A stretch of DNA of 64,000 nucleotides. It comes from Escherichia phage ECO340P1. The stretch's first letter is position 1; each line of letters opens with the position of its first letter. The stretch is from the sequence record OP172791; one strand, given 5' to 3'. The notes below the pieces were generated by a model, which had not been told where the DNA came from, did no database searches, and saw only the letters and a list, made by a program, of their open reading frames with translations. Positions 1-64,000 of the stretch are shown here, in pieces. Position numbers and translations under genes: made by a program.

Positions 1-77
1 GGTTGATCTATAAGCTCAACATGCAAGCCGGATGATTCAGCGGTTTTAACGGCGGTTAATACTGTTGCAATACTCAT
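1..77 (-). CDS. hypothetical protein, partial (3-prime end beyond window start)
   Basis: ATG at 77 with SD AAAGGAAAAG; ORF runs off window; GC hairpin 98-113 upstream. Confidence 0.4.
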   Translation of the reverse strand, partial: MSIATVLTAVKTAESSGLHVELIDQ

Positions 78-97
78 AATCTTTTCCTTTCTGATGT

Positions 98-113
98 GGG
101 GCGTTGCCGCCCC
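98..113 (-). promoter_or_regulatory. GC hairpin in 5-prime UTR (cassette family, hairpin only)
   Basis: GGGGCG-TTGC-CGCCCC inverted repeat directly upstream of SD of gene 1-77. Confidence 0.4.
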
Positions 114-121
114 TTTGTTGA

Positions 122-421
122 TTAGATCGCTGTTTCCAGTAGTTCGGCTAACGTCTTACCGCCTGATAGTTGGTCTAACGTTTGCTCTTCTGGCAAGAAA
201 TTAGCTGATATTAATCCGACTTGATTTCCTTTGTGCCAATTAGCTTGACGGATGATTCCATCCTTTAAAGATTTTACCGCCATTGTGCAACCGTCGCCAA
301 ATGATTCATTTTTATGATCCATCACTTCATAAGCGCCCAGCTTGCTACTGTTAGGCACCATTAACGCGAATACATCACCAACAACCAGTTTTTCTACGGT
401 AATAATAGCGATAGTTTCCAT
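122..421 (-). CDS. hypothetical early protein (99 aa)
   Basis: ORF with SD GAGGAAAG directly after promoter-hairpin cassette. Confidence 0.6.
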   Translation of the reverse strand: METIAIITVEKLVVGDVFALMVPNSSKLGAYEVMDHKNESFGDGCTMAVKSLKDGIIRQANWHKGNQVGLISANFLPEEQTLDQLSGGKTLAELLETAI

Positions 422-439
422 TTTACTTTCCTCATTATC

Positions 440-496
440 GGCGGCACCATTGCCGCCCTACGTGGTAAATATTAGCACACTGGCGATCTGTGTCAA
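440..496 (-). promoter_or_regulatory. promoter-hairpin cassette for 122-421
   Basis: TTGACA 491-496, N16, TAATAT 469-474, hairpin GGCGGCA-CCAT-TGCCGCC 440-457. Confidence 0.6.
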
Positions 497-502
497 TACT
501 TT

Positions 503-889
503 TTATTCAATATAAATCAAATTATCTTCACCAATGTAAGCCGACACGTTCGGCATAAACTTAGCTGCATTGGTTAGGCGGTTGGCTGTGTTAGTGGTGT
601 ATATTTCAGGGCGATCCCAAAAGCCTACGCCGTGACCGTTACGGGTAAAATGTAAATCATTCCCGATCTGGTTGGCTGTTGCGCCGTCGCTCATTGCCTC
701 AGAGATAGCGGCAAGATTAGCATTAATAAAGGCTGTTACATCCTGGGCGATCCGTTGATCTGCGCTAGGAGAAAAATCATAATCGTCTAAGTTATCAATA
801 AAATTACCTTCATGATCCCTTGCTGATTCAGCAAAAATAAAGGCTTCTTTATAGCCGTTGATGATTTCAATAATGATTTCTGTTTTCAT
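503..889 (-). CDS. hypothetical protein (128 aa)
   Basis: ORF; ATGA start/stop overlap with upstream gene, co-transcribed. Confidence 0.6.
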   Translation of the reverse strand: MKTEIIIEIINGYKEAFIFAESARDHEGNFIDNLDDYDFSPSADQRIAQDVTAFINANLAAISEAMSDGATANQIGNDLHFTRNGHGVGFWDRPEIYTTNTANRLTNAAKFMPNVSAYIGEDNLIYIE

Positions 890-1110
890 GCTGTACGCTC
901 GACAATAATAATAGTTTGCGGGATCTCGTTTTCTACTACTAACAAGGCTTTTTTCTGTGTGATAGATATTTTAACACGTTGTAAAGTAGCGGTAAAATCT
1001 TTCATTTCATTATGCGCGGATTTAGTACAATGCCAGATCTCAGGCTTACCAACTTGTAAGCCGCGTAAAAATTCCGTTTTGCCTGTTTTGTTCGTGATCA
1101 TTTGTTTCAC
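886..1110 (-). CDS. hypothetical protein (74 aa)
   Basis: ORF with SD AAGGTGA. Confidence 0.55.
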   Translation of the reverse strand: MKQMITNKTGKTEFLRGLQVGKPEIWHCTKSAHNEMKDFTATLQRVKISITQKKALLVVENEIPQTIIIVERTA

Positions 1111-1111
1111 C

Positions 1112-1216
1112 TTAACCGATACCGTGGGAAGATAGGATCATATTAGCCATAGTTGCAACTACTCCAACCGATAACGCCAGGCCAACCACTGCAACCGTGA
1201 AAATTTTCTCTAACAT
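1112..1216 (-). CDS. small hydrophobic membrane peptide (34 aa)
   Basis: Track ORF trimmed to ATG 1216 after SD GAGGGT; longer track ORF would read through promoter and hairpin. Confidence 0.4.
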   Translation of the reverse strand: MLEKIFTVAVVGLALSVGVVATMANMILSSHGIG

Positions 1217-1235
1217 GATTCTACCCTCATTAATG

Positions 1236-1296
1236 GGCGTTGCACCATTGCCCCGCCCTACGTAATACACTTTACTAGATAACAAATTATTGTCAA
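1236..1296 (-). promoter_or_regulatory. promoter-hairpin cassette for 1112-1216 operon
   Basis: TTGACA 1291-1296, -10 TAAAGT, imperfect GC hairpin 1236-1258. Confidence 0.5.
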
Positions 1297-1299
1297 GCT

Positions 1300-1437
1300 T
1301 TATTTTACTTCCCAAACGGAAAATTCGCTGCCTGTTGGGATCATTTTTTTAATCTTGTTTGCTGCCGCTACCAGGTCAACGGCTTGTACTGTAATAATAT
1401 AACCAATTGTCGAGGCTGTTGCGTTGAAAGTTTTCAT
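1300..1437 (-). CDS. small hypothetical protein (45 aa)
   Basis: Unlisted short ORF with SD AAAGGG just after GC hairpin 1457-1474. Confidence 0.3.
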   Translation of the reverse strand: MKTFNATASTIGYIITVQAVDLVAAANKIKKMIPTGSEFSVWEVK

Positions 1438-1456
1438 TATATTGCCCTTTAATACA

Positions 1457-1474
1457 GGCGGGATTAATCCCGCC
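1457..1474 (-). promoter_or_regulatory. GC hairpin (cassette family, hairpin only)
   Basis: GGCGGGA-TTAA-TCCCGCC; no promoter hexamers adjacent. Confidence 0.4.
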
Positions 1475-1481
1475 TTTTTGA

Positions 1482-1652
1482 TTACTCTTCATTATCGCCG
1501 TTATAGTATTCAATGCCGTTTTCATCGGTTACGGTGATGTTAACGCCACCGATAGCAACACGATCACGGGCAAACGTCATAGCTTCATTTAAATCTTCAG
1601 ACCAAAAAATATTGTGACCTTTGCGCGATACATAAAACATAGTCGGGATCAT
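1482..1652 (-). CDS. hypothetical protein (56 aa)
   Basis: Track ORF trimmed; N-terminal YHIGRRNGPP is translation of the UTR hairpin. Confidence 0.5.
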   Translation of the reverse strand: MIPTMFYVSRKGHNIFWSEDLNEAMTFARDRVAIGGVNITVTDENGIEYYNGDNEE

Positions 1653-1674
1653 GATTTGTTTCTCTTCTGTTATG

Positions 1675-1736
1675 AGCGGTGGACCATTCCGCCGCCCTAT
1701 GTGGTAAACTTTACTACGTTGTTTGCCTGCTGTCAA
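1675..1736 (-). promoter_or_regulatory. promoter-hairpin cassette for 1482-1652
   Basis: TTGACA 1731-1736, N17, TAAAGT, GC hairpin 1675-1696. Confidence 0.55.
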
Positions 1737-1737
1737 A

Positions 1738-2022
1738 CTATTTTTTAATGTTTTGCCCTACAAAATCGATCACTTCCTTAAGCTGTCTCTCTGTCATGAT
1801 CGTACCTGGTAACTCTTCTTTAATTTCTTCCGGTAAATAGATATTACCGCGCCAGGTTAACAAACAACCGTTTTGATCTTCGCAGATAGAATAAGAAAAC
1901 ATCCACTCGCAATCATTTTCAAGCTCCCAAAAACACAAAAAGTCTTCTTTCCCTAAGTTTTCAACGGTTAAACATAATCCGCGACGTGCTGCATAATTAG
2001 TTAGGCTTTTTGTGATTTTCAT
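1738..2022 (-). CDS. hypothetical protein (94 aa)
   Basis: Track ORF trimmed to ATG after hairpin and GAGAG-type SD. Confidence 0.55.
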   Translation of the reverse strand: MKITKSLTNYAARRGLCLTVENLGKEDFLCFWELENDCEWMFSYSICEDQNGCLLTWRGNIYLPEEIKEELPGTIMTERQLKEVIDFVGQNIKK

Positions 2023-2043
2023 GATTTTTCTCTCTTCTTGTGA

Positions 2044-2099
2044 GCGGCACCATTGCCGCCCTACAAGATACATATTACCAGATTAAGCGGACTTGTCAA
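2044..2099 (-). promoter_or_regulatory. promoter-hairpin cassette for 1738-2022
   Basis: TTGACA 2094-2099, N16, TAATAT 2072-2077, hairpin 2044-2059. Confidence 0.6.
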
Positions 2100-2220
2100 A
2101 CTATTTTTTCTTTTTCTTTGCTTTCAATCGTCTAAGGTTACGGCTGGACTTATTGCGCAAGGCGCTTAGATCGTCGTACCCTTTCCATGCTTGCATATCT
2201 TTCGGATTCATGTTATCCCC

Positions 2221-2382
2221 TTACTTGTTAGCCGGATCATATACCAGGACCGCGCCGCTTGCTTTCACGCTTTCCGCTTCATAGTTGCGCAGATCGTTTT
2301 CTGTAAGATTGAGCGCGATCACTTCCTCGATCTCAACGCCAGCGGCAAGGGCGATCTCTTTGATAATATCTGTTGTTTTCAT
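2221..2382 (-). CDS. hypothetical protein (53 aa)
   Basis: ATG 2382 with SD AAGGTG. Confidence 0.45.
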   Translation of the reverse strand: MKTTDIIKEIALAAGVEIEEVIALNLTENDLRNYEAESVKASGAVLVYDPANK

Positions 2383-2392
2383 GGTGTGCACC

Positions 2393-2512
2393 TTATAAGA
2401 TGATTGATAAGATAGTGACAACGAAAGCGATTATACTGATGGCAAATGTCATCTTTTTACCTTCGGATACTGCCGGATTTTCTACCGTGTATTCTACTGT
2501 GTACTTGCTCAT
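2393..2512 (-). CDS. small membrane peptide (39 aa)
   Basis: Unlisted short ORF with SD GAGAGGA after cassette; hydrophobic C-terminus. Confidence 0.35.
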   Translation of the reverse strand: MSKYTVEYTVENPAVSEGKKMTFAISIIAFVVTILSIIL

Positions 2513-2535
2513 CGTGTAATCCTCTCGTTTGCTTT

Positions 2536-2592
2536 GGGAACTATTCCCGCCGCCCTATGAATTAAATATACACTATCTCAAAATGATTGCAA
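2536..2592 (-). promoter_or_regulatory. promoter-hairpin cassette for 2393-2512 and 2221-2382
   Basis: TTGCAA 2587-2592, N16, TATATT 2565-2570, hairpin GGGAA-CTA-TTCCC 2536-2548. Confidence 0.55.
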
Positions 2593-2610
2593 GCCTTTTT
2601 CTAAATTATT

Positions 2611-2895
2611 TTATTCAGTAAACAAACCATCATTTACAACGGCGGCGATGATCTCCCGTGCCATTGATTCAGGGAAAGGGGCGCTATAGTCCTGGCTTGT
2701 CTCATCGGTATCGGTGATCCAATGATAAGCTAACGAGTAAAAGCCTTTACTAACTGTTTTCAGTGAGATGATGATCACTCGGTCAAGCTTATTGGTGAAT
2801 GTTGCCGTTAATGTGTTACCCTCCTGCGTCATGTTGGACAAGTAAGCGAGATCATTAATCAGGGAAAACATTAGCACGGTGTTAGCTTTACTCAT
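2611..2895 (-). CDS. hypothetical protein (94 aa)
   Basis: Track ORF trimmed to ATG with SD GAGGATG after hairpin. Confidence 0.55.
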   Translation of the reverse strand: MSKANTVLMFSLINDLAYLSNMTQEGNTLTATFTNKLDRVIIISLKTVSKGFYSLAYHWITDTDETSQDYSAPFPESMAREIIAAVVNDGLFTE

Positions 2896-2915
2896 GATTG
2901 CATCCTCAAAGGGGC

Positions 2916-2970
2916 GCGGCACCATTGCCGCCCTACACGATAACTATAACACAATGTAAAACAGGGTCAA
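2916..2970 (-). promoter_or_regulatory. promoter-hairpin cassette for 2611-2895
   Basis: TTGACC 2965-2970, N16, TATAGT 2943-2948, hairpin 2916-2931. Confidence 0.6.
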
Positions 2971-3173
2971 CCTTTATTTTTCCACGGTGTCAGCTTGTTA
3001 ATCATTGGTGATAAATAGCGTTTACCAACGTAAAACAGTACGCCAACTGATGCAACGGCGGCGACCTCATGCATAGCCGACGGGAAACGGGTATCATAAT
3101 AAGATCCAATAATAGCAATAGCGGCAACGGCTGCAACGTCGATAATGATTTTCTCTTGTTTTGCGGTGATCAT
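2967..3173 (-). CDS. small membrane protein (68 aa)
   Basis: ORF with hydrophobic stretch; cassette upstream. Confidence 0.5.
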   Translation of the reverse strand: MITAKQEKIIIDVAAVAAIAIIGSYYDTRFPSAMHEVAAVASVGVLFYVGKRYLSPMINKLTPWKNKG

Positions 3174-3195
3174 AGTATTTACCTTTTTGTATGGT

Positions 3196-3252
3196 GGGGA
3201 ACTATTCCCCGCCTGATGTAATACAGTTTAACAGGTCCGGTTATGGTGTCAA
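3196..3252 (-). promoter_or_regulatory. promoter-hairpin cassette for 2967-3173
   Basis: TTGACA 3247-3252, N16, TAAACT 3225-3230, hairpin GGGGAA-CTA-TTCCCC. Confidence 0.6.
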
Positions 3253-3258
3253 CCACTT

Positions 3259-3444
3259 TTAAAGATATTTTATGCTAATGACGTTTTCAGGTTTTACCTT
3301 GTTATGATGTGCATCAACATAGATCAAACCATCGTCAGAAAAGCCCAGGATCACGCCCTGCGCGATAAAACCGTACTCGTCACGGTAACGCACGGCTATT
3401 TTTAATGTTGCGTTGTAGGCTGTTTTAAGCTCGTTTAAAGTCAT
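3259..3444 (-). CDS. hypothetical protein (61 aa)
   Basis: ORF with SD GAGGATAAA. Confidence 0.5.
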   Translation of the reverse strand: MTLNELKTAYNATLKIAVRYRDEYGFIAQGVILGFSDDGLIYVDAHHNKVKPENVISIKYL

Positions 3445-3463
3445 TTTTGTTTATCCTCTACAT

Positions 3464-3491
3464 GTAAAAAGAAAGGGCGCTTGATGCGCCC
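3464..3491 (-). terminator. rho-independent terminator (minus strand)
   Basis: GGGCGC-ATCAA-GCGCCC hairpin followed by TTTCTTTTT on minus strand. Confidence 0.6.
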
Positions 3492-3499
3492 TTGTTATG

Positions 3500-3646
3500 T
3501 TAATCCTCTAAATCCATCCAATTATATTTGTCACTCTTCCCGCGCTTTGTTTTATTACGCTTGTCACCTTTGCGGATCACTTCCTCGTTCCAGGCCTTGC
3601 GGATCTTGGAAGATTGAATTTTTTCTGCGCGATTAGATGTATTCAT
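3500..3646 (-). CDS. small basic protein (48 aa)
   Basis: Unlisted ORF with SD AAGAGGAAA after cassette; Lys/Arg-rich; followed by terminator. Confidence 0.4.
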   Translation of the reverse strand: MNTSNRAEKIQSSKIRKAWNEEVIRKGDKRNKTKRGKSDKYNWMDLED

Positions 3647-3666
3647 TTTGTTTCCTCTTTATATGA

Positions 3667-3719
3667 GCGGCACCATTGCCGCTATATTGTTAATTTAAAC
3701 TGTTTTGTAAAATTGTCAA
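3667..3719 (-). promoter_or_regulatory. promoter-hairpin cassette for 3500-3646
   Basis: TTGACA 3714-3719, N16, TAAATT 3692-3697, hairpin 3667-3682. Confidence 0.55.
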
Positions 3720-3725
3720 GGTTTA

Positions 3726-4079
3726 TCATTCATAAGAGCAAGCAAGGATCACGCCTGCAATATAAAGCCAATAATTTTCCCTTTCTCGTTGGATTTTATC
3801 ATCGCTGCTATTCTCTTTAATGTATCCCCAGGATGTTAACAAGCGATCAATTTCCCAATATTCGAAAGCTATATTAATATCTGATGGCAAACCTTGTAAC
3901 CATGATGCAAGTGCTTTAACAATACTATAATTAAAACGTGATTGATTATCAGGGTACCAGTACTCGGAATTAAAACGGCGCATCAATTCCGCGATCTTCT
4001 CTTTTTCGGTTGTAATACCGTAATCATTAAAATCGATAGCGGCAAGGATGTACTCTTTAATTGCATTTTGTGCTTTCAT
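3726..4079 (-). CDS. hypothetical protein (117 aa)
   Basis: ORF downstream of cassette. Confidence 0.6.
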   Translation of the reverse strand: MKAQNAIKEYILAAIDFNDYGITTEKEKIAELMRRFNSEYWYPDNQSRFNYSIVKALASWLQGLPSDINIAFEYWEIDRLLTSWGYIKENSSDDKIQRERENYWLYIAGVILACSYE

Positions 4080-4097
4080 GGTCTTTCTCTCTTTTTA

Positions 4098-4154
4098 GCG
4101 GGAACTATTCCCGCCCTACGTGTAACAGTTTACTGAAAATTAAATCCGTGTCAA
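4098..4154 (-). promoter_or_regulatory. promoter-hairpin cassette for 3726-4079
   Basis: TTGACA 4149-4154, N16, TAAACT 4127-4132, hairpin GCGGGAA-CTA-TTCCCGC 4098-4114. Confidence 0.6.
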
Positions 4155-4157
4155 GCT

Positions 4158-4379
4158 TTATTTTGTTACTACCATTTGGTACCCTGTTTCAATGTTAGTA
4201 AATACTGTTATCCCGTCCTGGCGTTCACTCATTAGCATACAAGGCGCTAACATCCTTTCTACTGCCTTGCACTCATTGTAAACGGCGGTTATGTCTCCTG
4301 CGGCCTTGTCTTCTGTGGTGAATGTATCGTTTATGTAAACTTGACTAGCGACAACGGCGACAATAGCGAAAGTGATCAT
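4158..4379 (-). CDS. hypothetical protein (73 aa)
   Basis: ORF; weak SD. Confidence 0.5.
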   Translation of the reverse strand: MITFAIVAVVASQVYINDTFTTEDKAAGDITAVYNECKAVERMLAPCMLMSERQDGITVFTNIETGYQMVVTK

Positions 4380-4452
4380 GATATTTTTCTCTTTATGTGT
4401 TTCTATTAGTTGATATTACAGCAATTCGCAGATTATTTTTTAGCAATTCGTG

Positions 4453-4671
4453 CTATTTACTCATAACAGTATCGAAAACAAATTTTTCTTTGTTGTCAAA
4501 GCTCACGTATCCGATTCTACCACGCAAGCCGCAAGTAGTGCCGTATTCGTAACCGTCAAGACCTTTAACCTTCCAATCCACGCCCATTAAAACCGCATTA
4601 TATTTCTGACCAACTACAAACGCGCCACCAGTTGATTCAATGCAAACAACTTTAATTTTACGGATTGCCAT
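4453..4671 (-). CDS. hypothetical protein (72 aa)
   Basis: ORF downstream of promoter TTGACT-N16-TACAAT. Confidence 0.55.
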   Translation of the reverse strand: MAIRKIKVVCIESTGGAFVVGQKYNAVLMGVDWKVKGLDGYEYGTTCGLRGRIGYVSFDNKEKFVFDTVMSK

Positions 4672-4708
4672 TTTCTTTCTCTCTTTCTGGTGATTGGTTT
4701 CTCTTCTC

Positions 4709-4746
4709 TATAGCGCCCATTGTAAGGCGCTATAACGAAAAGTCAA
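4709..4746 (-). promoter_or_regulatory. promoter with overlapping 9-bp inverted repeat, for 4453-4671
   Basis: TTGACT 4741-4746, N16, TACAAT inside TATAGCGCC-N8-GGCGCTATA dyad 4709-4734. Confidence 0.5.
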
Positions 4747-4749
4747 CGA

Positions 4750-4917
4750 TTATTTTTTAAGGCTTAAAGTACCTAACTTGTCAGCATGACGCAGACCAGG
4801 GAATATCCATTTGCCTGACTCATCTTTCACCGGGGCTTTAAGCGTAGCGCCCAGGTTGGCGGCGTTAACTTTACGTGCAACGTTGCGAGCGGCTTCACGG
4901 GTAGCGAAAGTGATCAT
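4750..4917 (-). CDS. small hypothetical protein (55 aa)
   Basis: Unlisted ORF with SD AGAGGAAAA after cassette. Confidence 0.45.
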   Translation of the reverse strand: MITFATREAARNVARKVNAANLGATLKAPVKDESGKWIFPGLRHADKLGTLSLKK

Positions 4918-4941
4918 GGTGTTTTCCTCTTCTCTTTGTTA

Positions 4942-5003
4942 GGCGGTGGACCATTCCGCCGCCTTGATGTAATACAGTTTACTTTATTTTATTAAGATTG
5001 CAA
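4942..5003 (-). promoter_or_regulatory. promoter-hairpin cassette for 4750-4917
   Basis: TTGCAA 4998-5003, N16, TAAACT 4976-4981, GC inverted repeat 4942-4963. Confidence 0.55.
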
Positions 5004-5009
5004 GCGGTT

Positions 5010-5225
5010 TTATGAAATAATTGTCAAAGTAAAATCATAAGACTGATTTAATTTATATTGTACTTTATTGCCGTAGTAGTCACCTTTACGTAAAGATCCG
5101 CGAATACCTATCACATCCTTTACATCTTTAAGATTTTTTACGCCTGTAATGTCTTTATTGAAATACTCGTCATCTGAAAATAAAACTTGACTTGCATTTT
5201 TTAACAGTGTACGGATATTAGCCAT
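5010..5225 (-). CDS. hypothetical protein (71 aa)
   Basis: ORF downstream of cassette. Confidence 0.55.
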   Translation of the reverse strand: MANIRTLLKNASQVLFSDDEYFNKDITGVKNLKDVKDVIGIRGSLRKGDYYGNKVQYKLNQSYDFTLTIIS

Positions 5226-5250
5226 CGTGATAATCTCTCTTCTGTTGTGA

Positions 5251-5306
5251 GCGGCACTATTGCCGCCCTACGTAATACAGTTTACTCTTTTTCTTTCCGG
5301 TGTCAA
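5251..5306 (-). promoter_or_regulatory. promoter-hairpin cassette for 5010-5225
   Basis: TTGACA 5301-5306, N16, TAAACT 5279-5284, hairpin 5251-5266. Confidence 0.6.
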
Positions 5307-5315
5307 CAATCTTTT

Positions 5316-5543
5316 TCAGATTAATTCATCCAGGCATAACAGGCGATCAACGTTGAGATCGGTTAGGCTGATGGTTGGCACCTGGTAGGATTCGATGTAC
5401 TCGACGCTTGCATATTCCCCAAAATTAGCAACAGCCCACTTATTCAAGATCTCACATACATCATTAATCTTTTTGTTTGTTACAACTGCAATGACCTGGG
5501 AAGTGCCAACGGTGCCGGATACGCGAACAATATTGATAGCCAT
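5316..5543 (-). CDS. hypothetical protein (75 aa)
   Basis: ORF downstream of cassette. Confidence 0.55.
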   Translation of the reverse strand: MAINIVRVSGTVGTSQVIAVVTNKKINDVCEILNKWAVANFGEYASVEYIESYQVPTISLTDLNVDRLLCLDELI

Positions 5544-5565
5544 AATCTTTAATCTCTCTGTTTTG

Positions 5566-5624
5566 GCGGGAAACCACTTCCCGCCCTATGTGATACATCT
5601 TACACTAATTTTAAACGTTGTCAA
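5566..5624 (-). promoter_or_regulatory. promoter-hairpin cassette for 5316-5543
   Basis: TTGACA 5619-5624, N16, TAAGAT, hairpin GGCGGGAA-N5-TTCCCGCC 5566-5586. Confidence 0.6.
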
Positions 5625-5633
5625 CTGTTTTTA

Positions 5634-5873
5634 TTACATTCCAACCATCGCGGCACGGATCGCAGTAGTGCTATATTTGAAACCGTCTGGCGTTTTATCT
5701 TGTCCAGTTTGTTCCAGAAAAAGCATCATATCCCGCGCCGCATCATTACGATTAGCATTAGCGTTAATAAAATCTTGGGCCAACCGGTATAACGATTCAT
5801 CGTTATTAATCCAAAGGCTTACATTCCAATGAGTTTTGTTTTTGTGACCGTTGTACATTTTAGATTTAGCCAT
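5634..5873 (-). CDS. hypothetical protein (79 aa)
   Basis: ORF downstream of cassette. Confidence 0.55.
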   Translation of the reverse strand: MAKSKMYNGHKNKTHWNVSLWINNDESLYRLAQDFINANANRNDAARDMMLFLEQTGQDKTPDGFKYSTTAIRAAMVGM

Positions 5874-5897
5874 GATTTTTCTCTCTTTTTCAGTGAG

Positions 5898-5956
5898 GCG
5901 GGAAGTGTTCCCGCTCTCTATGTAATACAGTTTACTCTTTTTATTCGTGCTGTCAA
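5898..5956 (-). promoter_or_regulatory. promoter-hairpin cassette for 5634-5873
   Basis: TTGACA 5951-5956, N16, TAAACT 5929-5934, hairpin 5898-5914. Confidence 0.6.
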
Positions 5957-5962
5957 TGCTTT

Positions 5963-6328
5963 TTATAAATCTTTTTTACGTTTTACATCGCTCGCATGAC
6001 TGTATACAGTGATCCCATTGTCACGGCAAAAACGGGAAAGATACGCGCCGCGTGAAAACTCTTTACCTTCCATATTAATAACCTTGCTAAATTCTTCCAG
6101 GGCGACGGTATCAAAATGATCACCATAGCCATATTGAAACGGAACGTTAACCACCTCGATCAGTTTACCGCCGATCTCAACGTCAACCATTAAAGAAAAA
6201 TATGTGTTACCGTAGGACTGTTGAAACCAGCGACGGGCGCTAATGTGCACCGCTTCAATGCTGGATAATTCAATTTTAGCCGTGTTAGCCAGGGTAGCAT
6301 AAGCGGAAACATTGATATTAATAGCCAT
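5963..6328 (-). CDS. hypothetical protein (121 aa)
   Basis: ORF downstream of cassette. Confidence 0.6.
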   Translation of the reverse strand: MAININVSAYATLANTAKIELSSIEAVHISARRWFQQSYGNTYFSLMVDVEIGGKLIEVVNVPFQYGYGDHFDTVALEEFSKVINMEGKEFSRGAYLSRFCRDNGITVYSHASDVKRKKDL

Positions 6329-6354
6329 GATGATAATCTCTCTTTTTGGTTAGT

Positions 6355-6406
6355 GGGAAGTATTCCCGATAAAAGTTATTATGCTTATACTATCACTCAT
6401 TGTCAA
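6355..6406 (-). promoter_or_regulatory. promoter-hairpin cassette for 5963-6328
   Basis: TTGACA 6401-6406, N17, CATAAT 6378-6383, hairpin GGGAA-GTA-TTCCC. Confidence 0.55.
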
Positions 6407-6425
6407 TAGTATAAGACTAAAACTT

Positions 6426-6605
6426 TTAACGATAATCGTTATAGGCTTTATTGACCTGGCGAATGTAACATTCGAAAGCAAGATCAATGTATTCGTATTC
6501 ACGCACATAATCACCATAGGTCACTACATACATTTTTAAAGTTTCCTCATAAGCCAGGAGGATCGAATCTAAACCTATAATCTCAGTTTTTGCAATGATA
6601 GCCAT
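6426..6605 (-). CDS. small hypothetical protein (59 aa)
   Basis: Unlisted ORF with SD AAAAGG after cassette. Confidence 0.45.
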   Translation of the reverse strand: MAIIAKTEIIGLDSILLAYEETLKMYVVTYGDYVREYEYIDLAFECYIRQVNKAYNDYR

Positions 6606-6625
6606 GATGTTAACCTTTTATTGTT

Positions 6626-6682
6626 GGCGGCACCATTGCCGCCCTACGTGATAAACTATACCAGAAGTTTAAACAGTGTCAA
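6626..6682 (-). promoter_or_regulatory. promoter-hairpin cassette for 6426-6605
   Basis: TTGACA 6677-6682, N16, TATAGT 6655-6660, hairpin 6626-6643. Confidence 0.6.
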
Positions 6683-6688
6683 CCGTTT

Positions 6689-7051
6689 TTATTCGTAAAT
6701 TTTACCGCTTTCGGCCCATACCATAACGCGGCGCATACTATCCCAAGTGTTTTGATCCAGGTTTAATCCGTGCAATTCTTCGGTACTTCCCAGACCAGGT
6801 ACCGCCTTGTTGTAAGTTGCATATAAGCGCCCTTGATACTCATACGCCAGGGTGAGATCCGTTTGAATCATCTTTTTAAGCATAGCATTAAGCATCATAT
6901 TAGCGGCATGTTGATCACGTTTTAGCGGTAACATATCAATAAGGGCGCGATAAGCTGAAACATGAATATCAACCGTTTCACGTGGTAAATTTTTCATCTC
7001 ATCGCGGAAAGATACCAGATTAAACATGATAGTATTGATTTGCTTGCTCAT
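6689..7051 (-). CDS. hypothetical protein (120 aa)
   Basis: Track ORF trimmed to ATG with SD AAAGGG after hairpin. Confidence 0.6.
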   Translation of the reverse strand: MSKQINTIMFNLVSFRDEMKNLPRETVDIHVSAYRALIDMLPLKRDQHAANMMLNAMLKKMIQTDLTLAYEYQGRLYATYNKAVPGLGSTEELHGLNLDQNTWDSMRRVMVWAESGKIYE

Positions 7052-7074
7052 TGTGTTACCCTTTTTTTGTTTTG

Positions 7075-7134
7075 GCGGGGAAGTATTCCGCCGCCCTATG
7101 TGATACATCTTATCAGATTAAAAAACGTTGTCAA
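7075..7134 (-). promoter_or_regulatory. promoter-hairpin cassette for 6689-7051
   Basis: TTGACA 7129-7134, N16, TAAGAT 7107-7112, GC inverted repeat 7075-7096. Confidence 0.6.
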
Positions 7135-7143
7135 GAATATTTT

Positions 7144-7239
7144 TTAGAAAATAATAGCCGCTACTACAACCCAAAATGGAACGGCGAAAATGAGAGCGTT
7201 AATCGTTCCAACCGTCAAGCTATTTTCTTTATTAATCAT
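7144..7239 (-). CDS. small hydrophobic peptide (31 aa)
   Basis: Unlisted ORF with SD AGAGGC after a full cassette. Confidence 0.3.
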   Translation of the reverse strand: MINKENSLTVGTINALIFAVPFWVVVAAIIF

Positions 7240-7268
7240 TGTAAGCCTCTTGCATAATTTCACTATGA

Positions 7269-7325
7269 GCGGCACCATTGCCGCCCTACGTGGTAAATAT
7301 TATGCCAGTGGCGGCGATATGTCAA
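7269..7325 (-). promoter_or_regulatory. promoter-hairpin cassette for 7144-7239
   Basis: TTGACA 7320-7325, N17, TAATAT 7297-7302, hairpin 7269-7284. Confidence 0.55.
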
Positions 7326-7879
7326 AGACTATTTTCAAAGTTTTCTAGTGCGATCCTTTTTTCTTCCTCTGTCGGCTGATAATCAGGAAAAGCATCAACA
7401 CACAACAACGGCGGGATCTCTTCGTACTCTTCCTCTTCCGTTGTCTCCTCGTCTTCCTCCTGGGCTATGGCTGCAATTTTGGCTAATTTTCTTTCGGCTT
7501 GAATCAATTTACCATCAAGTACGTTTTTTGCCATGTTGTAAGCGGTCCAGGTGATGCGCTTACTTTCCAGGGCTTGATCGAGCGCCGCTATCTTGCTGGG
7601 GTATTCATCCAGGACACGAAAAGCCGGATCAATTTTGTACAAAGGATTATCTTTCGCGCCGTCGCTCGCATCTTCCGCACTGGATAAATCAGCGTTACCA
7701 TTTGCCAGCCAGCCAGGGCGCACATAACGCGCTTTTACGTTGCCGTTACTACGTGCTAACCTGTTACCTATTTGCTCACCGCTATATCCCGTGGATTCAT
7801 CGATAAGATGATCGGGAATGATGCGCGGATCATCTGCTTCATGTTTTACCCAAGACTGGATCACATATTCGCGGCCCAT
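7322..7879 (-). CDS. hypothetical protein with acidic C-terminal region (185 aa)
   Basis: ATG 7879 with SD AAGGTGG (track start is GTG); Glu-rich stretch EEDEETTEEEEYEE. Confidence 0.6.
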   Translation of the reverse strand: MGREYVIQSWVKHEADDPRIIPDHLIDESTGYSGEQIGNRLARSNGNVKARYVRPGWLANGNADLSSAEDASDGAKDNPLYKIDPAFRVLDEYPSKIAALDQALESKRITWTAYNMAKNVLDGKLIQAERKLAKIAAIAQEEDEETTEEEEYEEIPPLLCVDAFPDYQPTEEEKRIALENFENSL

Positions 7880-7880
7880 A

Positions 7881-8138
7881 TTAACCACCTTTTTTCAACA
7901 ATTGGCATACTTTGAAAAGACTTGCTGAATCCTTGCAAGGGTAGAAAGATGTACGATAATCACGTACGCCAACCTTGCGGATCTCGATGTTTTCGCATGT
8001 TGTTTGATCAAAGATATTTATTTCATCACGCCCCCTTATATAAACATAGTGGGGATGTATTAACGCATATTTTGCTAATCTGTAAAAAGCGTTATCTTTG
8101 AACGCGATCACGTGACCTTTTAATTTGATGTAAAACAT
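7881..8138 (-). CDS. hypothetical protein (85 aa)
   Basis: ORF with SD AAGGTGG after cassette. Confidence 0.55.
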   Translation of the reverse strand: MFYIKLKGHVIAFKDNAFYRLAKYALIHPHYVYIRGRDEINIFDQTTCENIEIRKVGVRDYRTSFYPCKDSASLFKVCQLLKKGG

Positions 8139-8156
8139 TCTACCACCTTACAAATA

Positions 8157-8212
8157 GCGGGAACTATTCCCGCTTTATGTAACATATTAACAAATTATTC
8201 GTTAATGTCAAG
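8157..8212 (-). promoter_or_regulatory. promoter-hairpin cassette for 7881-8138 and 7322-7879
   Basis: TTGACA 8207-8212, N16, TAATAT 8185-8190, hairpin 8157-8175. Confidence 0.6.
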
Positions 8213-8214
8213 CT

Positions 8215-8487
8215 TTAAAGCAAAAACGCTACATCTTGCGCTTTTAGTGTAGTATCAACCATTTTTGGGCTTTTATAATCAACAAAGCGCGCGGTTTTTT
8301 CAATAGCAAAACCGAGATAATCTTGTTTATTGAATTTACATTCTTTCTTAAATGTTTCCCGCGCCACGGTGATCGCTGCGTCCAGGGATAAACGCCCGTC
8401 AATGTTGATATTTGCGAAAGATCCGCCACCGCTCATAGGTTTACCAGTGGTGCCAGCTACGATCATTGTTGCGCTATATGATGCCAT
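8215..8487 (-). CDS. hypothetical protein (90 aa)
   Basis: Track ORF trimmed to ATG after hairpin and SD AGAGAG. Confidence 0.55.
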   Translation of the reverse strand: MASYSATMIVAGTTGKPMSGGGSFANINIDGRLSLDAAITVARETFKKECKFNKQDYLGFAIEKTARFVDYKSPKMVDTTLKAQDVAFLL

Positions 8488-8509
8488 GATGATAATCTCT
8501 CTGTTGTGA

Positions 8510-8570
8510 GCGGCTGGACCATTCCGCCGCCCTATGTGGTACATCTTATCAGGTTGTTGTTTGTTGTCAA
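8510..8570 (-). promoter_or_regulatory. promoter-hairpin cassette for 8215-8487
   Basis: TTGACA 8565-8570, N16, TAAGAT 8543-8548, GC inverted repeat 8510-8530. Confidence 0.6.
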
Positions 8571-8576
8571 TACTTT

Positions 8577-8774
8577 TTATTCTATTCCTGCAATTTGATT
8601 AACGCGCTTGCATTTTGTAGCGTGCTGGTCTTCTGTAATGACTCCCATTTCTAACAGGGAATCAATGAAAGATAAAACCGTTTCATGATCATCCTGGGGA
8701 TGACTGAACTCAGTAAAACCGTTTACTATTACGTTGATTTGTCCAGCTTTCGCCACAATATGCAATGTTGCCAT
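8577..8774 (-). CDS. hypothetical protein (65 aa; start uncertain, may extend to 8903)
   Basis: ATG 8774 with SD GGAG; long GC-rich leader upstream. Confidence 0.45.
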   Translation of the reverse strand: MATLHIVAKAGQINVIVNGFTEFSHPQDDHETVLSFIDSLLEMGVITEDQHATKCKRVNQIAGIE

Positions 8775-8908
8775 GATCTTAACTCCAGGTGATAAATGAT
8801 GTTTTTTGTTGGTGGACGGTGGATTATGGAGATCCTCACCTTTGCCCGTCCTGCATTGCGCCCTCCTGTTGTTTATTGTCGTTGTGCCGCGCCCCCTCGA
8901 CAAGATGA

Positions 8909-8937
8909 ATACTACGCTACCAGGTGAGGAACGTCAA
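8909..8937 (-). promoter_or_regulatory. sigma70-type promoter for 8577-8774 with long GC-rich leader
   Basis: TTGACG 8932-8937, N17, TAGTAT 8909-8914; ~130 nt leader holds a 6-codon uORF at 8836-8856. Confidence 0.5.
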
Positions 8938-8954
8938 CCACTTTTTCAATCTTT

Positions 8955-8981
8955 TTTATTTTCTTTTTGCTTGCTATATAT
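8955..8981 (+). promoter_or_regulatory. extended -10 promoter for 9047-9313
   Basis: TGcTATATA at 8972-8980; GC hairpin GCGCC-N6-GGCGC 9008-9025 in leader. Confidence 0.35.
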
Positions 8982-9046
8982 AAAGGAAAGGGCTATCATC
9001 TTTCTACCGCGCCAACCAGGGCGCACAACAAAGAAAGGGCGACACC

Positions 9047-9313
9047 ATGACAAATACTACATTACACCTTATGCACTCATTGGGCTGGCAAGGCGGCACG
9101 GTGCACCAGGTAGCAAGCGCAACGGGCTTAAAGGTTGAAACAGTTCTCAACCTGGGCGATCATAAGGTGGAAGAGATAGATCATTTTGATACGTTCGCAA
9201 ATGGTTATCTATGGGCTTGCAGTGGCGGCGGGGAAAGCAAGATACCACCAGGGGCGCGGGGCGATATGTATTTTTGGTTAGGTGTCCTATCCTGGCAAGA
9301 AAACAAAAAATAA
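9047..9313 (+). CDS. hypothetical protein (88 aa)
   Basis: ORF with SD AAAGGG; extended -10 promoter and GC hairpin upstream. Confidence 0.5.
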   Translation: MTNTTLHLMHSLGWQGGTVHQVASATGLKVETVLNLGDHKVEEIDHFDTFANGYLWACSGGGESKIPPGARGDMYFWLGVLSWQENKK

Positions 9314-9314
9314 T

Positions 9315-9343
9315 CTTGACAAGCCCAGGGATCGGGCTTATAC
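9315..9343 (+). promoter_or_regulatory. strong sigma70-type promoter reading into non-coding region
   Basis: TTGACA 9315-9320, N17, TATACT 9338-9343; spacer is itself a dyad AGCCC..GGGCT. Confidence 0.6.
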
Positions 9344-9559
9344 TGTTTTACATACAGAAGAGGAAGCGCCACCCCACGGCGTAAAGGCGGGGCTAACATA
9401 CCAGGGGGCACTGGTTGGAAGGTTGATCGCCGGTAGGCTGGGCGCTATATATTTGTAAAGAAATGTAAAGATAAAATAATCGCTTGCTTTCCTGGCTGGA
9501 TCTGTTATTCTTATTACATGGCGAGGGGACACGGGAGCGCGAGACAAACACCGCCCCTG

Positions 9560-9945
9560 CGCGTCATTCTCTAAATGAGAATGATTATCATTTACCTTAT
9601 CAAATAAGAATCAATCTCATTTATAAACCTAAATGCGAATCATTATCATTTGCATTTCCATATGAGAACTCTTCTCATTCTCATCTGCATAAATTTTTGT
9701 AAACTTTAAATTTTGCTTTTGTACTTTCATTTTTGTAAAAGCAAAAAAACTTTAAATACTGTGGGCGCGCAAAATTTTTAAAATTTTCCTTGACTTTTGA
9801 GTTTTGTTTTGTATCTGACATTTTAAGATAATTTTCCTAAACTTTAAATTTTGGTTTTCAACTTTCACTTTTGTAAATTCTTAAAAAGTTTAAATAATTT
9901 GAGGGATTTTTGAGATAATAGGTAATGGGAATTTGAGATAACCTT
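9560..9945. repeat. AT-rich non-coding region with direct repeats (candidate replication origin)
   Basis: ~42 bp direct repeat at 9698-9741 and 9837-9880; ATGAGAATGATTATCATTT-like repeats at 9575-9685; TTTGAGATAA twice at 9909-9941. Confidence 0.45.
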
Positions 9946-10038
9946 TAATCTTATTGGCAGACCTTCAGGAACCCACTCAGATCGAATCCTAGTGATGCAA
10001 ACTGAAAAAGATAAGTGTTTGTATAAGACAAAATAACA

Positions 10039-10070
10039 GGCTCTCTACGGTGCTGTAGGAGCCTTATTTC
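10039..10070. terminator. bidirectional rho-independent terminator
   Basis: GGCTC..GAGCC stem with T-runs on both strands; ends leftward operon after NADAR gene. Confidence 0.55.
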
Positions 10071-10119
10071 TGTGCTACAAAGTGACACCTTTGTTCTAAA
10101 AATGAAAAAAGTTAAAATA

Positions 10120-10662
10120 TCACAAATATCGTCTTTGCGGTATTTTGTCTGGGAAAAGTATTTCGATCAGTTTGTTATGATATTTGCCTAAAAGATTCTG
10201 CCCTTTCCAGGTGGCAGGGTTTAGCACCCCTGGTTCATACATCCCCATTCCAATTCCGTAAACCTTATCGTAGGGGCTTGCTTCAACAAACGTTTTGTAT
10301 TGGTAAAGGTGTAAGTCTGCATACAAATCTGGATTCTGTACATATTTCAAGCATAAACCTCGCATAACAATACGCTCACGGTTCTCTTCCCATACGTTGT
10401 TATCAAAATCCGACACTGCCCTACCCATACGTTTGTAATAAGCTTGTTTCCTCTCGTTGTCACGTATAGTCGAGTGATCAAGGATAGCTGCTGCAATCGC
10501 ATGATCCTTGAACAGCAAAGCCTTACGCCACATCATATATTGCTCAACACAACAGAAAGTCTCATTGTAACCTGGTTCGGTTTCTGTAAAGGGTGCAATA
10601 TACCAATTACTAAAAACATCTTTATGTGAAAAGAAGAATACATAATCATCCGTTATTCGCAT
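10120..10662 (-). CDS. NADAR (DUF1768, YbiA-like) domain protein
   Basis: Motifs FSNW, CVEQYMMWRKALLF, MGR, SPYDKVYGIGMG, WKGQNLLG align with NADAR family pattern. Confidence 0.8.
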   Translation of the reverse strand: MRITDDYVFFFSHKDVFSNWYIAPFTETEPGYNETFCCVEQYMMWRKALLFKDHAIAAAILDHSTIRDNERKQAYYKRMGRAVSDFDNNVWEENRERIVMRGLCLKYVQNPDLYADLHLYQYKTFVEASPYDKVYGIGMGMYEPGVLNPATWKGQNLLGKYHNKLIEILFPDKIPQRRYL

Positions 10663-10837
10663 TTTTCACACTCTCCAAAATTTCACGTTGCCCTTTCTGA
10701 TAGGCTTTCATCAGGACCACTTTAAGGTTTGTCTCCAAAAGATCTTCATTGTAGTTATACCGCTCCACAACATATGTCAATTCATCATAAAGATCAAGAA
10801 CGGGGTAGAATACAGGGTTATCTGCTAAACGTGCCAT
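10646..10837 (-). CDS. hypothetical protein (63 aa)
   Basis: ATG 10837 with SD AAAGGAGAAA; first ATG at 10873 lies inside upstream gene. Confidence 0.45.
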   Translation of the reverse strand: MARLADNPVFYPVLDLYDELTYVVERYNYNEDLLETNLKVVLMKAYQKGQREILESVKNANNG

Positions 10838-10850
10838 AGTTTCTCCTTTG

Positions 10851-11216
10851 TTAATCCATCCACCAGTAGCCATAAACTGCGTCTGCGTCGATGAGTTTGT
10901 GTTTGTTGTTCCGCATGTAGTCTAAGATAAGTAGACGTTTATTGTATCTGGAGAGATTATGACCCTCTTTTCCGCCATAGTCAAAATATTTTGCAAGATC
11001 TTTGCACTCAAACAAAATTAGTTCAGGAGTTTCTTCACACTGGTCTGTCTGGTACACTTGACGAATGATCATGTATACATCGTCGTCTTCCGCTAAATGC
11101 TCTACTGGTCCACATCCAGCAGGAACAAATTCATAGTCCCATCGAATCAGATGTTTCTCTACTGCTTCAAAGAAATCCATCCTTTCGTTGCGCATAATTT
11201 GAACGTCAACTAACAT
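10851..11216 (-). CDS. hypothetical protein (121 aa)
   Basis: ORF with SD ACAGGAGAAAA. Confidence 0.55.
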   Translation of the reverse strand: MLVDVQIMRNERMDFFEAVEKHLIRWDYEFVPAGCGPVEHLAEDDDVYMIIRQVYQTDQCEETPELILFECKDLAKYFDYGGKEGHNLSRYNKRLLILDYMRNNKHKLIDADAVYGYWWMD

Positions 11217-12412
11217 GTTTTCTCCTGTAATGTTCCACCATAAAGTTTATAAATGTTTTGTATTGAGGCCATGCAAGATAACTCTACTGTTTCTGTGTAG
11301 CCATCTGGCATAGCATATTTGCTCACTGCTTCCGTGTGAAGGACACGCTTACAACGCTTCTCTGCATCTTTGCATTGCTTCACAGTAGGGAAGTGCCACA
11401 CTTGGACCTGTTTCATAGTAAACACATTACGACTATTTTGTTTTTTGATACGGCGATCACTATTATTGGCAATTCCAAATTTCAAAGCACAGAGAATACC
11501 TTGTTCATCATGAATGTGGTTAATGTAACATTGTTGTTGTGTCTGGTTAGCACATTGCGGACAACCAGTGCCATGATTTAACAAACCACTGGCACGTCCT
11601 ATTTGTACCCCATGTTTCTTACATCCATATTTAAACTTACCTAATCTTACAGACGGTTTCCCGATCCAACCTACCCAGATATACCCTTTCCTTTCTACTG
11701 CCTTTTTTACCCTATAGGTAATCTGTGCTTCTGTGTAATGACAATTAGTTGCACAACGGCAAGGAATCTTCCCTTGTTTAAGGTCATTCCCTGCGACATA
11801 AAACTTACCATCACACACCCCAGCTTGCACATACTCATCGTGAGAGCAGGCAGGACACTCTACACACCATAAAGAATCGCGGCCTCGTTTTTTATCTGTT
11901 TTAGTGAAGATTGTACCCTCTTTAAACTTTCCTGTATTAATGAAGTCTTGTATGTGCTGATCGTCTGGAAGTATTTTAGAATTCCTAGATCTTTTGTTAC
12001 CGCATTTAGGACAACCACTACCACCCTTAAGATTATGAAATGTTAATGTTCGCCATTCCCCGTGCTCAGGACAAAGGTTGATCATCTTTGTATGTACACC
12101 TATAAACTCTCCATTAATGCCTAAAATCTTGATTCCCTTAGCTTCAGCAATAGGTTTACATTCCGAAAGGTAATAATCTAGGTTTTTACTGTTGTCTTGT
12201 CTTGCTTTCTCATTTTTGCACCTAGGGCAACCAGACTTACCACGTTTAAAATTGGCAAATGTGGATGTTCTCCACTCCCCATGATTAGGGCAGAAGTTGA
12301 TCATCTTCGTGTGCACACCTTTAAATGGCTCTACAATCCCTATAATCTCATATCCTTTAGCTTCCGCTATTGGTTTACATTCTCCTATATACTGTTCTAA
12401 CGTCTTCGCCAT
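11210..12412 (-). CDS. Cys-rich protein with duplicated Zn-ribbon modules, possible homing-endonuclease-like
   Basis: Two repeats ECKPIAEAKG...CPxHGEWRT...GCPxC; C-terminal KFGIANNSDRR resembles T5orf172/GIY-YIG-like motif. Confidence 0.5.
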   Translation of the reverse strand: MAKTLEQYIGECKPIAEAKGYEIIGIVEPFKGVHTKMINFCPNHGEWRTSTFANFKRGKSGCPRCKNEKARQDNSKNLDYYLSECKPIAEAKGIKILGINGEFIGVHTKMINLCPEHGEWRTLTFHNLKGGSGCPKCGNKRSRNSKILPDDQHIQDFINTGKFKEGTIFTKTDKKRGRDSLWCVECPACSHDEYVQAGVCDGKFYVAGNDLKQGKIPCRCATNCHYTEAQITYRVKKAVERKGYIWVGWIGKPSVRLGKFKYGCKKHGVQIGRASGLLNHGTGCPQCANQTQQQCYINHIHDEQGILCALKFGIANNSDRRIKKQNSRNVFTMKQVQVWHFPTVKQCKDAEKRCKRVLHTEAVSKYAMPDGYTETVELSCMASIQNIYKLYGGTLQEKTC

Positions 12413-12456
12413 CTTTATCTATCCTCTCTCCCTATAAGTCTGAAGTCAATATAACA

Positions 12457-12476
12457 AAACCCGCCGAAGCGGGTTT
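12457..12476. terminator. terminator hairpin (internal to leftward operon)
   Basis: AAACCCGC-CGAA-GCGGGTTT followed by T-rich sequence on both strands. Confidence 0.55.
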
Positions 12477-12492
12477 AGTTATTTGTGCTGTA

Positions 12493-13632
12493 TCAGAACA
12501 CGCTACCCAGTGTAGTGGAACGTTGTGTTACAGGCTCCAGCACCACTCGCAGAGTGTTTCCTGGTGTAGTGCTCATCACCAGAATCTTACCACCTTCAAT
12601 CAGATCACAAGTTAGACCATCAGCAGTTGCACACAGATCAATATGTGGATCGCCATCTTCATCCAGGATAACATAACTGTTGGTTTCCATTGCTTCCACT
12701 TCATCATCTTTCAAACTTTGTAGATAGATGTTCAGGGAACAAGCACCCGACAAAAACTTAGTAGGGGTGAAGTCGTGCCAGTTATTGATCCAATTCACCT
12801 TCAAGGTTTTGCCATTAGCTACGATAGAAGCCACATTCCATTTAGCATCGTTCCCTAAAGAAATACCCATCATTTCAAGACATTCTTTAAAAGTCATTTT
12901 TGGATAGAAATTCAATTCTTCTACAATGCCTTGAATAACATCGAAAGACAACTCTGTGCTAACATCCCATAAACGTTGGAAGTTATCTACGTGCTTTTTA
13001 TTTACCAAGTTCTTATCCAAGTAATCTAACATAGTTTCACTAGATAGTTTATCGTAATTGAAACTGTAGTAGATACGACTAGGACGGTTTACAAAATATT
13101 CCGAGATATAGCCACTATTTTTAGTGAGGATGTAAAGTTTATTCCCACTTCCTGTTCCATCCAACAAGGTCAACAGTGCTTCCTGATCTTCTTTCTTAGC
13201 GTACACTTTATCAAATTCGTCAAATAAAACAACAGCACGATCTGTAATTTTACTCATAAATTCTAAGAAGCCAGCATCTGTGTAAGGCTGTGTAACCAAA
13301 ATGGTTGGAATACCTAAACCTTCTGTGGACATTAGAGACATGCTAATCAGTTTAGCTAACATCGTCTTACCACTGCCCTTTGTCCCTGTCAGTAACACCC
13401 CAGTATTTTTACCTTCTTTACTACGACGAGCAAATGTTTTAATAACATGTGCGGCGCGGTCTTTAGTTTCCCCATAAAGAGTGTTCGGAAGAGAGAAACT
13501 TTCGCCACGCACTAAAGAGTAGTTACCGTGCGGATCGCAGTTGACAACCCAAACTCCAGCAGGAAGTTTATTAGCTTCAACACCATATTCCTTATTTACA
13601 ACAGCCACATCTCCAAAAATAGTGTATTTCAT
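12493..13632 (-). CDS. AAA+ ATPase
   Basis: Walker A GTKGSGKT and Walker B VVLFDEFD; unknown C-terminal domain. Confidence 0.65.
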   Translation of the reverse strand: MKYTIFGDVAVVNKEYGVEANKLPAGVWVVNCDPHGNYSLVRGESFSLPNTLYGETKDRAAHVIKTFARRSKEGKNTGVLLTGTKGSGKTMLAKLISMSLMSTEGLGIPTILVTQPYTDAGFLEFMSKITDRAVVLFDEFDKVYAKKEDQEALLTLLDGTGSGNKLYILTKNSGYISEYFVNRPSRIYYSFNYDKLSSETMLDYLDKNLVNKKHVDNFQRLWDVSTELSFDVIQGIVEELNFYPKMTFKECLEMMGISLGNDAKWNVASIVANGKTLKVNWINNWHDFTPTKFLSGACSLNIYLQSLKDDEVEAMETNSYVILDEDGDPHIDLCATADGLTCDLIEGGKILVMSTTPGNTLRVVLEPVTQRSTTLGSVF

Positions 13633-13988
13633 TAGAACGTTTCTCCTTTTAAAATAATTACTGTAAACTTTGCAGTTTTTTCACTCTTAATATTCTTGAC
13701 TAATAAGTACTCTCCTCCAGGGGCATCTTTGTATTGTTTAATAGCTACTATTTCATTTTTGCAAGTAGCTATAATCGAATAAAAAGGACGTTCCGTGTTA
13801 TCTTCTTTTCCTGTATATGCCTCAACATCTTGGCACTCTTCCAGAACACCATTTCCAGGTGTATAGTAAAATTTGTTGCCTGTGATCACAACATCTTTAC
13901 CAATATCTGTTTTAACTGCTACAAATTTTTGAGCGTAAGTGGTGAAGCTTACGGTAGCCAGCAATGTGGCTAAGATTAGTTTTTTCAT
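13632..13988 (-). CDS. secreted or periplasmic protein (118 aa)
   Basis: ATG 13988 with SD GGAGGGAAG; signal peptide MKKLILATLLATVSFTTYA. Confidence 0.55.
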   Translation of the reverse strand: MKKLILATLLATVSFTTYAQKFVAVKTDIGKDVVITGNKFYYTPGNGVLEECQDVEAYTGKEDNTERPFYSIIATCKNEIVAIKQYKDAPGGEYLLVKNIKSEKTAKFTVIILKGETF

Positions 13989-13999
13989 AAACTTCCCTC

Positions 14000-14164
14000 C
14001 TATTCCCACAACATACAAATCGCAGCGATAAACATATTAGCAATAGCCGCACCAAGAACTATAAACATCGCCAGTTCTGAACAATATTCACCAACCAGAG
14101 GAGATACTATTGCACAAAGTAGTCCCAATGTCAAACACAAATTGATGATGAAGTTTAAAATCAT
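14000..14164 (-). CDS. small membrane protein (54 aa)
   Basis: Unlisted ORF with SD AAGGAGAGAAT; two hydrophobic segments. Confidence 0.4.
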   Translation of the reverse strand: MILNFIINLCLTLGLLCAIVSPLVGEYCSELAMFIVLGAAIANMFIAAICMLWE

Positions 14165-14173
14165 ATTCTCTCC

Positions 14174-14338
14174 TTACAACCAACCCTTTGCCTGGTAGCC
14201 TTTAGAAAATCCATTTTCCCATTCTTCGAATTCCTTTTTGTGTGTCATTGGACAGTATGGATTTACTTTATTAAACATACCAAACTTGAACCCTGCGGTA
14301 TACCCTTTCTTAAAAGCTATTGATTCTAAAGAGATCAT
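14174..14338 (-). CDS. hypothetical protein (54 aa)
   Basis: ATG 14338 with SD AAGAGGAGAAA (track start is TTG). Confidence 0.45.
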   Translation of the reverse strand: MISLESIAFKKGYTAGFKFGMFNKVNPYCPMTHKKEFEEWENGFSKGYQAKGWL

Positions 14339-14351
14339 ATTCTTTCTCCTC

Positions 14352-14603
14352 TTAGAACTCGACAATGATTTTGTCTAAGTGTTCTGCTTCAACTTGGGAT
14401 AATGTTAACACCTGCACCAAACCTCTGTCAATGCCTAATTTGATCACTTGCAAATAATCACCGAAAAGATCAGAGATTTCAATCTGGTGTTCAGTAACCA
14501 CCACGACCTCGTTACCCTTGGTATACTCTCTCCAGATTCGTCCACACTTGTAAATGAAATCTTTCTGGTCTTCACTGATCATCTTAGGCTTAACGCTTAA
14601 CAT
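14352..14603 (-). CDS. hypothetical protein (83 aa)
   Basis: ORF with SD GGGAG; TAATG overlap with upstream gene. Confidence 0.55.
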   Translation of the reverse strand: MLSVKPKMISEDQKDFIYKCGRIWREYTKGNEVVVVTEHQIEISDLFGDYLQVIKLGIDRGLVQVLTLSQVEAEHLDKIIVEF

Positions 14604-14941
14604 TACATACTCCCGTATTCTGGTTCAATATTATGTTTACGACAAATGGTATCCCAACGTTCATTACCAAAACTTCTTCCATGTAGAGCGTTAAATGCGA
14701 AATGCTCTGCCAACCACAATACTACATCATCAGGATCTGTGTCAAGAGGAATTCTAAACTCTCGATCATAACGCATACGCAGAATAAAATCCTTATCATC
14801 TTCAAGGAGATACATGTGACTTTTAGCCCGTGATGCCAAATCAAAGAAAGGAGGCTCATCTTTCCAAACGTGACGCTCAACTTCAACACCATGATCAACT
14901 ACCAGAGTAGCGATCACCTCTCTCATTTCTTTACTAAACAT
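14603..14941 (-). CDS. hypothetical protein (112 aa)
   Basis: ATG 14941 with SD GGAGGT (track start is TTG). Confidence 0.55.
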   Translation of the reverse strand: MFSKEMREVIATLVVDHGVEVERHVWKDEPPFFDLASRAKSHMYLLEDDKDFILRMRYDREFRIPLDTDPDDVVLWLAEHFAFNALHGRSFGNERWDTICRKHNIEPEYGSM

Positions 14942-14951
14942 ATTACCTCCA

Positions 14952-15128
14952 TTAACCAATTAGTTCAACTGCTTTGCAGATGTAGATCCAAACCGGAGTG
15001 AGCATAAGAGCTATACCGAATGCACAATTCCACTTAATTCCCATTTCCTCTATTAGAGACATGATTAAGCCAACAGCACTAATAATCAAATAGATCCCTA
15101 AGAAAGCCATTGTGAAGAATTCAGACAT
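14952..15128 (-). CDS. small membrane protein (58 aa)
   Basis: ATG 15128 with SD TGGAG; hydrophobic. Confidence 0.45.
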   Translation of the reverse strand: MSEFFTMAFLGIYLIISAVGLIMSLIEEMGIKWNCAFGIALMLTPVWIYICKAVELIG

Positions 15129-15130
15129 AT

Positions 15131-15487
15131 TTAACTCCAAAGATTATCAAAATAACTAGCGAATAAAAGACGGCCCTCTAATCGTGCCTTCCTTTGATCT
15201 TCAGCATACACGATTTCTGGATTACCACTATCAATAAAAGCATTCTCCATCTTTTCTAAAATATTTAACCACTCTCTTCTACCTGTCTCCTCTTCTTCAT
15301 CTGTATACGGCGCACTTCTATTTGGATACAAAACACGCATCAGTTTAGTGGGGATCATGACAAACGTGCTATTGTTTGCCTTCTCACGGAAGGCTTTAAT
15401 TCCTGCATAGATTACCTTCCCCAAAGCTGCATCCAAATCCATCAGGTCACTTTCTTCTATTTGAATTTCATCGTGTACAATTTTCAT
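15131..15487 (-). CDS. hypothetical protein (118 aa)
   Basis: ORF with SD GGGAGAAGG; ATGA overlap upstream. Confidence 0.55.
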   Translation of the reverse strand: MKIVHDEIQIEESDLMDLDAALGKVIYAGIKAFREKANNSTFVMIPTKLMRVLYPNRSAPYTDEEEETGRREWLNILEKMENAFIDSGNPEIVYAEDQRKARLEGRLLFASYFDNLWS

Positions 15488-15771
15488 CGTGCCTTCTCCC
15501 GATCTGCATCTAATTTCAACAAGAAAGCTGTATACTCTTCCGAACCTTGGTGTAAAAACATGTGATAAGAGCTTACCAGTTTCTTCGTTGTCGTATAACG
15601 TTCCATTTCCCCAACAACACCTCCACCTAGTGTGTAGAGCACAATACCTTCAACTCCAACATGTGTTACTACTTCAACCAAATCTGTGTTATCCCAATAG
15701 TAGTTAGGTGACACAATAAGATCGCCCACTGCCAGTTTAATGTTTGCTACTTCATCTTGTGAATAATACAT
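15484..15771 (-). CDS. hypothetical protein (95 aa)
   Basis: ATG 15771 with SD AGAGAGGAGAA. Confidence 0.5.
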   Translation of the reverse strand: MYYSQDEVANIKLAVGDLIVSPNYYWDNTDLVEVVTHVGVEGIVLYTLGGGVVGEMERYTTTKKLVSSYHMFLHQGSEEYTAFLLKLDADREKAR

Positions 15772-15808
15772 TTGGTTCTCCTCTCTTAATTGATGGAAAT
15801 AGTATACC

Positions 15809-16300
15809 TTACCACATAATCTCGCGCAACTCTTTTTCTTCTTTAAAATTACGTAAGTTTTCCAGTGCACGATTTAGGTCTTCTTCCGTCTCTGCTTTCT
15901 GGACTTTTTCCATTATTTTCGCAACAATATTTTTCTTAACTTGCAAATCTGGAACAGGCATACGTTTTTCCATTTCATAAGCTTCTCGTTTATGACGTTC
16001 CTCCATCTCTGCTTTTTCTTTCACCCAATCCGCCTCGTCCATTGCACCTTTGCAGACACAAGTGTAACCTTTAATAGTATAATCCCCATGTTCAATACCA
16101 GGTTGAAGAGCTAAGGCTTCATTACCACAATACGCGCACAACGGACGACCTGGCATTTTCAAAGTTTTGGTAGCCTTAGCGCCACATTGACTATCCCAGC
16201 TTGTTTTATAACTGGAACCGTTGTCTCCGTGAGAACGACCAACCAAGAAGTTACGGAAGAAACCCATAGCACGTTCGTCAATGTAATCAGGGTAAGCCAT
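15809..16300 (-). CDS. hypothetical Cys-containing protein (163 aa)
   Basis: ORF with SD AAAGGAGAA; CAYCG and CVCKG motifs. Confidence 0.55.
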   Translation of the reverse strand: MAYPDYIDERAMGFFRNFLVGRSHGDNGSSYKTSWDSQCGAKATKTLKMPGRPLCAYCGNEALALQPGIEHGDYTIKGYTCVCKGAMDEADWVKEKAEMEERHKREAYEMEKRMPVPDLQVKKNIVAKIMEKVQKAETEEDLNRALENLRNFKEEKELREIMW

Positions 16301-16312
16301 TATATTCTCCTT

Positions 16313-16606
16313 TCACATTAAGACACGTTTTGTGTCGATGGGTGCATTATCAAACATGTTAAGAACATTGTCAAGCAGTTTTACTAATTCCTTTGTAATT
16401 TGTTCTTTTGAACGGGAGGAAGTGAGCACTTTGCTTTCACCAACGATATGCATAACTTTTATAGGAGCGTCTAAAATGATGTTGTGTTGACGATCCTCTT
16501 CAAAAGAAGCCAACCATTTCTCATTGTTACCGTGCAAGGCTACAATCACACCAAAACCGTTAATTGTTTCGGAAATATTTTTAGTTGCTAAAGTAATGTT
16601 CATCAT
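16313..16606 (-). CDS. hypothetical protein (first gene of leftward operon; start 16606 or 16603)
   Basis: ORF with SD AGAGAGG; promoter TTGATC-N16-TATCAT upstream. Confidence 0.5.
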   Translation of the reverse strand: MMNITLATKNISETINGFGVIVALHGNNEKWLASFEEDRQHNIILDAPIKVMHIVGESKVLTSSRSKEQITKELVKLLDNVLNMFDNAPIDTKRVLM

Positions 16607-16631
16607 CTACCTCTCTTGTTAATGTTCATAC

Positions 16632-16659
16632 ATGATACCTGAAAATAATTTCAGATCAA
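16632..16659 (-). promoter_or_regulatory. sigma70-type promoter for leftward operon 16606 to 10120
   Basis: TTGATC, N16, TATCAT on minus strand. Confidence 0.5.
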
Positions 16660-16662
16660 GTA

Positions 16663-16690
16663 TTGACATACTTTTTAATCTTGTTAAGAT
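16663..16690 (+). promoter_or_regulatory. sigma70-type promoter for rightward block starting 16721
   Basis: TTGACA 16663-16668, N16, TAAGAT 16685-16690; divergent from minus promoter. Confidence 0.6.
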
Positions 16691-16720
16691 CAACTCCTAC
16701 CAAACAAAAGGAGAAAACAA

Positions 16721-17164
16721 ATGCAAAACATCCAAAACATCAAACTGACTTGGCCCGAAGCTAAAGAAGCAATGAAGGAAGGTAGACGTGTTGAGCACCG
16801 CCATTTTTGTGGTGGCGAATGGTTTGAGATGCGAGATGGTGTTATTCTCGACGAACAAGGTTATAACATGGAAACTTGGTTCAGAGGGGAAGCTTGGCAG
16901 GAAGAGGGTTGGTCTGTAATTGAAAAAGAAGACAGTAAGGAAGAAGGCGTGTTGTCTAATGTAGAACGCGAGATGAGGGAAACAAAGATACCTGCTTTGG
17001 ATTTTGTATACCTGGAAGAACTTGTGGCAGCATCTTTTGTAGCAGGAAATCTTTGGAATACACCTGTTAGCCGACTGGAGAACCAAAATAACCCATCTGC
17101 TCGTAATCACAAGCTTTATAAGGGTAAAGGTCACAACAAATTAAAGAAAGGAAAGAAGAAATGA
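16721..17164 (+). CDS. protein with N-terminal DUF2829-like (Tad2-like) motif and basic tail
   Basis: SD AAAAGGAGAAAA; N-terminus LTWPEAKEAMKEGRRVEHRHF..GEW resembles DUF2829 pattern; Lys-rich C-terminus. Confidence 0.5.
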   Translation: MQNIQNIKLTWPEAKEAMKEGRRVEHRHFCGGEWFEMRDGVILDEQGYNMETWFRGEAWQEEGWSVIEKEDSKEEGVLSNVEREMRETKIPALDFVYLEELVAASFVAGNLWNTPVSRLENQNNPSARNHKLYKGKGHNKLKKGKKK

Positions 17165-17307
17165 TCTACAAAAACAAGTTCACTGGTTGTCTCCGTAAAT
17201 TTATCGATAAGAAAGGGTATGTTTCTCTTGACAACGGGGCTACATGGATAGAGAATGGTGCTTCAGAACAATTGATCAAAGCTTTGCCTTACTACGAGGA
17301 GGTTTAA
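17161..17307 (+). CDS. small hypothetical protein (48 aa)
   Basis: Unlisted ORF with SD AAGGAAAG; ATGA overlap; ends 1 nt before next ATG. Confidence 0.4.
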   Translation: MIYKNKFTGCLRKFIDKKGYVSLDNGATWIENGASEQLIKALPYYEEV

Positions 17308-17631
17308 ATGTCAAACAGCCTGTTTAGCGTGTCAATTGCACCACGTGTCAACATCCGTTGTCAGTTTGTTACTTTACCTGGTGTAACGCATATCACATTA
17401 GAATACGATCCTCGTTCACGAGAGAACCCAATTACAGGTAAGATTGATTCAGCCTACGGCGACTTCCTGATGGATCACCAAGCGATCTTATGTTGTGTGC
17501 AACGCTTACAGGCAGGGTCTTTATACATCTTTAAGAAGTCTGTGTTCCAAGAAATTGCTCAAGCAGTTGAAAGCGGTATGGAGACTCTTAACGCTATGAT
17601 TGAAGCAGCCAACAAGAAGGAGGTTTTATGA
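17308..17631 (+). CDS. hypothetical protein (107 aa)
   Basis: ORF with SD GAGGAGG. Confidence 0.55.
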   Translation: MSNSLFSVSIAPRVNIRCQFVTLPGVTHITLEYDPRSRENPITGKIDSAYGDFLMDHQAILCCVQRLQAGSLYIFKKSVFQEIAQAVESGMETLNAMIEAANKKEVL

Positions 17632-17888
17632 CACTTTATCACGTAACTACAGAAGGCGACTGTGAAGGCCGCACTACAAAAGATTTGGGGTATGTTGAAG
17701 CAGATTCACCTGAACATGCTATCAAATACCTGCATTCCATCGGGAAGTATGCGGGTTATGAGTATACTATCTACGAGGTTGAAATTATTAACCTTATACA
17801 AGTGGCAACTCCTATGGCAGAGTTGAAACATCTTAAGGCAAAAGTAAGACCTGGTATAGTGTCCGATTACAAAGGGGAAGTAAAATGA
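17628..17888 (+). CDS. hypothetical protein (86 aa)
   Basis: ORF with SD AAGGAGG. Confidence 0.55.
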   Translation: MTLYHVTTEGDCEGRTTKDLGYVEADSPEHAIKYLHSIGKYAGYEYTIYEVEIINLIQVATPMAELKHLKAKVRPGIVSDYKGEVK

Positions 17889-18097
17889 GTGGATGGATTA
17901 AAGTATCTGGTACCGAGGATGTTCCTATCGGAGAGTGGCTTGTAATCATGGCAAACGGCAAGAAGGGATTCTGTGAAGTTAACAAAACACGCAATGGCAC
18001 GATAGCTGTTATCAATGGTCATTTTTATTTTGACTTGGCACCTGTGATCGCATACCATGCACTACCAACATATGAAGAGGAGATTAACAATGGCTAA
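17885..18097 (+). CDS. hypothetical protein (70 aa)
   Basis: ORF with SD AAAGGGGAAG. Confidence 0.55.
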   Translation: MSGWIKVSGTEDVPIGEWLVIMANGKKGFCEVNKTRNGTIAVINGHFYFDLAPVIAYHALPTYEEEINNG

Positions 18098-18407
18098 CAA
18101 AGAACCACATGTATATACTGCACTGGTAAAGCACTTGAACAAAGAACGTAACAGGATCATTGCAGATTATCGTAAATTTAAACGTAGTAGTCTAAATCGT
18201 AAATACATGCCACATGCAGCTTTTGACGCTACACGTGCAGTATTTCGTGCAAAGATTGCGGAAATGGATAATCTGCTTAAGCTTGCACGATTATCTATTC
18301 ATGCATCCAAAGTAACAGGAGTCACTCACTTCTTTGACTTCGATACTAAAGCACTATATGCACCAGAAGCAGGTGAACAATTGATTTATCTACTTACCAA
18401 AAAATAA
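18090..18407 (+). CDS. hypothetical basic protein (105 aa)
   Basis: ATG 18090 with SD GAGGAG. Confidence 0.5.
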   Translation: MANKEPHVYTALVKHLNKERNRIIADYRKFKRSSLNRKYMPHAAFDATRAVFRAKIAEMDNLLKLARLSIHASKVTGVTHFFDFDTKALYAPEAGEQLIYLLTKK

Positions 18408-18583
18408 GTGTTGACTTTTTTCAAAAAATATGCTACCCTAACCCCGAAGGGTCGAGCGATAGCGAGTATAGATTATGTAATAGATTAATCTCTATCGTTA
18501 GATGTTCGAAGAACAGAGATTTAAGTACTTGTTCTTATCGGTAGATGATCGTAAGATCAAGAACAATAATAGGAGAGTGTGTT

Positions 18584-18781
18584 ATGTTAGTCAGTGAAAT
18601 ACTACCTGACTCTAATGGTAATCAGATCACTATTGATTGGTTTCCTGGTACTGGTACACTAGATCTAACTGCTGAATGGTCTGGTGATATTTATGGAGAA
18701 GGTGTATTATCATTGTCTACAGAACAAATGATCATCCTTCGTGACTTCTTAATTAGTTTAGATCTAGGAGAAAACAAATGA
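18584..18781 (+). CDS. hypothetical protein (65 aa)
   Basis: ATG 18584 with SD AGGAGAG. Confidence 0.5.
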   Translation: MLVSEILPDSNGNQITIDWFPGTGTLDLTAEWSGDIYGEGVLSLSTEQMIILRDFLISLDLGENK

Positions 18782-19047
18782 GTAAAACTTCTATCGAGTT
18801 TATCGAGAAATCCCCTGTTCCAAAGTTATACCGTTTATCTGAAATTGAACCTATGTCTGTTTTCTACTACTACGATTCAGAAGTAAGTGAACAAGAACGG
18901 GACTACTACTTAGCTACAGATACAGGTGCAGTGTGCTTAACAGGTTCTCGTGCAGGAGAATACATTGTGACTAGTCGTTTTAATGAAGCAGATTACTGTT
19001 GGGCTAAGGTTGAAACTAAGATTGTCATCAACATCACTAATCATTAA
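18778..19047 (+). CDS. hypothetical protein (89 aa)
   Basis: ORF with SD AGGAGAAAA. Confidence 0.55.
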   Translation: MSKTSIEFIEKSPVPKLYRLSEIEPMSVFYYYDSEVSEQERDYYLATDTGAVCLTGSRAGEYIVTSRFNEADYCWAKVETKIVINITNH

Positions 19048-19057
19048 GACTAATCTG

Positions 19058-19099
19058 ACAAAGAGTTACTTGACATGTGCAAAGCTCTTTGTGTAGAAT
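19058..19099 (+). promoter_or_regulatory. promoter bracketed by 8-bp inverted repeat (operator-like)
   Basis: TTGACA 19070-19075, N18, TAGAAT 19094-19099; ACAAAGAG 19058-19065 and CTCTTTGT 19085-19092 flank the -35. Confidence 0.5.
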
Positions 19100-19129
19100 A
19101 AAGATTCACTTACTAAGGAGATTTTATAA

Positions 19130-19327
19130 ATGGCTACAAAGAAACAGAAAATGAAATGTCTTACTCTCACTGAACTGGGTCAAGCTTCCAACTGCGTTAC
19201 TGTTGGTAAGATTTATTCTACAGTTCTTGATAAAGACAACAACAGTTTTACTTTCAAAGATGATAACGGAAACCCTCAAGTTGGAATCTACCCTTCCTGT
19301 GCTTTTGGTACTTGGGAAAAAGTGTAA
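19130..19327 (+). CDS. hypothetical protein (65 aa)
   Basis: ORF with SD AAGGAG; promoter with flanking inverted repeat upstream. Confidence 0.55.
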   Translation: MATKKQKMKCLTLTELGQASNCVTVGKIYSTVLDKDNNSFTFKDDNGNPQVGIYPSCAFGTWEKV

Positions 19328-19370
19328 CTAATTAGAGGGTATACTTGTAAACAAGATTAAGGAGGCATTT

Positions 19371-19544
19371 ATGGGAGATAAACAAAGTAACATCCGTTAC
19401 GCGCTTTATGGAAGAATGGGTGCAGATTGTGAATGGATGCTTCTGTCGCAACGTATACCCTCTTACAAAGAGGCTCTTGAAAAAAGAGACTATTATAAAC
19501 AAACATGGCGTTTTGTCATTTGTAAACACTATTTGGAGGCGTGA
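19371..19544 (+). CDS. small hypothetical protein (57 aa)
   Basis: Unlisted ORF with SD TAAGGAGG; overlapping track ORFs 19408-19632 and 19332-19559 judged spurious. Confidence 0.45.
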   Translation: MGDKQSNIRYALYGRMGADCEWMLLSQRIPSYKEALEKRDYYKQTWRFVICKHYLEA

Positions 19545-19852
19545 TGAGTACATTATCATTAGCAGTTACGGTGCACCAGTATTACGAAGAAGCTGTAAAA
19601 GATTCAGAAAACCCATCTACATTGGTGTTTGAAGATCGGACTGGTCTTAAATGGGTAGAATCTGGGGATGAACTCTACTTTTGGTATCCACAAGGTTGCA
19701 CAAGTAATTCTAATTTGTATAGTTATGAACTGGAGTATCGTGCGCCTGTAGACGAAGATGACAATTACATCATGTATTATGTTAATAATGGTTGCGGTGA
19801 AACGTTTAATGTAGTATTCTCTAAAGCCTTGAAGTCCGACGAGGAGATGTAA
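19544..19852 (+). CDS. hypothetical protein, tandem paralog A (102 aa)
   Basis: ATG 19544 with SD GGAGG; similar to the next gene. Confidence 0.55.
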   Translation: MSTLSLAVTVHQYYEEAVKDSENPSTLVFEDRTGLKWVESGDELYFWYPQGCTSNSNLYSYELEYRAPVDEDDNYIMYYVNNGCGETFNVVFSKALKSDEEM

Positions 19853-20157
19853 TGCGGCACAATACGACTTTAAGTTTGGCAGTTGCAGCCCACATGCTGT
19901 ACAATGATTCTGTGAAGAATGAGTTGTCGCCTGTGAGTTTAGCTTTCTATCTGATAGACAGGGATTGGATGTTCTCTGGTGAGGATGAAATCTACTACGT
20001 AAATTCACGCGGTTTTATTGAAAGTTTTGAACTTGAACATCGTGCACCAACAGCAGAAGATGATCGTTTTATTATGTTTTGTGTAAAAGATGGTTACGGA
20101 GAGGTATATGACGTAGTATTCTTCAAAAATCGACAGAAGACTGAAGAGGAATTCTAA
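19852..20157 (+). CDS. hypothetical protein, tandem paralog B (101 aa)
   Basis: ORF with SD GAGGAG; shares LSLAV..H..Y, ELE(Y/H)RAP, (F/Y)NVVF motifs with previous gene. Confidence 0.55.
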   Translation: MRHNTTLSLAVAAHMLYNDSVKNELSPVSLAFYLIDRDWMFSGEDEIYYVNSRGFIESFELEHRAPTAEDDRFIMFCVKDGYGEVYDVVFFKNRQKTEEEF

Positions 20158-20520
20158 ATGAAAAGGCTACTTTGTGTCCTGATATTGATGATTACCACCA
20201 ATGCTACAGCCGCCCGTGATGGTTTCAAGATTGGGGTGGAAGGTAGCCAATTCTTCACTTGGTATGGTGGTGAAGCTGTCTACCAAGTGGATGATAAAAA
20301 GTATAACTGCAAGTTTGATCGTATAGATCGTGGAGTGGATAATTGGGGTGACGCTTACAAAGCCACAGGTTTCTATTGCACAAAAGATTTATATATTACA
20401 GTCAAAGAACCACAAGACAACAGAAAGGTGTTGTTCATTGTGGTAAACCCTGCTAAATTTGAAGAACGTAAAGCTTACTATGCAGATATGTTCATTGAAT
20501 ACAAAAAGGAGGAAAAATGA
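20158..20520 (+). CDS. secreted protein (120 aa)
   Basis: Signal peptide MKRLLCVLILMITTNATAA. Confidence 0.55.
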   Translation: MKRLLCVLILMITTNATAARDGFKIGVEGSQFFTWYGGEAVYQVDDKKYNCKFDRIDRGVDNWGDAYKATGFYCTKDLYITVKEPQDNRKVLFIVVNPAKFEERKAYYADMFIEYKKEEK

Positions 20521-20879
20521 GAGAAACAATCGTAGATGTTGTTATTAATGGTCAACGTTATGTGCCTGTTGTAGAGAAAGCTGAACCAGATGCTTTAGAT
20601 GTTGTTTTTGAAGACGATGATCTTGGCACTGTTACTGTGCGTGAATATTTCAGACGACTGCTCTCTACGCTTTGGGAAGAAGAAGATAGTTTCAGTGGAA
20701 AACGCCCTTTCGGTAACTCTTGCTGGCAGTTCGATTTGATTATTGGTTTGATCGATGCTGGGTACCTGGAAGGTAAAGTTTATCGTGACGAAGATGGTGG
20801 TATAGAAGATACCGACTATGATCGGGAAGAAGCAGATAAACTCATCCAGGGTCTGATCGCACGTATGTGTTTAGGTTAA
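20517..20879 (+). CDS. hypothetical protein (120 aa)
   Basis: ORF with SD AAGGAGGAAAA. Confidence 0.55.
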   Translation: MRETIVDVVINGQRYVPVVEKAEPDALDVVFEDDDLGTVTVREYFRRLLSTLWEEEDSFSGKRPFGNSCWQFDLIIGLIDAGYLEGKVYRDEDGGIEDTDYDREEADKLIQGLIARMCLG

Positions 20880-20880
20880 T

Positions 20881-21249
20881 ATGAAGGTATTAAACTTTTA
20901 CCATTTAGGCAAAACAATCCCAGAAGGTGCTGTTTATATTGGTAGAGCAATGCCACACATGGAATTAAAAGCCTCTAAGTTTGCAAACCCTTTTAAGTTA
21001 AAAGATGATGAACCACGAGGATCAACTATACAAAGGTATAAAGAGTGGTTGTGGGAGCAAATTCGTTGTGGTAAGATCACTCTTGAAGATTTATTAGAGT
21101 TAGAAGGGAAAGATTTAGTTTGCTTCTGCTCCCCTCAACCTTGTCATGGAGATGTATTGGTAGCAGCCGTGACTTGGGCTAGAAAAGAGTGGGACAAAAG
21201 GCATCCTACTTATGTAGACAATTATTGGATTTGGGAGGAGAATTTTTGA
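20881..21249 (+). CDS. DUF4326-like protein
   Basis: Motif LVCFCSPQPCHGDVL. Confidence 0.5.
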   Translation: MKVLNFYHLGKTIPEGAVYIGRAMPHMELKASKFANPFKLKDDEPRGSTIQRYKEWLWEQIRCGKITLEDLLELEGKDLVCFCSPQPCHGDVLVAAVTWARKEWDKRHPTYVDNYWIWEENF

Positions 21250-21605
21250 AAAATATTATTGATGTAGATGTGTTTGGTATCACAGCACTACAAGACAAAC
21301 AAGCAACATTATACTACCATAAAAAAGAGGATAAGGCTTACATCTACATCTACCTAGGAGCAGAAAAATTTGGTGTTGGAGATATGGCTCTAAATGTAGA
21401 AGGGGATCTTCCTTTAGAACAAAAGTTGAAAGTTTTTCGTTTCACAAGAGATGTTAAACTAGACGGCGTTATCGCAATCCTACAAGAAGACCATTATTAT
21501 ATGGTAACTTTCGTTACTCCTGCTTTCTCTGGTCTTAATGGAGAAGAAGCTCTTAACGATGTTATTATCTTAAAGATTGGTAATGCTTTAAACGATGTAA
21601 ACTAA
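21246..21605 (+). CDS. hypothetical protein (TTG start, 119 aa)
   Basis: TTG 21246 five nt after SD GGGAGGAG. Confidence 0.45.
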   Translation: MKNIIDVDVFGITALQDKQATLYYHKKEDKAYIYIYLGAEKFGVGDMALNVEGDLPLEQKLKVFRFTRDVKLDGVIAILQEDHYYMVTFVTPAFSGLNGEEALNDVIILKIGNALNDVN

Positions 21606-21619
21606 AGGAGGGAGTGTGT

Positions 21620-22129
21620 ATGTTCTTTGATGCAAATTCTCTTTTTGTATCTACAGCAGGGCAGTCTGCTGTTAATGCAGAATTTGAGGAAAGAGAAGAA
21701 TGGATTGATAATCACAACTATGATCCAAGTAATCTAAACTGGTGCAGTTTGGATGTTGGTAATCTTAGTAGAGATAATGCACTTAGAGCATACTACTCTG
21801 TATATACTGTTGACAATCTTTATCAATACTACGTGTTTCGTAGTCTTATTGTTAATCTTAATTTAGCTGGACGTTTAAAGAACAATAAGGCATTCACATT
21901 GGGACATTATATTCCCTTCCGTAAAGGTGGTGTGCATTTTCCATGTAATTGGATCATTCAAACACGAAAAGAAAACAGTTTAGCAGGAGACACCATGCCA
22001 AGATTTAAAGATAAGTGGACATGGGAAAAACAAATGGGGTACATTAATGCACATTTGCCACCTAATCTAAAAGAACCTTATGCCAGCAGAGCTAAGGAAA
22101 TGATGAGGATTGTCAAGAGTTTTTATTAA
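21620..22129 (+). CDS. HNH endonuclease-like protein
   Basis: ATG 21620 with SD AAAGGAGGGAG; motif GHYIPFRKGGVH..CNW..ENS. Confidence 0.5.
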   Translation: MFFDANSLFVSTAGQSAVNAEFEEREEWIDNHNYDPSNLNWCSLDVGNLSRDNALRAYYSVYTVDNLYQYYVFRSLIVNLNLAGRLKNNKAFTLGHYIPFRKGGVHFPCNWIIQTRKENSLAGDTMPRFKDKWTWEKQMGYINAHLPPNLKEPYASRAKEMMRIVKSFY

Positions 22130-22143
22130 GAGAGGAGAAATAC

Positions 22144-23736
22144 GTGTCTACACAATTGAGTTTTACACCTACCGAGGAACAATACGCTATTGAAAGCGGG
22201 TATAAAGAAAATCGTTTCGTTACAATTCAAGCTAAATCTGGATCAGGTAAAACGTCAACACTGTATATGTTGGCTAATGGCACAAATGATAGTATTCTAT
22301 ACTTGGCGTTTAACAAAAGTATGGCAGAGGAAGCTCGACGTAAAATGCCGCCTAACGTTATGTGCCGAACGCTACATTCAATCTGTTACCAGCGTCTTCC
22401 ACAAAACCTTCGACACAAATTGTCTCGTCCAGAAGGTCAATATGTTAACGTAGCTGGAACTGGTAGTGAGATTGCCAAAAAATTCAAGATTCAGAACTTG
22501 ATTGATAAGAATGGTAAAGTGCTACTGACTCGTGCAATGATCGGGTTAATGGTAAAACAAACTTTAGCTAAATATGAGTTTTCTGACGATGAACATATTG
22601 GACATAAACATTTTCCTAAAGTGCATATGTCAGATCTTAAACGTAAGAACATCAACGAACAAAAACTTATTAACGAAGTTGTTAAATATGCGAAGCAACT
22701 TTGGCGTGAGCGTATTGATCCTAAATCAGAAACCATTATGACTCATGACACCTATGTGAAACTCTTTGAATTGAGCAAAGAAGACTTAGGATATGATATT
22801 ATTTTTGGAGATGAATTCCAGGATGTTAACCCTGCATTCCTGTCTATCCTTCGCAATGCTAAATCGGCTAAACGTATTGTTGTTGTGGGTGATGAATTTC
22901 AGAGTATTTATCAGTTCCGTGGAAGCCAGAACATGATGAAGCAAACGGCTACATATGGGATTGAGTTGCCTCTGACAACTTGTTTTCGCTTTGGTCCTAA
23001 AGTTGCGGATATTGCTAATGCGATCCTTTCTGATCGCTCACCTCTGAAGCATCCGCTGGTAGGCAAAGGTTATGATACTGTCACTGGAAGTTTTCATTCT
23101 GATGTGGTAGATTATAGTAAACCTTACACCATTATTTTCCGTAAGAATTTGACTCTGTTGCTCGAAGCTATGGACCGAATCGCTAACGGAGAAGAGATTA
23201 TTATTAACGTAGATACCAAAGATTTCATTTCTATGGTTGATAGTGTTAATGCTTTACGTAGAGGTGATTTGGACAAAGTTAAGCATGAGACAGTCTTACC
23301 TTACACTTCTTGGGAAGAATTTGTAGAGTGTGCAGAATCAGATCCTGATGCAAAACGACTTTTAAACATCGTTGTTTCTGGTAAAGCTAATAATATTGCA
23401 TACACTTTACGTATGCACCGTAACTCTCCAACGGCTAAAGTTACTTTAACTACAGCCCACAAATCAAAAGGTTTGGAGTGGGATCAGGTTATTGTTGCAA
23501 ATGACTTCCCTTCCAATTATGATAAGAAGGGTGAGTGGGTAGGTCTTGAAGAATCAGAACGAAATCTTCTGTATGTTGCACATACACGTTGTATTAAATG
23601 TCTGCAATGGAACCGGACTGTTCAAGAGATTTTAGACATGCATCGTTTAGGTAAGAGCACGGCTCCTGTATCTGAAGAAGATAAGCTTATAGCTGCCCTT
23701 GCTCGTAAGATTAATCAAATCAGAGAGGATCGTTAA
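22144..23736 (+). CDS. UvrD/PcrA-like superfamily 1 DNA helicase
   Basis: GTG start after SD AGAGGAGAAA; Walker A AKSGSGKT, motif II DEFQDVN, motif III VGDEFQSIYQFRG. Confidence 0.8.
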   Translation: MSTQLSFTPTEEQYAIESGYKENRFVTIQAKSGSGKTSTLYMLANGTNDSILYLAFNKSMAEEARRKMPPNVMCRTLHSICYQRLPQNLRHKLSRPEGQYVNVAGTGSEIAKKFKIQNLIDKNGKVLLTRAMIGLMVKQTLAKYEFSDDEHIGHKHFPKVHMSDLKRKNINEQKLINEVVKYAKQLWRERIDPKSETIMTHDTYVKLFELSKEDLGYDIIFGDEFQDVNPAFLSILRNAKSAKRIVVVGDEFQSIYQFRGSQNMMKQTATYGIELPLTTCFRFGPKVADIANAILSDRSPLKHPLVGKGYDTVTGSFHSDVVDYSKPYTIIFRKNLTLLLEAMDRIANGEEIIINVDTKDFISMVDSVNALRRGDLDKVKHETVLPYTSWEEFVECAESDPDAKRLLNIVVSGKANNIAYTLRMHRNSPTAKVTLTTAHKSKGLEWDQVIVANDFPSNYDKKGEWVGLEESERNLLYVAHTRCIKCLQWNRTVQEILDMHRLGKSTAPVSEEDKLIAALARKINQIREDR

Positions 23737-23988
23737 ATGGCGGGGTATCACATAACAGACATTAAGAAACAACCTTATGGCAGCATAGAAAAGATTAAAG
23801 AGGAAGTAGAAGAACTTTTTGATGCTGTTGAACAGGATTGCAAAATAATGCAACTTGTTGAATTATCAGATATTATAGGTGCTGTTGAGGGAGTTTTAGA
23901 ACAACAGTTCCCAGATATGACTTTACAAGATTTAATCATTATGTCCAGCATTACTAAACGCGCTTTCCGCACAGGAGGGAGATCATGA
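23737..23988 (+). CDS. MazG-like nucleotide pyrophosphohydrolase (tentative)
   Basis: Small helical protein with EKIKEEVEELFDAVE and LVELSDIIGAVEGVLEQ motifs. Confidence 0.5.
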   Translation: MAGYHITDIKKQPYGSIEKIKEEVEELFDAVEQDCKIMQLVELSDIIGAVEGVLEQQFPDMTLQDLIIMSSITKRAFRTGGRS

Positions 23989-24539
23989 ACGTAGCTGTTA
24001 TTGCTCAAGCTATTGATTACTATGGGCGATTTGCGGAGATGTTGGAAGTCCCTTATCTTGTAGATGCGGATATCCTTGCATATACATTACCAGAAGGTAA
24101 AGAGGATCGCCCCTTGGGGCATCCTAATGGTAAGTTCTACGTAGCCAGTGCAGAGCAGTCTTTCCTCCAGATGGAGAAAGACGGGTTTGAATTTTCAACA
24201 GACCATCCTTATATGGCTCTAACACCTTGCTACCGAACAGAAGAAGAGTTAGATGATGTTCATTTTAACATTTTCTTGAAGTTGGAAATTATTGAGTTTT
24301 ATCCAGGAGCATCCATCAAAGAATATGCCGAAACTATGCGCTATTTCTTTTGGACGTATTACAAAGTTCAAACTCAAATCATAGAGACAGATATTGGTCT
24401 TGACGTGGAAGATATGTATGGGTTAGAATTAGGTTCGTTTGGGATGAGAACTTCTCCACAAGGTCATCCGTATTTATACGCCACTGGTATCGCAGAGCCT
24501 AGGGCATCTATTGCAATAAAACGAGGAGGGTTATTATGA
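23985..24539 (+). CDS. hypothetical protein (184 aa)
   Basis: ORF with SD; no confident motif. Confidence 0.55.
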   Translation: MNVAVIAQAIDYYGRFAEMLEVPYLVDADILAYTLPEGKEDRPLGHPNGKFYVASAEQSFLQMEKDGFEFSTDHPYMALTPCYRTEEELDDVHFNIFLKLEIIEFYPGASIKEYAETMRYFFWTYYKVQTQIIETDIGLDVEDMYGLELGSFGMRTSPQGHPYLYATGIAEPRASIAIKRGGLL

Positions 24540-25882
24540 ATGTATATACACATAAGCAAGATTTGGTAACAGCGGCAAACAATCGGGGCTTGTTCGATAG
24601 GCTTTGCAAAGCTATTGAAATTGCATATGGTTGGACTAAAGAGACAGATCCTAAACTTACAGGACAATATGCTCTTTTACACGGTTGCACAAATTTTCCA
24701 TACATCTGTCACACAGTCGGGACCAATGAATTTTCTGGAGAGCCGACAGTAGGAGATAATGAGCTACGTTTTACAGGAGATGCAATGCTAGATTTAATTC
24801 TTAAGAAAACTAAAATGCTAAAAATTGAAGATGTTTACACAGACACTAGTAACCTTTCTGAAGAAGAAATTGGAGAAATGATTACTACTTTCAATAATAC
24901 AACAGGGAAGAGTTTTTGGACTAAAAGCGATGCTTCCCGTCTTAAACGAGTAGACCCTGCTATTCCAGAAGACGGTAAGAAGTATCGAAAAGTTATCTTT
25001 TACGATAAAATGGCAGGTCTGGATGCTCTCCATCTTGAGTGTGGAAGCCTTGTGCCTCCGGCTGTTAGAGAACATGAATTTGCAGTTGAGGTTGAAGCAC
25101 AGGAGTTTAAAGATATGTTTTATACTAAACATGTAAGAAAAGTGGAAGATGTGGAACAACAAAAAGAGACTTTTGAACCAGAAGACACAGAGCCTACCTA
25201 TATTCCTAATACAGGTATTCAACCTTGCGAGGACTTTGTTCAAGTCCGTTACAAAAATGGTGTTTTAGAAGTATGCAAAGCCAACCACTTCGAATGGGAG
25301 AAATACGACAGTGAATGGCAGATTGAAGAATATTTTGTTCTCCCAAGAACAGCAAAATACCAAGCCCACATCGGAGGTAGACGCCCTTGTGATGGTCCTG
25401 TTAATGTTCTTTTTCGAAATGGGGACCAAGGAAAAGGGTTGGCAGAGACGTTTTATTGGAGCCACTCTGGAGATGGATCAGATATTGTAGGTTATATTAA
25501 ACTTAACCCGTCTCCCCGTTACCGCAAGCGTCGTCAGAAGCCTCCAGTAGGTAAGAAGAGTGTCGTTCGTGTCCTTTACACTACACAGCAGACATACACA
25601 TTTAAAAATGTGGTAGACGTGCAAGTGACCGAGGAGCGAGTTTATATCCAATATGATCGTGAAGTTACAGAGGGTATTAAAGAATCGGTTACTACCGAAA
25701 TTGAAAATAAGCTTGTTATGGCAATCATTGTGGAAGAAAGTAAAGTAGAGAACGGTAAAGCCTACACTGTTCGTGATAGTTTCTTGCGTAACATTGATGG
25801 AACTTGGGATTATAATGGACACGATGGGACCGCTGTAAAGAACGGTAAGATCATGGGAAGACAATTCCTCTCCAAACGATAA
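24536..25882 (+). CDS. hypothetical protein (448 aa)
   Basis: Long ORF followed by terminator. Confidence 0.6.
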   Translation: MNVYTHKQDLVTAANNRGLFDRLCKAIEIAYGWTKETDPKLTGQYALLHGCTNFPYICHTVGTNEFSGEPTVGDNELRFTGDAMLDLILKKTKMLKIEDVYTDTSNLSEEEIGEMITTFNNTTGKSFWTKSDASRLKRVDPAIPEDGKKYRKVIFYDKMAGLDALHLECGSLVPPAVREHEFAVEVEAQEFKDMFYTKHVRKVEDVEQQKETFEPEDTEPTYIPNTGIQPCEDFVQVRYKNGVLEVCKANHFEWEKYDSEWQIEEYFVLPRTAKYQAHIGGRRPCDGPVNVLFRNGDQGKGLAETFYWSHSGDGSDIVGYIKLNPSPRYRKRRQKPPVGKKSVVRVLYTTQQTYTFKNVVDVQVTEERVYIQYDREVTEGIKESVTTEIENKLVMAIIVEESKVENGKAYTVRDSFLRNIDGTWDYNGHDGTAVKNGKIMGRQFLSKR

Positions 25883-25887
25883 AACTT

Positions 25888-25912
25888 AAAGGCGCACTTT
25901 GCGCCTTTTTTG
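25888..25912 (+). terminator. rho-independent terminator
   Basis: AAAGGCGC-ACTTT-GCGCCTTT followed by TTTTTGATTTT. Confidence 0.7.
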
Positions 25913-25982
25913 ATTTTCCTCAAAGCTTTTTTCGGTTGGAAGAGGTAGAATAATAGTTCTACTCACAAAATAAGGATTAATA

Positions 25983-27809
25983 ATGAAAGATTTGTACCAA
26001 GATGTTTTTTCTTTTTTAGATCGCACTTCAGAAACATACACTAGAGAGAATGCAAACAAACCTTCCCACCTCGTTAACACACACAGGGATCTCTTGGCGG
26101 GGATTTTAAGCAAACATATGGCAATGACACAGATACTGCCAAAAAACTTGTCAGAATGGCATACAGAAGGTTTTGGACATATTCACGACTTGGATTATCT
26201 GCTCTCTCCTCTTACAAACTGTTGTCTTGTTAATTACCAAGATATGTTAGAAAATGGTTTTAAGATCGGTGCTGCACAGATAGAAAAACCAAAATCTATT
26301 GGAGTAGCTACCACAGTGCTAACTCAAATCATCCAAGCTGTAGCATCGAGCCAGTATGGTGGACAGACTTGTGCGCATATTGACGAGGGATTAAAACAAT
26401 ACGTAGAAAAAAGCTACAACAAAATCTTTAATAATCTCAGCAAAAATTATCGTGGTCCTAATACAGAGGACTTAGAGAAAAGGGCGATGGAAGTGGTGGA
26501 CAGTCTTGTTTATGACGCAATGCAAACACTTCTGTATCAAGTTAATACCTTGATGAGTGTGAATGGTCAATCACCATTCATCACTATCAGCCTCGGCTTG
26601 GACACCTCTGTTTTTGGACGAATGATCACTAAGAACTATTTAAAGGTTCATACAGGAGGTCTTGGGAAGGATCGCGTGACCCCAGTATTCCCGAAAGTCG
26701 TGTTCTTCCTGAAAGACGGGGTGAATATGAAACCGGGTGACCCGAATTACGATCTCAAGCAACTGGCAATGGAATGTTGTGCAGAAAGGATTTACCCTGA
26801 TTTCATCTCTGTTCCACTGAACATGGAAGTCACAGGATCTTCAGATGGCAAGGTTACAAGCATGGGTTGCAGAAGCTTCCTTTCTCACTATGCCACCGAA
26901 CAAGGAGAAAAATACGACGGACGATTCAACCTTGGAGTAGTTTCTATCAACTTACCTCTGATCGCTGCGGAAGCGAGAAGTAAAGGAGAATCTTTCACCG
27001 ATCTTCTTAATAAACATATGGAGATAGCCTACGATGCTCACATGCTACGTGTAAACCGTATCAGACATACCAAAGCATCTGAAAACCCTATTCTTTTCAT
27101 GGAAGGGGCTTTAGCTCGTTTAAATGCCAACGATGAAATTGGTGTTTTGTTTGAAGGTGGTTATGCTTCTATTAGTATTGGTTATGTAGGTCTTGCCGAA
27201 GCTTTGGAAATCCTTTATCCAGAAGAAAAAGATAAAAAGGAACTTGGTAAAAACATTCTGCAACATATGAAAGATGTGTGTGCTGTGTTTAAAGAACGAT
27301 CTAATTTGGCGTTTAGTCTCTATGGAACTCCAGCAGAATCTTTGTGCTATAAGTTTGCAACAGCTTTAAATGAAAAATACCCAGGTTTGGTAGAAAGAGA
27401 CTATCTTACTAACTCTTTTCATCAACCTGTGTGGTTGGTAACAAACCCTTTTGAAAAATGGGATTATGAAGCAGGTTTTGCACAGATTAGTAATGGTGGT
27501 AACATAAGTTATGTCGAAACACCAAACTTAAAGAATAACTTAGAAGCTTTGGAGACTTTAGTAGACTACGCTTATGAACATATTCACTATTTTGGTATTA
27601 ATCAGCCCGTGGATCAATGCTTTAAGTGTGGTTTTCATGGGGAATTTAAGGCAACGGCTAAAGGGTTTGAGTGTCCTGATTGTGGCAACCATGAAGAAGA
27701 AACTATTTCTGTAGTTAGACGTGTGTCAGGGTATCTTTCTGCCCCTAACTCACGCCCTTACAACAAAGGTAAAATGCAGGAAGTTTTGCAAAGGGAGAAA
27801 CATCTTTGA
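25983..27809 (+). CDS. nrdD: anaerobic ribonucleoside-triphosphate reductase (class III)
   Basis: C-terminal Zn-ribbon CFKCGF..CPDCG and glycyl-radical motif RVSGYL; adjacent radical SAM activase. Confidence 0.9.
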   Translation: MKDLYQDVFSFLDRTSETYTRENANKPSHLVNTHRDLLAGILSKHMAMTQILPKNLSEWHTEGFGHIHDLDYLLSPLTNCCLVNYQDMLENGFKIGAAQIEKPKSIGVATTVLTQIIQAVASSQYGGQTCAHIDEGLKQYVEKSYNKIFNNLSKNYRGPNTEDLEKRAMEVVDSLVYDAMQTLLYQVNTLMSVNGQSPFITISLGLDTSVFGRMITKNYLKVHTGGLGKDRVTPVFPKVVFFLKDGVNMKPGDPNYDLKQLAMECCAERIYPDFISVPLNMEVTGSSDGKVTSMGCRSFLSHYATEQGEKYDGRFNLGVVSINLPLIAAEARSKGESFTDLLNKHMEIAYDAHMLRVNRIRHTKASENPILFMEGALARLNANDEIGVLFEGGYASISIGYVGLAEALEILYPEEKDKKELGKNILQHMKDVCAVFKERSNLAFSLYGTPAESLCYKFATALNEKYPGLVERDYLTNSFHQPVWLVTNPFEKWDYEAGFAQISNGGNISYVETPNLKNNLEALETLVDYAYEHIHYFGINQPVDQCFKCGFHGEFKATAKGFECPDCGNHEEETISVVRRVSGYLSAPNSRPYNKGKMQEVLQREKHL

Positions 27810-28276
27810 ATTTTGCAGGATATGAACCTGTAGATCTTATTAATGGCGAGGGAGTTAGGTGCTCCCTCTGGGTTAGTGGTTGTAGCCACGGTTGTCGTGG
27901 CTGTTTTAACCAAAAAGCCTGGTCTTATTCTTATGGGAAACCGTTCACTCACGAAAATGTAGAGCAAGTTTTAAAAGATTTGTCAAGACCGTTTGTAAAA
28001 GGCTTAACAATTTTAGGAGGAGAGCCATTAGATCCACAGAATATTTACAATGTTAAAAACCTTATAGAAAAGGTTAGAGACGTTTATGGGTCAAGCAAAG
28101 ATATAATGGTGTATACAGGGTATACTTTTGAGGAAGTGCCTTTGTATATTAAAAATCTTGTTGACATTATTGTAGACGGAAAGTATGAAATAAACAATCC
28201 AACTACAAAACCTTTCAGAGGGTCAGATAATCAAAGATTATGGACCAAAACGGCAAGTGGTTGGCAATCAGATTAA
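27806..28276 (+). CDS. nrdG: anaerobic RNR activating protein (radical SAM)
   Basis: TTG start overlapping nrdD stop; CSHGCRGC cluster. Confidence 0.85.
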   Translation: MNFAGYEPVDLINGEGVRCSLWVSGCSHGCRGCFNQKAWSYSYGKPFTHENVEQVLKDLSRPFVKGLTILGGEPLDPQNIYNVKNLIEKVRDVYGSSKDIMVYTGYTFEEVPLYIKNLVDIIVDGKYEINNPTTKPFRGSDNQRLWTKTASGWQSD

Positions 28277-28289
28277 CTTAGGAGGTTTC

Positions 28290-28481
28290 ATGGTTACATA
28301 TTTTGCTGTAGGAGATAGAGTAGGGACGGCAGGAGAACTTTTGAAGAACAGTGATCGGGACGTTAAGGACATTCTTGCAACCCTTGTGGATATTTTACAA
28401 AGAAAAGAGTTGCTTTCTGATCGAGATGTTGCTAAATTACTTGATATCGGAGGAGATGAACTTCAAAGACTTCCATTTTAA
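28290..28481 (+). CDS. hypothetical protein (63 aa)
   Basis: ATG 28290 with SD TAGGAGG. Confidence 0.45.
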   Translation: MVTYFAVGDRVGTAGELLKNSDRDVKDILATLVDILQRKELLSDRDVAKLLDIGGDELQRLPF

Positions 28482-28496
28482 GTGAGGAGATAAGTA

Positions 28497-29102
28497 ATGC
28501 AACATAGTGTAGTAGTCAACATGCCGAATAGTGGGGATAAATCTTTTGGTGTCCCTGCTAAAAAAGTGTGGAAAGCCCATTTTCATCTTACTTTATCTAA
28601 CGTTAGTTCTGAAGAGTTGATGAAAGCAGCTAAGATTATTGGTGCCAAATGCACAACAATTGATTTACATCGGGATACAAAGTCTCAACGTGATCGTATG
28701 TTAACAAAGTATCAAAGCGATCTCGACACTACTTTAATGTTGCAGTGTGTAGAAAAACTTGAGAATGCAGGTTTCAATGTTGTTCGTTACAAACTGGAAC
28801 GAATGTTTAAACATGTTGCCTGTGTTCTTTTCATGGATCTAAGTAAAGAAAATTACGGAGAAGTTCACATTAAGACTTCAGCAAGTGATCCCGAAGTAGA
28901 AACAAACTTCTTCCGTATTTCTTCTAATGCTGAAGAAGTTGATTACCGATTTTATAATGCTCGCTTATATTCCGCAGAAGATAAGTTGCGTTTCAATGAA
29001 GCGTATGATATGCTCTTGAACAGTGGGATACAGATAAAAGGCTACCACATAGAACAAGTGGTAGTGGACAGTAATCTTAACTTAGACGCATGGTGGGCTT
29101 AA
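28497..29102 (+). CDS. hypothetical protein (201 aa)
   Basis: ORF with SD GAGGAGA; first gene of Ter-like module. Confidence 0.55.
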   Translation: MQHSVVVNMPNSGDKSFGVPAKKVWKAHFHLTLSNVSSEELMKAAKIIGAKCTTIDLHRDTKSQRDRMLTKYQSDLDTTLMLQCVEKLENAGFNVVRYKLERMFKHVACVLFMDLSKENYGEVHIKTSASDPEVETNFFRISSNAEEVDYRFYNARLYSAEDKLRFNEAYDMLLNSGIQIKGYHIEQVVVDSNLNLDAWWA

Positions 29103-29103
29103 T

Positions 29104-29760
29104 ATGACTATTAAACATATCTCTTTTGATGTATGGAACACACTGATCACAGCAAACTCCAATTACGCAGACATGCGAGCCTGGACTATCGCAAAATATG
29201 GAGATATTACGGAAGTGGAAGCAAGAGCAGCTTATAAAAAGATCAAAAAGGAACTGGATAATGCAGCACTTCAAGGCAAAGCCGAGTGTGCAGCATACGC
29301 CTGGGAAAGACTTGGTTCTGAACTTGGGATAACACCTTGGAAGTCTGCAAAGCTTCGTTTCGAGTGTGAACAGTGGTTCCTTAAGTTTCCACCACACGTA
29401 GCCGTGGATCTGCCGATGTACTTGTTGTATCTTTCGGGGCGTTATGATTTGAGTATTAAGAGTAATACCAACTTCATATCAGGGGATATCCTGCGTCGTG
29501 CTTGTAAGTTTGATAGTTGGAATTGTTTTGAGTTCACCCATTTCTCGGATGAAGCTTTACTTTGTAAACCAGATCCGCGATTCTTTGCTCGCACGCTCAC
29601 GTATTCTCCGATCCCTCTGTTAGGGCACGAAGTATTGCACGTAGGAGATAGTGAAGAATATGATGGGAAATGTGTTGACTTAGGATTTAACTTCTGTCAT
29701 ATTAAGAACCCTAACGACTTACTAGAGAAACTTAAAAGAGGAGAAATTGTAAATGCGTAA
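29104..29760 (+). CDS. HAD-superfamily hydrolase-like protein
   Basis: N-terminal ISFDVWNTL (HAD motif I variant) and C-terminal LHVGDSEEYDGKCVDLG. Confidence 0.6.
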   Translation: MTIKHISFDVWNTLITANSNYADMRAWTIAKYGDITEVEARAAYKKIKKELDNAALQGKAECAAYAWERLGSELGITPWKSAKLRFECEQWFLKFPPHVAVDLPMYLLYLSGRYDLSIKSNTNFISGDILRRACKFDSWNCFEFTHFSDEALLCKPDPRFFARTLTYSPIPLLGHEVLHVGDSEEYDGKCVDLGFNFCHIKNPNDLLEKLKRGEIVNA

Positions 29761-30580
29761 TCAAACTCAAATTTTTGCAAATAAATTTGATGACCTGGAA
29801 GCTGCTACTTTTGATATCCAAGATTATTCAAAATTGAAATTTGGTAGTAACCAAGCTGCGCGTCGTATGGGTAAAGAATTGGCACTTCAGTTTTTTGCTC
29901 AAGTGGCAATGAAACATATTGGGGAACAATTTGTTATCATTCCTTCTCCTTACAACCATGTGCATAATGCTGCAACAATGATGACAGATCATTTTATTAA
30001 TTACTTTAATATGTTGCAATCACAATATGATCAAGGTCGTTCAGCAGAACTGGATATTATTCATCGTAAAGTTAGCTATATCAACGATTATGGTTTCTTG
30101 GATAAAGCTAGTCGTAAGAAACTTATTGATGGGGATACATTCTACTGCAACAAAGAATTCTGGGGTGATAAGAAGCTTGTGTTTATTGATGATGTAAATA
30201 TCACTGGAACTCATGAAGACAAACTGATTGAGATCCTTGATGAAAATCAAGTTAAAAATGATGTTTACTTCCTGTATTTTGCAAAATATGAAGGTAATCA
30301 AGCAGATACCGAAGCTAAACTGAATTTTAACTACATTAATACACCGGAAGCGTTTGTTAAAATGATTAATGAAGAACGTGATGCACAGTGTCTTGTTCGT
30401 CCTATTAAGTATCTTATGGGCCAAAATCATGAAGACTTCAAAATCATTCTTAGCCAATTGCCACATTACTATGTAGAGCAACTTTTCTTTGGATGCTTGG
30501 GAGAAGGTTACAACCGAATTTCAAAGTATGCTGAAAACTTTGAATTCTTGGATCGTTACACAAAACAACACATTCTGTAA
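29753..30580 (+). CDS. phosphoribosyltransferase (PRTase type I fold) protein
   Basis: PRPP-binding signature KLVFIDDVNITGTHE. Confidence 0.65.
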   Translation: MRNQTQIFANKFDDLEAATFDIQDYSKLKFGSNQAARRMGKELALQFFAQVAMKHIGEQFVIIPSPYNHVHNAATMMTDHFINYFNMLQSQYDQGRSAELDIIHRKVSYINDYGFLDKASRKKLIDGDTFYCNKEFWGDKKLVFIDDVNITGTHEDKLIEILDENQVKNDVYFLYFAKYEGNQADTEAKLNFNYINTPEAFVKMINEERDAQCLVRPIKYLMGQNHEDFKIILSQLPHYYVEQLFFGCLGEGYNRISKYAENFEFLDRYTKQHIL

Positions 30581-30593
30581 TAAGGAGCTAAAA

Positions 30594-31067
30594 ATGCTTA
30601 AAATGAAAACAGGTAATCTTATTGATGCCGCTAAAGCAGGTGAAGTAACTGTTATTGCTCATTGTTGCAACTGTATGTGTAATATGGGGGCAGGTATTGC
30701 CCCACAAATCAAACAAGCATTTCCTTACGCATATGCAGCAGACTTAGACACAATGGCTGGTGATCAAAGTAAACTAGGTTGTTTTAGTTTAGGGGTGCCA
30801 GACGAACAATCAGACCCTTTGGTATATAATCTATACGGGCAATACCGTTACGGATACAATGCTAAAGGTCGTCAGTTGGACTATGATGCACTTTACGATG
30901 CACTAATAGCTATGGCTAACGATTTGCTTCTCCGTGACCAAAAATGTAAGATCGGCTTACCTATGATTGGCGCTGGATATGCTGGAGGTAATTGGGCTAT
31001 CATCCAAGTGATGATTGAAGAAACTTTAGTAAAAACAGGTCACGATGTGACTATTTATAAACTTTAA
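30594..31067 (+). CDS. macro domain (ADP-ribose binding/processing) protein
   Basis: ATG 30594 with SD TAAGGAG; motifs VIAHCCNCMCNMGAGIA and LPMIGAGYAGGNW. Confidence 0.6.
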   Translation: MLKMKTGNLIDAAKAGEVTVIAHCCNCMCNMGAGIAPQIKQAFPYAYAADLDTMAGDQSKLGCFSLGVPDEQSDPLVYNLYGQYRYGYNAKGRQLDYDALYDALIAMANDLLLRDQKCKIGLPMIGAGYAGGNWAIIQVMIEETLVKTGHDVTIYKL

Positions 31068-31079
31068 GAGGAGATTAGT

Positions 31080-31301
31080 ATGGGTGTTTTTGCAGGTATT
31101 GTTGCAGTGGTAAGCTTTTTTGTTATTGCTTTTATGCTTAGTTTGATTCCAGCTTGGTTACTGTTGCTGGCTTACAACTATGTTGCTGAAGTTATGGGTC
31201 ATGCAGATATCACTGTCCCAGTAACCTTCTGGACCGTGGTTTGTGTTTCGTTTATTCTGGCTGTATTACGAGGAATCTTTTCCTCTCATTCAACAAAATA
31301 A
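31080..31301 (+). CDS. small membrane protein (73 aa)
   Basis: SD AAGAGGAG; two predicted transmembrane segments. Confidence 0.5.
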   Translation: MGVFAGIVAVVSFFVIAFMLSLIPAWLLLLAYNYVAEVMGHADITVPVTFWTVVCVSFILAVLRGIFSSHSTK

Positions 31302-31304
31302 GTG

Positions 31305-31363
31305 TTGACATAGTTCTTAAAAAGAGTAAGATATATCACATGAAGCGGGGAATAGTTCCCCGC
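31305..31363 (+). promoter_or_regulatory. promoter-hairpin cassette (plus-strand copy) for TerC gene
   Basis: TTGACA 31305-31310, N16, TAAGAT 31327-31332, hairpin GCGGGGAA-TAG-TTCCCCGC 31345-31363, then SD GAGAGGAGAAAAG. Confidence 0.6.
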
Positions 31364-31380
31364 AAAGAGAGGAGAAAAGA

Positions 31381-32355
31381 ATGCAACTTGGTTTCCCAAT
31401 TATTGATGTAGTTGTTTTAGTTGGTATTTTAGCATTGTCTATTGGTATTGATTTCTTTGGTCACAAAGAAAATAAAGAAATTTCATTCAAATCCGCAGTT
31501 GGTTGGTCGATCTTTTGGATTGGTGTATCATTAGCTTATTATGGTTTTGTATACTTCCAACATGGTGCCGATTTTGCTAACTTGTTTTTAAGTGGATATG
31601 TGTTGGAAAAATCTTTGTCGGTAGATAACTTGGTAGTATTTGTAGCAGTATTCGCAAGTTTTGGTATTAAAAGCACACACTTGCAGCACAAAATTCTACT
31701 TTGGGGTATTGCAGGTGCGATTGTCTTCCGAGGTGTGTTTGTAGCAGTAGGCACTTACTTGTTAAGTTTGGGCTGGTATGTTAATATCTTCTTCGGTGCG
31801 GTCATCCTTTTCTGTGCAGCTAAAATGGTATTTGCTGGAGATAATGACGCAGAAGTTGATTACTCTAAACACTGGGCTACCCGTATTGTTCGTAAACTGT
31901 TCCCTGTATCTAATAAAATGGATGGGGAGAAGTTCTTCACAATCGAAAATGGTGTTCGTGTAGCAACTCCAGCTTTGGTTTGCGTATTCGTGATGGAAAT
32001 GGTTGATGTAATCTTTGCAGTAGATTCTGTTCCGGCAGTGATCGCAGTAACACAAGAACCTCTGCTTGTATTCTCTTCGATGTTATGTGCAATCTTAGGT
32101 CTACGTGCTCTGTTCTTTGTTCTTAGTGTTGCACTGAAGTATCTGGTTCACTTGGAGAAAGCAGTTATTGTGGTTCTGGTGTTTGTAGGTGTTAAACTAA
32201 TGTATCACCCGTTTGCAGAAACGTTACATGAAAAAATGAGCTTCCTGCCAGCGCACATTGATCCAACTATTAGTATGTATATTGTCCTGGGCACATTAGC
32301 TCTTGGTGTTATTGCAAGCTTTATCTTCCCTGAAAAAGAAGAAGCTACTGTTTAA
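31381..32355 (+). CDS. TerC-family integral membrane protein
   Basis: Multiple TM segments; motifs VLEKSLSVDNLVVF and EMVDVIFAVDSVPAVIAV; own promoter-hairpin cassette; terminator downstream. Confidence 0.8.
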   Translation: MQLGFPIIDVVVLVGILALSIGIDFFGHKENKEISFKSAVGWSIFWIGVSLAYYGFVYFQHGADFANLFLSGYVLEKSLSVDNLVVFVAVFASFGIKSTHLQHKILLWGIAGAIVFRGVFVAVGTYLLSLGWYVNIFFGAVILFCAAKMVFAGDNDAEVDYSKHWATRIVRKLFPVSNKMDGEKFFTIENGVRVATPALVCVFVMEMVDVIFAVDSVPAVIAVTQEPLLVFSSMLCAILGLRALFFVLSVALKYLVHLEKAVIVVLVFVGVKLMYHPFAETLHEKMSFLPAHIDPTISMYIVLGTLALGVIASFIFPEKEEATV

Positions 32356-32361
32356 TAAATG

Positions 32362-32386
32362 AGCCTCCTTCGGGAGGCTATTTTAT
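32362..32386 (+). terminator. rho-independent terminator after TerC gene
   Basis: AGCCTCC-TTCG-GGAGGCT followed by ATTTTAT. Confidence 0.7.
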
Positions 32387-32397
32387 AGGAGAGATTT

Positions 32398-32748
32398 ATG
32401 AGTAATTTTGATGAAATTCAAGAACTTGTTTGGGATTTATCTGGTGATGTGGATTACATTTCAGATTATCTTTCAAAAGTTTACCCTGGGGTAAGCGTTA
32501 TGATTGTGACCAAAGATCCAATTAATTTGCCTCCTAATGTTGTAGCTTGTTGTGGAAGTGGTTCAGGAGAAGTAGAGCCTGTATCTCGTTGGGAATTAAC
32601 TAAAGCTGTTTCAAAACGAAACGGTGAAGTTTTGAATATTGATATTGAGCAAATATGGACTTCTCCAGCAGCCAAATGGAATGATCCAAATGGTTGGGAT
32701 TTGTTCTTCTGGGATAATGAGACTGATGATGAGGTGTTTTTAAAATGA
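32398..32748 (+). CDS. hypothetical protein (116 aa)
   Basis: ORF with SD AGGAGAG. Confidence 0.55.
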   Translation: MSNFDEIQELVWDLSGDVDYISDYLSKVYPGVSVMIVTKDPINLPPNVVACCGSGSGEVEPVSRWELTKAVSKRNGEVLNIDIEQIWTSPAAKWNDPNGWDLFFWDNETDDEVFLK

Positions 32749-32990
32749 AATACTTGTTGGTTGTGTTTGAAAATATCTGTTTTGCAATAGGGTTGTTTGT
32801 TGTAATTTTTGTATTGACAAGCGTAATCAACGGCAGTAAAGTGAGTTTATACCGAGATGGAGAGCAACTTTATTGCTTCTCTGGAGATTTCAAACACAGA
32901 TGTATTAATAGCCAAAACGAGGAAAGCAAATATGAAAAAACTAGCCCTGATTTTAATTGGTTGTATCTTTTTAACAGCTTGCGAGGATGA
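32745..32990 (+). CDS. possible small membrane protein (overlaps next gene by 59 nt)
   Basis: ORF with SD GAGGTG and hydrophobic segment; overlap makes it doubtful. Confidence 0.3.
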   Translation: MKYLLVVFENICFAIGLFVVIFVLTSVINGSKVSLYRDGEQLYCFSGDFKHRCINSQNEESKYEKTSPDFNWLYLFNSLRG

Positions 32991-33369
32991 AACAAATCCT
33001 GCACAATACCAACAACCTCCTCAACAATACGCTCAACAAGGATCTGACGGAGATACAACTATTATCAACAATGGTGGCGGTTCTAGTAGTAGCGGTGTTG
33101 GTGAGTTTGCTACAGGTATGTTGTTAGGGCATATGATGAGTGGCGGTAGTAATCGTAGCAGTGGGGATTATAACGATAACAGAACGATTATTAATAAGCA
33201 TTATAATACACCTAAACCGAAAACTAATTTTTATGGTAAGCCTAAACAAGAGATAAAAACTTATGAAAAGCCGAGACAAACTTTTAAAACAAATAGTAGC
33301 TATACAACTCGTAAATCTTACAATAGCCCTTTAAGTAAAAAGAGTTCATCTCGTAGCAAGCGACGTTAA
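32932..33369 (+). CDS. lipoprotein with Gly/Ser-rich region
   Basis: ATG 32932 with SD GAGGAAAG; signal peptide plus lipobox LTAC; glycine-zipper-like GEFATGMLLGHMMSGG. Confidence 0.6.
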   Translation: MKKLALILIGCIFLTACEDETNPAQYQQPPQQYAQQGSDGDTTIINNGGGSSSSGVGEFATGMLLGHMMSGGSNRSSGDYNDNRTIINKHYNTPKPKTNFYGKPKQEIKTYEKPRQTFKTNSSYTTRKSYNSPLSKKSSSRSKRR

Positions 33370-33383
33370 TAAGGAGAAAAACA

Positions 33384-33977
33384 ATGACAATTTCTATTCG
33401 TACTTCCATTACAGGTGTTAAAAGTTTGCCTAATGCTTTGCAAATCACACGTGCTTTGAGGGATACGTTCTCTGCTGTGGATGAGCATAAGATGCTCGAT
33501 AATCTCTCAAATTGGCCCTATTTTCATTATTTTAAAAATGAAGACGACGAGTTTATAGACGCTGTTTCTTACGGTTATGATTTCGGTAAGGAGGTTTCTC
33601 CTGAAGAATTTGTAGCTATGGTGTTCCCAAACGGTTTGCCTACTCGCAGTAAACGTAAAAAAGGACCAAAAAACAAGAAACGTGCTACTAATAAAGCTAC
33701 CATTTTCTTTACTGATGGCACACAATATACGATTAAAGATTTTGAAGAGGTATCTTATACAGCAGGTGGGAGTCTTTCTTTCTACACCATCAAAAAACAA
33801 AACTATACGTTCAGCCATGTTTCTAACATGATTGAAATGTTAGTAGAAGATATTGAAAGCGTGGCTGTGTTAGGTATGCATAAAAGCTTTTTAATTACAA
33901 ATATTTCAGATTTCAGTGCAAGTTTATCTGGCCCTGATTTTGAAGCCACGACCACGCATTTCGCTTTTAAGGTGTAA
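33384..33977 (+). CDS. hypothetical protein (197 aa)
   Basis: ORF with SD TAAGGAGAAAA; basic stretch RSKRKKGPKNKKR. Confidence 0.55.
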   Translation: MTISIRTSITGVKSLPNALQITRALRDTFSAVDEHKMLDNLSNWPYFHYFKNEDDEFIDAVSYGYDFGKEVSPEEFVAMVFPNGLPTRSKRKKGPKNKKRATNKATIFFTDGTQYTIKDFEEVSYTAGGSLSFYTIKKQNYTFSHVSNMIEMLVEDIESVAVLGMHKSFLITNISDFSASLSGPDFEATTTHFAFKV

Positions 33978-33980
33978 GTT

Positions 33981-34571
33981 ATGCATACCGAGAGAGACTT
34001 GCAACTCTTGTGGTGGGAAGTGATGCAGGAAATAAAAGAAGATTTTCCTGTTTACTACAACATGTTACGTGAAGCAGGATATAAAGCTTGTGTTAGAAAC
34101 AAAGTGAATAACTCTTTCGGTTGGTGCAACTACCGAGATAAAATTGTTGTTGTAAATTGGCACTTGCATAAGAACTCCACAAGAGATATGATCGTGGATA
34201 CAATGAAGCACGAAATTGCTCATGCTATTGATGGTTGTATGGGTAAGTTTAGTAGGCACGGTGCTCATTGGCAAAAACTGGCAGCAGAATTAGGGGCTAA
34301 TCCTAAAGCCACTTCCAAAGAGCCGTTGAACCACGAATATAAATATGTTCTTGTTCTGGTAGATAGGTTTGCGACAAGATGTGTTAGAGGTTATAATCGT
34401 AAACCTAATCGCATGTACCCAGGTAAGCAACCTAATATGTGGTTGAAATCAGATAAAGAAGGGACCGAAGGAAAATTATGGTTGTATAAATGGGACGATT
34501 GGGTTAAAGTAGCTAAAGAGTACGGTGTTTCACCATATATAAGAGATGCAGAAGAGGAGAATGAAGAATGA
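33981..34571 (+). CDS. SprT-like zinc metallopeptidase domain protein
   Basis: HExxH motif in context MKHEIAHAIDG. Confidence 0.6.
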   Translation: MHTERDLQLLWWEVMQEIKEDFPVYYNMLREAGYKACVRNKVNNSFGWCNYRDKIVVVNWHLHKNSTRDMIVDTMKHEIAHAIDGCMGKFSRHGAHWQKLAAELGANPKATSKEPLNHEYKYVLVLVDRFATRCVRGYNRKPNRMYPGKQPNMWLKSDKEGTEGKLWLYKWDDWVKVAKEYGVSPYIRDAEEENEE

Positions 34572-35680
34572 CAAGTCCATTTTTAAAAGCAGCTACTGGT
34601 GGTCAGAAGAAGCCTGAAATGAGCGTATTTGCTGCAACAACAGATGCAAGTAAATCTGTATTCGCTCCAAGCGTGTTAGATGCCAGTCCTGTTTATGCAC
34701 CAGCGGCACCGCAAGAAGTTCCAGTTTTGCCTTCTATGACCCGACAAGAGATTGAAGAGATTGGGGCAGAGGCAGGAACAACCTTGCGTTCCTTGAATGC
34801 CGAGGTGTTAAAACATCAACGTAGTAATCAAGGCGATCAGATGAGTGAACGACTCACAGCTTTGATTAAACAGGCAAAACAACTTGATCCAAACTCTATT
34901 AAACAAAGCAAGGGTATTACTAAACTCATTAAAAAAGTTATGGGTATGAAAGAAGACCTGTTCGGGGAGTTTGATAATGTTAATAACCGTATTGAAGAGT
35001 TGGTAAAGAACCTTCAAATGGATATTCGCAAAGAAGAAGATTCCTTGGTATATCTTGAAAAGCTGCATCAAGCTATTGGACAATATGCTGCAAGTTTGAA
35101 CCGAGATATGCAGCTTCTAACAGCAACCTATGAAAAAGAAGAACAAGCTTTGGCTGCTCTTCCAGAAGATGCAGTAGAACAGCGACAAGTGATCCGAGAT
35201 ACTTTGGATCTTCTGGAGATTCGTATTGCAGATTTAAAAGCATTGCGCCTACTGTGTGTCCAAATGGGACCGCGTGTACAAGGTATGCAAAAAGTTTCTG
35301 CAAGCTTAATGCGATCTGCGCGTAACATAGTAAATAATGTTATTCCTGCTTACTCTGCTAACTTCTCAATGTATATCGAGAGCTTACGTCAAATGAAAGC
35401 AGCAGAGACGCAGAATAACGTTCTTGATGAATTTAACCTGGCAATTAAACTGGGTAGCGATCTTGCCACACAGAATCAGATCGAAGCAGCAGCACTGGCT
35501 AACCGTCAAGTGTTGGATATTGAAACTCTGCGTCACGATCAGGAAAACTTGGTTAAGATGCTGGAAGAAACTAACCGCATCAATACGGAAGCCCGTGCTG
35601 CTCGTGTTGATTATATTAATGAAGTTCAATCTCTGGAAGACGGGATGGTAGCTGCTGTGAAACGAGGGCTTGGTAAATGA
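34568..35680 (+). CDS. coiled-coil protein, TelA/KlaA-like (tentative)
   Basis: Long helical Leu/Glu/Gln-rich protein; family assignment is from memory of TelA pattern and genomic context. Confidence 0.55.
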   Translation: MTSPFLKAATGGQKKPEMSVFAATTDASKSVFAPSVLDASPVYAPAAPQEVPVLPSMTRQEIEEIGAEAGTTLRSLNAEVLKHQRSNQGDQMSERLTALIKQAKQLDPNSIKQSKGITKLIKKVMGMKEDLFGEFDNVNNRIEELVKNLQMDIRKEEDSLVYLEKLHQAIGQYAASLNRDMQLLTATYEKEEQALAALPEDAVEQRQVIRDTLDLLEIRIADLKALRLLCVQMGPRVQGMQKVSASLMRSARNIVNNVIPAYSANFSMYIESLRQMKAAETQNNVLDEFNLAIKLGSDLATQNQIEAAALANRQVLDIETLRHDQENLVKMLEETNRINTEARAARVDYINEVQSLEDGMVAAVKRGLGK

Positions 35681-35874
35681 GAATCCGTATCTATATAATT
35701 GATGAAGACATTGGTGTCCGTTATGATGACGAAAAACGATTCGCACCGATGGGAGGCATATATCCCCCAAGTGTTCTAGCAGTTTGTCGTGATTGTTATA
35801 TTTATGAAGGTTGTCGTAACTTCCGTAAATTCGAACTCCTTGCAGATATTGACTTCAATGAGGAGGAGGAGTAA
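35677..35874 (+). CDS. hypothetical protein (65 aa)
   Basis: ORF with ATGA overlap. Confidence 0.5.
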   Translation: MRIRIYIIDEDIGVRYDDEKRFAPMGGIYPPSVLAVCRDCYIYEGCRNFRKFELLADIDFNEEEE

Positions 35875-36047
35875 TGAAAATATTACGAGTGAATATTGAA
35901 ACTGCTTGGTGTGGATGCAATGAGGTTGTTGATATTGAGATTGAAGAGGATATGTCTCAAGAAGATATCGAAGATCTTGCAAAAGAAACATTCCAGGATT
36001 ATTGTAACTACGGGTTCCATATTTTAGAGGAGGGAGAAGATGTTTAA
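35874..36047 (+). CDS. small acidic protein (57 aa)
   Basis: Unlisted ORF with SD GAGGAGGAGGAG. Confidence 0.4.
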   Translation: MKILRVNIETAWCGCNEVVDIEIEEDMSQEDIEDLAKETFQDYCNYGFHILEEGEDV

Positions 36048-36243
36048 CTACGAGAACGACCCTAACATTATCCAGTTAACTCGACAAGAACTGATCACAA
36101 TCATGGAAGATGCTTTTATCGATGGGTGGAAGACTCAAAACTATGATTGGAGTGGCCCAGAAGACTTTCTGCGTCTTCATAAAGAGTATGACGAGTCCAG
36201 TGAGACGACTATTGCCATTGACGATCTTAAGGCAGGTGTATAA
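36040..36243 (+). CDS. hypothetical protein (67 aa)
   Basis: ORF with SD AGAGGAGGGAG. Confidence 0.5.
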   Translation: MFNYENDPNIIQLTRQELITIMEDAFIDGWKTQNYDWSGPEDFLRLHKEYDESSETTIAIDDLKAGV

Positions 36244-36812
36244 TGGGTTGCTTTAGTTTTCTGTGTAAGGAGTCGGGCAAAGCTGCCCTCTCCACCTCTT
36301 TCGATGGATCTCCTTGTTATCTCTTTCTACTGAAAGATGGAAAGGTTATCGAAGAGATGCACGGCAATTATGATAGTTATGGGCGTGTCTTCTCCAGTAA
36401 GCAGGATGCTCACGGGAACAGAGAAAGCTTTAAATGGACTATACCTTGGAGCGACGTTTGTGATCTTATGTTCTCTGTAAACCGTGGAGACGGTATTGCT
36501 ATGGTTTTAGCAGAACACTTTACAGGAGAAGCCCCCACAGAACGATCCGAGGATGATCCTAATCAAGGTTGGGGAGACGGAGACGGAGAAGAAGAAGAGG
36601 ATTATTTCTACAGCACCGAAAATAATATTTTCAAACGTGTTGACAACCCTTATCATAAAGTGCATAATGTCCTCACTGAAACAGAAGACGACAAAATGGA
36701 AATTGAAGAAGATGATCCTCTTGTAACACTTCCTATAAGTGAGTTACAAAAGATCACTAAGGAAGCTTACGATTTGGGCTTCAAAATTGGTAGAGGAGGT
36801 ATGCGTGTTTAG
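36243..36812 (+). CDS. acidic hypothetical protein (189 aa)
   Basis: ORF; acidic stretch GDGDGEEEEDY. Confidence 0.55.
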   Translation: MGCFSFLCKESGKAALSTSFDGSPCYLFLLKDGKVIEEMHGNYDSYGRVFSSKQDAHGNRESFKWTIPWSDVCDLMFSVNRGDGIAMVLAEHFTGEAPTERSEDDPNQGWGDGDGEEEEDYFYSTENNIFKRVDNPYHKVHNVLTETEDDKMEIEEDDPLVTLPISELQKITKEAYDLGFKIGRGGMRV

Positions 36813-37083
36813 ATTCAATATTCAAGAAGAAAAAAGTCAAGATTTACCTATTGCTTTCGAAGATCTTGACGTAGGGGCAACATTCATGTATTATGATGCC
36901 TATGAAGACGCAGGGTTGGATACCTACCGTAACTTGGTGTTCATTAAAAATTCCACAAACAGTGCGATTTGTATTAATGGATCACTAGCACAACGAGGCT
37001 ATACTCATTGCATCCCACCAGATACAAATATGGTGGAAGTAGATTTAGAAGTTACCAATATTACACTTAAGAAGGAGAAATAA
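36805..37083 (+). CDS. small protein, paralog of 38105-38374 (GTG start)
   Basis: GTG five nt after SD GAGGAGG; shared motif DLDVG.TF.Y..A..E.GLD. Confidence 0.45.
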   Translation: MFRFNIQEEKSQDLPIAFEDLDVGATFMYYDAYEDAGLDTYRNLVFIKNSTNSAICINGSLAQRGYTHCIPPDTNMVEVDLEVTNITLKKEK

Positions 37084-37084
37084 T

Positions 37085-37879
37085 ATGTCCGAGAAAATCA
37101 GCCTGAAAAAACGTCAAGAAAACCTTGCTTTCTCTCTGAAAAAGAATAAGAACCTGAATGAAGGTAAGATTGTTCTTCGTGTAGCATGTGCTCTAGATAT
37201 TTCTGGTAGTATGCATGGTCTATATTCTAGTGGGGTAGTGAGTGATTTTGTAGGTAAACTGCTTCCTTTTGGTATGCTGTTCGACGATAATCAACAAATT
37301 GATATGTGGGCCTTCAATACGAGTTCCCAAGAGCTTACTCCAGCAACAGCAGACGTTTACGATGACTATGTTGGTAAATGTATGCGTAATGTTCGTATCG
37401 GAGGTGGAACAAATTACGCCCCTGTAATGGCAGATATCTACGATGAGTATTTTGGCACTGTTACCAAATATATTACCACTAAACAAGTGGTACAAGAGGA
37501 GGCTCCAAAGAAAGGCTTCTTTAATCGTCTGCTTGGTAAAACTGAAACAGTGTCTGTAGAGCGTGAAAAAGTTGTAGCTGTATCTGAACCAGGTGCTGAC
37601 GTTACCCCTGGTGTTGTATTCTTCCAGACGGATGGTGAGAATGGTGATCCTAGTGCTGTTCGTCGTCTTATTGAAGAGAATAAGAATAAACCTATTTATT
37701 GGTTCATGGTTGGCGTTGGTAATGAGAAGTTTGGGTTCCTGAAAGAACTGGCAAATGCTTATGATAATGTTGGTTTTATTGGCATTAAAGATTTAGACTT
37801 GACAGATTCAGAGCTTTATGACAAACTCTTATCTGAGGAGTTCGGAGAGTGGGTTGTTAAAGTAGGTGCTAAAAAATGA
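37085..37879 (+). CDS. von Willebrand factor type A (vWA) domain protein, TerY-like
   Basis: MIDAS motif LDISGSMHG, GGTNYAP, FFQTDGENGD; N-terminal KISLKK repeat like TerD N-terminus. Confidence 0.7.
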   Translation: MSEKISLKKRQENLAFSLKKNKNLNEGKIVLRVACALDISGSMHGLYSSGVVSDFVGKLLPFGMLFDDNQQIDMWAFNTSSQELTPATADVYDDYVGKCMRNVRIGGGTNYAPVMADIYDEYFGTVTKYITTKQVVQEEAPKKGFFNRLLGKTETVSVEREKVVAVSEPGADVTPGVVFFQTDGENGDPSAVRRLIEENKNKPIYWFMVGVGNEKFGFLKELANAYDNVGFIGIKDLDLTDSELYDKLLSEEFGEWVVKVGAKK

Positions 37880-38124
37880 TCGACGAGCTTGCCTCTCAAG
37901 TCATAGAAAATTATTGGCGCGAGAGAGAAGCTTTCATTATGCGCAGTCTCAAAGAGTATTTCATTGGGACTGTGCGAATGGAAGATATTGTAAGTAGAGT
38001 GGAGATTCATGTATGGCCCGATTATGAAGAATGGGTTGACAAAGAAAATGAAAATGCTATAATTCTTCGTATATACAAACCGGAGATAACATTAGGAGGA
38101 AGAAGTGTTAAACTTCGAAATTGA
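37876..38124 (+). CDS. hypothetical protein (82 aa)
   Basis: ORF with ATGA overlap. Confidence 0.45.
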   Translation: MIDELASQVIENYWREREAFIMRSLKEYFIGTVRMEDIVSRVEIHVWPDYEEWVDKENENAIILRIYKPEITLGGRSVKLRN

Positions 38125-38374
38125 TGAGCAAAAAGTAAATAAACGATGCCTTACCATTAAAGATTTGGATGTAGGAGATACTTTCGTCTATGAAAATGCA
38201 TTTGACGAAAATGGTTTAGACCTTAGTGAAATCATTGTTTATTTAAAAGTAGATGATGGGGAAAATGATTATTCTGCTGTAGAACTAAACCATCATGCAC
38301 AATTAGTATCAATCCAAAACACATCTAAGCTTTTGGAAGTAGAATTGACTGTAACTGGTATTACACTTAAATAA
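38105..38374 (+). CDS. small protein, paralog of 36805-37083 (GTG start)
   Basis: GTG after SD GGAGGAAG; paralogous sequence. Confidence 0.45.
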   Translation: MLNFEIDEQKVNKRCLTIKDLDVGDTFVYENAFDENGLDLSEIIVYLKVDDGENDYSAVELNHHAQLVSIQNTSKLLEVELTVTGITLK

Positions 38375-38389
38375 TAGAGGAGACAAAAG

Positions 38390-38992
38390 ATGACTGATAA
38401 AATTTCCCTGAAAAAAGGCTCTAGCGAAAAAATTTCCCTGAAGAAAGTTGCTCCGGCTCTGAAAGAACTGCGCCTGGAATTCTCTTGGAAATCTGATTCT
38501 AAACTGGATCTGGATGTAAGTGCACTGGTTTGTCGTCACAATGCCGCTGGTAATCCTGAAATGCTGTCTGCACGTCATCTGGTTTGCTATGCTAACAAGT
38601 TTGATCCTGAACGTTCTACCTTCGCTGGTGACGATGTTCGTGATGGAACTGGCAGCATGGAGCAGATTGATATTACTCTGGCTAAAATCTCTCCTGATGC
38701 ACAAGAGATTGCCTTTGTTCTGACCATTGATGATGATACAGGTCTGAAACGTTTTGGTCATGCTTCTGAAGGTATGCTTAAAATCTTCGACTCCGAGCGC
38801 AATGTGGAAATTCTGGATTTTGACTTCCTGGCTCCTGAAGTAGCTGGCAACACAATCTGCCACGTGGCTTCCTTGGTTCGTGAAGATGGGGAATGGAAGC
38901 TGAAAGCATATGGTGTAGGTAAAGCTGGTCTGGATATTTGTGATGTGGTGATGGCCTTCGGTGGTAAAAAAGAATGGTATGAATGTCCATAA
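38390..38992 (+). CDS. TerD-domain protein
   Basis: N-terminal KISLKKGSSEKISLKK, DLDVSALV, acidic-loop GDDVRDGTGSMEQIDI, C-terminal WKLKAYGVG match TerD family pattern. Confidence 0.8.
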   Translation: MTDKISLKKGSSEKISLKKVAPALKELRLEFSWKSDSKLDLDVSALVCRHNAAGNPEMLSARHLVCYANKFDPERSTFAGDDVRDGTGSMEQIDITLAKISPDAQEIAFVLTIDDDTGLKRFGHASEGMLKIFDSERNVEILDFDFLAPEVAGNTICHVASLVREDGEWKLKAYGVGKAGLDICDVVMAFGGKKEWYECP

Positions 38993-39010
38993 TAATTAAC
39001 AAATGATTTT

Positions 39011-39033
39011 GAGGGGGAGAAATCCCCCTCTTG
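39011..39033 (+). terminator. possible terminator hairpin after TerD gene
   Basis: GAGGGGGA-GAAA-TCCCCCTC stem with only a short T tail. Confidence 0.4.
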
Positions 39034-39059
39034 CAATAAAGCCTCTATCGTGTTATACT
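39031..39059 (+). promoter_or_regulatory. sigma70-type promoter for hydrolase gene 39092
   Basis: TTGCAA 39031-39036, N17, TATACT 39054-39059. Confidence 0.55.
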
Positions 39060-39091
39060 AGAAATTCGTTAACTTAAAAAGGAGGCAAAAT

Positions 39092-39613
39092 TTGCTGATA
39101 AAAAACTTTGTAACAGTTGCGTTACTATCCTTAACTGCTTTTACATTTACACCTGTTGTGGCGAAAGCCGAAGCTGCAAACGTAAAAACCGCTAAAGTAG
39201 TTCACAAATGTACAAAGCAATATAATGATAAAATTCTATTAGCTTGTGCAATTTACGCAGAAGGTCGCGGTCTGGGTAAAAAAGGAATGAATGCCGTTGG
39301 GAATGTGGTAATCAACAGAAGAAATGATACCTACTTCCCTAACACAGTCAGAGGAGTCTTGTTCCAGAAAGGACAATTCTCATATGCGAAAACTTTTAAC
39401 GTAACAGAGAAAGATAAGTGGCAGGAAGCAAAAGCAATAGCGGAACGTTTACTTTATTTAGAGAAACATTTTCCTGAATTGCGGTCTGTTTTAGATGTTA
39501 CTAAAGGTGCTCTATACTTCAAGAAACGGAATATAAGGACAAACTGGGAACGTGATATGCGTCTTGTTTATCGAGATAAAGTGCATGGTTTCTATCTACC
39601 AAAGGGGAGTTAA
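39092..39613 (+). CDS. secreted cell-wall hydrolase, SleB-like (candidate endolysin)
   Basis: TTG start after SD AAGGAGG; signal peptide; motifs LLACAIYAEGRG and NTVRGVLFQKGQFSY. Confidence 0.65.
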   Translation: MLIKNFVTVALLSLTAFTFTPVVAKAEAANVKTAKVVHKCTKQYNDKILLACAIYAEGRGLGKKGMNAVGNVVINRRNDTYFPNTVRGVLFQKGQFSYAKTFNVTEKDKWQEAKAIAERLLYLEKHFPELRSVLDVTKGALYFKKRNIRTNWERDMRLVYRDKVHGFYLPKGS

Positions 39614-39614
39614 A

Positions 39615-39899
39615 ATGCAAGAAGATAATACTGTTGTTGTAGCAAGTTACCTGGTTGTCGGTCTTACCGAAGAGGACGTATACTACACCCGTAAGCATTT
39701 GGAAGCATACGCTACTTTGTTTATGGAAGATGAAAAGGATGTAGATAAATATAGCATTGATATGATCAACGACAGTATTTATCCTTGTATGGTTCTTAAA
39801 GTAGATGCTGTGTTGTGGGAGCGTTTTGCAAGGACTCATGATGCTGTAGAATGCTCCGCAGTAATGTCTCAAAACAACATTTTAGGGGAGATTCATTGA
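39615..39899 (+). CDS. hypothetical protein (94 aa)
   Basis: ATG 39615 with SD AAGGGGAG. Confidence 0.5.
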   Translation: MQEDNTVVVASYLVVGLTEEDVYYTRKHLEAYATLFMEDEKDVDKYSIDMINDSIYPCMVLKVDAVLWERFARTHDAVECSAVMSQNNILGEIH

Positions 39900-40129
39900 T
39901 GGGAGAAGTCATTGAAGTCAATTTTCGCACTAAACAGAAAGTGCAAAAATATGTCGTTATTAAAAACATTTGCGTTGTCTGCTTCAATACAGTAATATAC
40001 GACTCACGACGCGGAGAAAACGAAAATGAACCTTACATTGAAATTTCTAAGAACAAAGGTCAATGTATTTGTAAGAACTGTGCAGTAGCTATTAAGGAGG
40101 TTGTAAATGAAAACGCTTGGGACCAATGA
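39899..40129 (+). CDS. small Zn-ribbon protein (76 aa)
   Basis: ATG 39899 (TGATG overlap); CVVCF and CKNC motifs. Confidence 0.45.
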   Translation: MGEVIEVNFRTKQKVQKYVVIKNICVVCFNTVIYDSRRGENENEPYIEISKNKGQCICKNCAVAIKEVVNENAWDQ

Positions 40130-40298
40130 AACTGGCGAAATCTCTCTTCAAGAAGTGACAAACGACAAGCTGATTAAACTACGGGATGTAGCTCGTGACC
40201 ATCTCCAAGAATCTTTTAAAGAATATATGGAAGCACGAGATCGTGTGATCCAGATTCAACAAGAAATGATTAAACGTGGGATTGTAGCTGACAGTTAA
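40107..40298 (+). CDS. hypothetical protein (63 aa)
   Basis: ORF with SD AAGGAGG. Confidence 0.5.
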   Translation: MKTLGTNETGEISLQEVTNDKLIKLRDVARDHLQESFKEYMEARDRVIQIQQEMIKRGIVADS

Positions 40299-40314
40299 TA
40301 TAACGGAGGGGAGA

Positions 40315-40878
40315 ATGATTTATTATATTACTCCCTATCTGACAGGAAATATCGGCAAGGCTATCAATGAAGCCATTGCCGTTCTTCCAGATGATAGTTG
40401 GGTGTGTTTAAGAGATACCGATACAATGTTCCTCCTACCTGATCAACCATCTATGCTTGAAGAGCTTGTTATGTCAAATCCGCCTTTTGATGTAATAGGT
40501 GCAACTTGTAACAGGTTAGGCAGTGGTTATCAGCTTTTCTCTAACCAAATTAACGATGATCCAGATATTCTAAACCATATAGAATATGCTAAGATTGCAA
40601 GAGAATATCATAAAGTGAGTGTTGAAGAAGTTCCTTTCGGAACACCTCTAGCAGGTTTCTTCTTGCTTTTTAGAAAATCATTGTGGAATGAAATTCCTTT
40701 CGAAGAAAAATCTATCCAATTCGACTTAATTTTCTCTCGCACTTTACATGAAAAAGGAAAGAGGTTAGGATTGATGCGGGGAATGTATCTGTTTCACATT
40801 TACAGATTAGGTCAAACAAATCCTCAACGGTCTATACATCATTTATTACACTGTCATGATCACAGTAAAACTATTTAG
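40315..40878 (+). CDS. hypothetical protein, possible glycosyltransferase-associated
   Basis: ORF with SD GGAGGGGAG; DTDTMF motif; in glycosyltransferase cluster. Confidence 0.55.
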   Translation: MIYYITPYLTGNIGKAINEAIAVLPDDSWVCLRDTDTMFLLPDQPSMLEELVMSNPPFDVIGATCNRLGSGYQLFSNQINDDPDILNHIEYAKIAREYHKVSVEEVPFGTPLAGFFLLFRKSLWNEIPFEEKSIQFDLIFSRTLHEKGKRLGLMRGMYLFHIYRLGQTNPQRSIHHLLHCHDHSKTI

Positions 40879-40886
40879 GAGAGAAA

Positions 40887-41570
40887 ATGGAAAATATTAA
40901 AATTGGAGTGGGTGTTATCACTGTAGGTGTCCGTCCACTTAAAGACTACCTTGTAACAGATCCACGTGCAGATTTTCGAGTATTCAACGATCCAGATCGT
41001 AAAGGTGTAGCTTATGCCAGGAATGAACTTATGCACCAGTTTTATGAAGAAGGTTATGATTATTGGTTTATTTTTGACGACGATTGCTACCCAGTCATGG
41101 AGGGATGGGAAACATACTTTGTAGGTCAAGCTGTCTCTGGAGGATGGGATTTCTTTGGTATGCCGGAGTATTTCAAAGATAAAGTTGTTGGAAGCAAAGG
41201 AGAAGTTATTCTCTGGGAACTTGCAATGTGTCAATTTGCAATGTATTCTCGTGCCGTTGTTGAGAAGATGGGTTATTTCCGTCCTTACACTCACGGCTAT
41301 GGTTTTGAAGATGCTGAATGGGGACACCGTTTGCAAGCTGCTGGTTTGAATCATGGTATTCAGGCAACACCTTGTCCACTTCGTATCATGGCTTATATCC
41401 ACCCAGACGATGTTTTTGGAAACAATCCTATGCCTTTTGCTAATCTGACAAAAGAAGAGAAAGAAGCTGCTATCGGGATTAACTGGGAAGAATATAAAGC
41501 ATCTTTAGAGGATATTAAAAATGGGAAAATCCGAATTTCCTATGAGGAGGCACTGGCACATGTCAAATAA
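40887..41570 (+). CDS. glycosyltransferase family 2-like protein
   Basis: DxD motif IFDDDC and GYGFEDAEWGHR motif. Confidence 0.6.
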   Translation: MENIKIGVGVITVGVRPLKDYLVTDPRADFRVFNDPDRKGVAYARNELMHQFYEEGYDYWFIFDDDCYPVMEGWETYFVGQAVSGGWDFFGMPEYFKDKVVGSKGEVILWELAMCQFAMYSRAVVEKMGYFRPYTHGYGFEDAEWGHRLQAAGLNHGIQATPCPLRIMAYIHPDDVFGNNPMPFANLTKEEKEAAIGINWEEYKASLEDIKNGKIRISYEEALAHVK

Positions 41571-42507
41571 AAAATGGTCTAAACTAAAAATTGATGCAAA
41601 ACCTCATAGCGGTTGTGACTATCATCGTATTGTTATGCCATTTAACAACAATAATTTTCAACCTAAGAAAGATATTGTTGTGTTTAACCGTATCCACTCT
41701 AAAGGTGCAGAATACGTTTTATCTTTGAAACGTCAAGGTGTTAAGGTTGTTGTAGATTTAGATGATTTTTACCAACTTAATCCAGAGCATTATTTAGCAA
41801 GTCTATACGAGTCAAACACTCATGCTATTGTAGCTATGGTTAAGCTTGCTGATGTGGTTATTGTGACTACAGAATATTTGGCATATAAGATCCGTCACTT
41901 AAATAGAAATGTCGTTGTGATCCGAAATGCACTTCCTTTTGATAGCGGACAATTCACTTTGTCAAATGATCGTTCATCCGGTACCCCTGTTGTATGGGCT
42001 GGCGGTGCTAGTCACGAACCAGATTTACGACTAGTCTCTAATACTTTCGATGATGAACTTCTTACTATTGCGGGATATGAAGCATCACAAAGCATCACGG
42101 GACAAGAGTGGATTAAGATTCGCAGAAATTTACCAAATGCCAAATATAAAGCTGCTGTAAAAGATTTAGATAATTACATGAGTGTTTACGAAAGTCATGC
42201 TATTGCTATAGCTCCTTTGGTAGACAATGATTTTAATAATTGTAAAAGTAATCTCAAAATCCTGGAAGCTGGAGCAAAAGGTATTCCGATTATTTGTTCT
42301 AAGGTATTACCTTATTTTAACCCTGTAGATGCTCGCGCTGTTGCTTACGCAGAGAATAAAGCAGAATGGCATTACGAAATTGTTAAGCTTCTTCGCAATC
42401 CAAACTATCGGGAAGATCGTGGCTTGTTCTTGGCTGAACATGTTCGAACACATTATAATCTGGCAGATGCAAACGAGTTGCGACGCCAGGTTATTGAAAG
42501 TTTGTAG
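41560..42507 (+). CDS. glycosyltransferase-like protein, tandem paralog A
   Basis: ATG 41560; C-terminal KSNLKILEAGAKGIPIICS resembles GT-B nucleotide-sugar motif. Confidence 0.55.
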   Translation: MSNKKWSKLKIDAKPHSGCDYHRIVMPFNNNNFQPKKDIVVFNRIHSKGAEYVLSLKRQGVKVVVDLDDFYQLNPEHYLASLYESNTHAIVAMVKLADVVIVTTEYLAYKIRHLNRNVVVIRNALPFDSGQFTLSNDRSSGTPVVWAGGASHEPDLRLVSNTFDDELLTIAGYEASQSITGQEWIKIRRNLPNAKYKAAVKDLDNYMSVYESHAIAIAPLVDNDFNNCKSNLKILEAGAKGIPIICSKVLPYFNPVDARAVAYAENKAEWHYEIVKLLRNPNYREDRGLFLAEHVRTHYNLADANELRRQVIESL

Positions 42508-42514
42508 GTGAAGT

Positions 42515-43459
42515 ATGGGACAAATAATTCTTGACAATCGTAACGGAATCAATTATAGTGTCTGCGATTTCCATAGGGTAGTGCTGCCTTACTCAAGGCA
42601 GTTCTCTTCACAACCTAAATACAACGTTTTCGTTTTTAACGGAGTGCCAACAAAAGGTAAAGAGGGCTTTTTAGCCCTTAAAAACCTAGGCTTTAAAATG
42701 GTTATGGATTTGGATGACTCTTTAGTTATTCCAAAAGGACACATGTTAGAAGGTATTTTTGAATCAGGTATTCGTGAACATTTAAAATGGTTTTTAGAGC
42801 ACAGTGATCTTGTTACAACTACGACACCTGCCTTGCAAGTTGAACTTTCACAATACAATGATAATGTGCACATAATCCCTAATGGACTTCCTTATGACGA
42901 AGGTCAATTTGTGTTGACCCGTGATCGCTACTCCAAAACTCCATTAGTCTGGGCTGGAAGTGAAACACATAAGCAAGATTTGGCTATCTTGCCCGATTTT
43001 GGTAAAGATCTTACAATATGTGGTTTTCGTAGGGATTCTGAAGTTTTAAGTAGTCGTGAATGGTCTGTAATCAGAGAAAATGTAGCACCAACTTGTGTTT
43101 ATGAAGGTGTAAGACCATATGCCAACTACATGGAATCTTACGATGGTCATCAAATCAGTCTTGCGCCACTGATTGATAACGTGTTTAATAATGCAAAAAG
43201 CAATCTTAAAATTCTTGAGGCAGGTGCTAAGGGTTTACCTTTGATCTGTTCTCCTCGTGAGAATTATCATACACAAGAGTTTAAAGATCTGTTGTTCTTT
43301 GCTGAAACACCTTCCGAGTGGAAAGATATTACGGAATACTTATTAAGTGCTCCCGATGTTTGCATGGAGAAAGGATTAGCATTAGCTAAGTATGTCAGGA
43401 CTCATTATCACATTGATGTGTTGAATGAGCGTCGTAGACTTTTATTTGAGGAGCTATAA
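42515..43459 (+). CDS. glycosyltransferase-like protein, tandem paralog B
   Basis: Paralog of previous gene (CD(Y/F)HR, DLDD, KSNLKILEAGAKG(I/L)P(I/L)ICS). Confidence 0.55.
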   Translation: MGQIILDNRNGINYSVCDFHRVVLPYSRQFSSQPKYNVFVFNGVPTKGKEGFLALKNLGFKMVMDLDDSLVIPKGHMLEGIFESGIREHLKWFLEHSDLVTTTTPALQVELSQYNDNVHIIPNGLPYDEGQFVLTRDRYSKTPLVWAGSETHKQDLAILPDFGKDLTICGFRRDSEVLSSREWSVIRENVAPTCVYEGVRPYANYMESYDGHQISLAPLIDNVFNNAKSNLKILEAGAKGLPLICSPRENYHTQEFKDLLFFAETPSEWKDITEYLLSAPDVCMEKGLALAKYVRTHYHIDVLNERRRLLFEEL

Positions 43460-43737
43460 TGATTAACACTTTTGATTTTGAATACACCACTCGTAACGGG
43501 AAAGCCTTAGTTGTGGAGGTGGATTACTATTATGAAGAGCCTAACCCGCTTTCTCGTGAAAGTGATTGGGATTACCACGGAGGGCTTTTAATTGACGGTA
43601 TTCGTTTTTATGAAGGCTCTACAGAAGTTTTTGAAAAAGATTTAAATGTAACTGTAGCAGAAATTGCTTTCCAATTTAGAAAGCATATGGAAGAACTAGA
43701 AGCAGAATATATGATGGAGACTAACGAACCATTTTAA
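43459..43737 (+). CDS. hypothetical protein (92 aa)
   Basis: ORF with SD. Confidence 0.55.
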   Translation: MINTFDFEYTTRNGKALVVEVDYYYEEPNPLSRESDWDYHGGLLIDGIRFYEGSTEVFEKDLNVTVAEIAFQFRKHMEELEAEYMMETNEPF

Positions 43738-43749
43738 CAGGAGAACAAA

Positions 43750-45528
43750 GTGTCGCACATTATAACTAAATATGGATTTGATGTTGATCTTAGCAAGGAA
43801 GGGCATACAGGTTGTCCGCGCTGCATGAAAAATGGCAAGGATCGCTCTCGTAATAACCTGATGGTTTATGGATTAGATTCTAATGGAGAGCATAAAGGTG
43901 CTAAGTGCTTTGCGTGTGAATACACTATTCCTAGCGTAGAATGGTTACGAGAAAATGGTGAAGTTTTAGAAGAAGAGGAGGAGATTGTGGGTTCGGAATT
44001 TAATAAACAGATTCATCGTAAAATTGTTCAAGAAACATCAACCAACCCACGTGGTTATCGAGGAATTAAAGAAAAAGTTTCATCTTTCTATGGTGTTCGT
44101 TATGAATACCGTCAGGAAGGGGATCAGATGGTAGTAGAAAGTTGTTTATATCCGACTACTATCGGTAAAGAATTGGTTGGTTTTAAGCGTCGTATTCATC
44201 CTAAAGATTTCAGTAAACCTATTGGTCAAGTAGGTAAAGATGTAGATCTTTTTGGACAAATTCGTTTTGCAGACCGTTCTCATACTGTGGTAATTACAGG
44301 TGGTGAACACGATGCTCTGGCAGCTTATCAAATGCTATCTGAAAACTTGGACAACAAGTATGAACTTCCAGCAGTAGTTAGTGGCACAACTGGTGAAACC
44401 AGTATGTATAAACAAGTTCAGGCACAATATCCTTTCTTTGAAAAATTTAAGAAGATTATTGTTTGCATGGATAATGACAAAGCAGGTAATGAAGCATTTG
44501 AAAATATTGTTAAGGTGCTGCCTCGTAACAAAGTCTACCGTATGCAGATGGATCTTAAGGATGCCAATCAGTATCTGGAAGAAGGTCGTGCAAAAGATTT
44601 CGTAAAAGCTTTTTGGAGTGCTCGTCTATACACCCCAGCAGGTGTTTATGCTTCTAATGTCTTGTATGAAGCTGCATTAGAATGCTTGGAATCCAAGATG
44701 ATTACCTTGCCTCCTTTTATGCGTGTAGCTGCAAACATGCTGGGTGGTGGTTTAGTAGAGGAAGAGATTACAGTCATCCTGGCAAAGACCAGTATCGGTA
44801 AAACTTTAATGGTGAACGAGATCACCAAACATATTATTGTTGCGCACCCAGAACATACCCTAGGTATCCTGTCCTTGGAAGCAACTTATAAGAAATATTC
44901 TCGTAACCTGTTGTCCTCGTTCCTGCATATTCCTCTACACAGGAAAACACCGGAAGAGAAATTTCAAATCTTGGAAGAGAATAAAGAAAAAATCCTAGAT
45001 TTTTACGAAAGAGAAGATGGATCACCACGTTTTTATGTGTGTGATGATCGTGGAGCAGATGTGGAGTCTATCAAAGAAAAAGTTTTGGAGATGATCATCT
45101 ATTTTGGAGTAACAATTCTTGTTATCGACCCTTATTCTGATTTGCTTTCTGGTATGGATGTTCAAGCCCAGGAAGAGTTAGCAACATGGTTGAAGCGCAT
45201 CATGAAAGAGTATGCTATAACTATTATCGTCATCTCACACGTTAAGAAATCGGCTAATGGTGGCAATGAACACTTAACAGAGGACGATGCAATGGGTAGT
45301 AGTTTCTTGGCTAAAGGTGCTGGTATTACCTTGGCTTTGGAACGAGATAAAGCCGCTGAAGACCCTGTAGAACGCAATACGACTCATTGCTTTATCCTAA
45401 AAAACCGTGAGTTCTCGGAAACTGGTCCGGCAGGGCAGTTTTACTATGACATTAGAACTGCAACTCTGCATGACAAAGAGCAGTATTTCAACAATCCTGC
45501 TAATTTGCCTACGGATAGCAACTATTAA
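43750..45528 (+). CDS. DNA primase/helicase (T7 gp4-like)
   Basis: GTG start after SD AGGAGAA; Zn-binding CPRC..CFAC, TOPRIM (GGEHDA, MDNDKAGNEA), Walker A AKTSIGKT. Confidence 0.85.
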   Translation: MSHIITKYGFDVDLSKEGHTGCPRCMKNGKDRSRNNLMVYGLDSNGEHKGAKCFACEYTIPSVEWLRENGEVLEEEEEIVGSEFNKQIHRKIVQETSTNPRGYRGIKEKVSSFYGVRYEYRQEGDQMVVESCLYPTTIGKELVGFKRRIHPKDFSKPIGQVGKDVDLFGQIRFADRSHTVVITGGEHDALAAYQMLSENLDNKYELPAVVSGTTGETSMYKQVQAQYPFFEKFKKIIVCMDNDKAGNEAFENIVKVLPRNKVYRMQMDLKDANQYLEEGRAKDFVKAFWSARLYTPAGVYASNVLYEAALECLESKMITLPPFMRVAANMLGGGLVEEEITVILAKTSIGKTLMVNEITKHIIVAHPEHTLGILSLEATYKKYSRNLLSSFLHIPLHRKTPEEKFQILEENKEKILDFYEREDGSPRFYVCDDRGADVESIKEKVLEMIIYFGVTILVIDPYSDLLSGMDVQAQEELATWLKRIMKEYAITIIVISHVKKSANGGNEHLTEDDAMGSSFLAKGAGITLALERDKAAEDPVERNTTHCFILKNREFSETGPAGQFYYDIRTATLHDKEQYFNNPANLPTDSNY

Positions 45529-45547
45529 GGGCTTCGGCCCTTTTATT
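45529..45547 (+). terminator. rho-independent terminator after primase-helicase
   Basis: GGGCTTCGGCCC followed by TTTTATT. Confidence 0.7.
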
Positions 45548-45558
45548 AAAAATACCTG

Positions 45559-45587
45559 TTGACAACTTTGCGGAAGGGACTTATACT
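45559..45587 (+). promoter_or_regulatory. strong sigma70-type promoter for 45621 / MTase / DNA polymerase
   Basis: TTGACA 45559-45564, N17, TATACT 45582-45587; same hexamers as promoter at 9315. Confidence 0.6.
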
Positions 45588-45620
45588 TGTCTCATCAACC
45601 AAACAAGAGGAGAAGTAAAA

Positions 45621-46052
45621 ATGCGTATGACAATCGATCTGAATGCAAAAGTTAAAGCTGCTGGTGCTCTGGGTGCTGGTGTTATTAAACACAAACAAGC
45701 GTTGGCATTTGCCATCCCACATATGATTGTTGAGGATCATCCTGAAGAGTTTGCTGTAAAAGTTGTTGAGAACAATGTCTCTGTTATTGAACATCTTCCA
45801 ACTGGACGTTCTTACCGTGTTGTTTCTTCTAAAGGTTTCCGTTTCGATGTAAGCCCTTCTTTCACAAAAGGTGCTGGTCGTAGTAAAGTGGGTATTCTTT
45901 CTTACAAATATTATATCGATAAAGTTGCAGATGGTGTTGCATTCTGTCGTGTAAGTGAAGGTAAAGTAGATATCATCTTTAAAAATACTAAAAACATGGT
46001 TATTTCTGATGATGGTAAAGTTGACCTCACTATTGAGTTCGCTAACAACTAA
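45621..46052 (+). CDS. hypothetical protein (143 aa)
   Basis: ORF with SD AAGAGGAGAAG directly after strong promoter. Confidence 0.55.
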   Translation: MRMTIDLNAKVKAAGALGAGVIKHKQALAFAIPHMIVEDHPEEFAVKVVENNVSVIEHLPTGRSYRVVSSKGFRFDVSPSFTKGAGRSKVGILSYKYYIDKVADGVAFCRVSEGKVDIIFKNTKNMVISDDGKVDLTIEFANN

Positions 46053-46061
46053 GGAGGACTA

Positions 46062-46856
46062 TTGAGCAAGTTGAACACACTTGATCAATATTACACTAAC
46101 CCCGCTTATGCGGGGTTCTTATGTGATAAGATCAAAGAAATTTTTGGAGAGGAAGCTAACTACGTAGAACCATCTGCGGGAGAAGGAGCTTTCTCTTCTT
46201 GTTTTAAAAACATAACTTCTTTTGATATTGACCCTAAGTTTGAAGATTGTATTGAGGCAGATTTTTTAGCTCAATCTGTTGAGTCTGTTGGTAGTGTAAC
46301 TGCTTTTGTCGGTAATCCTCCATTTGGAAAAAATGCTAGTCTTGCCATTAAATTCTTTAACCATTGTGCTGAAATGCTGGATAACGAAGGTGGTATTTGT
46401 TTTATCTTGCCTCGCACATTTCAAAAAATCTTTTTTGCACACAAGCTAAATCCCCATATGCATCTTCTTTACGAAGAAGAATGTCCAAAAGGATCTTTTA
46501 TTCTTCATGGAGAACCTTGGGATGTTCCTTGTGTATTCCAGGTATGGATTAAACGCAACGAGAAGCGTTCTCCCGTTGTTTTAGGAGAGAATCGACTATT
46601 CGTATTAGGTAACAGTAAAGACTACGATATAGCCGTTAGGAGAGCGGGAGCAAGTGCAGGTAAAGTGTTATCAGAAGAAGATTCTTTATCTGAAGCATCT
46701 ACCTATTTTTTAAAAGCCTTGACTTCTGATCTTAAAACGCGTATCATTGAGGCTTACCCGTTACTTAAAGCTGAAGCTAGTAAAACTGCGGGAGTAAGAA
46801 GTTTAAGTTTAAAAGAACTTCAGTGGGTTCTGGAGAACATTAGAAAGGAGGAATAG
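46062..46856 (+). CDS. DNA N6-adenine or N4-cytosine methyltransferase (gamma-class-like)
   Basis: TTG start after SD AAGGAGG; motif order QYYTNP, EPSAGEGAF, VGNPPFG. Confidence 0.75.
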   Translation: MSKLNTLDQYYTNPAYAGFLCDKIKEIFGEEANYVEPSAGEGAFSSCFKNITSFDIDPKFEDCIEADFLAQSVESVGSVTAFVGNPPFGKNASLAIKFFNHCAEMLDNEGGICFILPRTFQKIFFAHKLNPHMHLLYEEECPKGSFILHGEPWDVPCVFQVWIKRNEKRSPVVLGENRLFVLGNSKDYDIAVRRAGASAGKVLSEEDSLSEASTYFLKALTSDLKTRIIEAYPLLKAEASKTAGVRSLSLKELQWVLENIRKEE

Positions 46857-49453
46857 TGAGTAAGTTTACATGGGATATTGAAGCAAACGGATTGTTGAAT
46901 AATGACACTATTGATTATTTAGCTAGTCCTTATCGTCTCAAAGACACATTTCAAATGCACTGTATTGTCTTAGAGAACCATGAAACAGGAGAAATAGTAG
47001 CTTTCCACGATGGCCCTAAATACATCTTTGATGGGCGTCCTTACGAAGAGTCAGATGGTAAATACACATATGTTCTTAAAGAGTATGTGGCGCAAGATTA
47101 CACACATTTTCAACTAAAAGATTTCCCAGATTTTATTAATCATGAAGGTTATTTTAAAGACAAGCCTGAATATCTAGTTGAAATGGCTGTGGCTCACAAC
47201 GGTATCAACTACGACTGGTTGGCTACAAAACTGTTTTATGGATTAGATTACAGTGTTAAATATAATACGTGGGGCAAAAATAAGGTAAAACTTATTGACT
47301 CCTTGATTTTGAGTAAAGTGTTAAACCCAGATCGAAAGATTGAGGGCAAATCAGGACATAGCTTGGCAGCACTTTCTCGAAAAGCAGGTGGTGATGTAAA
47401 AATAGATTTCCGTAAAGAGATTCCAGAAGAAGATCGATTTAAGACTTTTGCTGCGGATATGCTTTATTACTGTATCTATGACAACAAAGCCAATACGAGC
47501 GTATATAATTACCTTATGGAAGAATGGGGTGATTATGATAAATGGGAAGGTCCATTTGAACTTGAACAACGTGTAGCAGACATTATTACACGCCAGGAAC
47601 ACCGTGGGTTTGCTTTTAACATGAAACAAGCAGAAGAGAACCTTGCTTTTTTGGATGCAGAAATGGAGCGTCTTCGTTTACTCGTTGAGCCTATTTTGCC
47701 ACCTAAACCAGCAACAAAAGGTTATCTTAAGGCTTTTATTCCACCTAAGTTGCAAATTAAAAAGAACTTAGAGCCAACTAACCATATGATCAATTTTGCT
47801 AAGAAACATGATGGTCATTTGGAAGAGAGGGATGGCGATTGGTGGTTAGTTATGTTGGGGAAAGAGTGGAAACTGCCAGTTGCAGCAGATGAGCCTCTAT
47901 GTGATCCTAACATTCCTGCAACATTGAACGATACAACCCATATTAAAAACTGGCTTGTAGGATTAGGTTGGGTACCGTCTGAATATAAAGATAAAGACTT
48001 GACGCTTAAATCTGGCACCAAAATTAAAAAGAGCGAGGAAGAACTTCAGAAAGGTATTAGAGCTTACGTTGAGCAAACTCTATCTTCTAATTTTTGTCAG
48101 GATCGTTGTGATCATCTGGAGTGCACACCGGAAACTTTGGAAAGGAAGATTCAAGAGCGTATAGCAAAAGGTAAAGGTCGCGGTCTTAAAGTATTGACTA
48201 ACCCATGTTTTACCAAAGGTCAGGAAAAAGAAATTTGTCCTAACCTGCAAGCTTTGGGTGAGAAATTTCCTTATGCTACACAGATTGTAGAATACTTAAC
48301 GTATAAGCATCGTAGGAACTCTATTTTAGGTGGCGGTGCTGATTGGGAAGAAGATGAAGAAGATCAAGAATACGATAAAGGTTTCTTAGCCGCAGTAAGG
48401 GCGGATGGGCGTATTCCTACACCAGCCGCTACATGTGATGCTGCAACCTCTCGTATGAAACATAGATCTGTAGCTAATATTCCTCGTGTCACATCTTTGT
48501 TTGGATGGGAGATGCGTAACTTGTTTGGTGTAGAGGTTCCTAAATACTTCCAGATCGGCTACGACTTCGACTCTTTGGAAGCAAAAATTGAATCACATTA
48601 CTGTTGGCGGTACGAGCCGGAGCCACACGAGTATTGTAACGCTCTGTTGTTAGAGAAACCTAATGATGTTCACACAATGATGGCAAAACGTATCACTGAA
48701 ACTATTGGACGTAAATTTGAACGTAGTCCTGCTAAATCTGTTAAGTATGGTATTACCTATGGTGCACAAGCCGACAAGGTTGCTAAAACAATTGGTAGCG
48801 ACAAGTTTACAGGTCAATTGGTGTTCGATGCTTTCTGGGAAGCTGCATTCCCATTGGCGCGTCTTAAAGAACGTTTAAACGATTTCTGGGTTAAGACTGG
48901 TAAACAATATGTTTTGGGTATTGACGGTCGTAAGGTTCCTACTCGTTCTGCTCACGCGATTCTTAACTCTCTGTTCCAAAGCGGTGGGGTTATCTGTGCT
49001 AAACGTGCAATGGTTATTTATGATGACATGATCGAAGAAGAAGGGCTAAGTGTTGACTTCTTTAAAGATGACTGGAAGAATAAAGACTTCGTGCAACAAA
49101 TGATTGCATATCACGATGAAGCCCAGCTTGAAGTTTCTCGTAACCTTGTAGAATTCAAATGGTTTTCACCTGAATCATTAGGTTGGAAGAAAGTAGACGA
49201 TCCTGAAGAACAAAAGAAAATTGATAAAGAATGCCTTGCTAAAGTCGAAGAATGGAAGCATAATAAGGAAAAAGAGACAGGGCAAATTTGGGCTAACATT
49301 CATGAATCTCCCAAAGGTGGATGGTTTACAGCCTATAGTCGGGCAGGTGAACTTGCTGCTTTAGCTGTTACTAAAGCTGGAGAATTTTACAATCTTAATG
49401 TTCAGCTTACTGCTGGATATGACGTGGGGAATTCCTGGGCCAGTTGTCACTAA
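46856..49453 (+). CDS. family A DNA polymerase with 3-prime to 5-prime exonuclease
   Basis: GTG start after SD AAAGGAGGAA; Exo I WDIEANGL; motif A GYDFDSLEAKI; motif B RSPAKSVKYGITYGA; motif C YHDEAQ. Confidence 0.9.
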   Translation: MSKFTWDIEANGLLNNDTIDYLASPYRLKDTFQMHCIVLENHETGEIVAFHDGPKYIFDGRPYEESDGKYTYVLKEYVAQDYTHFQLKDFPDFINHEGYFKDKPEYLVEMAVAHNGINYDWLATKLFYGLDYSVKYNTWGKNKVKLIDSLILSKVLNPDRKIEGKSGHSLAALSRKAGGDVKIDFRKEIPEEDRFKTFAADMLYYCIYDNKANTSVYNYLMEEWGDYDKWEGPFELEQRVADIITRQEHRGFAFNMKQAEENLAFLDAEMERLRLLVEPILPPKPATKGYLKAFIPPKLQIKKNLEPTNHMINFAKKHDGHLEERDGDWWLVMLGKEWKLPVAADEPLCDPNIPATLNDTTHIKNWLVGLGWVPSEYKDKDLTLKSGTKIKKSEEELQKGIRAYVEQTLSSNFCQDRCDHLECTPETLERKIQERIAKGKGRGLKVLTNPCFTKGQEKEICPNLQALGEKFPYATQIVEYLTYKHRRNSILGGGADWEEDEEDQEYDKGFLAAVRADGRIPTPAATCDAATSRMKHRSVANIPRVTSLFGWEMRNLFGVEVPKYFQIGYDFDSLEAKIESHYCWRYEPEPHEYCNALLLEKPNDVHTMMAKRITETIGRKFERSPAKSVKYGITYGAQADKVAKTIGSDKFTGQLVFDAFWEAAFPLARLKERLNDFWVKTGKQYVLGIDGRKVPTRSAHAILNSLFQSGGVICAKRAMVIYDDMIEEEGLSVDFFKDDWKNKDFVQQMIAYHDEAQLEVSRNLVEFKWFSPESLGWKKVDDPEEQKKIDKECLAKVEEWKHNKEKETGQIWANIHESPKGGWFTAYSRAGELAALAVTKAGEFYNLNVQLTAGYDVGNSWASCH

Positions 49454-49471
49454 TCTAACGTATTGTTTTAT

Positions 49472-49492
49472 AAGGGGCTTCTGCCCCTTTAT
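49472..49492 (+). terminator. possible terminator after DNA polymerase
   Basis: AAGGGGC-TTCT-GCCCCTT with short T tail. Confidence 0.45.
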
Positions 49493-49502
49493 AGGAGAAG
49501 AT

Positions 49503-49694
49503 ATGAGTTACGATTTAGATTGTTTTGGTATGCCTTACCTACCAGATGAATTTGAAGGTAAAGAAGAACGTGAATGGGACGATGGGGATATCCGTTGTTG
49601 GTCTTGTGGTAAAGATATGTCTTATGAACAACATATGCACAATGATGGTTTCTGCATACATTGCTATAATGAAATTGATCTGGAGGAAGATTAA
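49503..49694 (+). CDS. small Cys-rich protein (63 aa)
   Basis: ATG 49503 with SD AGGAGAAG; CWSCG and CIHC motifs. Confidence 0.45.
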   Translation: MSYDLDCFGMPYLPDEFEGKEEREWDDGDIRCWSCGKDMSYEQHMHNDGFCIHCYNEIDLEED

Positions 49695-49861
49695 TGGGAA
49701 ATGGTATCATGATTTGCTATAAAATTGTGCGTATTGTCGGAGACGAAATTACCACTCGGTATTTTATGATAGAGTCTCAAGCCGATGAGGTTTACAATGA
49801 CTGGCTTGAAAAAGGTGGATACGATTTTGTATCTAAAGAAACTTTCCGTTTAGAAGTATAA
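49694..49861 (+). CDS. small hypothetical protein (55 aa)
   Basis: Unlisted ORF with SD TGGAGGAAGA; TAATG overlap. Confidence 0.4.
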   Translation: MGNGIMICYKIVRIVGDEITTRYFMIESQADEVYNDWLEKGGYDFVSKETFRLEV

Positions 49862-49871
49862 GGAGAAAACA

Positions 49872-50090
49872 ATGCGTAAATTAGTGAGCTTTAATGTTTC
49901 AATTCTTGTTGATGAACAAAATGAAGATGTTATTAAAGGTCTTGCAAATAAGATTGCAGGTGGAATGACGGAAGCTGAAGTGTGGGAAGAATGTGCTCGA
50001 CTTTATGAGGAAGGTGTTATTGAGGTCTTGGGGGATGAGATTAATATGGACGATGTTGTAAAAGTAACTGTGGAGCGTATCAATGACTAA
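49872..50090 (+). CDS. hypothetical protein (72 aa)
   Basis: ORF with SD AAGGAGAAAA. Confidence 0.5.
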   Translation: MRKLVSFNVSILVDEQNEDVIKGLANKIAGGMTEAEVWEECARLYEEGVIEVLGDEINMDDVVKVTVERIND

Positions 50091-50676
50091 ATCAAAACAA
50101 ATCAATATTGCCAAAGAAATTCTTACCGTATTAAAGATCGCTGATCCTAATTCTGTCTTGGCTGGCGGTGCTGTTCGTGATTGGCGTATTCTTGATATTG
50201 CTGGACGTGATCTGGATTTCTATACATCCCTTCCTGCACATCGGACTGAAGAACAAATACAAGGATTAATTGCATCTGCTTTAATGGGAACCAATATTCG
50301 TAAACTAGGAAACAAAGAGGCTTCTGACAATTATGAAGGTGTTACTGGTCTTAAACACGTTTTTGAGTTTGAACGTGATGGTCAGCTTTGCAACCTTATG
50401 ATTATGGAACCAAGCGTAATGACAACCTTTCTAAATGAGTTCGATCTGTCCATCTGCCAGGCTGCATTTGATGGGAAGGATTGTTATTATTCTAAAGATT
50501 TTGAAACAACCTTGGAAACAGGGATCTGCTTCTTGCACAAAGACGTTAGAGAAGATGCCAAACACGTTATTAAAATTGCTACACGTTTCCCATATCTTCG
50601 TTTTGTGAAAGAGGTTAAGGTTCCACGTCCACCTCAAGTAGATACCAGATTGGAAGAAGATGATATTCCTTGGTAA
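50083..50676 (+). CDS. minimal nucleotidyltransferase (Pol beta superfamily, CCA-adding/poly(A) polymerase head-like)
   Basis: Motif LAGGAVRDW..LDIAGRDLDF matches CCA-type head domain GGAVRD...D.D. Confidence 0.6.
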   Translation: MTKSKQINIAKEILTVLKIADPNSVLAGGAVRDWRILDIAGRDLDFYTSLPAHRTEEQIQGLIASALMGTNIRKLGNKEASDNYEGVTGLKHVFEFERDGQLCNLMIMEPSVMTTFLNEFDLSICQAAFDGKDCYYSKDFETTLETGICFLHKDVREDAKHVIKIATRFPYLRFVKEVKVPRPPQVDTRLEEDDIPW

Positions 50677-50683
50677 TTAAAGC

Positions 50684-50713
50684 TTGACAATATTAAACAT
50701 TTTATGATAGGAT
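50684..50713 (+). promoter_or_regulatory. sigma70-type promoter for 50722
   Basis: TTGACA 50684-50689, N18, TAGGAT. Confidence 0.45.
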
Positions 50714-50721
50714 AGCATTCA

Positions 50722-51114
50722 ATGACTGAACGTTCTAAGATAGCTGTTGAAACTGTTTATGGAAACTATACCAGTTTGACACTAGTTGAGAAAAATGTTG
50801 TAGGTCTTGACAACTCTTTTTATTTTCAAATTTTGGTTATTCAAGGTGGAAACAAGAAGCTAACTGCTCGTGTTGAAACATCTGAAATAATTGAAACCAC
50901 TGTTACAAACAAAGAATTCATTTCACTGCAAGATACAATCCGAAACGTTATAGACGAAGAAGGCAAAGCTGCCACAATTAAACTCGGAGGTTTCCCAGTG
51001 CAAATAGTTCATTTTCCTAATGGTGAAATTGGAGTTGGAATAGGTAAAGGTAAATACCTGTTAGAGCAAGATGATATGGAAAGACTCCGTTCTTTCTGTG
51101 CAAAATTAATGTAA
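50722..51114 (+). CDS. hypothetical protein (130 aa)
   Basis: ORF after promoter TTGACA-N18-TAGGAT; weak SD. Confidence 0.5.
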   Translation: MTERSKIAVETVYGNYTSLTLVEKNVVGLDNSFYFQILVIQGGNKKLTARVETSEIIETTVTNKEFISLQDTIRNVIDEEGKAATIKLGGFPVQIVHFPNGEIGVGIGKGKYLLEQDDMERLRSFCAKLM

Positions 51115-51130
51115 TGTAGAGGAGATAATA

Positions 51131-52018
51131 ATGTCCGTAATTAATACTGAAACTGATCGTAAAGGCAAAACCGTAACTTATGCAACTGGTATCGTAGACT
51201 ACGTTAAACTGGATAAATTCGCTGAACCTAAAACTTTTCATTGGGAAGGAAAAACGATTGTTTCAACTCACCGAGCTTCTCTTGTTCTGAAAGAGAAAGG
51301 TGCTAAACCAGATGAGAAAGGTGTTTGGATTTCTCTTGGTGACATTGAACTGAAAGAAGGTTATGAAAACCTGCAAGTCAAAGAAGGTGATAATTGGATC
51401 ACTATTGAAAAAGGTGTAGAAGTAAGTATTGATATTGATCGCGTTGATAATAAAGGCGGTAAAACTTACTACAATACTAAAAAATCTCGTATTACAGTAT
51501 TGTCTACCGATGGTGTTCAGAAGTCTAACAAATCTTCTGGCAATAAAGGTTCCAACGATGCTGCTCCTAAGCAATCCTATAAAAAACGTGATACTGTAGG
51601 TCTGGAAACTGGTCACGCAGTAAATGGTGCACTGGAACTGATTCGTAATGGTGTTAAAGGCGATGCTTTCGATATCGCTGGGGTTGTTCAATCTGCAACT
51701 GTCACGCTGAAATCGGAAATTGCTGAATCTCGTGGCGTTGATATTAATGATTATGATCTTGGGGCATCTGTTGGTCACGCTATTCTTAATGCTTGTAAAG
51801 ACCATACCATTAAGACTGTATCTGTAGAAGATCTGATTGACTCTGCTCGTAAAGTTCTAGCTCTGTCTGATAAAGTTGCTGCTGCCATTCGTGGTTCCGC
51901 AGAACAACCTAAGAAAGAAGAGAAGAAAGAAGTTAAAAAGCCTGAACCACAACCAGAACCAACTCCAAGCAATCAAGAAGAACCTCCAATGGACTTCGAT
52001 GATGATATTCCATTCTGA
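51131..52018 (+). CDS. single-stranded DNA-binding-like protein with SSB-type acidic C-terminal tail
   Basis: C-terminus PPMDFDDDIPF matches E. coli SSB tail; Lys/Pro/Glu-rich linker before it. Confidence 0.6.
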   Translation: MSVINTETDRKGKTVTYATGIVDYVKLDKFAEPKTFHWEGKTIVSTHRASLVLKEKGAKPDEKGVWISLGDIELKEGYENLQVKEGDNWITIEKGVEVSIDIDRVDNKGGKTYYNTKKSRITVLSTDGVQKSNKSSGNKGSNDAAPKQSYKKRDTVGLETGHAVNGALELIRNGVKGDAFDIAGVVQSATVTLKSEIAESRGVDINDYDLGASVGHAILNACKDHTIKTVSVEDLIDSARKVLALSDKVAAAIRGSAEQPKKEEKKEVKKPEPQPEPTPSNQEEPPMDFDDDIPF

Positions 52019-52051
52019 TCTTATTGATTTATAAAGAGTTTTTATAAAAGA

Positions 52052-52081
52052 AAAGGGAACCTTTGCGGGTTCCCTTTTTTA
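52052..52081. terminator. bidirectional terminator between convergent SSB-like and tail fiber genes
   Basis: AAAGGGAACC-TTTGC-GGGTTCCCTTT with A/T runs on both sides. Confidence 0.7.
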
Positions 52082-54757
52082 TTAGTCGTAATATTTCAAA
52101 CCTGTAATGAACTTCGATCCCCAATCCGCACTTGCGGCGGTGAACGTCAACATCCAAGTTGTAGCTGTACCAGTGAAGACCTCTCGTTGCACAGTACCAT
52201 CAGTGTGGTAAATGTCCACGCCAGTATGTCCATTCTTAGGAATAGTGAAGGTAACAGCACTGGTAGTGTCTCGTGCATAAGAACAAACAAATGGTGTCCC
52301 CGCCCAAACTGGATTTGTCATATCACCCATCTCAAGCTGTGGAACCCAAGCAATAAGACCTGCCGTACCATCTCCTGCGAAAGTGTCTGATCCACTTGCA
52401 TTCAAAGCTATAATCTCATAGGTTATAGATGCTTGTTTGGCAACTGTCACTTTGTGTAGAATTACACGATACCAACCGTTCCCCATATCGATTATGTTTG
52501 CATCTGCACCTGTAAATGTTCCAGCTACAAGATCATAAGTCCCTTCGTTAATCTCATCTCCTGAAGTCAATTTGAGTTTCACTTTAGTGATCCCGTCTGG
52601 CTTCAAGAATACGGATGCCGCCCAGTGCTTACCTGCTGTAATATCAGAAGCTGTATTCACTGCTGATAAAATATGTTGTCCTGAAGTTGTAGAAGGTGTT
52701 AACTTGTAAGTGTTAGCCGTAGTTCCAACCGGAGAGTTGATTGTTGATGCTGTGACTGTCAAGTTCGTCTTCAACCACGGGGAAGCTGTTGTCAAGTTAT
52801 TGTTGATAAAGATATGTGTACGGTTGGCTGCTACAACACGTCTACCTTGTGGAGTTGTACCAACATATTCTAAAGGTGCTACGGGAGCAGAACTCTCTGT
52901 AGGTACAAGGATATCTCCAGAAGCCCTGGCATAACGGTTACTCCTGTTGACCTTTACATCCGCCGGAATAGTTTCTTGCGTCAAATCATAGTCCATCACA
53001 ATGACCACAGCATTCACTGTGAGATAAGAACTATCTTCGGCAGTTACCACACCTTGATAAGTTGCTCTACAACCGATACGACAACCTCCATCAGCAACCG
53101 CTGTAATAACGCCTGTAACGGGGTCAACTGTTGCTACCGTAGGGTCATTAGAGAAATACTCAACAACCACACCAGGTAAGCTTGCTGCTCCTGTTGGCGT
53201 TATTTCTGCTACCATTGTTTGTGTTGTTCCTACATCCATCGCAGATAAGCTAGGAGTGTAAACGCTCAATGTTGAAGCATATCCTCCAGAGGTATCTGAT
53301 AAAGTTGTTCCTTCAGCGTTTAAGGCTGTCATACCTGCATCAAAACCACCTTCTGCATGGAAAGTCATTAAACCAGTAGATGATATTGTCATGTTTGCAG
53401 GGGCAGAAGAAGTGTATTTAATATTGAAAAGTTTACCTCCTTCTGGGCTAACAGAATGTGTCAACTGTTTAGTTCCACCTACAATACAAATTCCTAAAGA
53501 ATCTGTAGTTAAGCCAGTTGCCAGAATATCACCCGTAATCACGGAGCTTGCTATTGGTGTGAATTTATTATAGTTTAGACCACTATTGAACAGATACGAG
53601 GCTTTCCCATCTTTCCAAATACCGGAATAATACATATCCCCGTTATAAACGAAAAAGGTTCCTTGATAACCTAATTGGTTAGTAATATCCATATTCAGCG
53701 TATGAACGCTTGTGAGCTTGTTTATATCCCAGGAACCCACTCCTTCAGGTTTAACTGGTTTTCCCACTTGGAGTGGATCTCCGCTCGCAGAATCATACCC
53801 CAAACCTAAGTTTGCAGTGTAGTTCTTACCAATAGCCCACAAGGAATTGTTGATCCCAACGAAAAAAGAGTGGCGGCTTGGTGGAAATTTCCATGTTGAG
53901 AAACCTGCTGCAAAGGTATCCAGTTTAGTGTAGGTTGTTTCTGTATTAGACCTGACATATAAGTAGTTTACCGTGCCCGTACCACCGGAGGTATCTCCTA
54001 CAACTATTGTCTGGGAAACTGTATTGATGTAATCTTTGACATACACTGTTTCAGTAGCGGATATCGTGGCATTGACAAAAGCGGTTGTTGTGTTATTATT
54101 ACCTGCTAAACCTTTACTAGCTCCACAAACACGCAAGGTTCCCACATTGTTGACATAAGAGCATTGGTTGTAACCTGCATCAAAAGCAACTGCTGAACTT
54201 GTTATCTGACGAGGAGTAGAAACTTCGTTAGTAGTGCTTGCACCTAAACTACCTACTGTGTTTTGACCCGATCCATAAAGAACACCACTATTCATTAACC
54301 AGAGAGTATTGTTATACCCTCCTTTAACCTCTTTAAGATTGGCTAAAGAAATAGTCCCTGTTATTACAGATGGAAAGCTGGTCCAAGTAGTTACACATGC
54401 ATCCGTACCACCTGCTGCTATAGATCCTACCAACCCTGCTGTCAATCCTGAATATTGCCATCCCCCACTGTTAGTTTTAATAACAAAACAACGATCTGCG
54501 GTAAACACATCCGCTACTACAGTAGAAGCTAAGTGGAAATTATTGAATCGTGCACTACGAGTTCCATCTGCAATCTCACCAAAGAGGTTTGCGCCTTGAG
54601 TAAACAATCTACCATCATTAAGCAAAATTGCCAAACTGCTGTTAGAATTACCAGCGTTATCTGGGTAATCTAAAGTAATTACTTTTTTAACAATACCTGC
54701 TGGCAGAGGAACGACACCAGTGCTGGTCATAATAGTAAATATTGGAATTGGAAACAT
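52082..54757 (-). CDS. large tail fiber / host-specificity protein with Ig-like (Big_2-like) domain
   Basis: 891 aa Gly/Thr/Ser-rich protein; SD GGAGGG; Ig-like segment VATVDPVTGVITAVADG. Confidence 0.7.
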   Translation of the reverse strand: MFPIPIFTIMTSTGVVPLPAGIVKKVITLDYPDNAGNSNSSLAILLNDGRLFTQGANLFGEIADGTRSARFNNFHLASTVVADVFTADRCFVIKTNSGGWQYSGLTAGLVGSIAAGGTDACVTTWTSFPSVITGTISLANLKEVKGGYNNTLWLMNSGVLYGSGQNTVGSLGASTTNEVSTPRQITSSAVAFDAGYNQCSYVNNVGTLRVCGASKGLAGNNNTTTAFVNATISATETVYVKDYINTVSQTIVVGDTSGGTGTVNYLYVRSNTETTYTKLDTFAAGFSTWKFPPSRHSFFVGINNSLWAIGKNYTANLGLGYDSASGDPLQVGKPVKPEGVGSWDINKLTSVHTLNMDITNQLGYQGTFFVYNGDMYYSGIWKDGKASYLFNSGLNYNKFTPIASSVITGDILATGLTTDSLGICIVGGTKQLTHSVSPEGGKLFNIKYTSSAPANMTISSTGLMTFHAEGGFDAGMTALNAEGTTLSDTSGGYASTLSVYTPSLSAMDVGTTQTMVAEITPTGAASLPGVVVEYFSNDPTVATVDPVTGVITAVADGGCRIGCRATYQGVVTAEDSSYLTVNAVVIVMDYDLTQETIPADVKVNRSNRYARASGDILVPTESSAPVAPLEYVGTTPQGRRVVAANRTHIFINNNLTTASPWLKTNLTVTASTINSPVGTTANTYKLTPSTTSGQHILSAVNTASDITAGKHWAASVFLKPDGITKVKLKLTSGDEINEGTYDLVAGTFTGADANIIDMGNGWYRVILHKVTVAKQASITYEIIALNASGSDTFAGDGTAGLIAWVPQLEMGDMTNPVWAGTPFVCSYARDTTSAVTFTIPKNGHTGVDIYHTDGTVQREVFTGTATTWMLTFTAASADWGSKFITGLKYYD

Positions 54758-54765
54758 TTAAACCC

Positions 54766-54794
54766 TCCATAAAAAGAAAGCCCCTTTCGGGGCT
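54766..54794 (-). terminator. terminator-like hairpin between the two tail fiber genes
   Basis: AGCCCC-GAAA-GGGGCT then TTTCTTTTTAT on minus strand, overlapping the SD of the downstream fiber gene. Confidence 0.45.
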
Positions 54795-54798
54795 TCTG

Positions 54799-56823
54799 TT
54801 ATCGTGTTACAACAACCATGTCCACGATATTACCCACACCAGGATACGTTAATTGCAAAATTGTTACTGCGTTAGCAGTAGTTGCTATTTCTGTATCATT
54901 CAGTGCTCCATAAGACGCATCTAGTGTAACCGTGTGTCCCGTTGTATCTTGAATCAAATAAATCATTGCTGAAAATGCTTTAGGTTTTGTAGATCCAGTG
55001 ACACCAGGCCATGCTCCAACTGTCAGAGCGTCAGTTACTGTAACAACATACATATTGGAAGTTCCAGAAGGAGTCCAAGATGCTCCAGAGTTGGCAGTAG
55101 TTGTTTCAAGTTCCATGAAACCTGCTGTAACTTTAGTTGGTGTTATAGCTTCTGTAGGATCTGATCCTGATATTTCGATCCAGTTCCCATCAGAACGACC
55201 ATACGTCAAGCCGTCTTGAGGTGCTTCTGGTATACTAGGAAGAGTTCCTATAAGTGTCCACGTAGAAGAATCTGTTTTCTTGAACACTGCTCCAGTGGTA
55301 GTATTGAAGGCGTAATCATTGATAACACCATCTCCTGCGACTGGATTAGTTGTTGCTACAAACCACTGTGCGCCGTCCTTACCGTTGGTCCCATCTGTAC
55401 CGTTGGTTCCGTTTGTTCCAGGATCACCCTTATCTCCTTTATCCCCTTTTTCACCTTTGTCGCCTTTAATACTTCCCATGTCAACAAAAGATGCGGAATT
55501 GGTGTCTTGATCGTAGGTATAGATATAAAGATTACTAGTATCTTCAGTTAAGTAGGCATCACCATAGTTATTATAAACAGGGAGAGCTTCACTGTTCGGA
55601 ACATGACCTTTAGCTGTAATTGATGTTCCTCCAAGACTGCCAACATTCATCCATTCTGTAGCATCTTGAACCCAAACATACAAATCATTATTAATTTTAT
55701 ATGCATCACCTACTTCTCCAGTAGGAGGAAGTTCAGCTTCACTGTTCAGAACCCCGATAATCTCTAAGCCTGATCCTGTTGCACCCACTGGTCCTTGTGG
55801 ACCTAGTTCACCTTGTGGACCTCGCTCTCCTTGATCACCCTTGTCTCCTTTTGGACCTTTAAGTGAGTCAATAAAATCTACTTCTGTCCCTTCATTACCA
55901 GCATCCAGCCAACTTTGATATGCAGATTTCCCTTCATCTCCATCTGTTCCATCAAGACCGTCTTTACCTGCCTCACCTTGTGGACCTTGAGGACCAACAA
56001 TATTACCCATGTTGACCCAAGCTGTCCCATTAGAGACATAAAGATTACCATTGATAGAATAAGCTTGGCTTACGTTTTCAGAGTTAGGTTGTGGTAAGTT
56101 ACTTGTAGAAGGTAAATCCCCACGATAATCAAAACCGTTGGCGTTAACACCAGGTGCTCCCTGTGGCCCTGTAGGACCAACATCACCTTTATCACCTTTT
56201 ATAGAGGTAAGAAAGTCATAAACAGATCCTGTATTACCATCTGCCAACCATACCTCATAAGCTGATTTCCCTTCTGGTCCAAGAGAAGAAATAAGTTTCC
56301 AAACAGAACCATCCCAAGCATAGATTACATCGCCTACGATATAACCGTCCCCTGCAACGTTACCTGTAGATGGTAGCTCACTAGTGCTTGCTAATGATCC
56401 TTTAATATTAAGTTGAGCACCAGTATCTCCTTTCAAAGAAGCAAGCCATTGTGCTTCTGTTCCAACAAAACCATTATCAAGTGCGATCTGATAAGCTGAT
56501 TTACCAGCTTCAGGTATTGTTTCCGACAGATCATCGATCTGTTGCTGCACTGCCGTAAACTTGGCATTGATAATTGCTATATCATCAGCGGTCCCAACAT
56601 TTTGCCATGCAAGGGAAGAAATACCACCTGTGGTGGCTGGTGTAGAGTTTGCTGGAACTACTTTAGGAAAAGTTCCTTTCCATTGGTAATAATTCCCTTC
56701 TGCTGCTAACAGCAAAACTTCACGGGAATTACGTAATGTAAAACCTGCCTCAAAACTGCGACGTTTTCGATAAGTAGCTTCTACCAGATCGGCTATCGCA
56801 CTATTAGGTCTTGTTAAATTCAT
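54799..56823 (-). CDS. tail fiber protein with collagen-like Gly-X-Y repeats
   Basis: Gly-X-Y runs (GDKGDVGPTGPQGAPG, GPQGPQGEAGKDG, GDKGEKGDKGDKGDPG) and three GKSAY..WL..G...(W/F).(A/S/T)(S/L)(I/L)KG repeats. Confidence 0.75.
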   Translation of the reverse strand: MNLTRPNSAIADLVEATYRKRRSFEAGFTLRNSREVLLLAAEGNYYQWKGTFPKVVPANSTPATTGGISSLAWQNVGTADDIAIINAKFTAVQQQIDDLSETIPEAGKSAYQIALDNGFVGTEAQWLASLKGDTGAQLNIKGSLASTSELPSTGNVAGDGYIVGDVIYAWDGSVWKLISSLGPEGKSAYEVWLADGNTGSVYDFLTSIKGDKGDVGPTGPQGAPGVNANGFDYRGDLPSTSNLPQPNSENVSQAYSINGNLYVSNGTAWVNMGNIVGPQGPQGEAGKDGLDGTDGDEGKSAYQSWLDAGNEGTEVDFIDSLKGPKGDKGDQGERGPQGELGPQGPVGATGSGLEIIGVLNSEAELPPTGEVGDAYKINNDLYVWVQDATEWMNVGSLGGTSITAKGHVPNSEALPVYNNYGDAYLTEDTSNLYIYTYDQDTNSASFVDMGSIKGDKGEKGDKGDKGDPGTNGTNGTDGTNGKDGAQWFVATTNPVAGDGVINDYAFNTTTGAVFKKTDSSTWTLIGTLPSIPEAPQDGLTYGRSDGNWIEISGSDPTEAITPTKVTAGFMELETTTANSGASWTPSGTSNMYVVTVTDALTVGAWPGVTGSTKPKAFSAMIYLIQDTTGHTVTLDASYGALNDTEIATTANAVTILQLTYPGVGNIVDMVVVTR

Positions 56824-56850
56824 TTATCTCTCCTATCATTAGACCATTCT

Positions 56851-56880
56851 ATTGGAAGAAGAGGGGGAATCCCCCCCTCT
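56851..56880 (-). terminator. possible terminator after tailspike gene
   Basis: AGAGGGGG-AAT-CCCCCTCT hairpin followed by TTCTTCC on minus strand. Confidence 0.45.
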
Positions 56881-56886
56881 ATTCCA

Positions 56887-59800
56887 TTAGGTTGTTGGCA
56901 CATCTACTACTGGCGTTGGGCGAATAACTGCAGTATTACCTACAGAAACATTACTGGAATCATTAGGTATGGTTTTAATTCTAACTCCAGCACTTGTAGG
57001 CGTTACAATTGGATCTGCAATGTCTATTTTAACTGGGTTAGTCCACGTATCATTATCTTGATAAGGTGCACGAGTAATAACTGTGTCCAAATCTGCTCCA
57101 CCTACGCCAGCACCAGGAATACGGATACGTGTCCCTGCTGACAGAGGGTAATGATACAACCAAGAAGCATTTGTTGCTGTCCCGTTAGGAGTCAAGTTCT
57201 GTGTCAGGAAGGTATCTCCTGCCTGTGTAGCTCGAATACCGAAAGCTGGGATATCTGGAATATATGCCCCACTTGTTGTTACAAGGAAGAACGTATTATC
57301 CGCCTTGACTATCATATCACCTTTGTCAAACTCTTTCCCTGTTGGGAAATGCATTCCATCAATGTTTCGACTAGGATTAGGCTCTAAGTAATAAACTTTG
57401 CCCGTTGTCCCTACAATAGCTCCAATACCACCTGCGATATTGGTATACATATTAGCTTCAACATTACAGTTGACACGATGAATATCCGAGTAACGGCAAC
57501 GGCTCCACTGTGGACGACCAGTAACCATCGTCTTGCCATCTGGGTAACAGTTTACGTTAACCATTTCAAGAACAGATTTTTCTCTACGGAAGAATCCATC
57601 ATAAAATGTCCCTGGACCAGATTCAGGTTGACCAACACAATCGAAGATATTACAGGTGATGTTAGACATTGAAAGCCAAGAAGCTATACCGAACAACTGC
57701 AATGCAGCGCAACGAATATTTTCAAAGCTAACTCTGTTTTCATAACCTGGCCCAGCGGAAACTCCCGCAAAAACACGCCCAGTTTTGGTGTGAATGTTAC
57801 GAACAGAATAGTTAAAACATGGATTTGAAGGTCTGCCCTGTGCCGGAACTACCGGATTACCCTCTTCGTCCAGAACTGCGTTAGTTCCCCACTCCAAATA
57901 AATCATACGGATATTACTTGCAAGTGTGCTACCGTCTGTTTTAGGCTCTCCATAAACACCGTCAATCGTAAAATCTTTACTTCCGTACATTACAACTGCG
58001 CCAGTTGCCAAACCTGTCCCAACAGATACAGTCTGATCTGGATCGCCATGAATGTTTTCGATAGAGATATTACGACCAACTTCTACGTGGACAATCTGAC
58101 GACAACGTTTTGCAAAAACGTTACGAATTGTAATATTCTTGCAATATTGATCATCAGGGATTCCGTAACCATATGGTCCTTTACCAGCTACACCGATACC
58201 GATACCCCAGTTGGACAGAGGAATAGGAGCGTTAGTCCCATCGATATTAGACAGGTAAATATTCTCAATCACACAACCATCGTCATAATGTTTATTGATG
58301 ACGTTCAGTTCTATTGCATCACCTTGCATGTCCATGAAGGTAAGGTTACGGAAGACACCACGTGTTACTGGTTCCCCTGTTCCTTGTTGAAGGATGCCAT
58401 ACAACCCGTTTTTAAAAGTACAGTTATCAATTTCAAAAGTACCTGATATTGGGTTGCCTTGGAATACCAAGCTACCAACTTGACCTGCGCGAGGAGCACC
58501 GTCCCACAAACAATCGAACATGCGCACAGCACCACCCCAATACATAACACGAGAGTTACGGAAAGTTGTGCCTTCTACTGTAGCATTTTGCACACGATAG
58601 TCGCGTTGACCACGGAACACACCCCCACGCAAAGTGATACCTTGAATATCAAAAGAGCTTGTCGTGAAAGTCATATCGCAACCGTAAGCATCGAGAATCT
58701 TGCTTTTCGAAGATTTTGCTGCTAACAGTGCCGCTTGGAAAGCTGCTTCTGGTGTGGTATAGGTAGTTGTATTGTTAGCAAATTCGGACAAGTAGACAAC
58801 ATCGAATAAATCGTTGTATGTTCCACCACGAGGGGTTAACAGTCCTTCTGTATTAGTCAGAACCCATGCATTTGGACCTAATCCTCCGCTCGTCTCCAAG
58901 GTATCGGAAGCCAAAATACTTTTTGGTAAACTTCCAGCCCAACGATAACGACCAGCGCCACGTCCAATCGTCTGATTTTTAGCTGTCAGAGTTACATTAT
59001 TACCAAAGCTTGTAGGCAAATGAACAAACTGTCCACGCTCAACAGCCAGTGCAGAAAGGTCTACAGATCCTCCAGAATAAGTCATTACTCCAGAAACAGA
59101 CAAGGATGTTAAAGTGCCTGTAATGTTAGGAGGTAATGTGTAGGAAGACTGCGCTACCGGATCATACAGAGCTTTAATCCCTGTTAACGATTGACCTGCT
59201 GTTGCGTAAGCCACCTCATCATCTAACAAACCATACTTACGAGCAATAGTTTGCAGAGGGACTTTATCCATGCTTTCTGTTAGTTCTTCCGTTTTTGTTT
59301 CTAAACTAACAAGACGGTTCTCTAGATTAGGATCTGTATCTGCTGAAGCTACGATTTTGCCAATATAAGCAAAAAGTTTGTTTGGCAGTCCTGTTGCAGG
59401 ATCGTGTCCCAAAGGTTCAGATAAGATGATCTTACTATCTTCTATACGGAAAGCTTCCCCCAGAACCTGAATAACACCATTGATCGTAACAATAGCACTA
59501 TCAAAGATGTAAGGAGGACTAATTACTGTTTCATAACCAGTTGCACCAGAATATACCCAAGGGGTGACTTCTGTTGCCAATTGTTCTGTCTTCAGTCCCC
59601 ACAATACCCAGTTGTTATCTCCTACTGGAGTCCCTTGCATAGGGATTGGGTTAACCAATGTAGCGTTAGGGGCATAGTAATAACCGCTCAATACTCCATT
59701 CTGGAAATAACGAAGTTGGTTAAAAACTGTTTCGTTTGTGCCTTGCGCCCAATCCAATGGGCTTTTAAAGAAAAAGTTGTCAACAAGGGCTTTTCTCAGG

Positions 59801-59940
59801 GTTGGTATCAACCCTGATTCTGTTTCAATACTCTCTGTAGCACTTCCATTAATAACATCATGGAGTTGGTTAGATGAGAAAATAACCAGGTCTACGCCCT
59901 GTTCGAGAGACGTTGCTGGATATGTTGGGAATGTTGCCAT
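56887..59940 (-). CDS. tailspike protein with right-handed beta-helix (pectate-lyase-like) putative depolymerase domain
   Basis: 1017 aa; repetitive Asn/Gly/Thr-rich beta-helix-like central region; SD AAGGGG. Confidence 0.75.
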   Translation of the reverse strand: MATFPTYPATSLEQGVDLVIFSSNQLHDVINGSATESIETESGLIPTLRKALVDNFFFKSPLDWAQGTNETVFNQLRYFQNGVLSGYYYAPNATLVNPIPMQGTPVGDNNWVLWGLKTEQLATEVTPWVYSGATGYETVISPPYIFDSAIVTINGVIQVLGEAFRIEDSKIILSEPLGHDPATGLPNKLFAYIGKIVASADTDPNLENRLVSLETKTEELTESMDKVPLQTIARKYGLLDDEVAYATAGQSLTGIKALYDPVAQSSYTLPPNITGTLTSLSVSGVMTYSGGSVDLSALAVERGQFVHLPTSFGNNVTLTAKNQTIGRGAGRYRWAGSLPKSILASDTLETSGGLGPNAWVLTNTEGLLTPRGGTYNDLFDVVYLSEFANNTTTYTTPEAAFQAALLAAKSSKSKILDAYGCDMTFTTSSFDIQGITLRGGVFRGQRDYRVQNATVEGTTFRNSRVMYWGGAVRMFDCLWDGAPRAGQVGSLVFQGNPISGTFEIDNCTFKNGLYGILQQGTGEPVTRGVFRNLTFMDMQGDAIELNVINKHYDDGCVIENIYLSNIDGTNAPIPLSNWGIGIGVAGKGPYGYGIPDDQYCKNITIRNVFAKRCRQIVHVEVGRNISIENIHGDPDQTVSVGTGLATGAVVMYGSKDFTIDGVYGEPKTDGSTLASNIRMIYLEWGTNAVLDEEGNPVVPAQGRPSNPCFNYSVRNIHTKTGRVFAGVSAGPGYENRVSFENIRCAALQLFGIASWLSMSNITCNIFDCVGQPESGPGTFYDGFFRREKSVLEMVNVNCYPDGKTMVTGRPQWSRCRYSDIHRVNCNVEANMYTNIAGGIGAIVGTTGKVYYLEPNPSRNIDGMHFPTGKEFDKGDMIVKADNTFFLVTTSGAYIPDIPAFGIRATQAGDTFLTQNLTPNGTATNASWLYHYPLSAGTRIRIPGAGVGGADLDTVITRAPYQDNDTWTNPVKIDIADPIVTPTSAGVRIKTIPNDSSNVSVGNTAVIRPTPVVDVPTT

Positions 59941-59943
59941 TAA

Positions 59944-60279
59944 TTACCCCTTATTCTGTGTACGTTTAACTATGTCATCTAGCATCATTTGGATAGTCGC
60001 ATTCTTGAGGTCCATAATCTTTTCAATTTTTTGCTCAAGGGTGTTATTATTTGCCATTAATGTAGAGTTAATTTGATTTAGCATCTGGGTAAGTTCGGCT
60101 TTAGTTGCATAAGTTGATTCAACAAAGACCAACTTCTTCTCTAGCTCTCGACTTTTCTCCTCCATTTCCTCAAGATCAGAGCCGAATTTATCCATTTTTT
60201 GTTTGAAAAAGAACCAGATGACTCCGATTAAAGGGATTATTGCATCCTTTGCAAGTCCCCATGCTTCTTGAAATTCCAT
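59944..60279 (-). CDS. membrane-anchored coiled-coil protein (111 aa)
   Basis: N-terminal TM segment IIPLIGVIWFFF; helical remainder. Confidence 0.5.
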   Translation of the reverse strand: MEFQEAWGLAKDAIIPLIGVIWFFFKQKMDKFGSDLEEMEEKSRELEKKLVFVESTYATKAELTQMLNQINSTLMANNNTLEQKIEKIMDLKNATIQMMLDDIVKRTQNKG

Positions 60280-60288
60280 AGTGATCCC

Positions 60289-60834
60289 TTATTCTGTCGG
60301 TAATGTAGGCCAATCTATAGCGTAAGGATAGTCTTTTTGAAGCGGAACACGATTTAGTTTAACTACATAAACTTGAAGATTTTTAAGATAAGCTAATTCG
60401 TCTTCAGTAGCCATTTCTAAATCTTTAGCATACTGTAAAGGTGTTATAAGTGCTACCGCTGTTTCTTGTAAAGAGCGAATTTTTGCACTAGCTTGTGTCA
60501 TCAACTCTTCACGGGAATACTCTTTATCCTTAAGAGTTAAGGTTTCTAAATCCAGAACCTTGTTCCTAATATCCTCAAAAGTATCTATATTAAAGTCTAC
60601 TTGTGCTATAGAAAGATCTTCAGGGCAAAGTAGTGTAGGATCAGTATTCCAAAACACAATACGATTTTGATCATCAAAAACGACTTTCATTTTATCGTTA
60701 TTGAATTCTGTGCTACGTAAATCATACCAATCGTAACCTTGATCGCAACGAAGAAAAAGAATGTTCTCTGCTTCTACCAATTCTTTTAGTTCAGGGTCTT
60801 CAGGAATATATTTTTTAAAGTTTGTAAATATCAT
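60289..60834 (-). CDS. tail fiber assembly protein (Tfa-like chaperone)
   Basis: Directly downstream of tail fiber gene; C-terminus VPLQKDYPYAIDWPTLP resembles conserved Tfa C-terminus. Confidence 0.65.
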   Translation of the reverse strand: MIFTNFKKYIPEDPELKELVEAENILFLRCDQGYDWYDLRSTEFNNDKMKVVFDDQNRIVFWNTDPTLLCPEDLSIAQVDFNIDTFEDIRNKVLDLETLTLKDKEYSREELMTQASAKIRSLQETAVALITPLQYAKDLEMATEDELAYLKNLQVYVVKLNRVPLQKDYPYAIDWPTLPTE

Positions 60835-61896
60835 TTAGCCTCCAATATCGTACCAGTTTCCGTTAACGTTGCGCTGGAGGCGTTTGAAGTAAACCCCACC
60901 GATGTTATCCGCAGAGCTACGTCCTGTTTCCTGTACGATAATACCAGAAAGAACATAACCAGAAGAACAGATATAAGTCCAAGAAACCTCGTTCCCTGGT
61001 GGATAATACACACCTTGGCTAGTATAACGAATATCTCTTACAAAGGTTCCGTTAGCATAATTGTAGTTATTTGTAATCTGACTTTGATGATTACTTTCTA
61101 CATTGTTTATACGGGAAGAAAGGTTGCTGTTAACATTATTCAAGTTATTTTGAACAGTGTTAATATTCGTCTGCAATGTGTTCTGAAGGGAAGTCAAACG
61201 AGAGTTCAGATAATCTAAACGAACTAAAGCATTTCCGTTAGAAGTATCTTGTCCACTGTTTGATCTTGGATTATCTATTAGAACATAACCTGCATCATAT
61301 AAACGAACACCTGCCGATACACTACCTGTGCTAGGATTTCTACGATAAATATAAAGCTGACCTCCGCTTTGATACTCGGCAGAAATCTCACCATTTGTTT
61401 GTCCTGCAAAGTTTTTGAAGAACAGTGTTGCAGGATCTGTTGTGGAAGTACCGTTAACATAAACATCGCCACCATAAATAGCACCACCCGCATCACGTTT
61501 TACCAGCACGTTTGGTGTTACTGTTGAACTAGTGGCATCTGTAATGTTTGCCGACAAGTGATTATGACTGTTATCTTGAACCTGGATAGATAAAGTAACT
61601 TCTTTGTTACCGTTCCAAGTGGCCTCACCAGTAGCATCACCTGCCATTGTAATCTTAGTTCCCACTAAAGGCAAGTAGGTATTAGGTAAAGTTGGAAGAA
61701 AATCATCCACCAAATAGCGAATCCATAAACCGATATTATTAAGAATCCAGTTCATTTCTTCGCAAGTCATGATTTGACCATAATCCATACCAACTGTGCG
61801 GATGGTTTCTTTAGGTCTAATTTTGTTTGTGTTTAAAGTTCCTGGGAGCGTTACAGTTTGTGTAGCCCAGTCAGGATAATATATTGGCTTCGCCAT
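60835..61896 (-). CDS. tail fiber protein
   Basis: 353 aa Asn/Ser/Thr-rich fiber-like protein between baseplate genes and Tfa; SD AAGGAG. Confidence 0.7.
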   Translation of the reverse strand: MAKPIYYPDWATQTVTLPGTLNTNKIRPKETIRTVGMDYGQIMTCEEMNWILNNIGLWIRYLVDDFLPTLPNTYLPLVGTKITMAGDATGEATWNGNKEVTLSIQVQDNSHNHLSANITDATSSTVTPNVLVKRDAGGAIYGGDVYVNGTSTTDPATLFFKNFAGQTNGEISAEYQSGGQLYIYRRNPSTGSVSAGVRLYDAGYVLIDNPRSNSGQDTSNGNALVRLDYLNSRLTSLQNTLQTNINTVQNNLNNVNSNLSSRINNVESNHQSQITNNYNYANGTFVRDIRYTSQGVYYPPGNEVSWTYICSSGYVLSGIIVQETGRSSADNIGGVYFKRLQRNVNGNWYDIGG

Positions 61897-61905
61897 TTAA
61901 ACTCC

Positions 61906-62535
61906 TTAATCTATTTGCTTGAGAAGCGTACACATGCGTCCTGTTTCATCCCCAGTAGATTCCATGTACAGGGAACCTAAACCACCAATACCATGAGGCG
62001 GTTTGGTAGCATAATAAGAACTAAAACCAAAAGCTGATCCTGCTTTTGCTCCAAGACGGTAGCTACTAATAATAGGGAAAACACTTAGCAACTGCTCTAA
62101 AGCTTGATCAGATTGAAGACACAGGTTGTAGAAAAACACATCAAAGGTTTTATTCAAACCTACGTAAGTATTAAGCGTTTCACGCTCTGTTCCTGTGAAA
62201 CGGGCGAAGATATCAATTATGTCGCCACGAGTCCCCGATGAGGCTACGCGGTAAGCCCTGATTTTTAATATTGTTCTATACTCTTCATCATCAGAGCCAT
62301 TACGTTCGATCCCCATTTCTTCCCCTAGAATATCTAGGTATTTGCCTGTGGCTGTAGAGATCAAGCGGTGTTTAGCAAGATAGATCATTGCCTGATCTAT
62401 CTTTTGCTTTTCACTGGATACGATGTAGAGGAGCTTGACAATGTTAGGAGAAGATTTAAAATCTTCAATCAGAAGGTTTTTAACATCTTCATTGATACTG
62501 GCCCAAGTTGTTACATGGTCAACACTCACTGCCAT
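61906..62535 (-). CDS. baseplate protein (P2 gpI-like position)
   Basis: Position between baseplate J and tail fiber, as in P2 J-I-H-G order; no confident motif. Confidence 0.5.
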   Translation of the reverse strand: MAVSVDHVTTWASINEDVKNLLIEDFKSSPNIVKLLYIVSSEKQKIDQAMIYLAKHRLISTATGKYLDILGEEMGIERNGSDDEEYRTILKIRAYRVASSGTRGDIIDIFARFTGTERETLNTYVGLNKTFDVFFYNLCLQSDQALEQLLSVFPIISSYRLGAKAGSAFGFSSYYATKPPHGIGGLGSLYMESTGDETGRMCTLLKQID

Positions 62536-62537
62536 TT

Positions 62538-63956
62538 TTACACTCCATACTCGTAAGAAATGTTATCAAGGTCAAAAGAAGGGACAACATTATAAGCAGG
62601 AACTATATTATTCTCTGTATATTTACTGTCATCCTCAGTATTAAGTTTAACATAAACACGAAGAGAAGTCAAGCGTCCAAAAGCAAGTGCTGCATAAATA
62701 ACACCTTTGATTTGATCGTTCGTTACTGAAGAACCTAACTCAAAGTAAGCTTGCAGGTTTTGCAAAGCTTCTACGATGTTTTGTTTTTCTGTTCCACTTA
62801 AAGTTGTTCCGTTGACAGTTTGATAAACAAGTTTTACGGAATACATAGCAGAAGCACCAGGAGAGAAGCGAATAATTTCTTGTCCTCCATCTTCTGTTGT
62901 AACTGTTATGTTAGTTGTTCCGTGTGTCAAAGTGTTGATTGGTTTGGTTTTATAGATAACATTTGCAATTTCTTCTGCACTGCCACCATAAACTATAGTC
63001 TGGAAAGTCATAGCTGGAGCATGTTCTTGATCGTGTAATGTGGGGTTATCGTAGATTTTCACTTTGGTAACACCATCTGTAAGCAGCAGTGCTTTCACAA
63101 TAGCTGCTCGTGTCCCCGCATTAGCTTCATCCACATTATCATTGAAACGAGAGCGGAATTCTGCATCTGTCTCAACATCTCGACCAGGAGAAAACGAATA
63201 GAAGTTACCACTATCAAGATAACCTGTAAAGGTAGAAGATATCCCTGTAATAGACTCCACACCCACCGGATTGTATCCTTTCTCTGCTGCAACTACCGGA
63301 ATTTCACTCCATTTGGTTCCAACTGGAACACTAGCATAAAATTTGATAGGAGTTACTAGTCCCACTGGAGTATCGCTGGTTAAAGAAGTAAAACCAATTG
63401 ACAAGTTACCAGAATCAGAAAATACAAGACTACGATCAGCTTCTGTTAAATTCGCCTTGATAAAAGTTTCAAGATCGGTTATAAATGTAGAAGAACCAGG
63501 TGCAAGTGTTTTACTGTTTAGTCCTCCATCCACCGCACTTTGTGCATAAAAAGTAATATTTGGAACACCTGTAGCAGTTGCATTAGCACGGGAGATTTGA
63601 TAAGCTGCAATCTTAGCATTCAACATAGTTGGTGTGCTAACATAGTAGTTCATATCACTATCAGAGTTGAAATAAATATCTGTGCCTAGCTCATAAGTCC
63701 AAGCTGCTTTGTTATTACTCTTAACATATGCATAACCTGTACTTGCTGCTGCACCTGCTCGATAGAAACCGCGTTTAGAAAAGATTTCATCAAGATAAAT
63801 ACCTTCTGCACCATCCAGTGTTTGAGTATTATAAACACCTTGCATACCTTCCCACAATGTGTAATCTGTGTATGCAATTATTCTAAACAGTTGTCCGATC
63901 ACAGTATCTTCCGAAGTGGCTGCATCTGCACCAAATGTGTTTTTTACTGCTGTCAT
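62538..63956 (-). CDS. baseplate J-like protein (may extend 5-prime beyond window)
   Basis: 472 aa with baseplate J family character; reading frame stays open upstream of ATG 63956 to window end. Confidence 0.75.
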   Translation of the reverse strand: MTAVKNTFGADAATSEDTVIGQLFRIIAYTDYTLWEGMQGVYNTQTLDGAEGIYLDEIFSKRGFYRAGAAASTGYAYVKSNNKAAWTYELGTDIYFNSDSDMNYYVSTPTMLNAKIAAYQISRANATATGVPNITFYAQSAVDGGLNSKTLAPGSSTFITDLETFIKANLTEADRSLVFSDSGNLSIGFTSLTSDTPVGLVTPIKFYASVPVGTKWSEIPVVAAEKGYNPVGVESITGISSTFTGYLDSGNFYSFSPGRDVETDAEFRSRFNDNVDEANAGTRAAIVKALLLTDGVTKVKIYDNPTLHDQEHAPAMTFQTIVYGGSAEEIANVIYKTKPINTLTHGTTNITVTTEDGGQEIIRFSPGASAMYSVKLVYQTVNGTTLSGTEKQNIVEALQNLQAYFELGSSVTNDQIKGVIYAALAFGRLTSLRVYVKLNTEDDSKYTENNIVPAYNVVPSFDLDNISYEYGV

Positions 63957-64000
63957 GTAGTTGTTTAAAACATCGTCAAAAGTCGGGATTACAAATCCCG

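Follow-up and report, generated by a model that had tools for sequence, protein, structure and literature searches.

What does a phage gain from an AAA+ ATPase whose gene lies next to genes for a predicted secreted protein and a predicted membrane peptide, and do the three proteins work together? This question is raised by a locus of Escherichia phage ECO340P1 (OP172791), which we analysed within a 64,000-nucleotide stretch of the sequence (the window). A first-pass annotation had treated the ATPase as one partner in a pairing with envelope proteins, with host takeover, superinfection exclusion or counter-defence as candidate roles. Here we report that the ATPase is an already-annotated member of an uncharacterised branch, found only in phages, of a familiar motor family. 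It probably works as a self-contained ring unfoldase or remodeller of the classic AAA clade.

The window derives from a phAPEC8-like E. coli myovirus (Phapecoctavirus, subfamily Stephanstirmvirinae); among the best matches listed, the 5.5-kb stretch around the ATPase gene is 92–98.6% identical to many Phapecoctavirus genomes. The three open reading frames (ORFs) of interest, all on the minus strand and with the boundaries originally assigned to them, are identical or nearly identical to phAPEC8 gp014, gp015 and gp016, of which gp014 is annotated as ‘ATPase’ and gp015 and gp016 as hypothetical. Together with a hairpin, they form the end of a transcription unit:

14000..14164, minus strand: two-helix membrane peptide of 54 amino acids (aa), gp016, PHROG 27459 (from the ORF, PHROG match and hydropathy)
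13632..13988, minus strand: predicted periplasmic protein of 118 aa with a signal peptide and two cysteines, gp015, PHROG 5474 (from the ORF, PHROG match and reading of the sequence)
12493..13632, minus strand: AAA ATPase gene, 379 aa plus stop, phAPEC8 gp014 (from the ORF, sequence identity, Pfam, PHROG and AlphaFold2)
12457..12476, minus strand: intrinsic-terminator-like hairpin closing the unit past the ATPase gene (from folding, z = −5.0)

Read 5′ to 3′ on the minus strand, the unit runs from small genes through the 54-aa and 118-aa genes to the ATPase gene and the hairpin. Transcription from high to low coordinates therefore places the ATPase gene downstream of both small genes, as the final gene before the terminator, and not immediately upstream of them as had been claimed. 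The 118-aa gene ends in a stop codon that shares one base with the ATG of the ATPase gene (TAATG). The hairpin, AAACCCGC-UUCG-GCGGGUUU followed by a U-rich tail (positions 12476–12457), has a folding energy of −18.2 kcal/mol (z = −5.0 against shuffled sequences), and a hairpin is found at the equivalent position in Justusliebigvirus and in the metagenomic relative L087, which bears out the terminator-like hairpin noted earlier. A homing endonuclease gene comes after the ATPase gene and terminator in the window, and is an insertion, being absent from a relative; a NADAR-domain gene lies farther along. The many small ORFs and a divergent start at about 16.6 kb make it plausible that the ATPase locus belongs to the early region. 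Sigma-70-like matches were not enriched (24, compared with 23.3 in shuffled sequence). No tRNA genes were found in the window; the ATPase homologues of GAP32 and phiEF24C are situated among tRNA genes.

More than 60 phage genomes encode a protein, annotated as ‘ATPase’, that is 100% identical to the window ATPase. The window protein exceeds the gathering cut-off of the Pfam AAA family (PF00004; 29.9 bits against 21.2) over residues 79–170 and is matched end to end by PHROG 2376 (‘ATPase’; E = 3.9e-111), and no NCBIfam or PADLOC model came near its cut-off. When the ATPase and six neighbours were searched against Pfam, NCBIfam, PADLOC and PHROG, just generic AAA matches and PHROGs without known function were returned. 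Conservation was counted in 77 homologues (median identity to the query, 31%), and a separate alignment of 44 homologous sequences was built. The motifs are distributed as follows:

13363..13386, minus strand: Walker A, GTKGSGKT, residues 83–90 (from conservation in the 77 homologues)
13273..13293, minus strand: pore loop 1, TQPYTDA, residues 114–120, with the aromatic residue Y117 (from conservation)
13210..13233, minus strand: Walker B, VVLFDEFD, residues 134–141 (VVLFDE, 134–139), with D138 and E139 invariant
13075..13128, minus strand: sensor-1 (T170, N172) and second region of homology, with the arginine fingers R183-P-S-R186

Both the Walker A pattern GxxGxGK[ST] and the Walker B pattern hhhhDE are matched, so the initial description of an AAA+ ATPase with clear Walker motifs (GTKGSGKT and VVLFDE) holds. 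Residues G83, G86, G88 and K89 of Walker A are invariant, and 75 of the 77 homologues have K85; the L-x-x-L-D-G signalling motif (L154, D158, G159) is invariant, as are T170, N172, R183, P184 and R186. The arginine-finger motif reads NRPGR in most members and NRPSR in the window protein; NRPGR is the canonical classic-AAA motif with its signature double arginine finger. Pore-loop position 117 is aromatic (W, Y or F) in 75 of the 77 homologues, with x-Gly after it in 64. The clade of the window protein has Y-T-D here, keeping the aromatic residue and losing the glycine, a substitution that could weaken polypeptide threading. Taken together, Walker A and B, sensor-1, R-P-x-R, L-L-D-G and the aromatic pore loop assign the protein to the classic AAA clade, the members of which are protein unfoldases or remodellers. 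The strong purifying selection on catalytic and pore residues points to an important function.

The AlphaFold2 model of the ATPase has a mean pLDDT of 85 and comprises four parts, the last of which carries two further features:

13489..13632, minus strand: N-terminal domain, residues 1–48, five short β-strands (AlphaFold2 model)
13048..13467, minus strand: AAA α/β core, residues 56–195 (AlphaFold2 model)
12868..13041, minus strand: helical lid subdomain, residues 198–255, with the motif SFDVIQGIVEELNFY (model helices)
12496..12867, minus strand: family-specific C-terminal β-domain, residues 256–379 (AlphaFold2 model)
12646..12666, minus strand: acidic loop LDEDGDP, residues 323–329, within the C-terminal β-domain
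12496..12513, minus strand: flexible tail ending in Phe, residues 374–379 (low-confidence part of the model)

The N-terminal domain is followed by a conserved linker, P-x-K-h-Y-G-(D/E)-T (residues 49–56), and G7, Y53 and G54 are invariant or nearly so in the 77 homologues. In the lid, F230, D231 and N241 are invariant and E238 and E239 nearly so, and no invariant sensor-2 arginine was found among the same homologues. The acidic loop occurs throughout the family with varying length (LDEDGDP in the window protein), and 62 of the 77 homologues end in Phe or Tyr, compared with 8.6% of neighbouring ORFs. Structure searches with the C-terminal β-domain (residues 256–379) gave no known fold relative, consistent with its original description as an unknown domain. 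Profile matches in the PDB were to Cdc48-type proteins only, and the structural neighbours of the model include the membrane-linked BCS1 and Msp1/ATAD1. Hydropathy analysis detected no hydrophobic segment in the ATPase.

An exhaustive profile search recovered 5,075 representative proteins at E ≤ 1e-3, of which 2,963 also passed E ≤ 1e-30, and the family amounts to about 2,960 clusters at 50% identity. Members are stand-alone proteins: among the 150 matches listed, most have 345–440 aa and a single matched stretch, alongside a few shorter fragments and two proteins of about 490 aa. The ATPase is carried in about 394 phage records from unrelated taxa. These include the Stephanstirmvirinae, among which Justusliebigvirus has two paralogues; Enterococcus, Bacillus and Lactobacillus Herelleviridae; 949-type lactococcal phages; Staphylococcus phages of about 90 kb; Rak2/GAP32-type jumbo phages; 7-11-type phages of Aeromonas, Proteus and Salmonella; an N4-like Alteromonas phage (some Schitoviridae); actinobacteriophages; and crAss-like phages. 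The family is very large and phage-only, travels as a single gene in large virulent phages, and is restricted to phages whose genomes measure about 75 kb or more. No classical model phage is among the matches listed, which may explain the lack of functional studies: we found none on any family member in the literature on phAPEC8, Herelleviridae, phage AAA+ unfoldases or Stephanstirmvirinae. The subfamily, to which the BASEL phages Bas60–62 belong, is mentioned in papers on the Eco2 retron and KpAvs2, but for genes other than the ATPase.

Homologues lie among auxiliary and nucleotide-metabolism genes. Ribonucleotide reductase lies near the homologue in phiEF24C and Justusliebigvirus; in the Alteromonas phage, where the homologue is found between RNAP2 and rIIA, ThyX and MazG-like genes are close by; and in marine phages, NAMPT, NadM–Nudix, RNase H and rIIA/B are found near homologues. 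No such association is frequent enough for assigning the ATPase a role.

We then considered the two small proteins. From its ATG, the 118-aa protein starts MKKLILATLLATVSFTTYA|QK, in which MKK precedes a hydrophobic core of 12 residues and then TYA|Q; judged by reading of the sequence alone, this N-terminus looks like a Sec-type signal peptide, in agreement with the earlier call. The 54-aa protein has two strongly hydrophobic segments (Kyte–Doolittle 17-residue mean of about 2.4), as expected of the two-helix membrane peptide that had been proposed. Neither protein has a match in Pfam, NCBIfam or PADLOC, and both belong only to PHROGs of unknown function. In a database of 5.8 billion proteins the 118-aa protein forms only five clusters, making it an ORFan, and both proteins are found in just 70 phage records.

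If the three proteins formed an envelope module, they would act together in superinfection exclusion, membrane-protein extraction or host takeover. Their genes share one transcription unit in which the 118-aa stop overlaps the ATPase start, and within the Stephanstirmvirinae the 118-aa gene lies directly upstream of the ATPase gene, with the same one-base overlap, in at least three lineages. The corresponding slot in Justusliebigvirus also holds membrane proteins, and the resemblance of the ATPase model to the membrane-linked BCS1 and Msp1/ATAD1 would fit such a module. The absence of a hydrophobic segment from the ATPase argues against it, as does the distribution of the small ORFan proteins, which occur in 70 of the approximately 394 ATPase-carrying records and change about twice as rapidly as the ATPase (in the phiWec group, ATPase identity is 80%, compared with 39% and 45% for the small proteins). 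Moreover, the slot flanked by the gp018 homologue and the ATPase gene is a variable cassette. It holds a 54-aa protein, the two-helix 54-aa peptide and the signal-peptide 118-aa protein in the window; the 118-aa protein alone in two metagenomic relatives; and, in Justusliebigvirus, a two-helix 57-aa and a membrane 145-aa protein without sequence kinship to those of the window. The gene for the membrane peptide is missing from L087 and from an ENA contig, both of which keep the 118-aa gene.

A survey of neighbours extended this comparison to 80 diverse loci outside the subfamily, in which 1,615 mechanically called ORFs (ATPase genes included) were clustered. No cluster was present in more than 15 of the 80 loci, and hence no conserved partner gene was found. 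The recurrent clusters (phosphatase or macro-like, SGNH hydrolase, AhpD-like, NAMPT, NadM–Nudix, rIIA/rIIB and RNase H) largely mirror the common ancestry of marine phages, not partnership. By crude hydropathy rules applied to these mechanical ORFs, the ORF immediately upstream on the same strand was membrane- or signal-peptide-like in 12 of 51 cases, which is no enrichment over a background of 20–23%. Given the narrow distribution of the small proteins and the lack of a conserved neighbour, the pairing is not a property of the family, and the idea that the ATPase is paired with membrane and secreted proteins is not supported. The ATPase clearly persists without them, and we regard the envelope module as unlikely. 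The place of the ATPase beside envelope proteins most likely reflects local gene order in a variable cassette and no functional pair. Because the 118-aa gene is adjacent in at least three lineages, a lineage-specific functional link between it and the ATPase is possible within the Stephanstirmvirinae, although the 118-aa protein is probably a lineage-restricted neighbour outside the function of the ATPase. The 54-aa peptide is a lineage-restricted neighbour, and superinfection exclusion is a possible role for the small envelope proteins themselves.

Host takeover or counter-defence by the ATPase is likewise a possible role, for which the argument from adjacency fails. As a counter-defence remodeller, the ATPase would dismantle a host immune complex or strip some other host factor, much as bacterial Trip13 disassembles HORMA–CdnC in CBASS. 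However, the similarity to Trip13 is generic to AAA proteins (15% identity), and no meaningful PADLOC or anti-defence match was obtained: the best PADLOC candidate, mad8 (E = 4.4e-5, 21 bits), is a generic P-loop match. Neighbour associations are weak (at most 8–15 of the 80 loci) and largely due to the common ancestry of the sampled marine phages. The family is conserved across such dissimilar hosts as Enterococcus, Bacillus, E. coli and marine bacteria, which favours a general target. We think a counter-defence remodeller improbable.

A replication-type AAA+ protein, such as a helicase loader, an initiator or Hda-like regulator, or a clamp-loader subunit, is less probable still. For the DnaA/DnaC/Hda/ORC–Cdc6 clade, the Hda model scores 19 bits against a cut-off of 194.8, and DnaC-like PHROGs reach only E = 7e-4 to 3e-3. 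For clamp loaders (RFC, gamma or gp44), PHROG 168 matches the P-loop region only (E = 1.4e-4), and the dnaX and RFC models of NCBIfam score 14–15 bits against cut-offs of 250–280. R-P-x-R, L-L-D-G and the aromatic pore loop are hallmarks that these clades lack. The predicted structure points the same way: a single helix (residues 120–128) lies between strands 110–113 and 133–137 in the AlphaFold2 model, and just short helices precede strand 165–171, so that the model has no helix-2 insert, no pre-sensor-1 hairpin and no initiator-specific helix between β2 and β3. The C-terminal domain is modelled as β-rich, being neither a helical collar nor a winged helix, and the PDB profile matches are to Cdc48-type proteins only. 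A terminase or packaging ATPase was also rejected, as no terminase family was matched in Pfam, PHROG or NCBIfam and the fold matches are to AAA+ proteins and not to ASCE terminases. We do not regard the protein as a routine replication or packaging ATPase.

Two further identities were discarded. The label FtsH-like protease in EmilieFrey (‘ATPase or Zn metalloprotease’ in PD06) is contradicted by the lack of a hydrophobic segment, of a Peptidase_M41 match and of HExxH, and by a C-terminal domain that is β. A MoxR-type AAA protein with a vWA partner is not indicated either, with AAA_5 at 17 bits against a cut-off of 22 and no vWA gene in the operon. Finally, a chaperone in the assembly of large virions or of a phage enzyme complex would suit the restriction of the family to genomes of about 75 kb or larger and the frequent work of AAA remodellers in assembly and disassembly, but in the loci examined the ATPase is never within structural modules and instead accompanies small early or auxiliary and nucleotide-metabolism genes, which leaves this the most improbable of the alternatives.

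We therefore favour a self-contained classic-clade ring unfoldase or remodeller as the probable identity of the ATPase. Its subunits would most likely assemble into a ring in which the ATP site of each subunit is completed by R183 and R186 from its neighbour. Hydrolysis of ATP would then move Y117 of the pore loop, pulling on a protein substrate to unfold or dismantle it, while the N-terminal β-domain would select that substrate and the C-terminal β-domain, acidic loop and Phe tail would touch either a partner or the adjacent subunit. Of all the features of the family, the conserved C-terminal Phe tail offers the most promising lead. It resembles the docking tails of protease-activating ATPases. 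By analogy, the tail might dock on a host peptidase ring (HslV or ClpP) or on a phage peptidase, yielding a phage-directed protease that would act early against chosen host proteins, for instance defence or housekeeping factors; we consider this a long shot. If true, it would represent an undescribed and widespread ‘bring your own proteasome cap’ strategy in large phages, whether their hosts are Gram-positive or Gram-negative.

Cells depend on classic AAA motors for central tasks in protein quality control and remodelling, and we know of no phage-encoded stand-alone classic AAA motor that has been characterised. The family occurs in therapy-relevant phages of Enterococcus, Bacillus, Staphylococcus and E. 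coli, and identification of its substrate would reveal how large virulent phages remodel the proteome of the host or their own. For annotation, labels such as FtsH-like protease, Hda or RFC should be avoided; the protein has no relation to N4 gp24; and the neighbouring envelope proteins should be treated as a separate, fast-turnover cassette.

N4 gp24, which is listed among the core genes of N4-like phages as an ‘AAA+ ATPase’ (PMC7650795), is also a stand-alone phage ATPase of about 350 aa from an early or middle region; however, it is MoxR-like and paired with the vWA/metallopeptidase protein gp25, whereas the family described here has no such partner. Profile comparison rejected gp24 as a member (hhalign probability of 1.1%). 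An N4-like Alteromonas phage holds a true member of the family. The Trip13/Pch2-like ATPase of type III CBASS (PDB 6p8v) is 15% identical to the window ATPase, and its HORMA and CD-NTase partners are absent from the window and from related loci. In contrast to PAN/Mpa and HslU, the family ends in ..D-A-F or ..S-V-F and not in Hb-Y-X, a β-domain of 120 residues separates the lid from the tail, and no peptidase partner was found. The best sequence-profile and structural matches are classic-clade AAA proteins (the D2 domain of Cdc48/p97, NVL/Rix7, AFG2/SPATA5, NSF, Msp1 and BCS1), which have the same ATPase core and share the diagnostic motifs, including the lack of a sensor-2 arginine. Unlike BCS1, Msp1 and FtsH, the window ATPase has no transmembrane anchor, and it is only 15–20% identical to these classic-clade proteins, from which it differs as a single-module AAA protein of about 380 aa that has N-terminal and C-terminal β-domains of its own.

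The 379-aa AAA ATPase ends in a short tail. Of 77 diverse homologues, 62 have Phe or Tyr as the last residue, compared with a background of 8.6%, and D-A-F is the most frequent C-terminal ending. Model confidence is low across this tail, as would be expected of a flexible docking peptide. The tail and the features discussed around it are as follows.

12496-12513: ATPase C-terminal tail, residues 374-379 (homologues compared in loci L005-L084)
14952-15140, minus strand: third small membrane peptide with two helices (PHROG 22639), encoded in the leftward operon that includes the ATPase
11210-12412, minus strand: homing-endonuclease-like gene with CapR and DUF723 repeats and a weak T5orf172/MUG113 nuclease signal
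10851-11216: 121-aa gene, across the endonuclease-like gene from the ATPase terminator
10120-10662, minus strand: NADAR-domain protein gene (Pfam, 1.8e-35)
9550-9910: AT-rich stretch with no convincing gene

Given the third two-helix peptide, small membrane peptides are frequent across the operon and are not specific to the ATPase neighbourhood. On the other side, the endonuclease-like gene is an insertion that separates the ATPase terminator from the 121-aa gene; a metagenomic relative (L087) lacks the endonuclease and has the ATPase, the hairpin and a 121-aa gene that is 84% identical. Among relatives, the length of the inserted gene ranges from 325 to 400 aa.

The AT-rich stretch contains three 51-nt units spaced by 29 nt, a 22-nt inverted repeat (9572-9593 and 9602-9623), a 72-nt direct repeat (9692-9763 and 9830-9901) and several promoter-like hexamer pairs; it may serve as a cluster of promoters or as an origin of replication.

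When the 5.5-kb segment 11000-16500 was searched, records 98-98.5% identical to it were titled 'Acinetobacter phage vB_AbaM_ABPW7' and 'Campylobacter phage B15', and Pseudomonas-labelled records were also among the matches; the host labels of these records look doubtful.

The NADAR-domain protein is annotated in a sister phage as a 'YbiA-like N-glycosidase', and genes of NAD/ADP-ribose metabolism (NAMPT and NadM-Nudix) occur repeatedly, at low frequency, near ATPase homologues in unrelated phages. In GAP32 and phiEF24C, two unrelated phages, the homologue lies in or adjoins a tRNA gene cluster. Because the window has no tRNA genes, this adjacency may merely mirror a common location in the early/middle region. 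Phapecoctavirus records have a single ATPase copy. Phages of the sister genus Justusliebigvirus encode a second paralogue, 43-44% identical (L016, 6001-6873; also L011 and L015), which adjoins genes for an anaerobic ribonucleotide reductase, an orotate phosphoribosyltransferase and a phosphatase.

Follow-up and report, generated by a model that had tools for sequence, protein, structure and literature searches.

A predicted, sequence-divergent Tad2-fold protein with a conserved lysine-rich tail and without the known Tad2 ligand-binding residues in phAPEC8-like phages

INTRODUCTION

The Tad2 (DUF2829, PF11195) proteins are among the most versatile phage sponge families known. Tad2 sponges are homotetramers whose ligand pockets lie at the interfaces between protomers. 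Across the family, the published ligands are gcADPR, His-ADPR, cUMP/cCMP, N7-cADPR, and cyclic dinucleotides (bioRxiv 10.1101/2023.05.01.538930; 10.1101/2023.11.15.567273; 10.1101/2024.01.03.573942; PMC12393519). In SPO1 Tad2, the ligand is contacted by W25, N26, W73, S76, T78, and D79 (bioRxiv 10.1101/2023.05.01.538930). The corresponding contacts in HgmTad2 are W21, N22, G23, W87, S90, T92, and D93, and the substitutions W21A/N22A and S90A/T92A/D93A markedly reduced gcADPR binding by this protein (bioRxiv 10.1101/2023.11.15.567273). An insertion between strands β2 and β3, which spans residues 36 to 59 of SPO1 Tad2 and residues 32 to 72 of HgmTad2, carries helix α2 and the surface through which the V-shaped dimer forms; the long forms also have their cyclic-dinucleotide pocket there (bioRxiv 10.1101/2023.11.15.567273). 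One DUF2829 protein, AcrIIA7, was first proposed to bind Cas9, which was never directly demonstrated, and was later shown to be a Tad2 sponge (bioRxiv 10.1101/2023.05.01.538930; 10.1101/2023.11.15.567273).

The present analysis concerns a 64,000-nucleotide stretch of Escherichia phage ECO340P1 (record OP172791), referred to below as the window. The source genome belongs to Phapecoctavirus (phAPEC8-like myoviruses, Stephanstirmvirinae). An initial reading of the window, made from the letters and predicted ORFs and referred to below as the sequence-only reading, had proposed that one gene encodes a DUF2829-like N terminus fused to a Lys-rich tail and that the product might sequester cyclic-nucleotide immune signals as Tad2 does. 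A literature search found no paper on this 147-aa protein or on the family of approximately 60-aa proteins to which its N-terminal domain belongs. What is new here, and is supported by sequence comparisons and structure models, is a version of the Tad2 fold that appears to be divergent in sequence, is joined to a conserved lysine-rich tail, and lacks the known ligand-binding residues.

RESULTS

A conserved gene downstream of a σ70-like promoter

The ORF that encodes the 147-aa protein (Table 1) is a genuine gene, because its product matched phrog_22208 over the full length (E 2e-102, PHROGs), homologues were present in about 100 phAPEC8-like genomes, and divergent relatives carried synonymous codon changes that preserved the protein sequence. 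Close full-length homologues were confined to phAPEC8-like phages (alignment A1), and the gene was annotated as "hypothetical" in all relatives. One of these was Escherichia phage vB_EcoM_ASO2A, in which the gene is ASO2A_246 ("hypothetical protein"); the region from 15800 to 18500 of the window was 98.8% identical to that phage.

The gene had been described as the first one after a divergent promoter, and this placement held. The leftward block of genes ended at position 16606, and the 114-bp gap before the 147-aa ORF, which was gene 1 of the rightward block, contained a σ70-like promoter. A promoter was annotated at the equivalent site in vB_EcoM_ASO2A. In addition, a near-identical promoter with the elements TTGAC(A/T)...TAAGAT was present 5' of the corresponding, homologous blocks of Klebsiella phage 05F01 and metagenomic contig L006.

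Table 1. Features of the 147-aa gene and its surroundings (positions in the window)
Feature	Positions	Strand	Basis or comment
σ70-like early promoter, TTGACA / 16-nt spacer / TAAGAT, TG before -10	16663..16690	+	consensus scan, 10/12 matches
Shine-Dalgarno sequence GGAG, 7 nt 5' of ATG	16710..16713	+	read from sequence
CDS, 147 aa plus stop, ATG start	16721..17164	+	phrog_22208; hypothetical protein of phAPEC8-like phages
Predicted stripped-down Tad2-fold domain, residues 9-68	16745..16924	+	phrog_3474 family; predicted topology α1, β1, loop, β2, β3, loop, short helix, β4
Acidic linker, residues 69-92, length-variable, predicted disordered or low-confidence helix	16925..16996	+	indel-rich in A1; pLDDT ~40
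Helix module 'DF..LE..(V)AAS(F)..G..W.TPVSR', residues 93-127	16997..17101	+	invariant or near-invariant columns in A1 and A5
Basic tail RNHKLYKGKGHNKLKKGKKK, residues 128-147	17102..17161	+	invariant in close homologues
48-aa ORF, ATG overlapping the stop codon (ATGA)	17161..17307	+	AAAGGAAAGAAGAAA Lys/Gly codons are its ribosome-binding region

The ATGA overlap with the 48-aa ORF was kept in all three of the three phages compared. We considered a conserved two-gene module in which the 48-aa ORF is translationally coupled to the 147-aa gene and rejected it; the overlap was kept, but the downstream protein differed between phages.

Most of the neighboring genes were small and had no assigned function. 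A NADAR-domain gene was located 6 kb away (10120 to 10662, minus strand), and a Gad2-like gene was present in the divergent block of one relative. These neighbors fit an early accessory or anti-defense region, and they are no proof of such a role for the 147-aa gene. We also considered Atd1 and rejected it as unrelated, since it is a MazG-like pyrophosphatase. Atd1 is listed as an anti-TIR protein in Phapecoctavirus (PMC11724313).

The N-terminal domain belongs to a widespread family of small phage proteins

Residues 7 to 68 of the protein matched positions 2 to 63 of phrog_3474, a 64-position PHROG with no assigned function, with an E value of 5.1e-30 (PHROGs). An exhaustive hmmsearch against 1.84 billion representatives with a profile of this N-domain (A2) yielded 336 proteins at E < 1e-3, which were mostly standalone proteins of 59 to 70 aa. 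When tblastn was used, the domain was found in 469 phage records that included Klebsiella T4-like phages, T5-like phages of Salmonella and E. coli, FelixO1-like phages, rV5-like phages, and Erwinia phage Y2. The domain was also found at the C terminus of larger proteins or with varied C-terminal extensions.

The standalone phrog_3474 proteins of approximately 60 aa are the true family of the N-domain, as the conserved residues are identical. An alignment of 82 members (A3) gave a three-part family signature: [ML]9-T10-x-x-E13-A14 ... M18 ... G21-x-K23-V24-x-H26-x-Y28-F29, followed by E33-[YFW]34 ... G40-x-I42 ... E45-x-G47-Y48 and then by [FW]53-[WFY]54 ... W59 ... G63-W64-x-[IV]66. The signature residues H26, F29, E33, E45, G47, and W64 were all present in the 147-aa protein, which placed it in phrog_3474. 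Whereas most members of this family consist of the bare domain, the 147-aa protein adds a linker and a tail module, an extension that was also found on the phrog_3474 domain in four other proteins (P0028, P0030, P0040, and 05F01 gene_71).

In a single homologue (P0045), the N-domain occurred as a tandem pair, which is an indirect hint of an oligomer-type function. An HMM search of the six-frame ORFs of the 64-kb window detected no second copy of the N-domain or the tail.

The N-terminal domain is probably a remote Tad2 homologue

The sequence-only reading had based the DUF2829 likeness on a short motif, which corresponds to residues 9 to 34 (LTWPEAKEAMKEGRRVEHRHFCGGEW), and had treated the lack of a DUF2829 profile hit, together with a lack of nucleotide binding, as grounds for giving up the assignment. 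Direct searches did return nothing of this kind. Specifically, hmmscan of the 147-aa protein against Pfam matched no family, even at E <= 10, and the protein fell short of PF11195 at the curated threshold. Scans against PADLOC and NCBIfam gave no match, and the sole PDB sequences matched by phmmer were those of CutA, at an insignificant E value of about 0.3 that we regarded as noise. This outcome was overturned by transitive evidence from the family and by structural evidence.

When the 82 family members were scanned one by one, 34 showed weak matches to PF11195 ("Tad2-like"), with a best E value of 5.8e-4, and each of the other Pfam families was matched by 6 of the 82 members at most. For a profile of PF11195, SPO1 Tad2 (gp34.65) was retrieved from the SPO1 genome, and 54 PF11195-bearing proteins were gathered. 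A local HMM of these 54 proteins scored the N-domain at 5.7 bits (E 0.075 in a search of 82 sequences). The comparison of the family profile with the PF11195 profile in hhalign gave a probability of 87.8% and a P value of 3.3e-6 over the stretch that holds the motif; hence, as judged from the alignments, the DUF2829 likeness of the N-terminal motif exceeds chance. The confident part of this alignment was limited to 23 columns of α1-β1 ('mnFG-A-e-LK-G-kVaR') and ended just before the GWNG loop, and HMM-versus-sequence searches in both directions likewise confined the similarity to α1-β1. In a profile search of PDB sequences, SptTad2 (8wjd) ranked first or second with an E value of about 0.2 to 0.3. 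The match consisted of two colinear segments, namely, the N-terminal helix and a C-terminal 'W ... DW-x-V-x-E'.

Structure prediction, which had been suggested as a check on the assignment, agreed with it. The full-length AF2 model of the 147-aa protein was confident for residues ~5 to 68 only. When this model was compared to the PDB with Foldseek, Tad2 entries accounted for 6 of the top ten matches, including rank 1; entries for SPO1 Tad2 were the best, with probabilities of 0.89 and 0.84, though the E values were 0.2 to 1. Modeling of the domain by itself, with the alignment of 82 sequences as input, gave a pLDDT of 87.4 and a pTM of 0.72. Furthermore, the matches in BFVD included several phage proteins of 60 to 63 aa that were named "DUF2829 domain-containing" or "Thoeris anti-defense 2-like."

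Because four independent lines of evidence (the weak PF11195 hits, the PDB-sequence hits, the hhalign comparison, and the structure models) pointed in the same direction, a minimal Tad2-like fold is supported for residues ~9 to 68. We assign the N-domain to the Tad2-fold structural superfamily on this basis, and it is probably a remote homologue of Tad2. Thus, the proposed likeness to DUF2829 stood at the level of the fold and of the family profile, where it extended over α1-β1, but not at the level of a direct Pfam match.

Canonical Tad2 motifs and the β2-β3 insertion are absent

Twelve positions were invariant in the 54 PF11195 proteins (SPO1 numbering): R22, W25, N26, G27, K28, M30, S76, Q77, D79, L81, D84, and W85. 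All of the solved Tad2s, among them the His-ADPR and cUMP binder ModTad2, keep the motifs R-x-GWNGK and W-x-x-S-x-[ST]-D-x-L-A-x-DW. The ligand-contacting residues of the solved Tad2s (R22, W25, N26, G27, K28, S76, T78, and D79) are replaced in the 147-aa protein.

Neither motif was found in the 147-aa protein. In place of the G-W-N-G-K motif of the β1-β2 loop, which contacts the ribose and diphosphate of gcADPR, the protein has H28-F29-C30-G31-G32 (family consensus Y-F-[TSCA]-x-[DE]). In the ~60-aa family as a whole, R-x-GWNGK is changed to H26-x-Y-F29-[TSCA]-x-[DE]-E33, and aromatic character alone survives at the W25 position, which is F in 79 of the 82 members. The D/E residues at positions 31 to 33 make the counterpart of the Tad2 diphosphate loop acidic in the N-domain, which argues against a Tad2-type binding mode. 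Similarly, the motif W-[LV]-x-S-Q-T-D-x-L-A-E-D-W, to which W73, S76, T78, and D79 of SPO1 Tad2 belong, is represented by W53-F-R-G-E57-A-W-Q-E-E-G-W64.

A relaxed hhalign alignment, which was colinear and of low confidence, paired F29 with W25, C30 with N26, W53 with W73, G56 with S76, E57 with D79, and W64 with W85. Among the 82 family members, 61 have F or W at position 53, 27 have E at position 57, and 80 have W64, whereas position 56 varies. It may be, at low confidence, that both aromatic walls of the pocket and the final Trp survive; the polar contacts are lost.

The β2-β3 insertion was absent as well. According to DSSP, β2 (residues 35 to 38) and β3 (residues 41 to 44) are joined by a 2-residue turn in the model. 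The oligomeric state of the N-domain is uncertain, because helix α2 of the Tad2 V-shaped dimer is missing.

The N-domain and the characterized Tad2 proteins (SPO1 gp34.65, HgmTad2 or AcrIIA7, SptTad2, and ModTad2) have in common the α1-β1 motif '[FT]-x-x-A-x-x-A-[LM]-K-x-G-x-[KR]-V', and both are small, mildly acidic, aromatic-rich, phage encoded, and early. In contrast, the domain is about 60 residues long here and 85 to 105 residues long in Tad2, and the linker and basic tail module of the 147-aa protein are found on no characterized Tad2. Based on sequence and model, membership in the functional Tad2 sponge family is not supported. With the gcADPR-contact motifs and the cyclic-dinucleotide insertion both absent, the suggestion that the protein functions like the known Tad2 sponges was likewise not supported.

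The C-terminal module is conserved and portable

The fusion of the N-domain to a Lys-rich tail was borne out. The last 20 residues have a net charge of +10, and the remainder of the protein is acidic; the net charge of the linker is -2. The consensus for the tail is K-[LI]-x-K-G-[KR]-G-H-N-[KR]-L-[KQ]-K-[GR]-K-K-K.

The C-terminal module was the most conserved part of the protein, since nearly all of the 36 invariant columns in A1 were located within residues 98 to 147. In five distant homologues (P0028, P0030, P0040, P0049, and 05F01 gene_71), the linkers differed, and the 'DF..LE' helix and the tail were present in all. In two relatives (P0015 and P0049), the N-domain was internally deleted with the C-terminal module retained, so the module may be the essential part of the protein. 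The codon swaps observed in the tail between distant phages (CAC/CAT, TTA/CTC/CTT, GGT/GGA, and AAA/AAG) were all synonymous, which indicates that the constraint acts on the protein. We considered whether tail conservation is a nucleotide-level effect of the ribosome-binding site of the next gene alone and rejected this idea, because such an effect explains the last ~5 codons at most and KGKGHNKL was kept synonymously.

The tail was also found on unrelated N termini. A degenerate DNA pattern for the tail was effective in locating carriers; tblastn with the sequence of the C-terminal module gave almost no matches, probably due to low-complexity masking. The carriers were phrog_27594 (for example, Klebsiella phage KB57_234, Mydovirus), P0292, P0295, L011, L012, and the C terminus of phrog_21279, and at least three unrelated N termini bore the C-terminal module. 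The tail that phrog_27594, the phrog_21279 C terminus, and the L011 and L012 proteins have in common with the 147-aa protein is K-[LI]-x-KG[KR]GHNKL[KQ]K[KR]KKK. The preceding 'DF..LE..aA' helix is also present in L011, L012, and phrog_21279; in the L011 and L012 proteins, which are 185 to 188 aa long, it takes the form 'DF..LE..aA.f...lW'. In contrast, the N termini of all of these proteins are unrelated to that of the 147-aa protein and have no Tad2-like domain. Their sources were rV5/phAPEC8-like phages of ~145 to 153 kb. All of the tail-bearing proteins that could be traced came from phage genomes of ~135 to 153 kb or from viral contigs of at least 98 kb, and those sources with a taxonomy line were Vequintavirinae or Stephanstirmvirinae. 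Thus, the tail module is portable among N-terminal domains in rV5/phAPEC8-like phages.

The tail matched no known family in Pfam or NCBIfam and contained no known nucleic-acid-binding motif. In one homologue (P0142), a SEC-C motif was located where the tail would be (Pfam E 2.8e-8). The SEC-C motif of SecA binds SecB, ribosomes, and lipids.

DISCUSSION

Our best explanation, to which we give a probability of about 0.4, is that the 147-aa protein is an early, oligomeric binder of a ligand or partner, that it has a non-canonical specificity and an anti-defense role, and that it carries a portable targeting tail. The protein would be a two-ended one that is expressed early from the σ70-like promoter. 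Its N-domain would oligomerize via helix α1, as Tad2 does; we infer this because α1-β1, the segment that contains the tetramerization helix of Tad2, is the sole segment with sequence likeness to Tad2. The predicted interface would form an aromatic-walled pocket, with F29 at the site of Tad2 W25 and W53/F54 at the site of W73, and the family-specific polar residues H26, E33, and E45 would line it. The putative pocket ligand would be a small molecule or a partner surface other than gcADPR, His-ADPR, and cyclic dinucleotides, and the likeliest role would be to neutralize a host immune signal or component early in infection. The acidic, flexible linker would lead from the N-domain into the tail module, which is made up of the 'DF..LE' helix and KGKGHNKLKKGKKK. 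The likeliest function of this module is to anchor the protein on, or direct it to, a polyanion or a specific partner, such as nucleic acid, the ribosome, a membrane, or a phage or host protein. Taken together, the plastic Tad2 scaffold, a rebuilt and conserved aromatic surface, and the early promoter are most simply read as belonging to an oligomer that binds a different ligand or partner and acts against the host or its defenses.

The main rival, which we rated not much below this explanation and consider doubtful, reverses the roles of the two ends. Here, the C-terminal module would be the effector, acting on a polyanion or on a specific target (DNA or the nucleoid, RNA or the ribosome, or an anionic membrane) during early host takeover, and the N-domain would be an oligomerization scaffold that makes the tail multivalent. 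The distribution of the 36 invariant columns, the preservation of the module through synonymous changes in distant phages, its presence on at least three unrelated N termini, its survival of N-domain deletion in two relatives, the SEC-C motif at the same position in one homologue, and the tail charge of +10 are all consistent with this idea. However, the N-domain, which is far more common than the tail and mostly standalone, must do something in its own right, and the invariant polar residues H26, E33, and E45 exceed what a 60-aa domain would need as a scaffold. In addition, the ribosome-binding site of the 48-aa ORF, which overlaps the tail codons, may explain part of the tail conservation, and the tail has no known nucleic-acid-binding motif.

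It seems improbable that the N-domain is a protein-binding inhibitor that docks on a host defense or housekeeping protein rather than on a small molecule. The loss of the canonical ligand residues alongside the conservation of a distinct invariant surface fits such an inhibitor, as does the fusion of the N-domain to many different partners. On the other hand, the precedent for a DUF2829 protein with a protein target, AcrIIA7, turned out to be a Tad2 sponge, and no neighboring gene was a consistent candidate for the partner.

A canonical Tad2, that is, a homotetrameric sponge for 1''-3' gcADPR or cyclic dinucleotides that blocks type I Thoeris or CBASS, is very unlikely. The fold match to Tad2, the early position of the gene, and the aromatic residues at the W25 and W73 equivalents in the relaxed, low-confidence alignment would all suit a canonical sponge. 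However, the 147-aa protein had no PF11195 hit, it has no insertion domain for cyclic-dinucleotide binding, and it lacks GWNGK and W-x-x-S-x-T-D, which are needed for gcADPR binding (bioRxiv 10.1101/2023.11.15.567273). Finally, we give almost no credence to a chance resemblance in an ordinary orphan early gene with no Tad2 relationship; the empty direct Pfam search, the insignificant CutA matches from phmmer, and the limitation of the PF11195 similarity to ~23 residues speak for it.

A bolder reading is one that we think unlikely. In this reading, the phrog_3474 family, with the tail-bearing 147-aa protein included, would be a very widespread new clade of Tad2-fold sponges, with a rebuilt pocket made up of H26, F29, E33, E45, W53, and W64, and would sequester an immune or host signal outside the range of the known sponges. 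The portable KGKGHNKLKKGKKK module would be a new targeting device by which rV5/phAPEC8-like phages bring a variety of anti-host effectors together at a single site in the cell.

The stripped-down Tad2-fold family is present in hundreds of genomes of lytic enterobacterial phages, including T4-, T5-, FelixO1-, and rV5-like phages. Since the 147-aa protein had no Pfam hit, the family is probably missed by profile-based annotation of anti-defense genes. The ~60-aa proteins are therefore a cheap and well-defined set of candidates for new sponge specificities and, through the ligand, perhaps for new signaling molecules in Enterobacteria. If the N-domain does no more than serve as a scaffold or bind a protein, then the result is an ordinary one, and the gene is one more early gene with a recognizable fold. 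The basic tail module, which is found on unrelated N-terminal domains, is a separate puzzle, and it could reveal the site to which early phage effectors are targeted.

Variant homologues of the Tad2-like domain and its tail

Two homologues of the gene under study, P0015 and P0049 (the latter at 4001-4330 of L006, a metagenomic contig of a relative phage), carried an internal deletion in the Tad2-like domain, with loss of beta3 and of the E-x-G-Y loop; in both, the 'DF..LE' helix was intact, as was the basic tail. The profile of the N-terminal domain also produced partial matches in multiple stretches to giant repeat proteins, namely P0026 (a Tudor-repeat protein of 2489 aa), P0058, P0065, and P0148 (a Listeria-Bacteroides repeat protein). 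We did not count these proteins as family members; the matches suggested that the beta1-beta3 part of the domain resembles generic small beta-barrel hairpins.

The tail-bearing proteins that lacked the Tad2-like domain (those encoded by the DNA records L009 to L014, and protein P0295) had a segment in common, '[IV]V[VL]LG[AC]G(P)..G', which was located about 40 to 60 residues N-terminal of the tail. This segment resembles a dinucleotide-binding GxGxxG strand-loop. The proteins that carried it do not have the length that a full Rossmann fold requires.

Start and antisense strand of the gene

The window protein began with MQNIQNIK (16721-16744), as opposed to MQNIK in most relatives. The extra residues look like the product of a 9-nt tandem duplication (CAAAACATC, present twice) directly after the start codon. 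The antisense ORF was not annotated in the relatives examined (phage ASO2A), and it is most likely spurious.

Neighboring genes

The genes and ORFs that we noted in the window are listed in the table below.

Features in and around the two divergent blocks of the window
Feature	Position	Strand	Basis or remark
NADAR-domain ORF, 180 aa	10120-10662	-	PF08719, E 1.8e-35 (strong)
CapR-homology and DUF723 protein, 400 aa	11210-12412	-	Domain matches (CapR-homology, E 2e-28)
AAA-type ATPase, 379 aa	12493-13632	-	Adjoins the CapR-homology/DUF723 gene; 'ATPase' in annotation of relatives
DUF7325 protein, first gene of leftward block	16313-16606	-	Domain match, E 1.2e-23
Antisense ORF, 145 aa	16697-17134	-	Wholly inside the gene under study
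DUF7247 protein, third gene of rightward block	17308-17631	+	E 2.4e-46
Two adjacent ORFs, about 101-103 aa	19541-19852; 19852-20157	+	Common motifs

The motifs common to the two adjacent rightward ORFs included 'LSLAV', 'ELE[YH]RAP..EDD..IM', and 'G.GE...VVF', and by sequence the pair look like tandem paralogues.

The DUF7325 family was also found in the leftward block of L006 (2450-2737, minus strand), one gene from the junction. In the block divergent from its homologue of the gene under study, L006 carried a Gad2-like gene (1-662, minus strand; PF26128, Gabija anti-defence 2), an equivalent of which was absent from the scanned stretch of the window. NADAR enzymes take ADP-ribose off guanine, so the NADAR gene of the window could be a counter-defence against DarT-type toxins.

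Follow-up and report, generated by a model that had tools for sequence, protein, structure and literature searches.

Around 29.1–39.0 kb of the 64,000-nt stretch of Escherichia phage ECO340P1 that was analysed here (record OP172791; the window), a run of genes resembles bacterial tellurite-resistance (ter) loci, which raises the question of whether the phage carries a Ter-type system and what it would be for. The sequence-only reading had proposed a phage-borne Ter-type gene set together with a phosphoribosyltransferase (PRTase) and HAD hydrolase pair, and domain searches bore this out: ECO340P1 carries a reduced Ter-type gene set beside a putatively nucleoside-forming enzyme pair, and the set is genuinely phage-carried. 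The source phage is a virulent Phapecoctavirus (phAPEC8/phi92 group) infecting E. coli, a 150-kb non-jumbo myovirus, and the window is 98% identical to published phages. The module lies within a block of early/middle replication and nucleotide-metabolism genes. Such gene sets are not new, although the sequence-only reading had implied so: phage Ter clusters including PRTase and HAD are in print for phi92-like, phiPsa, phiKp34 and jumbo phages (phi92 in 2012, phiKp34 in 2021, and Iyer et al., 2021, on jumbo phages).

Domain content of the module

The seven ORFs for HAD, PRTase, macro, TerC, TelA, vWA and TerD proteins are all on the + strand, with the coordinates first given for them (Table 1). 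Profile searches agreed with the domain call in seven of seven cases, including the TerC, TerD and PRTase assignments on which the proposal depended; the PRTase is of the PRTase_3 type (PF15610) and TerC of the Alx type. One label had to be changed: the vWA protein had been called TerY-like, and TerY was rejected because the match was to PF10138 (vWA-TerF-like), the TerF-C-terminal type.

Table 1. Features of the Ter-type block and its surroundings, in window coordinates.
Feature	Position	Strand	Basis
201-aa protein, lineage-specific	28497-29102	+	no counterpart in phi92
HAD-superfamily hydrolase, REG-2/HDHD3-like, subfamily IA	29104-29760	+	profile matches, motifs I-IV
PRTase_3, ComF-like type I phosphoribosyltransferase with C-terminal helical domain	29753-30580	+	profile match (PF15610)
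Macro domain protein, TARG1/DarG/SCO6735-like clade	30594-31067	+	Pfam and PDB profile matches
Small protein, two predicted transmembrane segments	31080-31301	+	sequence; phrog_16065
TerC promoter, TTGACA-16-TAAGAT	31305-31332	+	sequence; promoter annotated here in ASO2A record
5'-UTR hairpin, GCGGGGAA-TAG-TTCCCCGC	31345-31363	+	sequence; compensatory changes in relatives
TerC/Alx-family membrane protein	31381-32355	+	PF03741 at 1e-38; TIGR03718
Intrinsic terminator 3' of TerC	32362-32379	+	stem AGCCTCC-TTCG-GGAGGCT, then T-tract; annotated in ASO2A
Predicted lipoprotein, signal MKKLALILIGCIFLTAC	32932-33369	+	sequence; kept in phi92
SprT-like metalloprotease	33981-34571	+	PF10263 at 4e-9; end overlaps TelA start
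TelA-family helical protein	34568-35680	+	PF05816 at 3e-33
Protein of a phage family with very wide distribution, not Ter-linked	36243-36812	+	853 homologue clusters
Sigma-70 site, 11/12 match	36640-36668	+	5' of paralogue A
Small protein, paralogue A, directly 5' of vWA	36739-37083	+	sequence comparison
vWA protein, TerF-C-terminal type	37085-37879	+	PF10138 at 1.6e-37
Sigma-70 site, 12/12 match, extended TG	38036-38063	+	5' of paralogue B
Small protein, paralogue B, directly 5' of TerD	38105-38374	+	sequence comparison
Single TerD-domain protein, beta-sandwich	38390-38992	+	PF02342 at 3e-28

The HAD protein scored 21 bits with Pfam, under the gathering score, and matched PHROG 14393 ('hydrolase', 3e-117) and, by profile search, PDB 2om6 (1.5e-18). 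Its motif I reads D-x-W-x-T, with the Trp at Asp+2 invariant in seven lineages, and motifs II-IV are retained; as the Asp+2 general acid is missing, simple nucleotidase chemistry is not assured. The PRPP loop of the PRTase_3 is conserved, and some members of the ComF-like PRTase folds may not be base-PRPP transferases. The end of the HAD gene and the start of the PRTase gene overlap by 8 nt, and the two are predicted to be translationally coupled. In all 46 loci with the upstream side present, HAD was directly 5' of PRTase_3.

TelA is 78% identical to phi92 gp178. The MIDAS motif of the vWA protein, DISGS, is intact, and D-x-S-G-S is invariant among the phage homologues. TerD has as its nearest solved relative PDB 2kxt (1.5e-15), a Ca2+-binding fold; in the subfamily the acidic GDGDDE stretch is changed to G-S-M-E, so that the canonical acidic Ca2+ motif is degenerate. 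A SleB-type endolysin with a signal peptide is encoded 100 nt 3' of the module.

The macro gene and four unlabelled ORFs had also been put forward as components, and the comparisons did not favour this. The macro protein reached 21.8 bits with Pfam (gathering score 22) and matched PDB 5e3b (3.5e-12), followed by TARG1 and the macro domain of DarG; it is assigned by these matches to the de-ADP-ribosylating TARG1/DarG-like clade, and among the loci compared its gene adjoins the HAD-PRTase pair in Stephanstirmvirinae only. Gene comparison found no counterpart in phi92 for ORFs 28497-29102 and 32398-32748, ORF 33384-33977 belongs to a narrow, lineage-specific family, and the family of ORF 36243-36812, with a Pfam domain in none of its homologue clusters, occurs in replication modules where Ter genes were not found. 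Judged from these distributions, the macro gene and the unlabelled ORFs are not conserved components of the module, and the product of 28497-29102 probably stands outside it. Regarding the remaining small genes, the SprT-like gene is restricted to Phapecoctavirus among the loci compared, the small transmembrane protein has a phi92 homologue at 60% identity, and the lipoprotein is 36% identical to phi92 gp180, for which a signal peptide is annotated. Paralogues A and B share 33% identity (E 3e-13).

Transcription and exchange of terC

Although the 29.1–39.0 kb block is co-oriented, its predicted signals indicate that it is not the one transcription unit that had been suggested, since TerC has its own promoter, hairpin and terminator and near-consensus sigma-70 sites precede both small paralogues. 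The early-type promoter-hairpin cassette attributed to TerC was confirmed, and such a cassette recurs 11 times at 469-8211, there on the minus strand. The hairpin is retained through compensatory changes in phi92 and in loci L013 and L030. With its early-type promoter, 5' hairpin and terminator, TerC is thus predicted to be a self-contained cassette.

TerC scored 319 bits against TIGR03718 (Alx subfamily; cutoff 246), a curated model also common to E. coli Alx, and the family signatures E-x-S-L-S-x-D-N and D-x-x-F-A-x-D-S are visible in it; it is probably a divalent-cation transporter. Whereas E. coli alx has a Mn2+/pH riboswitch leader, the phage gene has the early promoter and a short hairpin instead, and the yybP-ykoY riboswitch (Mn2+), which controls bacterial alx, was looked for at TerC and not found. 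Nucleotide similarity between this TerC and E. coli chromosomes was not detectable. It also differs from plasmid TerC, its match to a plasmid terC covering only 168 nt at 69%.

The TerC allele is a mosaic, with 82-99% nucleotide identity to phi92 and 52-80% to the congeneric EF1-1, and it is of the phi92 type, different from most Phapecoctavirus records. Recombination has exchanged the cassette between phage genera without its neighbour genes. This exchange, together with its own promoter and terminator, argues against tight co-adaptation of TerC with TerD, TelA and vWA.

Association of the genes in other genomes

The set is conserved in related phages. The order HAD, PRTase, macro, small transmembrane protein, TerC, lipoprotein, TelA, vWA, TerD, endolysin is the same in phi92/phAPEC8-like phages (Stephanstirmvirinae), with 49-95% amino-acid identity to phi92; the window differs from phi92 in adding 28497-29102, 32398-32748, the SprT-like gene and the second small paralogue. 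GenBank records such as that of SKA64 label TerC, TelA, vWA-TerF-like, TerD, PRTase, HAD and macro each singly, and 'alx-like ter cluster genes' have been described in phi92 and vKMB37 with their function given as unknown (PMC11162368).

Outside this subfamily, TerD, vWA, TelA or TerC lies within 10 kb of the pair, in shuffled orders, in 9 of 22 phage loci. Four of these nine (L007, L008, L024, L036) are compact TerC-TelA-TerD-x-vWA-HAD-PRTase operons, with a TelA-like protein at the equivalent position (hhalign E 1.5e-4; weak Pfam TelA match in L036), and vWA and HAD are immediate neighbours in four loci. Jumbo phages of Caulobacter and Brevundimonas have the two gene sets at a distance of about 28-30 kb from each other, and two Bacteroidota MAG loci combine HAD-PRTase_3 with 2-3 TerD genes, one of them also with TerC. 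Since these families come together repeatedly, in varying order, in phages that are not related, their co-occurrence points to a functional guild and not to a chance neighbourhood.

Ter genes are missing around the pair in 10 of the 22 loci and in all Rhizobiaceae loci, which are on plasmids and chromosomes; its product, therefore, does not have to act on Ter proteins. The neighbours of the pair in T4-like contigs and XaC1 are RNA-repair genes and a DUF2828/DUF7788 protein, with no Ter genes. NAD-salvage genes adjoin the pair in two of the 22 loci, namely NMNAT-Nudix in RHph_TM2_3B and PnuC with AAA_28 in L008. TerC and TelA are each found singly in many smaller phages. Within the window, the PRTase and vWA genes lie about 6.5 kb apart, with many unrelated ORFs in between.

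The claim that the set mirrors bacterial ter loci stood in part. The TerC, TerD, TelA and TerF-type vWA families are common to terZABCDEF/telA determinants (IncHI2 R478, E. coli O157, Klebsiella plasmids), which are known, among other effects, to inhibit phages and to make cells resistant to pore-forming colicins. However, close PRTase relatives are not in enterobacterial ter plasmids, tblastn giving no PRTase_3 homologues on enterobacterial plasmids; the phage set has one TerD gene in place of five TerD paralogues, and it lacks TerB, TerY, kinase, phosphatase, ATP-grasp and C-C lyase genes. Among virulent phages, phiPsa374-like Pseudomonas phages and Klebsiella phiKp34 share the four structural families in a TerC-TerD-TerF-TelA cluster; tblastn revealed no PRTase_3-HAD pair in them, the match list being without Pseudomonas phiPsa phages. 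For the Ter systems of jumbo phages, superinfection exclusion has been put forward (Iyer, Anantharaman, Krishnan, Burroughs and Aravind, 2021; PMC7824862). ECO340P1 differs from those phages in not being jumbo, and the present analysis goes beyond that work in counting over 22 phage loci a pair that is strictly HAD-then-PRTase_3 and separable from Ter genes.

Possible roles of the module

The best explanation, to which we give an even chance, is an early-expressed, envelope-associated Ter complex with a small-nucleoside arm, which would shield the infected cell from competing phages and pore-formers or seal it off from them. It is favoured by the domain identities, the retained motifs for catalysis and metal binding (PRPP loop, HAD motifs, MIDAS), the early-type promoter of TerC, the gene order kept in phi92, the invariant HAD-PRTase_3 pair and its re-association with Ter genes in nine loci, the joint presence in Caulobacter and Brevundimonas jumbo phages and the linkage in two Bacteroidota MAG loci. 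Cells with the plasmid ter operon inhibit phages and resist colicins, and deletion of terC in K. pneumoniae lowers phage resistance (PMC12054061). Against it stand the pairs without Ter genes, a TerC that is a separate unit and swapped alone, the degenerate Ca2+ motif of TerD, the HAD without Asp+2 acid, the ComF-like folds that are perhaps not base-PRPP transferases, and the absence of TerB and of the ATP-grasp and C-C lyase enzymes that occur in Ter biosynthetic clusters of bacteria.

The region could instead be a run of independent accessory genes, of the sort that collect among the early/middle genes of large phages, with no single system, a reading that we consider somewhat unlikely. HAD-PRTase_3 would then be a stand-alone cassette for nucleotide or nucleoside metabolism, and TerC a Mn2+/cation exporter acting on its own. 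The macro protein would be an unconnected de-ADP-ribosylase, directed for instance at defence of the DarT type; only TelA, vWA and TerD would form a small membrane unit. The solitary pairs in ten phage loci and in Rhizobiaceae, the RNA-repair contexts in T4-like contigs and XaC1, the separately exchanged TerC, the single TerC and TelA genes of smaller phages and the distance between PRTase and vWA all agree with it, but nine independent loci join the pair to Ter genes in differing orders, vWA directly abuts HAD in four, and the Bacteroidota loci repeat the linkage. A role in metal homeostasis seems quite unlikely. Here TerC, being of the Alx type, would export Mn2+, Zn2+ or Ca2+ or shift its distribution, with TerD and vWA as cation buffers, to the benefit of phage metalloenzymes or of the metalation of exported proteins, for example the secreted endolysin. 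This reading leaves TelA and the HAD-PRTase pair without a role, and the TerD motif is degenerate and the Mn2+ riboswitch absent at TerC. TerC does exceed the cutoff of the Alx metal-homeostasis subfamily, TerD has a Ca2+-binding fold and an endolysin with a signal peptide adjoins the module; in Bacillus, metalation of exoenzymes depends on TerC. In K. pneumoniae, terC has a part in the resistance to Zn(II) and to Mn(II) (PMC12054061).

Ter operons of hosts act against phages, the macro domain resembles those of TARG1 and DarG, NAD-salvage genes stand beside the pair in RHph_TM2_3B and L008, and a degenerate metal motif is what a poison subunit might have. These observations would fit counter-defence, either by decoy or dominant-negative subunits against host Ter or by PRTase, HAD and macro proteins destroying or replacing nucleotide-derived immune signals or NAD-derived products. 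We hold this to be improbable, because these phages grow on laboratory hosts such as K-12, where a ter operon is lacking (host fields of the records), PADLOC gave no defence-family matches for the Ter, HAD and PRTase proteins, and the NAD-gene association is confined to two of 22 loci. That the infected cell literally gains resistance to tellurite or toxic anions is highly improbable: the idea comes from the family names only, a host does not survive one cycle of a virulent phage, tellurite is rare in the environment, and authors of phage papers also deem it unlikely. In its favour, work cited within PMC12054061 reports TerC with TerD as the smallest unit giving tellurite resistance in E. coli.

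Under the envelope-associated Ter complex, host RNA polymerase would transcribe TerC from its early-type promoter, and the remaining genes from sigma-70-like promoters, soon after infection. At the inner membrane TerC, TelA, vWA and TerD would assemble into a divalent-cation-dependent complex; the PRTase_3 would couple a base to PRPP and HAD would dephosphorylate the product to a nucleoside-like molecule, which may be a ligand or signal for the complex. The outcome would be that of the plasmid ter phenotypes, with other phages inhibited and pore-forming colicins resisted. In this way the resident phage would shut out superinfecting rivals and maintain an energised membrane up to its own lysis by the SleB-type endolysin.

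Domain content of the Ter-like region

The sequence-only reading had proposed a Ter-like module at 28290-38992 of the ECO340P1 genome. Profile searches against Pfam, PHROG, NCBIfam and PDB upheld all its domain calls apart from the subtype of the vWA protein, which had been taken as TerY-like and is of the TerF-C-terminal type. Gene conservation in related phages was also confirmed, as phi92, which belongs to a different genus of the Stephanstirmvirinae, has the same gene order with 49-95% amino-acid identity. The observation is real and, minor errors aside, it had been correctly recognised.

Features of the region, with the evidence for each (values with profile names are E-values unless given in bits)
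Feature	Position	Strand	Evidence or remark
HAD	29104-29760	+	at/below Pfam gathering score; PHROG, NCBIfam and PDB profile matches
PRTase_3 (PF15610)	29753-30580	+	2e-41
Macro	30594-31067	+	at/below Pfam gathering score; PHROG, NCBIfam and PDB matches
Small transmembrane protein	31080-31301		conserved in phi92
TerC promoter, sigma-70-like	31305-31332	+	sequence; annotated in a relative's GenBank record
TerC 5'-UTR hairpin	31345-31363	+	sequence; compensatory substitutions
TerC	31381-32355	+	PF03741 1e-38; TIGR03718 319 bits vs cutoff 246
TerC intrinsic terminator	32362-32379	+	sequence; annotated in a relative's GenBank record
Small transmembrane protein	32745-32990		conserved in phi92
Predicted lipoprotein (lipobox LTAC, Q/G/S-rich, basic tail)	32932-33369		conserved in phi92
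TelA	34568-35680	+	PF05816 3e-33
Near-consensus sigma-70 promoter upstream of the small ORF before vWA	36640-36668	+	sequence
vWA, TerF-like (PF10138)	37085-37879	+	1.6e-37
Near-consensus sigma-70 promoter upstream of the small ORF before TerD	38036-38063	+	sequence
TerD	38390-38992	+	PF02342 3e-28; PDB 2kxt 1.5e-15
SleB-type (Hydrolase_2) endolysin	39092-39613		signal-like N-terminus MLIKNFVTVALLSLTAFTFTPVVAKAEA

The PRTase_3 protein presents both type I phosphoribosyltransferase characters, the PRT fold and a PRPP-binding loop (LVFIDDVNITGTHE), in which D146, D147, T151 and G152 do not vary among 25 homologues. The gene immediately upstream encodes a HAD-fold protein in which motifs II-IV and the motif I nucleophile (Asp9) are conserved, but the Asp+2 general acid is a Trp that is invariant in seven lineages, so that DxDx(T/V) is not matched; the same replacement is seen in 2om6 (FDVWNTL), the closest protein of solved structure. 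In view of this invariant Trp, ordinary nucleotidase or standard phosphatase chemistry should not be assumed. Both signature motifs were recognisable in TerC, which is assigned by its TIGR03718 score to the Alx subfamily, and the MIDAS motif (D-x-S-G-S) of the vWA protein is intact and invariant among phage homologues. The acidic Ca2+ motif of Klebsiella TerD (2kxt) reportedly reads GDN(R/L)TG(E/A)GDGDDE; at this stretch the TerD of ECO340P1 has GDDVRDGTGSMEQ, with two Asp lost. These losses are typical of its subfamily, whereas other phage TerDs retain G-x-DDE.

Several genes that had been listed as components or possible components of the module were not retained as such. The macro protein, which scored 21.8 bits with PF01661 (gathering score 22), matched PDB 5e3b (3.5e-12), OARD1 (3e-6) and the DarG macro domain 5m31 (1e-5), as well as the DarG profile of PADLOC (4e-10), and is a member of the TARG1/DarG/SCO6735-like clade. 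Its gene adjoins the HAD-PRTase_3 pair in the Stephanstirmvirinae only, and the clade assignment suggests an independent de-ADP-ribosylation role. The N-terminal ~140 aa encoded by 36243-36812 are of a very widespread phage family (853 homologue clusters at 50-65% identity, marine metagenomes included) for which Pfam has no model. In unrelated phages this family is part of replication modules that have no Ter genes, typically beside DnaB, primase and methylase genes. Just 13 relatives of 33384-33977 were found among 1.8 billion representative proteins, and both 28497-29102 and 32398-32748 are absent from phi92, as is the SprT-like gene. The 201-aa product of 28497-29102 bears invariant HxHxT and HxK motifs and matched PADLOC profiles labelled AbiEi (3.6e-13), with no match to a Pfam family of AbiEi. 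As judged by its predicted fold, it resembles uncharacterised proteins only, encoded by large phages (ME3, phiM12, LAh_8) and by giant viruses of eukaryotes (Klosneuvirus, Bodo saltans virus). Its possible identity as a 2H-phosphoesterase failed the structural test.

Two small ORFs, 36739-37083 and 38105-38374, are paralogous (33% identity, E 3e-13) and lie directly 5' of the vWA and TerD genes, respectively, whereas phi92 has a single copy, before vWA. TerC is flanked by the lipoprotein gene and by those of the two small transmembrane proteins, whose products could be superinfection-exclusion or envelope factors.

Genomic setting and the TerC cassette

The region 28290-38992 was found at 94-98% identity over its full length in dozens of Phapecoctavirus genomes (phAPEC8-like; Stephanstirmvirinae), ESCO37 being the top match (98.2%). 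Several GenBank records named as Campylobacter, Acinetobacter or Pseudomonas phages showed 90-95% identity to E. coli Phapecoctavirus, which casts doubt on the hosts stated. Locus L037 (JAEZZU010000022.1), a 13-kb contig binned with a 'Proteobacteria bacterium' MAG, matches ECO340P1 at 99% identity and is therefore a binning contaminant. All genes from ~16 to 52 kb of the window are on the plus strand. In a well-annotated relative, small early ORFs are followed by helicase, RNR and NrdD/NrdG genes, the region of interest, and then endolysin, glycosyltransferase, primase-helicase, DNA polymerase and SSB genes, so that 28290-38992 belongs to the early/middle block of this virulent myovirus, which serves replication and nucleotide metabolism. 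The nrdD gene of the window (25983-27809) is a single intact ORF of 608 aa; in phi92 (locus L003, 6218-8296) the annotation splits the gene and gives a spliced variant.

The block had been described as one transcription unit. This proved wrong, as TerC has its own promoter and terminator and is predicted to be a self-contained cassette of promoter, 5'-UTR hairpin, gene and terminator. In phi92 and in two relatives from metagenomes, compensatory changes preserve the hairpin; in one GenBank record it is labelled as a terminator, yet no U-tract follows it. The remark that this cassette is of early type was right: besides the copy before TerC (31305-31363, plus strand), 11 copies of the promoter-plus-hairpin arrangement were identified at 469-8211, on the minus strand of the left small-ORF region, and none other in the central block. 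All consist of TTGACA-N16-19-TAnnnT, a spacer of 6-14 nt and a short GC-rich hairpin, either GCGGGAA-TAG-TTCCCGC or GCGGCA-ATGG-TGCCGC, which, from the conservation of its sequence, may bind a protein or stabilise the RNA. From these repeats, TerC is probably expressed as an early gene. Upstream of TerC, Rfam gave no match to the yybP-ykoY (Mn2+) riboswitch leader of the bacterial alx locus, whether the gathering threshold or E<=1 was applied.

The TerC ORF is in addition mosaic. Along 31440-32340 it is 82-99% identical to phi92, of another genus, against 52-80% to the congeneric EF1-1, and in its flanks the pattern is reversed, with EF1-1 93-100% identical. The allele of ECO340P1 was present at >=99% in only 11 phage records, and about 60, Phapecoctavirus among the matches listed, carry an allele of ~73% identity. 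Third-codon-position identity to phi92 was 76% for TerC versus 54-65% for its neighbours. These observations show that genera have exchanged the TerC cassette without its neighbours.

Linkage of the HAD-PRTase_3 pair with Ter genes

PRTase_3 loci were collected from GenBank phages, IMG/VR, metagenome assemblies, plasmids and GTDB genomes by pattern-seeded scans, and their neighbourhoods were scored with HMMs built in this analysis, giving at least 22 phage loci outside the Stephanstirmvirinae. The HAD gene was directly 5' of PRTase_3 in all loci examined, often overlapping it. TerD, vWA, TelA or TerC lay within 10 kb of the pair, in differing orders, in 9 of these 22 loci, four of which (L007, L008, L024 and L036) are compact TerC-TelA-like-TerD-x-vWA-HAD-PRTase operons. 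The TelA-like protein of these operons (383-402 aa) aligned with TelA by hhalign at E 1.5e-4 over 269 colinear columns (control probability 0.1-0.2%), and that of L036 also had a weak match to Pfam TelA. No Ter gene or other scored neighbour was detectable near the pair in 10 of the 22. In the Caulobacter and Brevundimonas jumbo phages, TerD and TelA are ~28-30 kb away from it.

Three loci, from XaC1 and two T4-like contigs, have no Ter genes beside the pair but a DUF2828/DUF7788 protein, whose DTSAS motif is MIDAS-like (L004, 10941-12527; L034, 10967-12562; L035, 7152-8555). The context there is one of RNA repair, with Rnl1/Rnl2, CCA-adding enzyme, PTH2 and 2H-SAK genes. Of its neighbours, one of vWA type may accompany the pair most constantly. 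Endolysin genes were also found 1.4-4 kb from the pair in L004, L034 and L023.

Among the matches listed, the only close bacterial relatives of PRTase_3 were those of Rhizobiaceae, where the pair has no Ter neighbours, and of two Bacteroidota MAGs, where it is accompanied by 2-3 TerD genes and, in one, also by TerC. Together with the phi92 synteny and the nine phage loci, the two MAG loci evidence that the linkage is recurrent and non-random, and the loci with the pair alone that this is a separable cassette.

Relation to known Ter systems and possible role

Compared with the Ter-dependent stress response (TerZABCDEF/TelA sensu Anantharaman, Iyer and Aravind 2012), the window shares a TerD-domain protein, a TerC membrane protein, TelA, a TerF-type vWA and the conserved linkage. 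However, it has a single TerD instead of multiple paralogues (TerZ/A/D/E/F), and no Pfam match to TerB was obtained among ORFs >=100 aa at 28.3-39.6 kb. From the arm for a nucleoside-like metabolite (PRTases, HAD, ATP-grasp ligases and C-C lyase) it has the coupled PRTase_3 and HAD genes; those for ATP-grasp and C-C lyase are absent from the region. The TerY-P anti-phage triad (TerY vWA, PP2C phosphatase and Ser/Thr kinase) is not matched: the TerF-type vWA had no PADLOC match, and kinase or PP2C genes are absent from the region.

The Ter module, in this lineage and in phages generally, is already described and is no discovery per se. Systems with PRTase and HAD, TerD, TerC, TerF-vWA and TelA were reported in jumbo 'and certain other related smaller' phages, with competition with superinfecting phages as their proposed role (Iyer et al. 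2021, PMC7824862); phi92-like phages are stated to 'carry alx-like ter cluster genes' (PMC11162368); TerC/TerD/TerF/TelA clusters are reported in phiKp34 and phiPsa374; and GenBank entries already label individual domains of exactly this region. Plasmid ter operons confer phage inhibition and colicin resistance, and deletion of terC in Klebsiella reduced resistance to phage, Zn and Mn (PMC12054061). A literature search for experiments on phage Ter genes, for example with a tellurite, phage-inhibition or colicin phenotype as readout, found none.

Taking protein families, motifs, linkage and the early-type promoter of TerC together, we propose that a Ter assembly and the product of the pair protect the infected cell and exclude competitors, a proposal that we regard as evenly poised between right and wrong. 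TerC, TelA, vWA and TerD would form an envelope-associated, cation-dependent assembly and the pair would yield a PRPP-derived nucleoside-like product; both would confer on the infected cell the phenotypes of bacterial Ter systems, that is, phage inhibition and resistance to pore-formers. As a result, competitors would be excluded and the membrane would stay energised up to programmed lysis. Speculatively, the signal-like N-terminus of the adjacent endolysin would make membrane integrity especially relevant. The main rival explanation is that these accessory genes work independently of one another, TelA, vWA and TerD alone forming a loose unit. It agrees with the separability of the pair and with the exchange of TerC alone, the recurrent linkage speaking against it, and we consider it rather unlikely.

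Another possibility, to which we concede little probability, is that the pair is a portable phage 'signal generator' whose nucleoside-like product would be read by a MIDAS vWA, of the TerF type in Ter contexts and of the DUF2828/DUF7788 type in T4-like phages. In phages with Ter genes, a TerC/TelA/TerD membrane complex gated by this signal would block superinfection or premature lysis, the latter by the secreted endolysin under membrane attack.

Ter systems, which are common in pathogens and tied to phage inhibition, colicin resistance and virulence, have been puzzling since the 1990s. Virulent phages retain a stripped-down Ter set, at times as a six-gene operon, and so offer a minimal, genetically tractable version for E. 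coli. If the signal-generator reading were right, Ter function could for the first time be studied in a minimal, tractable system, the compact six-gene operons of phages. The product of HAD-PRTase_3, if identified, would settle the long-predicted 'nucleoside-like metabolite'. The interesting part of the present results lies in the function of the module, for which these compact operons are attractive test systems.
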